Virus record (IMG/VR): IMGVR_UViG_3300046003_003079
Source of the DNA: an uncultured virus (IMG/VR IMGVR_UViG_3300046003_003079)
Taxonomy: Duplodnaviria > Heunggongvirae > Uroviricota > Caudoviricetes > Crassvirales
Reading direction: 5' to 3' (one strand)
Length of the DNA stretch: 20,000 nucleotides
Both the position numbers and the translations under genes were made by a program. Shown here one piece after another: positions 1 to 20,000 of the stretch. A model generated the notes under the pieces. That model ran no database searches. It was not told the origin of the DNA and saw only the letters and a program-made list of their open reading frames with translations. Numbering within the stretch: position 1 is the stretch's first letter; every line of letters begins with the position of its first letter.

Positions 1-5
1 CTTCT

Positions 6-3000
6 ATGGGAGCTGTATCAAAAGATGCTCAAGAGGATATTGTTAGATCAATCGTAGGTCAAGGAACTACTGCTGAATATATGTCTTCAGATAAGAGAAA
101 CGACTTAACTAAAGTATTATTTAGTTTGTCTCAAACTCTTGGGCAAGCAGCTACTGGAGGTGTTCTTGGTGGGGGCGCTTCAGCTGCGAGTAAGGCAGCA
201 TCATTCGCCCCATTCTACGCTGGTAGTTACTATGAAATGAGAGATCAGTTTGATAGCCCAGAGTTTGCTGATGTATCAGATGCTCAGAAAATATTGTTTT
301 CATCTCTTTATGGAACCGCATCAGCTGTACTTGAGAAATATGGTTTAACGAAATCCATAGCAAAGACACCTATGGGTCAAGGACTGACTAATAGAATATT
401 AAATTCAGCTATTAAAGGACTTCCAAAAGATGCTACTGAAACACAAGTGAGAGATGCTATTGAGAATAGCGTTATAAATAAGCTAAAGGAAGCTGGAGTC
501 AGAACGGTGAGTGCTGCCGTAATAGAAGGATCAACTGAAGCAGCTCAATCAGCTACTCAAATAACATTAAAGGAAACTTTTGATTTACTAAATGATAATA
601 ATTATTTTGATAACGGTACTGGTTGGGACATTGCTAAGCAAATCGCAACTGAAGCATACTTAGGTGCGATTGGCGGGGGAATGATGAGCGTGGCTTCTAG
701 CGGAACTAGAATCATGGCTGATGGAATAAATAAATCGCTGAATAAAGGTCAGATGGAAATGCTTGATGCTATCTCTAAGTTAGATGGTATGGATGCTGCA
801 TTTGATGCTCATTTAAAGAGTAAGGTTATTAGCGGTGAAATAACTCCAGCAGAGGCTTCAGAAATGAATAAATCATTCCGAGAAGTTAAGGCAAACATGG
901 ATAAAATCCCAACTGACATCTCAATCGAAAAGAAATCAGAAGCGTTCGATTTAATGATTGAAAGATCTAAGATTGAAAAAGAGATTGAAGGCAAGGAGGA
1001 TAACTTAGTTGTTGGTCAAAAGGAAAGAATTAAAGAAATCAATCTTTCATTACAAGAATTAAGTACTGCTAAAGCGGAACCAATAGAAGCTAACGACCAA
1101 GTTGACGTGCAAATTAACGACCAAGTTGTGGTTGATAAGCCAGTCATTGCAAAAAATGCAACTGTTGAGGTAGAAAGATTAAAAACATTAGCTCCAGAAG
1201 TTGAGGATGGCGCTACATTAAATCTAGACGGATCTAAATATGAAGGAGTTGGATTAGTGGTACCAGTTGATAGTATCAATACAACTACTGAAGAAATTAC
1301 TCCAGAAATGATTGCTGACTTTGTTGAGTCACGTCAAGAAATGATTGGAGATGCTGGAGTAGTAAAAGCTGGAGTATATAAATTCCCAAATAGTAATCAG
1401 GTATCTATCGATTTGTCAGTAGTCGTTCCAGAAACATCAAGAGAACAAGCAATTGAATTCGGGAAGTTGGCTGATCAAGAGTCCTTATTTGACTTAGGTA
1501 CATTTGAAAATGTGAAAACTGGGGGGACTGGATTAAATCCAATGAAATTTACTCCAGAGCAACATAGAGAAATTGCGACTGCATTAAAAGAAGGAAGAGT
1601 TCCAAATGTATTTGGTTCACAATCACAAGCTGTAGAGCAAAACGAACTCACACTTGATAATTATTCAGACGTTGAGAAATCAATTGTAACGAACGATAAG
1701 GATGGTAGAGCTACGAATATAGCAAAAGCAGCTAGAGCTGTGCTTAAATCTCTTCCTAGTGCAAAAATATACCTACATAATACCACTGAAGAATATCGAG
1801 ATGCAATCGCGAAGGCAGAAGGATCAGATCGTGAGCAGGTGGATATCGATGAGAATGGGGACCAGCAGTCAAACGGTACATACTTAAATGGAGGAATTCA
1901 TATAGACATGTCTAGAGCTGATGCGTCAACAGTATTCCACGAAGCATTTCATCATGCAGTTGTTACTACAGAAATGAAGAAAGAACTGATGCGTGACTGG
2001 GTGGATGGACTGAAGAAAATTGTATCAGATAAAGATCTTATTGCAAAGCTTGAAGGTTTTGAGTCCAGATACGATGGGGATGTGGATTCCGATAAGGCTG
2101 AAGAATTTCTTGCCGAACTAAATGCAATACTAGCTGAAGCAAAGACTGAATTAACAACTACTAAGCTGCAACAATTTAAGCAGTTAGTAAATTCTATTGC
2201 TAAAAAGTTAGGGCTTCCTGCTGTGTTTAAGGATTCAGATACTGCTCAAGAGGTTTTGAATTTTATGAACGACATGGCTAAAAACATGCGTCAAGGGAAG
2301 GAGATAAAAACTACTTCTGTAGTTGGAGATATTGCTTCTCGTAAAAAACGTATGTCTGAGCCAGTTGCTGGGAATAAATTATTCAGCGAGCCTCTTAAGG
2401 ATGCATCTGTAATTGCAGAAAGATATTCAGAGAAATCTGGTATTGAGTATGTCGATCCAGCGAAAATCTCAAAACTTGATGAAAGCAATTCAAAAGCAAT
2501 TGCTGCTGAGTACGACAAAATGAAAAATGATCCTACTGATCCAGAAGTGAAAGCTGCGTATGACGCAATGATTAGTGAGACAATCGATCAATATGAAGAG
2601 ATCATTAAGGATGGATATGTAATCGAAGTGAATAACAACGAGCCATACTCTAGTTCTGAAGAGATGATAAAAGATCTTCGTGATAATAAGCGAATGAAAA
2701 TATTCTCTACTGAGTCTGGATTTGGAGATGATCCAATTACTGATGAGCAGAGAGCAGAAAACCCATTACTTCAAAGAACTAAGTATTCAGATTCGAATGG
2801 AGTTCCATTACTAGCGAATGATATATTTAGATTTGTGCATGACTTCTTTGGTCACGCTAAATTTGGAAATGGATTTGGTCCAGTTGGGGAGGAAAATGCT
2901 TGGAGAATTCATTCAGTTATGTATTCTGAATTAGCCAGAAGAGCTGTTACTTCTGAAACGAGAGGTCAAAATAGCTGGGTTAATTTTAGTGGGGTGAATG

Positions 3001-6000
3001 ACGCTGCATTTAAACTGCGTGATAAAGCCAGAGAGTTACGTAAGCAAGGTAAAATTAATGAAGCAAATGAAATGGTTGGTCAAGTTTATGATCAAATGCA
3101 ATTTGCTGAACAGAAGGTTGGATTAATGCCAGAGTGGGTATCAGAAACTGGGCCTCGTAAAAAACAAAAGTCAGGTAAGAAGCCACTTCAAAAAGCAATC
3201 GATAAGTCATTCGCGAAGTCTACTAAAAAAGTAGTTATAAATGAGCGTGTTGCACTTAGAGATCAAATAAAATCAGAAGTGAAAGCTGCGCGTACAGCTG
3301 GCCTTGATAAGGTAAGAAAATTCAGAGCGATTGCTGGTGCAGTAAATGCAATGAAGCGTAATGGATCGATCACTTCGAAGCAAGCAATCACTATTGTAAA
3401 CAAGCTTGCAAAAGTTAATTTAGATAGTCCAGTAGCTACGCAGAAATTCATAGATTACGCATCGAAAGTATTCGATAATGCTGATTACAAACAGCAATTG
3501 TCTGATGCATTTAAGATTCAACGACAAATTAAAAACAAGTTAAAAAATGGTCAAGCATCAACTATTGCAGCAGCTAAGGCTTTTGCGTCAATCGATCCAC
3601 TTCTTGTGGATGACTTTAGTGAATACATGGAGTACGCGAACAGAGTGTATTCAGCTGTACGCTCATCTCGTACCACTAATTCAGCGGTAGAATTAAAGTC
3701 TGCTATGGATATCCAAGCGATTAGTGAATATACTGACGCTATGATTGAAGTACAGAATGAAAAAAGAAAGGAAGAAATTCTTGCAGTATACCAAGAACTA
3801 GTAGATGCTGGAGTTATATCTGAAGACATGTCTTTGAAAGATATTCAATCAGTAATAAATTCACTTAAGGACCCGTCCAATAAAGACATCCAAGAGGAAA
3901 GTATTCGTGCATTCATCAATGGAAGAATTGAATTATTAAATAATGATATCCAGTTCATCCTTAAGAATAGCATTGATCCATCTGGAGATAATTTAGAGAT
4001 CACTCCAAGACAGCGAGAACTTATTTCGAAACTGATTAAAATAGATGCGTCAAAACTTTCTATAAAAGAAGCGATTAGACTTGTTGAATTCATGGATAAC
4101 TTCACAGCTAATGGAGTAGTTGATGGGATTGAGGAGGTTAGTTCTATTTACGAAGGTAAAGAAGGCGCTGCTAGAATTAAGAAAGAAGGAATTGTAGCTA
4201 GGTCTTTGAAGACACTTAATGGAAAATTGAGTGGGTCCAAAACAAAAGCTTACGGAGGTGCTATTTGGGCGCAACAGATGATGACATTTGTTACTCTGAA
4301 TGACATGATGTTCAAGGGTGTTCGTAGAGCTGGGAAGGTTCTTACTGAGATGGGATTTTATGCCTTTTCCAATGGTGCCAATAAGGCGAATAATACTTGG
4401 AATAAGATTGTAAATGAATATTCTGACACATTCACTAAGCTAAAACCTAATGGAGAAAAATTTAACACAGCTAAAAATATCTATGAGCGCGGGATGTATG
4501 CGTTCATTAATAGAACTGTAGCTGGTACTGAGGCTCAACAAAAAGAAGAGCTAGCAAGAAAGGTTGGATTGCTTAAGGAAAGTATCTCAAGACTTAAAAA
4601 GAAAGGGGATTTGAAGCAGCAGAAAATGGCTGACATCTACCAAGAGCTATTTGATAAGCTTGGTCTTGATGAAAACAATCTTATCATTTCTGATATTGAG
4701 TCTAGAATCGATCCAATAAATAAGGATGCTGTAAACTGGTGGATTGATGAATGGGGTAAGCACTACTCTGACCTTGCTGATGTAAGTTCAAGCGTGTATA
4801 ATACCATTCTTGGTAAAGATGTAAACTATACCCCAGATGCATTCTCAAAGATTACATCTACGGCTGACAATATTGAACAGATACTTGAGGATAATGGCGG
4901 AGCTTTTGCTGCATCACTTAACTACGTGTACGATAAAAAAGCTGGAGCATTAATGGAATCGAAGAAGTTATCTGGAATGGATATAGATAGATTCGTTAAT
5001 CTAGACTTTGATGCTGTAAATTCTCGTGCGGTTAAATCAGCATTAATTGATATCAATACTGCTGCAGCTACAAGACAGATTCAAGGATTTCTTTCTTCTG
5101 ATGAGTGGAGCGAAATAATTCCAAGTAAAGAAGACAGGGATTTGTATGAAGCAAAACTTAAATCATACATTTTCAGATCTAGAAATAAAATGGCTGGATC
5201 AGCTGACAAAGATTCAACACTTGCAACTATTGAGCGTATCACTAGAACTATGGGTCTTTTAGGTACAACTAAGGCATTAGGTGGAGTTCTTCAGTCAATC
5301 AAGCAAACTGTTCCAGTTATGATTAATACTGCAATCAATACTGGAGAAACAATGAGAATTCTGACTCCATTTAAGGATAAGGATATTCATGACTGGATTG
5401 ATAGAAGTGGGATGGCTATTTCGAATCGTGGAGCTGAATCAAGAACAAACATCGAGGCGGCCCATGACGTATTAGAGAAAGCATTTGAAGGGTCTGCAAT
5501 TGGAAGAGCTACTGAAGAAACATGGAAAGCTATTGAAAAAGCAAATACAATGTGGCTTAAAGTGTTCCTTGCTAATCCAGATGTTTGGGTAGCGAGAAGC
5601 GCATTCATTTCTTACTACAAGCAGGACTTGAAAAGACAAGGAATTGATGCAAGTAATATTGATTGGACTAATCACGAGATGAATACTGAGGCAGCAAACT
5701 ATGCTCAACACATGGTTGATCGCCAGCAGAACGTATCTGATACAAATCTTGGAGGTGAGTTGTTTACAAATGAAAACTTCTACGCAAAAATGCTTAAGAA
5801 TATTTTATTCCCATTTGCATCATTTGCTATAAACCAGAAGTCAAGAATGTATTCAGATGTCGCGACACTCACTTCAACTGATGGTTCATACGAGGATAAA
5901 GTAACAGCAATGAGATCTCTTGGAGGTGTTATTGTTGAGATGCTTGCTTACCAATCGTTAGGTGTAATGATCAGATATGCAATTATTACTGCAGTCAGAG

Positions 6001-6839
6001 AAGCACTTACTGGATATGAGCCAGATGAAGAAGAAAAGGATAAGTGGTTTGCAAATCAAGCAAAATACGCATCAAGACAAACAATAGTCGATCTTGCATC
6101 TCCAGCTCCAATTGCTGATTACTGGGTGATTGAGGCGGTGAATAAAATGATCGGAGCAGTATCTGATCCATCTGATTCTACAATCCAAGATGCAGTAAAT
6201 GTTGAGAATGAAGCAAGAATGCTTAAAGGTGAAGACCCGCTTGATGGATACAAGAAGGATGAATGGATTGCTAACTGGAAGAAAGAACAAGTAAAAGACA
6301 ATCAGTTCTTAAATGATTCAGATATGTCATTCGGTACGCTTGGAATTATTGGCGATAAGGCTGGAAAACTTCTTGATATGATTGAAGTCGCCAATACTGG
6401 AGTACTTAACTATGAGTTTGCAGGACAGAAGCAAGAGAAATTCATTATGGAAAAAGATCGTGAAGCAGTTAAAACAATGATTCCATACATGGCGCTATAC
6501 GTGGCTGGATTCGCACCTAAAGAGGTGGAAGATGCATCGAGATATGTGATAGCTGACACTAAGAAAATGGGTGTTTCAATGAAAAAGGGAGTTACTTATC
6601 AAGAAATTGTAGATTACAATAAAGGGAAAGAAGTTGATAAAATTCAAGCATTCTTGATTGATAAGATGAGAGGTACCGATGACATGAAGGCATCAGAAAG
6701 AATTATTGAGGAGATCGACTGGATCAATGAGAAAGGTGGATTAAGCAATGATAAGCAGATGGATAAATATATCGAAATCTACGAAAGAGATGGCAGCGTT
6801 GGAGCTACCGACATGGAGAAAATCCAGAAGTTAAAGTAA
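6..6839 (+). CDS. Giant multidomain phage protein (large polyvalent / virion-injected type), probably 5'-truncated. Contains a zincin HExxH domain, an HDxxGH domain, a possible SAM-lyase-like domain and a long helical C-terminus
   Basis: 2277-aa ORF; frame is open to the window edge (TCT precedes the ATG). G/A-rich N-terminal region like ejection proteins; TVFHEAFHH...EEFLAE (nt ~1929-2117); FRFVHDFFGH...GEENAW (nt ~2826-2903); followed directly by a terminator. Confidence 0.75.
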   Translation: MGAVSKDAQEDIVRSIVGQGTTAEYMSSDKRNDLTKVLFSLSQTLGQAATGGVLGGGASAASKAASFAPFYAGSYYEMRDQFDSPEFADVSDAQKILFSSLYGTASAVLEKYGLTKSIAKTPMGQGLTNRILNSAIKGLPKDATETQVRDAIENSVINKLKEAGVRTVSAAVIEGSTEAAQSATQITLKETFDLLNDNNYFDNGTGWDIAKQIATEAYLGAIGGGMMSVASSGTRIMADGINKSLNKGQMEMLDAISKLDGMDAAFDAHLKSKVISGEITPAEASEMNKSFREVKANMDKIPTDISIEKKSEAFDLMIERSKIEKEIEGKEDNLVVGQKERIKEINLSLQELSTAKAEPIEANDQVDVQINDQVVVDKPVIAKNATVEVERLKTLAPEVEDGATLNLDGSKYEGVGLVVPVDSINTTTEEITPEMIADFVESRQEMIGDAGVVKAGVYKFPNSNQVSIDLSVVVPETSREQAIEFGKLADQESLFDLGTFENVKTGGTGLNPMKFTPEQHREIATALKEGRVPNVFGSQSQAVEQNELTLDNYSDVEKSIVTNDKDGRATNIAKAARAVLKSLPSAKIYLHNTTEEYRDAIAKAEGSDREQVDIDENGDQQSNGTYLNGGIHIDMSRADASTVFHEAFHHAVVTTEMKKELMRDWVDGLKKIVSDKDLIAKLEGFESRYDGDVDSDKAEEFLAELNAILAEAKTELTTTKLQQFKQLVNSIAKKLGLPAVFKDSDTAQEVLNFMNDMAKNMRQGKEIKTTSVVGDIASRKKRMSEPVAGNKLFSEPLKDASVIAERYSEKSGIEYVDPAKISKLDESNSKAIAAEYDKMKNDPTDPEVKAAYDAMISETIDQYEEIIKDGYVIEVNNNEPYSSSEEMIKDLRDNKRMKIFSTESGFGDDPITDEQRAENPLLQRTKYSDSNGVPLLANDIFRFVHDFFGHAKFGNGFGPVGEENAWRIHSVMYSELARRAVTSETRGQNSWVNFSGVNDAAFKLRDKARELRKQGKINEANEMVGQVYDQMQFAEQKVGLMPEWVSETGPRKKQKSGKKPLQKAIDKSFAKSTKKVVINERVALRDQIKSEVKAARTAGLDKVRKFRAIAGAVNAMKRNGSITSKQAITIVNKLAKVNLDSPVATQKFIDYASKVFDNADYKQQLSDAFKIQRQIKNKLKNGQASTIAAAKAFASIDPLLVDDFSEYMEYANRVYSAVRSSRTTNSAVELKSAMDIQAISEYTDAMIEVQNEKRKEEILAVYQELVDAGVISEDMSLKDIQSVINSLKDPSNKDIQEESIRAFINGRIELLNNDIQFILKNSIDPSGDNLEITPRQRELISKLIKIDASKLSIKEAIRLVEFMDNFTANGVVDGIEEVSSIYEGKEGAARIKKEGIVARSLKTLNGKLSGSKTKAYGGAIWAQQMMTFVTLNDMMFKGVRRAGKVLTEMGFYAFSNGANKANNTWNKIVNEYSDTFTKLKPNGEKFNTAKNIYERGMYAFINRTVAGTEAQQKEELARKVGLLKESISRLKKKGDLKQQKMADIYQELFDKLGLDENNLIISDIESRIDPINKDAVNWWIDEWGKHYSDLADVSSSVYNTILGKDVNYTPDAFSKITSTADNIEQILEDNGGAFAASLNYVYDKKAGALMESKKLSGMDIDRFVNLDFDAVNSRAVKSALIDINTAAATRQIQGFLSSDEWSEIIPSKEDRDLYEAKLKSYIFRSRNKMAGSADKDSTLATIERITRTMGLLGTTKALGGVLQSIKQTVPVMINTAINTGETMRILTPFKDKDIHDWIDRSGMAISNRGAESRTNIEAAHDVLEKAFEGSAIGRATEETWKAIEKANTMWLKVFLANPDVWVARSAFISYYKQDLKRQGIDASNIDWTNHEMNTEAANYAQHMVDRQQNVSDTNLGGELFTNENFYAKMLKNILFPFASFAINQKSRMYSDVATLTSTDGSYEDKVTAMRSLGGVIVEMLAYQSLGVMIRYAIITAVREALTGYEPDEEEKDKWFANQAKYASRQTIVDLASPAPIADYWVIEAVNKMIGAVSDPSDSTIQDAVNVENEARMLKGEDPLDGYKKDEWIANWKKEQVKDNQFLNDSDMSFGTLGIIGDKAGKLLDMIEVANTGVLNYEFAGQKQEKFIMEKDREAVKTMIPYMALYVAGFAPKEVEDASRYVIADTKKMGVSMKKGVTYQEIVDYNKGKEVDKIQAFLIDKMRGTDDMKASERIIEEIDWINEKGGLSNDKQMDKYIEIYERDGSVGATDMEKIQKLK

Positions 6840-6842
6840 AAG

Positions 6843-6872
6843 AAAAACCCGCATAGTGATATGCGGGTTTTT
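6843..6872. terminator. Bidirectional intrinsic terminator between convergent transcription units
   Basis: Perfect inverted repeat AAAAACCCGCATA-gtga-TATGCGGGTTTTT, giving a U-tract on both strands; 4 nt after the + ORF stop and about 35 nt past the stop of the - strand gene ending at 6907. Confidence 0.93.
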
Positions 6873-6906
6873 GTTAAACAACAGCTTAATTGTCTCACCG
6901 ATTAAG

Positions 6907-7203
6907 TTAGTTTTTAATTACGATCCAATCTTCAGCAAGCATATCTGTTTGAGATGCTAGCCAACCCATTAATATCTTATTATCTGCTGTCTTCATTGTG
7001 ATAACTGATAATACATCAGCAGATCCTCCATTTTGTTCTGCAAATGATTTGTTATGCTTATTCCAGAACTTATCCGAAGGTAATGCATCTGTTCCAACTA
7101 AAAGTGCTAACCACATTCCTTTACCGTTCCATCCAGAACGCGCTACTTTTTCTCCATTTTTTAAAGCCTCAATAGCTCCTCCAAATGTCATTTGATTTTC
7201 CAT
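6907..7203 (-). CDS. tad2: DUF2829-family protein, Thoeris anti-defence 2 (Tad2)-like nucleotide-signal sponge
   Basis: 98 aa with the family hallmarks MTFGGAIEALKNGEKVARSGWNGKGMWL at the N-terminus and GWLASQTDMLAEDW at the C-terminus. Confidence 0.85.
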   Translation of the reverse strand: MENQMTFGGAIEALKNGEKVARSGWNGKGMWLALLVGTDALPSDKFWNKHNKSFAEQNGGSADVLSVITMKTADNKILMGWLASQTDMLAEDWIVIKN

Positions 7204-7223
7204 TTATATTTGATTTTAAATTA

Positions 7224-7466
7224 TTACTCCGTAAAATTAGCTTTTACTGCCCACATTGCAGCCTCTTCATAACTTGTCTGAGCAATTGAGATAACTCTAT
7301 GTTTTTCGGAAGAAATATAAGCGCCTTCTACTTCGTGAATCCTCATTTTTTCAACTAAATCAATCAATTCAGCTGATTTGTCTTTGATTTGACTCACCAA
7401 ATCGCTTTTTGCAGGATTAAACTCTGCCTTTACTCGTTTTTGTCCTAATGTTTGAGACATATTCAT
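7224..7466 (-). CDS. Acb2/Tad1-like helical-hairpin protein (candidate cyclic-nucleotide sponge)
   Basis: 80 aa, two long helices; C-terminal R-x-x-S-I-A-Q-T-x-x-E-E-A-A-M-W-A-V-K-A resembles the Acb2/Tad1 hairpin consensus; A/T-rich leader. Confidence 0.7.
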   Translation of the reverse strand: MNMSQTLGQKRVKAEFNPAKSDLVSQIKDKSAELIDLVEKMRIHEVEGAYISSEKHRVISIAQTSYEEAAMWAVKANFTE

Positions 7467-7481
7467 TTAATTTAAATTATT

Positions 7482-7513
7482 ACTAGACTATTAAGCCTGC
7501 CTAGTTTCGGCTT
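7482..7513 (-). other. Predicted intergenic H-type RNA pseudoknot
   Basis: mRNA sense AAGCC-GAA-ACUAGGC-A-GGCUU-AAUA-GUCUAGU: stem 1 AAGCC/GGCUU, stem 2 ACUAGGC/GUCUAGU (one G-U pair). Confidence 0.5.
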
Positions 7514-7824
7514 TATTCAATTATATAAATTCTTGTTGGACGCGTAAACTTATGGATTCCAGTAGCATTATCTACAGTGTAATCCTCAATATCGGATGAG
7601 TGAGGCTTATCACATTTAACTGCATAATGTATTTGGCATCCAGCAATTATAATGTGATTCTCTTCGCTTCCAATTCTTACATACCAGTTAGATGCATTTC
7701 TATTGGTCTTTATTCCAAGAATAGAGTCGTCCATAGTTTCAACTTCACCCCAAACGGCAGCATACTGCTTGCCATCTGGAGCTACAAACCAATTGTCAGT
7801 TGTAATTAAATACTTTCCTTTCAT
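7513..7824 (-). CDS. Hypothetical beta-rich phage protein
   Basis: 103-aa ORF (LITTDNWFVAPDGKQY.AVWG, NWYVRIG, IAGCQIHYAV); ATGA overlap with the upstream gene. Confidence 0.8.
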   Translation of the reverse strand: MKGKYLITTDNWFVAPDGKQYAAVWGEVETMDDSILGIKTNRNASNWYVRIGSEENHIIIAGCQIHYAVKCDKPHSSDIEDYTVDNATGIHKFTRPTRIYIIE

Positions 7825-8006
7825 ATTAACATCAAGTAAATAAATATTTTGTTAATCATTTCAGTTATCGAATATGTGATATGCACACCAAACAACGAAA
7901 GTGCAGTAAAAACTGTCCAAACTGTTAATTTGAATCTCAATGTTTCAGTCTTGTCGTGGATAATTAACGCTGTAAGCGTGATCCACAATAGTATAAAGGC
8001 CCACAT
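7821..8006 (-). CDS. Small membrane protein with two hydrophobic segments
   Basis: 61 aa; MWAFILLWITLTALII and LTVWTVFTALSLFGVHI; TAATG and ATGA overlaps with its neighbours indicate translational coupling. Confidence 0.65.
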   Translation of the reverse strand: MWAFILLWITLTALIIHDKTETLRFKLTVWTVFTALSLFGVHITYSITEMINKIFIYLMLI

Positions 8007-9163
8007 TAGTTAAAGAAATAAGTCTTTAAATGCTTTCTGTCTGAATACATATCAATATTCTGCAGTACAAATCCGCTGCGTCCCTTCTTAAAGTTTGTTT
8101 GAACCCACTCAGATGACGGACTGAATGCTGGAAAGTTGAAATAGTCGAATTCATCTGATGTGCACATGTCAAATAGACACTGATGCGAGTCTCCCTTGCT
8201 GAATTCTATGTACTTACACGCACGTAATTCATTATTATGACGAATGTATTGAGAAATCTTTTCTGTGGTTCTAGGATCAAGTTGAGGTTTAAACCCAAAC
8301 TTCATATTATGAGAATCCTTACCATGTGAGATAATGAATCCGTGATCTCCAATAATATAGAAGTTGATGAATTTTTGATGATTGATCACAATCACGTTTG
8401 GAAACTTGCAGTCAACAATTGCTTTGAATGCTGAGTTAAGAATATATGAAAAAGATCCTGAATGATTATCGTTGCATAGGTTGTTGCATGTAATATACTC
8501 AAAATGAGGGGCTAGCTTTTCGATCATATACAGTTTTGCGCGAAGTCCATTATCAAATGCTTCTTCATTAGTCATGTTCTGCGGAAGCTTATGACCTTTT
8601 CGAGTTGTTTCACCGTCCCATCCATCAAGATAATCTCCAAGTTCATCAATGATTAATGTATTGCTGGTCCTATTGTCGATAACAAAATCAACCATCATGT
8701 CTACACGCTTCATTAGCTCAACAGCATTCCATTCAGCATCATATAGTGCCAATCCCTTTCTTGATGCATCCATTCCAACATGCACGTCGGTCCAGATTAA
8801 TCGATCAAATAATTTTGTTTTTGGTGCTTTGACTTTCTTTACTGGCTTAAATCCAGCCATACATTCAGAAATGATTGCGTCGAAGTCGATTGATGATACT
8901 TTGTAGTTTGGGTTTCTCACAAACAGGCTGGCCTCCTTTGTTTTAAGCCATAAGTAAGGCACATTTGTTACACTTACTTCTAAACTTTCGGCTGCACTAG
9001 CTATTCCTTTGTCGCCCTTCTTGGCGTAATGCCTGACTCTTAATCTGTATTTATCACTGTAAGGTTCTCCTAATTCCTTGCATGCATGCTTTGCGGCTGC
9101 CATTGCATTTTGGGAGACGTTATTATAGTAATCCATTGCTATTGTAGCAAAATCTCTACTCAT
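8006..9163 (-). CDS. Calcineurin-like metallophosphoesterase with an N-terminal helical extension
   Basis: Ordered motifs TDVHVG, LGDYLDG, NDNH, SHGKD and GDSHQ match the metal-ligand pattern of the superfamily. Confidence 0.85.
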   Translation of the reverse strand: MSRDFATIAMDYYNNVSQNAMAAAKHACKELGEPYSDKYRLRVRHYAKKGDKGIASAAESLEVSVTNVPYLWLKTKEASLFVRNPNYKVSSIDFDAIISECMAGFKPVKKVKAPKTKLFDRLIWTDVHVGMDASRKGLALYDAEWNAVELMKRVDMMVDFVIDNRTSNTLIIDELGDYLDGWDGETTRKGHKLPQNMTNEEAFDNGLRAKLYMIEKLAPHFEYITCNNLCNDNHSGSFSYILNSAFKAIVDCKFPNVIVINHQKFINFYIIGDHGFIISHGKDSHNMKFGFKPQLDPRTTEKISQYIRHNNELRACKYIEFSKGDSHQCLFDMCTSDEFDYFNFPAFSPSSEWVQTNFKKGRSGFVLQNIDMYSDRKHLKTYFFN

Positions 9164-9320
9164 GGTATGATTTTTTGATATCTAATAATGCTTTATTCAT
9201 TTTCTTGATAGATAGATCGATATCTTCGATACAGCCATCCATCATTGCTTCATAAAGCTCTGTCTTGATGTCATCCAGCTCGTCTATAGCTGAAGTGACG
9301 TATGGTACGTTTACAATCAT
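9156..9320 (-). CDS. Small acidic hypothetical protein, 54 aa (not in the supplied ORF track)
   Basis: Manual translation MIVNVPYVTSAIDELDDIKTELYEAMMDGCIEDIDLSIKKMNKALLDIKKSYHE*; fills the gap between promoter and phosphoesterase and overlaps the phosphoesterase start by 8 nt. Confidence 0.7.
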   Translation of the reverse strand: MIVNVPYVTSAIDELDDIKTELYEAMMDGCIEDIDLSIKKMNKALLDIKKSYHE

Positions 9321-9326
9321 ATACGG

Positions 9327-9358
9327 CAAATGTATAGATTATAAATGTAAGTGGCAAA
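9327..9358 (-). promoter_or_regulatory. Bacteroidota primary-sigma promoter (-33 TTTG / -7 TAnnTTTG)
   Basis: Minus strand reads TTTG-ccacttacatttataatcta (20 nt)-TACATTTG-ccgtat-ATG, matching the consensus and spacing, in an intergenic gap. Confidence 0.8.
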
Positions 9359-9369
9359 TAAAATTGAAA

Positions 9370-9798
9370 TTAATTCAACACATCATCAAGCATTTGCTCG
9401 AACTTGCTTTTCTTTTTTCGTAAATCTACAGATCGTTGTCTTGTCTTTGGGTCTGTTGCAGCTAATTTATGATCAACAAGTCTATATCCGTTCATAACAA
9501 TTTTACCACCTATATTCTCATACTTGGGTATTGGATAAGCGCACAAGCAAATCCATTCCATAAGTCTTTCAGACACTATATCTTCAGCATAAGCTATAGG
9601 TTCCATTTTCTTGTAGTATGAAGCTGTTGAATGATCAACATGAAGTAGTTTTAATACATGCTTGTTTCTAGCTCCTTTATTGTACATTTCTACAGCTATC
9701 TGGCGCTTCATTTCTGAAACCCAATCAGACACTCTATTTCCGTCGATCAGATCGAAATAGTATTTTATTTCTACTAATGCTTCTACGTCCAATTGCAT
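9370..9798 (-). CDS. Putative HTH DNA-binding protein (DnaA C-terminal-like motif)
   Basis: 142 aa; RQIAVEMY...HVLKLLHVDHSTASYY resembles the DH(S/T)T helix-turn-helix of DnaA domain IV. Confidence 0.55.
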   Translation of the reverse strand: MQLDVEALVEIKYYFDLIDGNRVSDWVSEMKRQIAVEMYNKGARNKHVLKLLHVDHSTASYYKKMEPIAYAEDIVSERLMEWICLCAYPIPKYENIGGKIVMNGYRLVDHKLAATDPKTRQRSVDLRKKKSKFEQMLDDVLN

Positions 9799-10037
9799 TT
9801 TGTTGAGAGTTTAGGGTTATTAATCTTGTATGTCACATTGTATTTAGTCATGTCTTTTCCGCTTCCCTTATACATCCGAGTAACTGATTCCATAAATGAT
9901 TTATGATGGACTTCAAGTTGTTCATTCATCACTACTGGAAATCGTTCGTAATACTTGGATGACGGTAGAAGCCTACTCCCCTTTTTTATGGGAGTAAGCT
10001 TGATAGCTACCTCGGCTATGTAAACTGCATAACTCAT
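9783..10037 (-). CDS. Hypothetical protein
   Basis: 84-aa ORF, overlap-coupled within the - strand operon. Confidence 0.65.
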   Translation of the reverse strand: MSYAVYIAEVAIKLTPIKKGSRLLPSSKYYERFPVVMNEQLEVHHKSFMESVTRMYKGSGKDMTKYNVTYKINNPKLSTKCNWT

Positions 10038-10258
10038 TTGAATTTAACTGGGAATTTGTTTAAGTATTCAGCAACTTTTTCAAGATCTGCTAGTTTAATA
10101 CATTTTCCATTCTCGTCCAATACTCTAATTTGGCTTATAACAATGCCAGTTCCTTTTACGAACTCATACCTTGTAATTTCAAGCGATGTAGGTGTTGGTT
10201 TTTGTAAATCCATAACTTCTATTAACAGTTTAACATTCGGATCATCTAAGACTCCCAT
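10034..10258 (-). CDS. Hypothetical protein
   Basis: 74-aa ORF with ATGA overlap to the next gene. Confidence 0.65.
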   Translation of the reverse strand: MGVLDDPNVKLLIEVMDLQKPTPTSLEITRYEFVKGTGIVISQIRVLDENGKCIKLADLEKVAEYLNKFPVKFK

Positions 10259-10416
10259 TGTATTTTGATTTGATTAGGGCATTCAGATTCTAGTTCAATC
10301 AACTTATCTTTGAGCTTCTGTATATTCCTATCGACTCTTCGTCTTTCAGCTTCCAAATATCGAATGGATTCTTTAGTGTCGCTGATCTCTCGGTTTATTT
10401 GCTCTCTAGTTCGCAT
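10246..10416 (-). CDS. Small coiled-coil protein (start more likely at MRTREQ, 10416, than at 10476)
   Basis: Heptad-like INREISDTKESIRYLEAERRRVDRNIQKLKDKLIELE; the later start cuts the overlap with the upstream ORF from 82 to 22 nt. Confidence 0.55.
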   Translation of the reverse strand: MRTREQINREISDTKESIRYLEAERRRVDRNIQKLKDKLIELESECPNQIKIQWES

Positions 10417-10670
10417 ATGATTGATCGTATTACTTTGAGCCTGTTTGCTCTTCCAGTCACAGTCATGCCGTGACATTTAGCGTCTTCTTTTTCCATTGAG
10501 TTTTTCATCAAAAATGAAATCATCTTTCTCTTTGGATAGTCAAGCTCCTTGAAGTATGTATTAAGACCATATCTCGTGCCTTTGTATCCAAACAATCTAC
10601 ATTTCCATAGAGGTCTGCTCCAATCAGCTTCTGCTTTTCGCATTAACTTTAAAAATTCATCATGTTCCAT
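10395..10670 (-). CDS. Hypothetical basic protein
   Basis: 91-aa ORF overlapping the helicase stop by 11 nt. Confidence 0.55.
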   Translation of the reverse strand: MEHDEFLKLMRKAEADWSRPLWKCRLFGYKGTRYGLNTYFKELDYPKRKMISFLMKNSMEKEDAKCHGMTVTGRANRLKVIRSIICELESK

Positions 10671-12336
10671 AAAGCGGTATATTTAATCTGTTTCTTAATT
10701 CAATTTGTCTCTGAGGCAACTGGTATATCTCATTGGAAATAAAAGTCCCAGAAGCATCAATTTTTGTATTCTTTTCAACATGCTCGATGATATGATACAC
10801 ATCAAGAATACTTTCAGCAATAAACGCCAGTACTCTTTGCTGAGTCATTTCTGGCAGCGTTATTTTCTGATGGTCGGTAAGCCGTCCGTGAGGCAGTTTA
10901 AGTTCTATTCCAAAAAACAGTGATGACTTACTGAAGAATACACTGTTGTCTGGAAGTCCGTTCTTCGAAGCGAAATGGACCCATTGGCCTTTATCTTTTG
11001 GATTTTTATGATCCTTAATAAACGCCTTGCCGCTATTCTGTCTCCACCAGAAATATCCAGTTTTCTTAAGAAAGCTATTTACATCTTCCTGCAGATCAGA
11101 CTCAAGTTTATAAACCTTTCCATCATAGATATCAAGTAAACTTCCAATACGCTTCAAATATATCTGTTTTTCTTCAGATAATACAAGTTTTATTTCATTT
11201 CTTTTTTCATTATCCAGATCTAGGCCCAATTGCCTATCAATCACCTTGGATATTTTCTTCTTGAAAAGCAGCGTCTTACGATCATCTGGAAGTCCGTGTT
11301 CCTCAATGTTTCCAACACAGTCCATAAGAATACAGTCTGGCTTGCCGTTCGCAATTGACTCTTCTAATGACTGGCCTAGCAGTCTAATGCCACGCCCGCA
11401 TTCCTGTACGTACTTTCTCCATGACTTTGTAATGGTAGCAAGCACAACACACATAACTGTTGGATCATCAAATCCAGCGGTAAGAATCTCAATTGATATA
11501 AGTCCTTTCAATTCTCCGTCAGCATATGCCTTTAGAATCTTCAAACGTTTAGCTGGGGACGTGTCTGCTGTTATTATTTCAGTCTGGATTCCCTTTCTAC
11601 CGAACGCATCTTTTAAGTCGCTACAGTGCTTCTTATTGACGGCAAAACATATAAACTTTCTGTTCTCACAGATTTTAATGTAGTTGTCAACAATAGAGTC
11701 ATTTATGTCGTCCTTATTAATTACCTCCGATAATGACTTCTCATCGTAATCAGAATCATTTTGCTTAACCTTGGATACATTCACACTCATGGGGCAGAAT
11801 ACTTTGAAGGGTGTTAACCATCCAAGCTCCATCAGATCTTTCGTCTGGTAGTCATCAATGATTGAATCAAATCCTTCTAAAAGAAATCCACGGTCATCTA
11901 CTGGTGTAGCAGACAGTCCGATAAATATCGCATCTGGAAACTTATCAAACAGTGATTGAATCAGGTTTGACTCGTATGCATAATGGACCTCATCGACTAT
12001 AATTATTTTTGGTGGACGTATTTCAGTATTGATTAATGTCTGGATGGTTGCAACTGTAAGTAGTGATTCTTCCTTAAAGTCTGTACTGTTTCCTTGAAGA
12101 TAGTTTGGATTAAGCGATTCAAACTTCTTTGCCGACTGCTCGGCAAGAACTATCCTATGGCTCGTAAATAAGACACCATTTCCTTTTGCAAGGGCGCTTC
12201 TAATGATGTCAAATGATAGGATTGTCTTGCCGAATGAAGTCGGTGCAAAAACCAATATCTTCTTGCTTCCTTGACTGATTGCTGTCTTGATTTTATCTCT
12301 GACAACAATCTGCGGTGGTCGTAGTTGGTAGGACAT
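10660..12336 (-). CDS. SF2 (DExH) helicase fused to a C-terminal VRR-NUC-like PD-(D/E)xK nuclease
   Basis: LRPPQ, APTSFGKT, DEVH, SAT, ILTAGFDDP, QECGRGIR; C-terminus ESDLQ...NGLPDN...FFGIELKLPHGRLTDHQ. Confidence 0.88.
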   Translation of the reverse strand: MSYQLRPPQIVVRDKIKTAISQGSKKILVFAPTSFGKTILSFDIIRSALAKGNGVLFTSHRIVLAEQSAKKFESLNPNYLQGNSTDFKEESLLTVATIQTLINTEIRPPKIIIVDEVHYAYESNLIQSLFDKFPDAIFIGLSATPVDDRGFLLEGFDSIIDDYQTKDLMELGWLTPFKVFCPMSVNVSKVKQNDSDYDEKSLSEVINKDDINDSIVDNYIKICENRKFICFAVNKKHCSDLKDAFGRKGIQTEIITADTSPAKRLKILKAYADGELKGLISIEILTAGFDDPTVMCVVLATITKSWRKYVQECGRGIRLLGQSLEESIANGKPDCILMDCVGNIEEHGLPDDRKTLLFKKKISKVIDRQLGLDLDNEKRNEIKLVLSEEKQIYLKRIGSLLDIYDGKVYKLESDLQEDVNSFLKKTGYFWWRQNSGKAFIKDHKNPKDKGQWVHFASKNGLPDNSVFFSKSSLFFGIELKLPHGRLTDHQKITLPEMTQQRVLAFIAESILDVYHIIEHVEKNTKIDASGTFISNEIYQLPQRQIELRNRLNIPLYGT

Positions 12337-12337
12337 A

Positions 12338-13243
12338 TTACTCTACGTTTTCGCTGTCGTTAAATACACGATCAATGATTTCGTTTAAGTATTCCCTGCT
12401 CAATTCAAATGAAGGTGTCTTTTCCATCTTATCTCTCAGTATTTTTATGAGCATTGAGAAATAAGCGATATCAACTCCGATCAATTGCTCTTCAAGAACA
12501 TCTGGATCTTTTAAATTAAGTTCTGATATCTGAAACATAATCTTCAAGTACTCTCCAGCTCCAATCTTCCACCCTCTATTGATGAATTTCTTTGATCGAA
12601 TGATTGATGTAAGTGGGTACAAAGATCCTTGATACTTAAGTTGCTTTGTGAGTAACGACTCCAATGCCTCCTTGTTTGTTACAAGTCCATCTTTGAAGGT
12701 GAAATAATTTGTAGCATGAATGAAGTCAAATGTTTTATGAATCTGTTCATTGTCACCGTGGAATCTACAAACTATTTGCAAGTCGTCAGTAAGGCTTATT
12801 GCGTTTGGAGAGAAGAATGCTGGAGCATATTTTTTTGTTACTCCTTCAGTTGTATTTTCAATTGCTGGGACCTTGAATCCTTCGTTCACATTGATCTTGA
12901 TTTGATCATATTTAACTGTTCGAAGAGCTACTATTCTTTGGCATTTGTTATTTAGCGATACGTCTCCAAACTCATTGGCAATCATTGCTGCAGTTTTTCT
13001 TCCATCAAGCACTTCCAGATTGAATGGACTTGTGTAGTAAATAACTAATTTCTTGAGTACATCCATTGACTTGATGTACACATCAAAGTCATTTACTGGT
13101 TCGTTCAGCATCATTGATGCGATTGATCCTCCAGATACAAGTAAGTTATCCTTAACTTCTTTTCTTAATGATTCATCAGTTATTGTTGATAACCAATCAT
13201 TCATTTTGTGTTCTAATACTGATTTAATTGTTTTTAGTTGCAT
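12338..13243 (-). CDS. Pol-beta-superfamily nucleotidyltransferase (CCA/poly(A) polymerase head-like)
   Basis: LVSGGSIAS...VNDFDVY signature; FDFIH echoes the RDF motif; RSKKFINRGW. Confidence 0.75.
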   Translation of the reverse strand: MQLKTIKSVLEHKMNDWLSTITDESLRKEVKDNLLVSGGSIASMMLNEPVNDFDVYIKSMDVLKKLVIYYTSPFNLEVLDGRKTAAMIANEFGDVSLNNKCQRIVALRTVKYDQIKINVNEGFKVPAIENTTEGVTKKYAPAFFSPNAISLTDDLQIVCRFHGDNEQIHKTFDFIHATNYFTFKDGLVTNKEALESLLTKQLKYQGSLYPLTSIIRSKKFINRGWKIGAGEYLKIMFQISELNLKDPDVLEEQLIGVDIAYFSMLIKILRDKMEKTPSFELSREYLNEIIDRVFNDSENVE

Positions 13244-13245
13244 GT

Positions 13246-13422
13246 TTAATATTTTTGTTGTTTAATTACTGATATAGTTTGATTGATAGTTCTTTCCTTT
13301 ACTTCTCGTGCAAATTCAACAAGAAAATTATCTAGAAATTGCCCTCCATGATCGCGTTTAACCCTTTGTCTTGGATCCATACCTCTCTTTTCAAGGTATT
13401 TAATTACAGCTTCTTTTGTCAT
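13246..13422 (-). CDS. Hypothetical protein, 58 aa (not in the supplied ORF track)
   Basis: Manual translation MTKEAVIKYLEKRGMDPRQRVKRDHGGQFLDNFLVEFAREVKERTINQTISVIKQQKY*; ATGA overlap upstream; stop lies 2 nt before the next ATG. Confidence 0.7.
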   Translation of the reverse strand: MTKEAVIKYLEKRGMDPRQRVKRDHGGQFLDNFLVEFAREVKERTINQTISVIKQQKY

Positions 13423-13775
13423 GATTTAAATTTTTGGTTGTAGTATTGTTCAAACGATTCGTGCTTAAATCCAATCATATGATAAGTTAATCTTGATTCA
13501 TTGAAAGCGTCTTCAGTATTTTGCTTTTCCATTTCTTTGGCTTGTTTGATTAATGGTATCAACTTATCACTATTGGATATTTGAAACCTTATTTGTTCTT
13601 CAAGCCATTCTACTGCTGTTTTCATAGTTATACATTTATGGTTTTCCCAATCCCATTTTATAAAAGTGTCACCAATTATTTGTTGAATGGATGGTAAATC
13701 ACTTTGGTCTTTATAAATTGCATGAATTATTCCATTGCATTTAGGACATTTTGGATTTGCTCTTATTACTGCCAT
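13419..13775 (-). CDS. Hypothetical protein with N-terminal CPKC and a C-terminal KTAVEWL...QAKEMEK module
   Basis: 118-aa ORF within the operon. Confidence 0.7.
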   Translation of the reverse strand: MAVIRANPKCPKCNGIIHAIYKDQSDLPSIQQIIGDTFIKWDWENHKCITMKTAVEWLEEQIRFQISNSDKLIPLIKQAKEMEKQNTEDAFNESRLTYHMIGFKHESFEQYYNQKFKS

Positions 13776-13779
13776 ATCT

Positions 13780-13974
13780 CTACTGATTTTTAAGTATTTC
13801 TTCTAGTCTTTCAAGTCTTAATTTTAATGCTTGATTTTCTTGTTCTTGTTTTTTAATTCTTGAATTATAATTCACACAACGATTACATCGTAACTGTGGA
13901 AACGGAAATGAATATCCTGTACGAACTGTTTTACCACCACATTTAGGGCATTTTGGATTGCTAAATAGTCCCAT
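13780..13974 (-). CDS. Small zinc-ribbon protein with coiled-coil tail
   Basis: CPKC...CNRC, then QENQALKLRLERLEEIL. Confidence 0.7.
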   Translation of the reverse strand: MGLFSNPKCPKCGGKTVRTGYSFPFPQLRCNRCVNYNSRIKKQEQENQALKLRLERLEEILKNQ

Positions 13975-13975
13975 A

Positions 13976-16339
13976 TTAAAATAATTTAGTTTGTTTTTCT
14001 TTACTCGTGAATCTTATCATCTTACCATTCGATCCTCGACGGTCCACATACGGCTCTCCGTACTTGAATATCGCGTACTTATTAAGCCAGTCATAGAACG
14101 TTCGATGAGGTAACTTATACTTACCAAACTGACCGAAATCTGGATAGTTAGTAGTGAATTCATTCATCACATCTTGACCAATTAAATCACAGTTCGGTAG
14201 CAAGAACGGACGAGCATCATTACTCGTAACCCACTCTCTAAACTCGTATGATGTGGATGATTCAAGCTTTCTTAACTCTAAATTTTTAAACTCAGCCTCA
14301 ATAAATCCTTTAGTCAAATATGTCTGAAGGCAGTAAAGCATGTAATTGTCGAACTTAAGATACTCCTCATCTGTCCAGTCATTGAATAGCGTATGTCCGA
14401 ACTCCTTAAATGGCGTGAAGTCCTTATTGTAGTACTGAGCGAATTCCAGTTCCCATTTACGTCTTTCGAATGAATTTCCTTCACCCTTAACAGCATAATT
14501 GGTAGAGATAATCATCTTTGGCGAGTCCTCGAACTCAATGTATATCTCCTGCTGGTTTTTCTTTTCTACAGTGATACCGTCAGTACTGATTGAAAACAGT
14601 TTTTCAAGATTGAATGTCTTCTCAATATCTTGGAATGTTAATACCTGAGTGTCTGTGTTTACCCTCTGGTAGTTAAAATTCTTTGATGCCGTGAATGACT
14701 TCCCATCAATCGTTACGTTGTTCTTCATCTTACTGATGGCATGTATAAAGATCCCCTTACCTGTACCGCCTTCTGGCTTTGATGATATCGACTCGTCATT
14801 AAGTATGACTATCGGACAGTAATCAGCTGGTTTATATGAGTGAAGTAGGAATCCAATGGTTGACTCCATCGATTTCATTCTAACGTCATCATTTCCAGAT
14901 ACATTTCGAATAAACTGTCGGAATTCACAGTCATGAAATTCTACTACCTTGAAGTCTCGATTGATGATCTGCTTGGACCAAACATTGCCTTCAAGATTAT
15001 TGTAGGCTATCGGCTCAATTTTGTCCTTATATACACGTATCGCACAGTTATTGTAGTAGATATTCGCGCTGTCAATCCTGTCTTTAAGTATTACTGGATT
15101 AGCATTCTCCAAGAAGCCAAGGAATCTTTCCTCGCCCATCTTGGTCTTCTCTGCATACGCATCATCGATTGATCGGTCCTCAATGTCGTTCAGATATCCG
15201 AATACGAAATCTCGTATCTGATTATCTGATACTGGAGTCATGATGTTGTCAATGATTCTTACAAATATAAACCTCTCATTGCTCCCATGGTAGTATTTGT
15301 AAAATCCGTTATCCGTTAAGAAATCTCTGTATTTGTGATTGATGAACTTTACGATTCCCTTGTCGGTCTTAAACCAGAAGTCATCTCCAACGATAACTGT
15401 ATCGCGAATCTGTCGAATGATTTCATCCGTAACTGTTGGATGCATCAGTTTTATTTCATCAACTGGGACCGATCTTACAATCATCTCAGCAACACTGCTT
15501 ACCTTCTCGTTATCCTCAAATTGTTTCGTTCCGAACTTTTCAACTGATGCATATGCTGAGTCAACTGTCTGTTTGATCTCTTCTTCTGGAAAATCATGCG
15601 CCTCATACTCCATGCATGCATTAAGAGCATCCGCTTTTTGGATGCCGTAATCATTGAATGATGCAGCGAGTACAAACAGGTTGTGATTCCTGCTTCCAGA
15701 CACCATGCCGAAGTCTTTCTGCCACCAAGTTTTCAGTATTTTGATTGCCTTATCCTCGTCCTCAATTGGGAACATGGTTTTAACTTTATCTTTTACTGGC
15801 TCGATGTACTGCTCGGTCCAAGTACTTGCTACTGGATTGATGAATACATTCGGATCATATGATTCATATGTGATTCTAGATATATTCGAGCATGACTTAT
15901 CAAAGTTTGGACTGTTGTAATATTTTTCTATTGCCTTGAAATACTTCTTGTATTCCTCCTTGGTACACATCGGAATCTTGACTAAAATTTTAAGTCCATT
16001 TCCGCTTGGAGATAGGAATAAATAACTGGTGTAGTCATCCATTTCTAACTCAAATCTCTTTATGTCTAACTTCTCATCTGACTCGAAATCATCAAAGTCT
16101 ATTGACATATATCCGCTTGATTCGGTAAGTGCGTCATCCTCTCTGGACGAAAACTTTCCACCGAAACATACTGCGGGTAATTTCTTTTTGATTTTGTTTC
16201 TTTCTTCTTTATTGGAGCTAAGTCTTATGCTCTCACATATTGCCTTAGACTCCCCATTTTTAATTCGTTCAATGGCACTTTCTACTGATATGTAATATGG
16301 TTTCTGTGTGTCATTTAATGTTTTAAATATAGTGATCAT
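13976..16339 (-). CDS. Primase-helicase: BT4734/VirE_N-like primase, PriCT-like domain and P-loop helicase
   Basis: KKKLPAVCFGG, SIDFDD, SPSGNGLK; GSRNHNLFVLA; Walker A GGTGKG, Walker B LTFQD, ISTNY, SFERR. Confidence 0.85.
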   Translation of the reverse strand: MITIFKTLNDTQKPYYISVESAIERIKNGESKAICESIRLSSNKEERNKIKKKLPAVCFGGKFSSREDDALTESSGYMSIDFDDFESDEKLDIKRFELEMDDYTSYLFLSPSGNGLKILVKIPMCTKEEYKKYFKAIEKYYNSPNFDKSCSNISRITYESYDPNVFINPVASTWTEQYIEPVKDKVKTMFPIEDEDKAIKILKTWWQKDFGMVSGSRNHNLFVLAASFNDYGIQKADALNACMEYEAHDFPEEEIKQTVDSAYASVEKFGTKQFEDNEKVSSVAEMIVRSVPVDEIKLMHPTVTDEIIRQIRDTVIVGDDFWFKTDKGIVKFINHKYRDFLTDNGFYKYYHGSNERFIFVRIIDNIMTPVSDNQIRDFVFGYLNDIEDRSIDDAYAEKTKMGEERFLGFLENANPVILKDRIDSANIYYNNCAIRVYKDKIEPIAYNNLEGNVWSKQIINRDFKVVEFHDCEFRQFIRNVSGNDDVRMKSMESTIGFLLHSYKPADYCPIVILNDESISSKPEGGTGKGIFIHAISKMKNNVTIDGKSFTASKNFNYQRVNTDTQVLTFQDIEKTFNLEKLFSISTDGITVEKKNQQEIYIEFEDSPKMIISTNYAVKGEGNSFERRKWELEFAQYYNKDFTPFKEFGHTLFNDWTDEEYLKFDNYMLYCLQTYLTKGFIEAEFKNLELRKLESSTSYEFREWVTSNDARPFLLPNCDLIGQDVMNEFTTNYPDFGQFGKYKLPHRTFYDWLNKYAIFKYGEPYVDRRGSNGKMIRFTSKEKQTKLF

Positions 16340-16351
16340 ATGGCTTGTGAT

Positions 16352-16379
16352 AAATAAGGGCAGACTGAATGCCTGCCCT
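16352..16379 (-). terminator. Hairpin / weak intrinsic terminator or processing site after the SSB gene
   Basis: mRNA sense AGGGCAGGC-AUUCA-GUCUGCCCU (9 bp, one G-U) followed by UAUUU. Confidence 0.6.
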
Positions 16380-16403
16380 ATGTATTAGTTAACTTGCTGG
16401 TAA

Positions 16404-16763
16404 TTAAAACGGAAGCGGCTCTCCGTCTTCGTTTGTAACCACAGATGGAGCCGATGCGCTATTTGCTTGTGATCCTACTCCACCAATTACTTCAACTCTC
16501 CATCCGTCAAGTGTATTGAAGTACTTCTCTTCTCCTTGAGGTGATACCCATAATCTTCCTCGGAGATTCCATGATACTTCAACTTCTTGCCCTTCCATGA
16601 TACCATCTAAGTGAGATGTTTTATCTTTGGCGAATTCGAACGAAATATCTTGTGGATACATACTTGATGCGTCAGTAATTACCAATTCTCTCTTAGAAAA
16701 TTTCTCAGACACTTGGATAGTTTCTCCAACTTTCTTTACTACTCCTGTTAATTTAAAACTCAT
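16404..16763 (-). CDS. DUF3127-family single-stranded DNA-binding protein
   Basis: FSKRELVI...YPQDISFEF...VEVSWNLRGRLW...YFNTLDGWR; flexible linker and acidic tail ending EDGEPLPF. Confidence 0.85.
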   Translation of the reverse strand: MSFKLTGVVKKVGETIQVSEKFSKRELVITDASSMYPQDISFEFAKDKTSHLDGIMEGQEVEVSWNLRGRLWVSPQGEEKYFNTLDGWRVEVIGGVGSQANSASAPSVVTNEDGEPLPF

Positions 16764-17308
16764 TTGATTTGATTTTTATTGTTTATATTAGTTATTCTTT
16801 TTGATATAGCTGCGATACTCAATCCGAATTCAAGACTGATTGATTTTAGCGTTTCTCCATTATTAAATCTAATGAATGCGTCTAATTCTTGTGCGTCAGT
16901 TATTTTTGAATTATGATGTTTCTCACCGCTATTTAATTTTATTAAGTTGTTCTTATAAGCATGAATTATGTTTTCTCTATTGGATGCCCATTCTAAATTT
17001 AGAAAGTTATTATCTAGCTTTATACCGTTTTTATGGTTTACTTGATCTTTATTTTCTGGATTCGGTACAAATGCTTTAGCGACAAGTCTATGTACGCCAG
17101 TATTGTATCCAGAACCATTTTTACGAAGACATACTTGACGATATCCTTTTTTAGATACTTGAAGTTTGAGAGTTCTGCCTACTTGTATCCTGCATCTACT
17201 ATCTTTCATTTTAACATCATGATCTAAGGATTTAACAATGCCATTGCTAGAAACCATATAAATTCCTTCATAACCAACAACATCTCTCCATTCTTCATGC
17301 TCAATCAT
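16760..17308 (-). CDS. NUMOD4-HNH homing endonuclease with C-terminal HTH (free-standing mobile gene)
   Basis: EEWRDVVGYEGIYMVSSNG (NUMOD4); VHRLVAKAFVPN...VNHKNGIKLDN...NLEW (HNH); visibly AT-richer than its neighbours. Confidence 0.92.
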   Translation of the reverse strand: MIEHEEWRDVVGYEGIYMVSSNGIVKSLDHDVKMKDSRCRIQVGRTLKLQVSKKGYRQVCLRKNGSGYNTGVHRLVAKAFVPNPENKDQVNHKNGIKLDNNFLNLEWASNRENIIHAYKNNLIKLNSGEKHHNSKITDAQELDAFIRFNNGETLKSISLEFGLSIAAISKRITNINNKNQIK

Positions 17309-17310
17309 AA

Positions 17311-18120
17311 CTACTTATTTTTGGCAATTAATTTATTATAATATTCCTCTGCATATTTAAGCGCTGCAGTGGTTCTGCGCTCTATTTTCGCGATGTCGTC
17401 ATCCGTCAGTGTGTACTCGGCAAATGTAATCCTTAATTTCGGATCCAAGTCATCCATGTAGTGTAGCGAATCATCCTCCCAGTCTGGAACAAGTCCTTCT
17501 GGTGTGGATACCAACACATACACAAGTTTGAATGTACGCCAGTCAGTCGTACCTGACTGCTTGTTTTTAAGATACAGATACATTTTACCCTGCCATTCGT
17601 AAGTTGAGTTAGATATCTTCTCAGGAAGCTTAGGAAATGTATCTTTATTCCATGAGCACTTGATGTCAATAATCTGCTTCTCAACTTCATCCTCGATGTC
17701 TGGATGACCTCCGTGCGGACCGTGCAAAAGTTCTGACTCAGACTTTACAAAGTCACGCATCCATAATGAATTCAAGATTTCAATCCCTTCATCCTCTACA
17801 GTAGTACCTTTCTCCATTTCTTTATTGGACAGTGTAGTCTTGTAGTTATAAACGATTCGATCAACTAATCCCTCAACATATGTTTTGGCTCCAGCTCCTA
17901 GTTCAATCAGTCCAGCATCAACTGATGTTTGGATTTTTTGAAGTCGATTCATTTCTTCCTTCATGTTGTCAGTCAGATCTTTAGCCTTGTCCTCTCCATT
18001 CTTGAATGCCTTTAGTCTTGCAATGTGCCCGTCAAGTGTTGCTTTCTGTGCTGCTGTTAGCCCGTCATCTCCTAGAAATAACGGTGCTGATGATGAGGCT
18101 CTAAACTTTAGGTTTAACAT
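17311..18120 (-). CDS. YqaJ/lambda-exonuclease-like PD-(D/E)xK nuclease
   Basis: FRASS, MEKGTTVE, GHPD...IIDIKCSW, YEWQGKMY. Confidence 0.8.
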   Translation of the reverse strand: MLNLKFRASSSAPLFLGDDGLTAAQKATLDGHIARLKAFKNGEDKAKDLTDNMKEEMNRLQKIQTSVDAGLIELGAGAKTYVEGLVDRIVYNYKTTLSNKEMEKGTTVEDEGIEILNSLWMRDFVKSESELLHGPHGGHPDIEDEVEKQIIDIKCSWNKDTFPKLPEKISNSTYEWQGKMYLYLKNKQSGTTDWRTFKLVYVLVSTPEGLVPDWEDDSLHYMDDLDPKLRITFAEYTLTDDDIAKIERRTTAALKYAEEYYNKLIAKNK

Positions 18121-18601
18121 CTTTCAGTGTTTTTTCTTGGTCTGGAGTAAGTGATCGAATAGACTTAATCTTTTCGAATGTAGTCTTGCCTTGTTCGATC
18201 TGAGAAATTGCTGCAGCTAGTCCATCAGCTGGGATTGGAGGAAGTTTTGGAGCAGGTGCTGGACGTGTTGAGAAACGTAACGCATCGACCATTTCACCTC
18301 TGAATTTCTCCTTCTCTACGGTAAGTAGTACTTGCTTTCCAATGTACGCTGCATAATCAATTGTTCCAAACAACTTCTCAAGTCGAGTGAAGTTTTTGAT
18401 TTGCATTACCATTGGTTTTACAAACTCCTTGAATTTAACGAACGGCTTGTCTTCTGTGCCGCCTTGAGATGTGAATTCTCCAACGTAGATTTTCTCAATT
18501 GTCACAGTCATGTTTTTGTACTTTCCGTTCTCTTCCAAATCCCACGAGCCAAGATACTTTTGATTCTGGATTAATGTTCTCCAGTGTTTTTGTTCTGACA
18601 T
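18101..18601 (-). CDS. Phage protein at the usual recombinase position; candidate ssDNA-binding/annealing protein
   Basis: 166 aa (HWR...KYLGSWDL, beta-rich core, Pro linker, helical tail) directly upstream of the exonuclease; function inferred from gene order only. Confidence 0.55.
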   Translation of the reverse strand: MSEQKHWRTLIQNQKYLGSWDLEENGKYKNMTVTIEKIYVGEFTSQGGTEDKPFVKFKEFVKPMVMQIKNFTRLEKLFGTIDYAAYIGKQVLLTVEKEKFRGEMVDALRFSTRPAPAPKLPPIPADGLAAAISQIEQGKTTFEKIKSIRSLTPDQEKTLKDVKPKV

Positions 18602-18610
18602 ATTTAAATT

Positions 18611-19006
18611 TTAATTGGTTGCAAACTTAGATAAATTTTTTGACAATTCCTTGTATCGAAGAATTTTTTCTTCCAAAACATTTCTTCTGTCAATAAGTTC
18701 ATCATGATTTTTCATATGCTTGATGAGGTAATTGCACTTCTCAAGCTTTGATTCTAAGGTGTTGATACATACGTTATAACATCCTTCAAGCCAGCCTTTA
18801 GTCTCGAATATATTGTACTCATGACTTGATACCTCCTTATAGAAGTCTCCAGCTAGCATGCAGTTCTTTATGGTGATACTTCCGTCACGCATTTTTTCAA
18901 TCCTGACTCCATGATCGATGTAATACTCACTGGACTTATTTTCACTCGTCCCGTAATGATACAGCGTTATATTTGGATCAGACTCTAACTGTTGCCATGC
19001 TTTCAT
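18611..19006 (-). CDS. Hypothetical protein
   Basis: 131-aa ORF; ATGA overlap with the upstream gene. Confidence 0.75.
   Translation of the reverse strand: MKAWQQLESDPNITLYHYGTSENKSSEYYIDHGVRIEKMRDGSITIKNCMLAGDFYKEVSSHEYNIFETKGWLEGCYNVCINTLESKLEKCNYLIKHMKNHDELIDRRNVLEEKILRYKELSKNLSKFATN
18622..18629 (-). promoter_or_regulatory. Candidate Bacteroidota -7 promoter element upstream of the recombination module
   Basis: TAAGTTTG followed by caaccaattaaaatttaaat-ATG (18601); no canonical TTTG at -33. Confidence 0.45.
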
Positions 19007-20000
19007 GATTTGAAATTTACAAGTTTTTTAAATCGCTCAAGTCCATATGCGTTTGTTTTTTCAAGTATTGGAATTAACTCATCAGCACGATAAGATTCTT
19101 CAACCATGTTATTTCTTTGCATCCAGTCTTTAACACCTAATTCACACGCGCCAGTTATCAATCTGTAATAATTGATTGTAATGATTGTGTCAGCATTGAT
19201 TGGTTCGTTTTTTAGTTTTTCAGAAACTAATTTAAAGTTCAAGTCATCAATTGATTTTTTGACTGTTTCTCCATGTGCTGTGAAATTATCTTTTTGAGCA
19301 ATGAAACCATGAGACCATAAAACCTTGTTATCTGATATTTTTAATTGATAAAATCCTGAATAGATTTTAATTCCTTTGGTTGTTTTTGTGTTTTCAACTA
19401 AAAACATTACACAATCAAAACGCACAACATCGTATTTTTTCTTATCAATAACAGCAATGTTATTGTTAATTGTAAGTGCAGGAGCCGTGAATGTAGCGCC
19501 CTCTTGAACATCAACGTAACCCGATACTTCGGTAAGTGCAGGAGCCGTGAATGTAGCGCCCTCTTGAACATAAACGTAACCCGATTTTGTAAGTGCAGGA
19601 GCCGTGAATGTAGCGCCCTGACGAACATAAACGGAACCCGATTTTGTAAGTGCAGGAGCCGTGAATATAGCGCCCTGACGAACATCAACGTAACCCGATA
19701 CTTCGGTAAGTGCAGGAGCCGTGAATGTAGCGCCCTCTTGAACATCAACGGAACCCGATTTTGTAAGTGCAGGAGCCGTGAATGTAGCGCCCTGACGAAC
19801 ATCAACGTAACCCGATACTTCGGTAAGTGCAGGAGCCGTGAATGTAGCGCCCTGACGAACATCAACGGAACCCGATTTTGTAAGTGCAGGAGCCGTGAAT
19901 GTAGCGCCCTGACGAACATAAACGGAACCCGATACTTCGGTAAGTGCAGGAGCCGTGAATGTAGCGCCCTGACGAACATAAACGGAACCCGATACTTCGG
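19003..20000 (-). CDS. Tandem-repeat (LRR / L-domain-like solenoid) protein with a C-terminal AHG...YRLITGAC domain; 5' end lies outside the window
   Basis: The frame of track ORF 19003..19425 stays open to 20000: (EVSG[SY]V[DY]V[RQ/QE]GATFTAPALT)n, then INNNIAVIDKKKYDVVRFDCVMF...; the GTG at 19425 is therefore internal. Confidence 0.85.
   Translation of the reverse strand, partial: EVSGSVYVRQGATFTAPALTEVSGSVYVRQGATFTAPALTKSGSVDVRQGATFTAPALTEVSGYVDVRQGATFTAPALTKSGSVDVQEGATFTAPALTEVSGYVDVRQGAIFTAPALTKSGSVYVRQGATFTAPALTKSGYVYVQEGATFTAPALTEVSGYVDVQEGATFTAPALTINNNIAVIDKKKYDVVRFDCVMFLVENTKTTKGIKIYSGFYQLKISDNKVLWSHGFIAQKDNFTAHGETVKKSIDDLNFKLVSEKLKNEPINADTIITINYYRLITGACELGVKDWMQRNNMVEESYRADELIPILEKTNAYGLERFKKLVNFKS
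19472..20000. repeat. Coding tandem array of at least 9 units of 57/60 bp
   Basis: GTAAGTGCAGGAGCCGTGAATGTAGCGCCCT begins at 19472, 19532, 19589, 19646 (one mismatch), 19706, 19763, 19823, 19880 and 19940; the array runs off the window. Confidence 0.97.

What the first reader, a model, noticed from the sequence alone, without database searches (positions are those of the whole stretch)
19472..20000. Combinatorially shuffled 'binary code' in a coding repeat array
Seen: nine units are identical except at four biallelic sites, all amino-acid changing (linker EV/K, S/Y, D/Y, RQ/QE), plus one T>I singleton. N->C haplotypes: EV-S-Y-RQ, EV-S-Y-RQ, K-S-D-RQ, EV-Y-D-RQ, K-S-D-QE, EV-Y-D-RQ, K-S-Y-RQ, K-Y-Y-QE, EV-Y-D-QE (7 distinct). 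All four allele combinations occur for each adjacent pair of sites, although some sites are only about 5 nt apart, and there are no independent silent changes. Simple duplication plus drift does not give this pattern. Inference: fine-scale recombination or gene conversion between two parental units diversifies alternating positions of one beta-strand (G-x-V-x-V-x), i.e. one face of a solenoid. This would be a TALE/VLR-like tunable binding surface in a phage protein that lies upstream of the phage's own recombination genes.
Basis: partly seen in the sequence, partly recalled or inferred. Interest (0 to 1): 0.8.

Follow-up and report, generated by a model that had tools for sequence, protein, structure and literature searches.

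The report
Binary-coded solenoid repeats in phage protein
A lake-water phage gene encodes a stack of nearly identical 19/20-residue repeats that differ only at four two-state surface positions, a pattern shared by a whole undescribed family of phage early proteins and best explained by repeat homogenisation plus selection on a binding surface.

Summary
Window 19472-20000 (minus strand) holds 9 units of 57/60 nt. They are identical except at four two-state sites (EV/K, S/Y, D/Y, RQ/QE) and one T>I singleton. The haplotypes are as reported, and all four combinations occur for each adjacent site pair.

The array is cut by the window end. The full protein (391 aa) has a 20-aa cap, 11 units and a 150-aa C-terminal domain. 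AlphaFold2 (pLDDT 96) gives a three-stranded beta-solenoid.

The new result is that the code is family-wide. In 44 related arrays, within-array diversity sits at the same four positions. The scaffold codons are identical within a genome but differ, mostly synonymously, between genomes. All 16 haplotypes occur.

So the pattern is concerted evolution by unequal recombination, with selection holding four exposed sites in a small alphabet. It is not two parental units shuffled in this phage. I found no reverse transcriptase and no donor cassette.

The C-terminal domain has no Pfam family and no solved fold. It carries other repeat types in relatives. The gene usually lies in the phage recombination module. 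Function is unknown; a retargetable binding surface is my inference. Unit order needs long reads: 48 of 110 family genes run open into contig ends.

The parts
19472..20000 (-). Repeat array: units 3-11 of an 11-unit array of 57/60-nt (19/20-aa) beta-solenoid rungs, cut by the window end. Unit limits on the + strand are 19998-19942, 19941-19882, 19881-19825, 19824-19765, 19764-19708, 19707-19648, 19647-19591, 19590-19534 and 19533-19474.
   Evidence: TRF; ORF; unit listing; full-length P0001; AF2 model.
19666..19668 (-). Singleton T>I codon (ATA instead of ACA) in the sixth unit of the window.
   Evidence: The depth bin 19642-19695, which holds this codon, is 0 in runs X1 and X3 and covered in X2 and X4.
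19003..19471 (-). C-terminal domain of about 150 aa (a beta-meander followed by helices) with the stop codon. Nearly invariant His, Cys, Lys, Arg and Asp. No Pfam family and no solved fold.
   Evidence: Alignments A1 and A2; AF2 pLDDT 92; fold searches; Pfam 0 of 43 members; 1382 representative clusters at E<=0.001.
18611..19006 (-). Next gene in the operon, 131 aa, no family found.
18101..18601 (-). 166-aa gene, phrog_21613 (unknown function).
17311..18120 (-). Recombination exonuclease (phrog_5715).
   Evidence: E 2.9e-35.
16404..16763 (-). Single-strand DNA-binding protein (DUF3127, phrog_4932), which follows an HNH/NUMOD4 endonuclease gene at 16760-17308.

Best explanation
The array encodes the N-terminal three-stranded beta-solenoid, one rung per 19/20-aa unit, of a 391-aa phage protein. 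The protein has no hydrophobic N-terminal leader by eye, so I read it as cytoplasmic, and its place at the head of the recombination/replication operon suggests early expression; both points are inferred. Its conserved 150-aa C-terminal domain is the constant part of a large undescribed family.

The 'binary code' has two causes.
1. Homogenisation. Frequent unequal crossing-over or gene conversion between the tandem units keeps every scaffold codon identical within a genome, silent positions included. It also changes copy number and reassorts the variable sites.
2. Selection. Four positions are held polymorphic in a small alphabet: S/Y, D/Y, R/Q-type and Q/E, plus a 2- or 3-residue linker. I infer these positions to be exposed.

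Shown: the solenoid fold, the concerted evolution, the family-wide sharing of the variable positions, the reassortment, and the absence of a DGR or donor cassette in the nearest genome.

Inferred: the four sites form a binding surface that is retargeted by repeat turnover. That surface would aim the constant C-terminal domain at a host factor, plausibly a host nuclease or defence protein, given the position at the head of the recombination module.
For: Fold:
- AF2 gives pLDDT 96.1 with three short strands per unit.
- VIA-align finds beta-solenoids: pertactin 2iou_H (Z 18.4, rmsd 4.8, 257 aligned), TibA 4q1q_B (Z 15.8), and the Parabacteroides putative adhesin 3ljy_A (Z 14.1, rmsd 3.2, 179 aligned).

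Concerted evolution:
- Within arrays, scaffold codons differ by 0-0.67 nt of 39. L016 gives 2.0, which comes only from its degenerate last unit.
- Between arrays, consensus scaffolds differ at 6-17 of 39 nt. Window versus L010 is 7 of 39, all synonymous.
- Even the third base of the D/Y codon is homogenised: GAT/TAT here, GAC/TAC in L010.

Family-wide code:
- In 44 arrays (234 units), within-array diversity is 0.55, 0.57, 0.59 and 0.37 at core positions 3, 5, 7 and 8. It is <=0.10 elsewhere, except 0.19 at position 16.
- Position 3 is exactly {S,Y} in 25 of 44 arrays. Position 5 is exactly {D,Y} in 23 of 44. Linker length is mixed in 32 of 42.
- All 16 of 16 haplotypes occur among 81 canonical units from 29 proteins.

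Turnover:
- Relatives whose C-domains are 83-98% identical have 1, 4 and 11 units.
- L010 shows a 5-unit block duplication, and L006 a hybrid 'TV' linker.

Modularity:
- The same C-domain carries BspA-type LRRs in Riemerella phage CRP6 and repeats of other periods with Y/D/N/S-variable positions in other relatives.
- The same units follow a PcfJ-like domain in P0008 and P0039.

Context: 9 of the 13 loci I examined have an exonuclease, Erf/RecT or NinB within about 3 genes.

No RVT_1 and no copy of the unit outside the array in G001.
Against: - No partner, ligand or activity is known. The C-domain has no Pfam, PHROG, PADLOC or PDB match, so the 'binding surface' is inference.
- Exposure of the variable residues is inferred from the in/out alternation around the invariant Val residues, not measured on coordinates.
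- Long-term maintenance and recurrent convergent selection of the same residues cannot be told apart.
- The window and G001 arrays are identical over 9 units although the genomes differ by 2-9% elsewhere, so turnover is not fast on that scale.
- Weak associations between sites exist: R/Q with Q/E has OR 3.1, p 0.0035; S/Y with Q/E has p 0.011. The sites are therefore not fully independent.
- Unit order comes from short-read assemblies only.
Confidence: 0.6

Rival explanations
1. Programmed, high-rate diversification. The phage's own recombination proteins shuffle the units during each infection, so a population carries many array variants. This is.
For: - The gene sits next to an exonuclease, SSB, Erf/RecT or NinB in 9 of 13 loci.
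- An isolate-derived prophage record (L009) has N exactly at dimorphic nucleotides.
- The bin that holds the T>I codon has no depth in 2 of 4 runs.
- Near relatives have 1, 4 and 11 units.
Against: - The window and G001, two separate records that are 91-98% identical over the stretches that align, have identical arrays over 9 units.
- There is no reverse transcriptase and no donor copy in G001.
- Adjacency to recombination genes is also the usual place for early accessory genes.
- N at collapsed repeats is a common assembly outcome.
- No read-level data were available; all four runs are kept as contigs.
Confidence: 0.13
2. Structural tuning, not ligand recognition. The two-state sites balance charge, stacking and rung length so that a long solenoid stays soluble and straight. 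The array would be a spacer or ruler for the C-terminal domain.
For: - Three of the four sites toggle charge (E/K, D/Y, RQ/QE).
- The solenoid is near neutral, with 18 acidic and 16 basic residues.
- There is a weak tendency to opposite charges on neighbouring rungs: total z -1.6, and R(i) with D(i+1) z -2.1, uncorrected.
- A one-unit relative exists (P0009).
Against: - No neighbour anticorrelation at any single site (z -0.25 to -0.77).
- Array net charge is no closer to zero than in shuffled arrays (z -0.17).
- S/Y carries no charge.
- The same kind of Y/D/N/S variation appears in unrelated LRR-type repeats on the same C-domain.
Confidence: 0.15
3. Assembly artefact. The mosaic order, or the whole pattern, was produced when a short-read assembler threaded near-identical units from mixed strains.
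For: - The G001 contig ends inside the array after two identical units.
- 35 of 80 viral loci and 13 of 30 genome loci have this gene running open into a contig end.
- Logan k=31 contigs break the array into pieces; the listed ones are 44-61 nt.
- Two strains co-occur in run X4.
Against: - The same pattern is found in complete arrays inside long contigs: L010, L016 and L006, and the Pontibacter burrus WGS contig of 1.03 Mb.
- A second contig gives a protein 100% identical over the 331 aa.
- An artefact would not reproduce the same four positions across diverged codon backgrounds.
- What remains at risk is the order and the copy number here, not the phenomenon.
Confidence: 0.05
4. Polymer-reading code. 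Each rung reads one monomer of a periodic ligand such as ssDNA, a DNA end or a glycan through its four variable residues, as TALE or PUF repeats read bases.
For: - Units identical at the DNA level apart from a few coded residues is the TALE pattern (abstracts seen in the listing: PMC4522561, PMC5512977).
- From my recall, not from a call: R, Q, E, Y, S and D are the residue types used by PUF and TALE codes.
- The gene lies in the recombination module.
Against: - There is no nucleic-acid-binding family or fold match.
- The solenoid is not basic.
- Close relatives have 1 to 11 units, which is hard to square with one conserved target.
- No candidate target repeat was identified.
Confidence: 0.07

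Closest known systems
TAL effector repeat arrays (Xanthomonas/Ralstonia)
   Same: Tandem units that are nearly identical at the DNA level and differ at a few coded residues. The arrays change by recombination. (Abstracts seen in the listing: PMC4522561, PMC5512977.)
   Different: TALE repeats are 33-35-aa helical hairpins that read DNA through residues 12/13. Here the units are 19/20-aa beta rungs with four two-state sites and the ligand is unknown.
Toastrack / DUF4097 single-stranded beta-helix (PF13349)
   Same: P0001 scores 24.5 bits against a cut-off of 22.9. The model aligns to the Parabacteroides putative adhesin 3ljy_A at Z 14.1, rmsd 3.2, 179 aligned; that this entry is a DUF4097 structure is my recall.
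   Different: The match is marginal: the window fragment alone scores 15.5 bits. The known Toastrack literature concerns envelope-stress (Psp) proteins (listing). Neither the perfect DNA-level repeats nor this C-terminal domain is described for that family.
Leucine-rich-repeat binders (BspA-type LRR_5, internalins, lamprey VLRs)
   Same: A solenoid whose variable residues sit on alternating strand positions. Relatives of this protein carry true LRR_5 repeats on the same C-domain (19 of the 120 listed hits).
   Different: P0001 has no LRR Pfam hit. Foldseek LRR matches are weak, E >= 5.5e-3. VLR assembly from flanking cassettes has no counterpart here.
Diversity-generating retroelement targets (Bordetella phage Mtd)
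   Same: A phage protein with a restricted set of variable positions.
   Different: G001 has no reverse transcriptase and no template repeat. The changes are not adenine-specific: C/A, G/T, and a 3-nt allele. The fold hit to entry 2iou is to its pertactin chain, not to Mtd.
Synthetic Tyr/Ser 'binary code' binding libraries
   Same: Binding surfaces built from a two-letter Y/S alphabet. (Abstract seen in the listing: PMC11006224. The earlier antibody and monobody work is recalled.)
   Different: Those libraries are man-made. Here the restricted alphabet is natural, and its role in binding is untested.
Lambda Gam / P22 Abc2 (host-nuclease inhibitors at the head of phage recombination operons)
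   Same: Position only: an accessory gene just upstream of the exonuclease and annealase genes. The Gam and Abc2 gene order is recalled.
   Different: No sequence or fold relation was found, and the function was not tested.

Membership tests
Toastrack / DUF4097 (PF13349) | Sequence score at or above Pfam's gathering cut-off. | tested here: inconclusive
   Full-length P0001 scores 24.5 bits against a cut-off of 22.9. The window fragment scores 15.5 bits, below it. The score comes from a low-complexity repeat.
Toastrack / DUF4097 (PF13349) | Single-stranded right-handed beta-helix fold. | tested here: met
   AF2 model with pLDDT 96.1. Alignments: 3ljy_A Z 14.1, 3jx8_A Z 13.4, 3lyc_A Z 12.7, 3pet_B Z 11.6. 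Many unrelated beta-helices score as high or higher, so the shared fold does not prove kinship.
BspA-type LRR (PF13306) | Pfam match and the LRR repeat motif. | tested here: not met
   No PF13306 hit for P0001. Relatives with other repeats do carry it.
TAL effector | 33-35-aa two-helix repeats with a variable di-residue. | tested here: not met
   The units are 19/20 aa and all-beta.
TAL effector | One repeat reads one base of DNA. | not testable with these tools
   No binding assay was possible.
Diversity-generating retroelement target | Reverse transcriptase and a template repeat nearby, with adenine-specific changes. | tested here: not met
   No RVT_1 in G001, which is 91% complete. Unit DNA is found only inside the array. 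The changes are C/A, G/T and a multi-nucleotide allele.
VLR-type cassette assembly | Donor LRR cassettes flanking an incomplete gene. | tested here: not met
   No further unit copies in the 55.5-kb record.
AIDA-I/Ag43 autotransporter repeats | A family-level sequence score. | tested here: not met
   The relative P0003 scores 26.7 bits (Ag43) and 23 bits (AIDA-I) against cut-offs of 1200. P0001 has no hit to either family.
C-terminal domain family (unnamed) | Conserved AHG...DLxFK...YRxxTGAC motifs at the C-terminus. | tested here: met
   Invariant H, K, R, T, A, C and G columns in 43 sequences. 102 of 120 hits carry the domain. 1382 representative clusters at E<=0.001.

The most novel reading that the evidence does not exclude
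This is a natural combinatorial binder. In a family of phage early proteins, each solenoid rung is an interchangeable module with 2^4 states. Arrays are rewritten by unequal recombination, possibly helped by the neighbouring phage recombination genes. This retargets a constant and possibly catalytic (conserved His/Cys) C-terminal domain to new host proteins or to a periodic polymer. It would be a beta-solenoid counterpart of TALE repeats built on a Tyr/Ser/Asp minimal alphabet.
Probability: 0.2. Interest if true: 0.85.

Novelty: new variant of a known kind. Interest (0 to 1): 0.6.

Why it matters
If the four sites are a binding code, this family would be a naturally evolved, minimal-alphabet, modular recognition scaffold. 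It would give a clean case for studying how selection holds single codons polymorphic against strong repeat homogenisation.

It also flags a large unannotated domain family: 1382 representative clusters with no Pfam family and no solved fold. The family sits in the recombination module of phages whose named bacterial records are mostly Bacteroidota, where host-takeover and anti-defence genes are often found.

There is a practical point too. These arrays break short-read assemblies in 48 of 110 loci, so the family is systematically truncated in databases.

Tried and rejected
Searches on the window and its relatives:
- The window's own assembly is not held.
- megablast against the phage collection found nothing.
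- tblastn found only two Riemerella phages, through the C-domain.
- The exact 31-mer scan of viral contigs found only G001.

C-terminal domain:
- Sequence libraries gave nothing: PDB, PHROGs, PADLOC, NCBIfam and Pfam (0 of 43 members significant).
- Foldseek against PDB gave nothing at E<=0.001.
- VIA-align gave a best Z of 4.8.
- BFVD returned only uncharacterised phage proteins.
- The ESM Atlas returned only hypothetical viral clusters and no named cluster.

Other searches:
- The search for longer fused forms found one weak hit at E 3.9e-4.
- Earlier findings of this scan: nothing.

Sequencing runs:
- No raw or long reads were available. The four holder runs are kept as Logan contigs, which cannot order the units.
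- The parts without cover in X1 and X3 are not evidence of absence.

Hypotheses tested on the arrays:
- A/B alternation of units is rejected: no neighbour autocorrelation.
- Charge balancing has only weak support.
- A DNA-mimic reading is unlikely because the solenoid is near neutral.
- An ice-binding reading of the invariant T-x-T strand was considered and not pursued. It rests on a weak PF11999 hit in one relative (E 0.0021, below the cut-off) and a generic fold match to 3p4g.

Not run:
- Complex prediction was not used, because no specific partner is claimed.

Literature:
- Searches for a prior description returned no paper on this family.
- I saw only listings and the starts of abstracts, and read no paper in full.

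Full report
**1. The observation**

Tandem Repeats Finder reports one array at 19472-20000 with period 60, 9.0 copies and 91% matches. Periods 117 and 174 score as well. The coding frame is on the minus strand: ORF 19003..19998, 331 aa, open at its 5' end.

The four two-state sites are:
- the linker, ACC GAA GTA versus ACA AAA;
- S/Y, TCC versus TAC;
- D/Y, GAT versus TAT;
- RQ/QE, CGTCAG versus CAAGAG.

There is also one T>I singleton (ATA, 19666-19668). All four combinations occur for each adjacent pair of sites. The only silent difference (ACC/ACA) is fully linked to EV/K.

Between units, the 39 scaffold nucleotides differ on average by 0.22 nt and the 12 nucleotides of the four variable codons by 2.61 nt.

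**2. The array is truncated**

The window's own assembly is not held. The nearest record, G001, is a 55,507-bp viral contig judged 91% complete. It is 100% identical over window 18500-20000, and it ends 7 nt beyond the window end, right after two identical tandem units. The aligned stretches of the rest of the window are 91-98% identical to G001, and parts do not align.

A protein search returned P0001, 391 aa and 100% identical over the 331 aa. It has a 20-aa N-terminal cap, 11 units and the C-terminal part. The two units missing from the window are EV-S-Y-QE and K-S-Y-QE.

The junction between the cap and the first unit appears as a loose end in 3 of the 4 runs laid. Those runs are four lake-water metagenomes holding 78-90% of the sampled words. 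They are kept only as k=31 contigs, which shatter the array (the listed pieces are 44-61 nt) and cannot order the units.

**3. What the protein is**

AlphaFold2 on an 81-sequence alignment gives pLDDT 96.1. Every unit forms three short strands: E-V or K-S, then V-x-V, then T-F-T. This solenoid is followed by a beta-meander-plus-helices domain.

VIA-align against 48,161 chains finds right-handed beta-helices:
- pertactin 2iou_H, Z 18.4, rmsd 4.8, 257 aligned;
- Vag8, Z 18.1;
- TibA, Z 15.8;
- MpAFP 3p4g, Z 15.9;
- 3ljy_A, a Parabacteroides putative adhesin, Z 14.1 (that it belongs to the toastrack/DUF4097 family is my recall).

Foldseek gives only weak LRR rows, E >= 5.5e-3. Pfam places P0001 just over the DUF4097 cut-off, 24.5 against 22.9 bits.

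In the strand S-V-Y-V-R the two invariant Val alternate with the variable S/Y, D/Y and R/Q. I therefore infer that three of the four sites point outward on one sheet and that the linker site lies across the adjacent corner. I could not read the model's coordinates, so exposure is inferred, not measured.

**4. The code is family-wide**

This is the main new result. Relatives at 55-89% identity show the same two-state sites, while other positions change in all units together, for example V to I and F to L.

At the DNA level, units are identical within each genome except at those sites, and silent positions differ between genomes. Consensus scaffolds differ at 6-17 of 39 nt, mostly synonymously. 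Window versus L010 is 7 of 39, all synonymous. Even the third base of the D/Y codon is homogenised: GAT/TAT here and GAC/TAC in L010.

Over the 44 arrays with three or more parsed units (234 units, from the 120 listed hits), one search gives:

| Measure | Result |
|---|---|
| Within-array diversity at core positions 3, 5, 7, 8 | 0.55, 0.57, 0.59, 0.37 |
| Within-array diversity elsewhere | <=0.10 (0.19 at position 16) |
| Between-array consensus divergence at scaffold positions 4, 9, 12, 13, 16 | 0.39-0.60 |
| Position 3 exactly {S,Y} | 25 of 44 arrays |
| Position 5 exactly {D,Y} | 23 of 44 arrays |
| Mixed linker length | 32 of 42 arrays |

Among 81 units from 29 proteins that carry the window's alleles at all four sites, all 16 of 16 haplotypes occur.

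Associations between sites are weak. The strongest are R/Q with Q/E (OR 3.1, p 0.0035) and S/Y with Q/E (p 0.011). Neighbouring units are not anticorrelated (z -0.25 to -0.77).

**5. How the pattern arises**

Recombination between units is required. The RQ/QE alleles differ at three nucleotides and EV/K by an indel plus substitutions. Both are found on all backgrounds of sites 7-9 nt away, with no intermediate in the 9 units whose DNA is held; the protein sequence of P0001 shows none in its 11 units either.

Three further observations show turnover by unequal exchange:
- L006 carries a hybrid 'TV' linker.
- L010 shows a five-unit block duplication with a linked silent marker.
- Relatives whose C-domains are 83-98% identical have 1, 4 and 11 units.

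Because the whole array is homologous, one crossover between misaligned units can fall in a 5-nt interval. No special fine-scale mechanism is needed.

By established theory of tandem-repeat evolution (crossover fixation, recalled), such exchange alone would erase the dimorphisms. Their persistence on diverged silent backgrounds therefore implies selection. This could be long-term maintenance or repeated reselection of the same small alphabet.

G001 has no RVT_1. Unit DNA is found only inside the array. A DGR or a donor-cassette system is therefore not supported.

**6. The constant part and the context**

The 150-aa C-terminal domain is present in 102 of the 120 hits. It has invariant His, Lys, Arg, Thr, Ala, Cys and Gly columns.

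It matches no Pfam family (0 of 43 members significant) and no PDB sequence. VIA-align finds no solved fold at Z >= 5 (best 4.8). It does match uncharacterised phage proteins in BFVD. A profile search finds 1382 representative clusters at E <= 0.001 and 816 at E <= 1e-10, with the domain mostly at or near the C-terminus among the 150 listed.

Its N-terminal partner varies:
- the 19/20-aa units described here;
- BspA-type LRRs, in 19 of the 120 hits by precomputed Pfam and in Riemerella phage CRP6, where the gene is annotated 'ribonuclease inhibitor';
- repeats of periods 18-24 and about 40, again with Y/D/N/S/R-variable positions.

The same units also follow a PcfJ-like domain in P0008 and P0039.

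Gene order in the window is: array gene, a 131-aa gene, a 166-aa gene (phrog_21613), an exonuclease, an HNH endonuclease, an SSB, then a primase-helicase. Of the 13 loci I examined, 9 have an exonuclease, Erf/RecT or NinB within about three genes. In L010 the gene is the first of its operon. Named bacterial records are mostly Bacteroidota.

**7. Function**

Function is unknown. My best reading is a constant effector or anchor domain aimed by a rapidly re-written solenoid surface at a host factor. Its position at the head of the recombination module recalls host-nuclease inhibitors such as lambda Gam. That comparison is by position only and is recalled from memory.

Rival readings:
- programmed shuffling;
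- structural or charge tuning, which has only weak support (adjacent-rung charge product z -1.6);
- a one-rung-one-monomer polymer code;
- assembly error in the unit order.

**8. Assembly caveat**

In 35 of 80 viral loci and 13 of 30 genome loci, the gene's frame runs open into a contig end on the repeat side. These arrays therefore routinely break short-read assemblies. The copy number here is best taken as provisional, because identical tandem units can be collapsed by short-read assembly.

**9. Prior knowledge**

Full-text searches listed no description of this family. For the TALE and Tyr/Ser-library comparisons I saw only listings and the starts of abstracts. I read no paper in full.

Noticed in passing
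window 6-6839 (+): A 2277-aa ORF with no Pfam family. Its only match is a partial one to phrog_3170 (unknown function), over residues 824-996.
   Followed up: partly
window 16760-17308 (-): An HNH/NUMOD4 endonuclease gene lies between the exonuclease and SSB genes. The window and G001 are mosaic: stretches around 6850-7828 and 12336-13971 do not align.
   Followed up: no
L009 4001-4816: The prophage record has N exactly at dimorphic nucleotides of its array: the third base of the Thr codon and the first base of the D/Y codon. This means either collapsed reads or real heterogeneity.
   Followed up: no
window 19472-20000, third strand of each unit: Every unit has an invariant T-F-T strand, which gives two threonine ladders along the solenoid. 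From recall, this resembles the TxT ice-binding motif. The antifreeze protein 3p4g is among the fold matches (Z 15.9), and the runs that hold the phage are lake-water metagenomes.
   Followed up: no
P0008, P0039 (relatives): The same 19/20-aa units, with the same variable positions, form the C-terminal half of proteins whose N-terminal domain is PcfJ-like (PF14284, 26-27 bits against a cut-off of 25).
   Followed up: partly
window 19003-19455 (-), C-terminal domain: The invariant His (in AHG) and Cys (in TGAC), together with nearly invariant Asp, suggest a possible Cys-His active site in a fold with no solved relative. Whether the two residues lie close in 3D was not checked.
   Followed up: no
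window 19013-19282, run X4: A second strain at similar depth carries 10 substitutions in the C-terminal-domain coding region (table 3).
   Followed up: no
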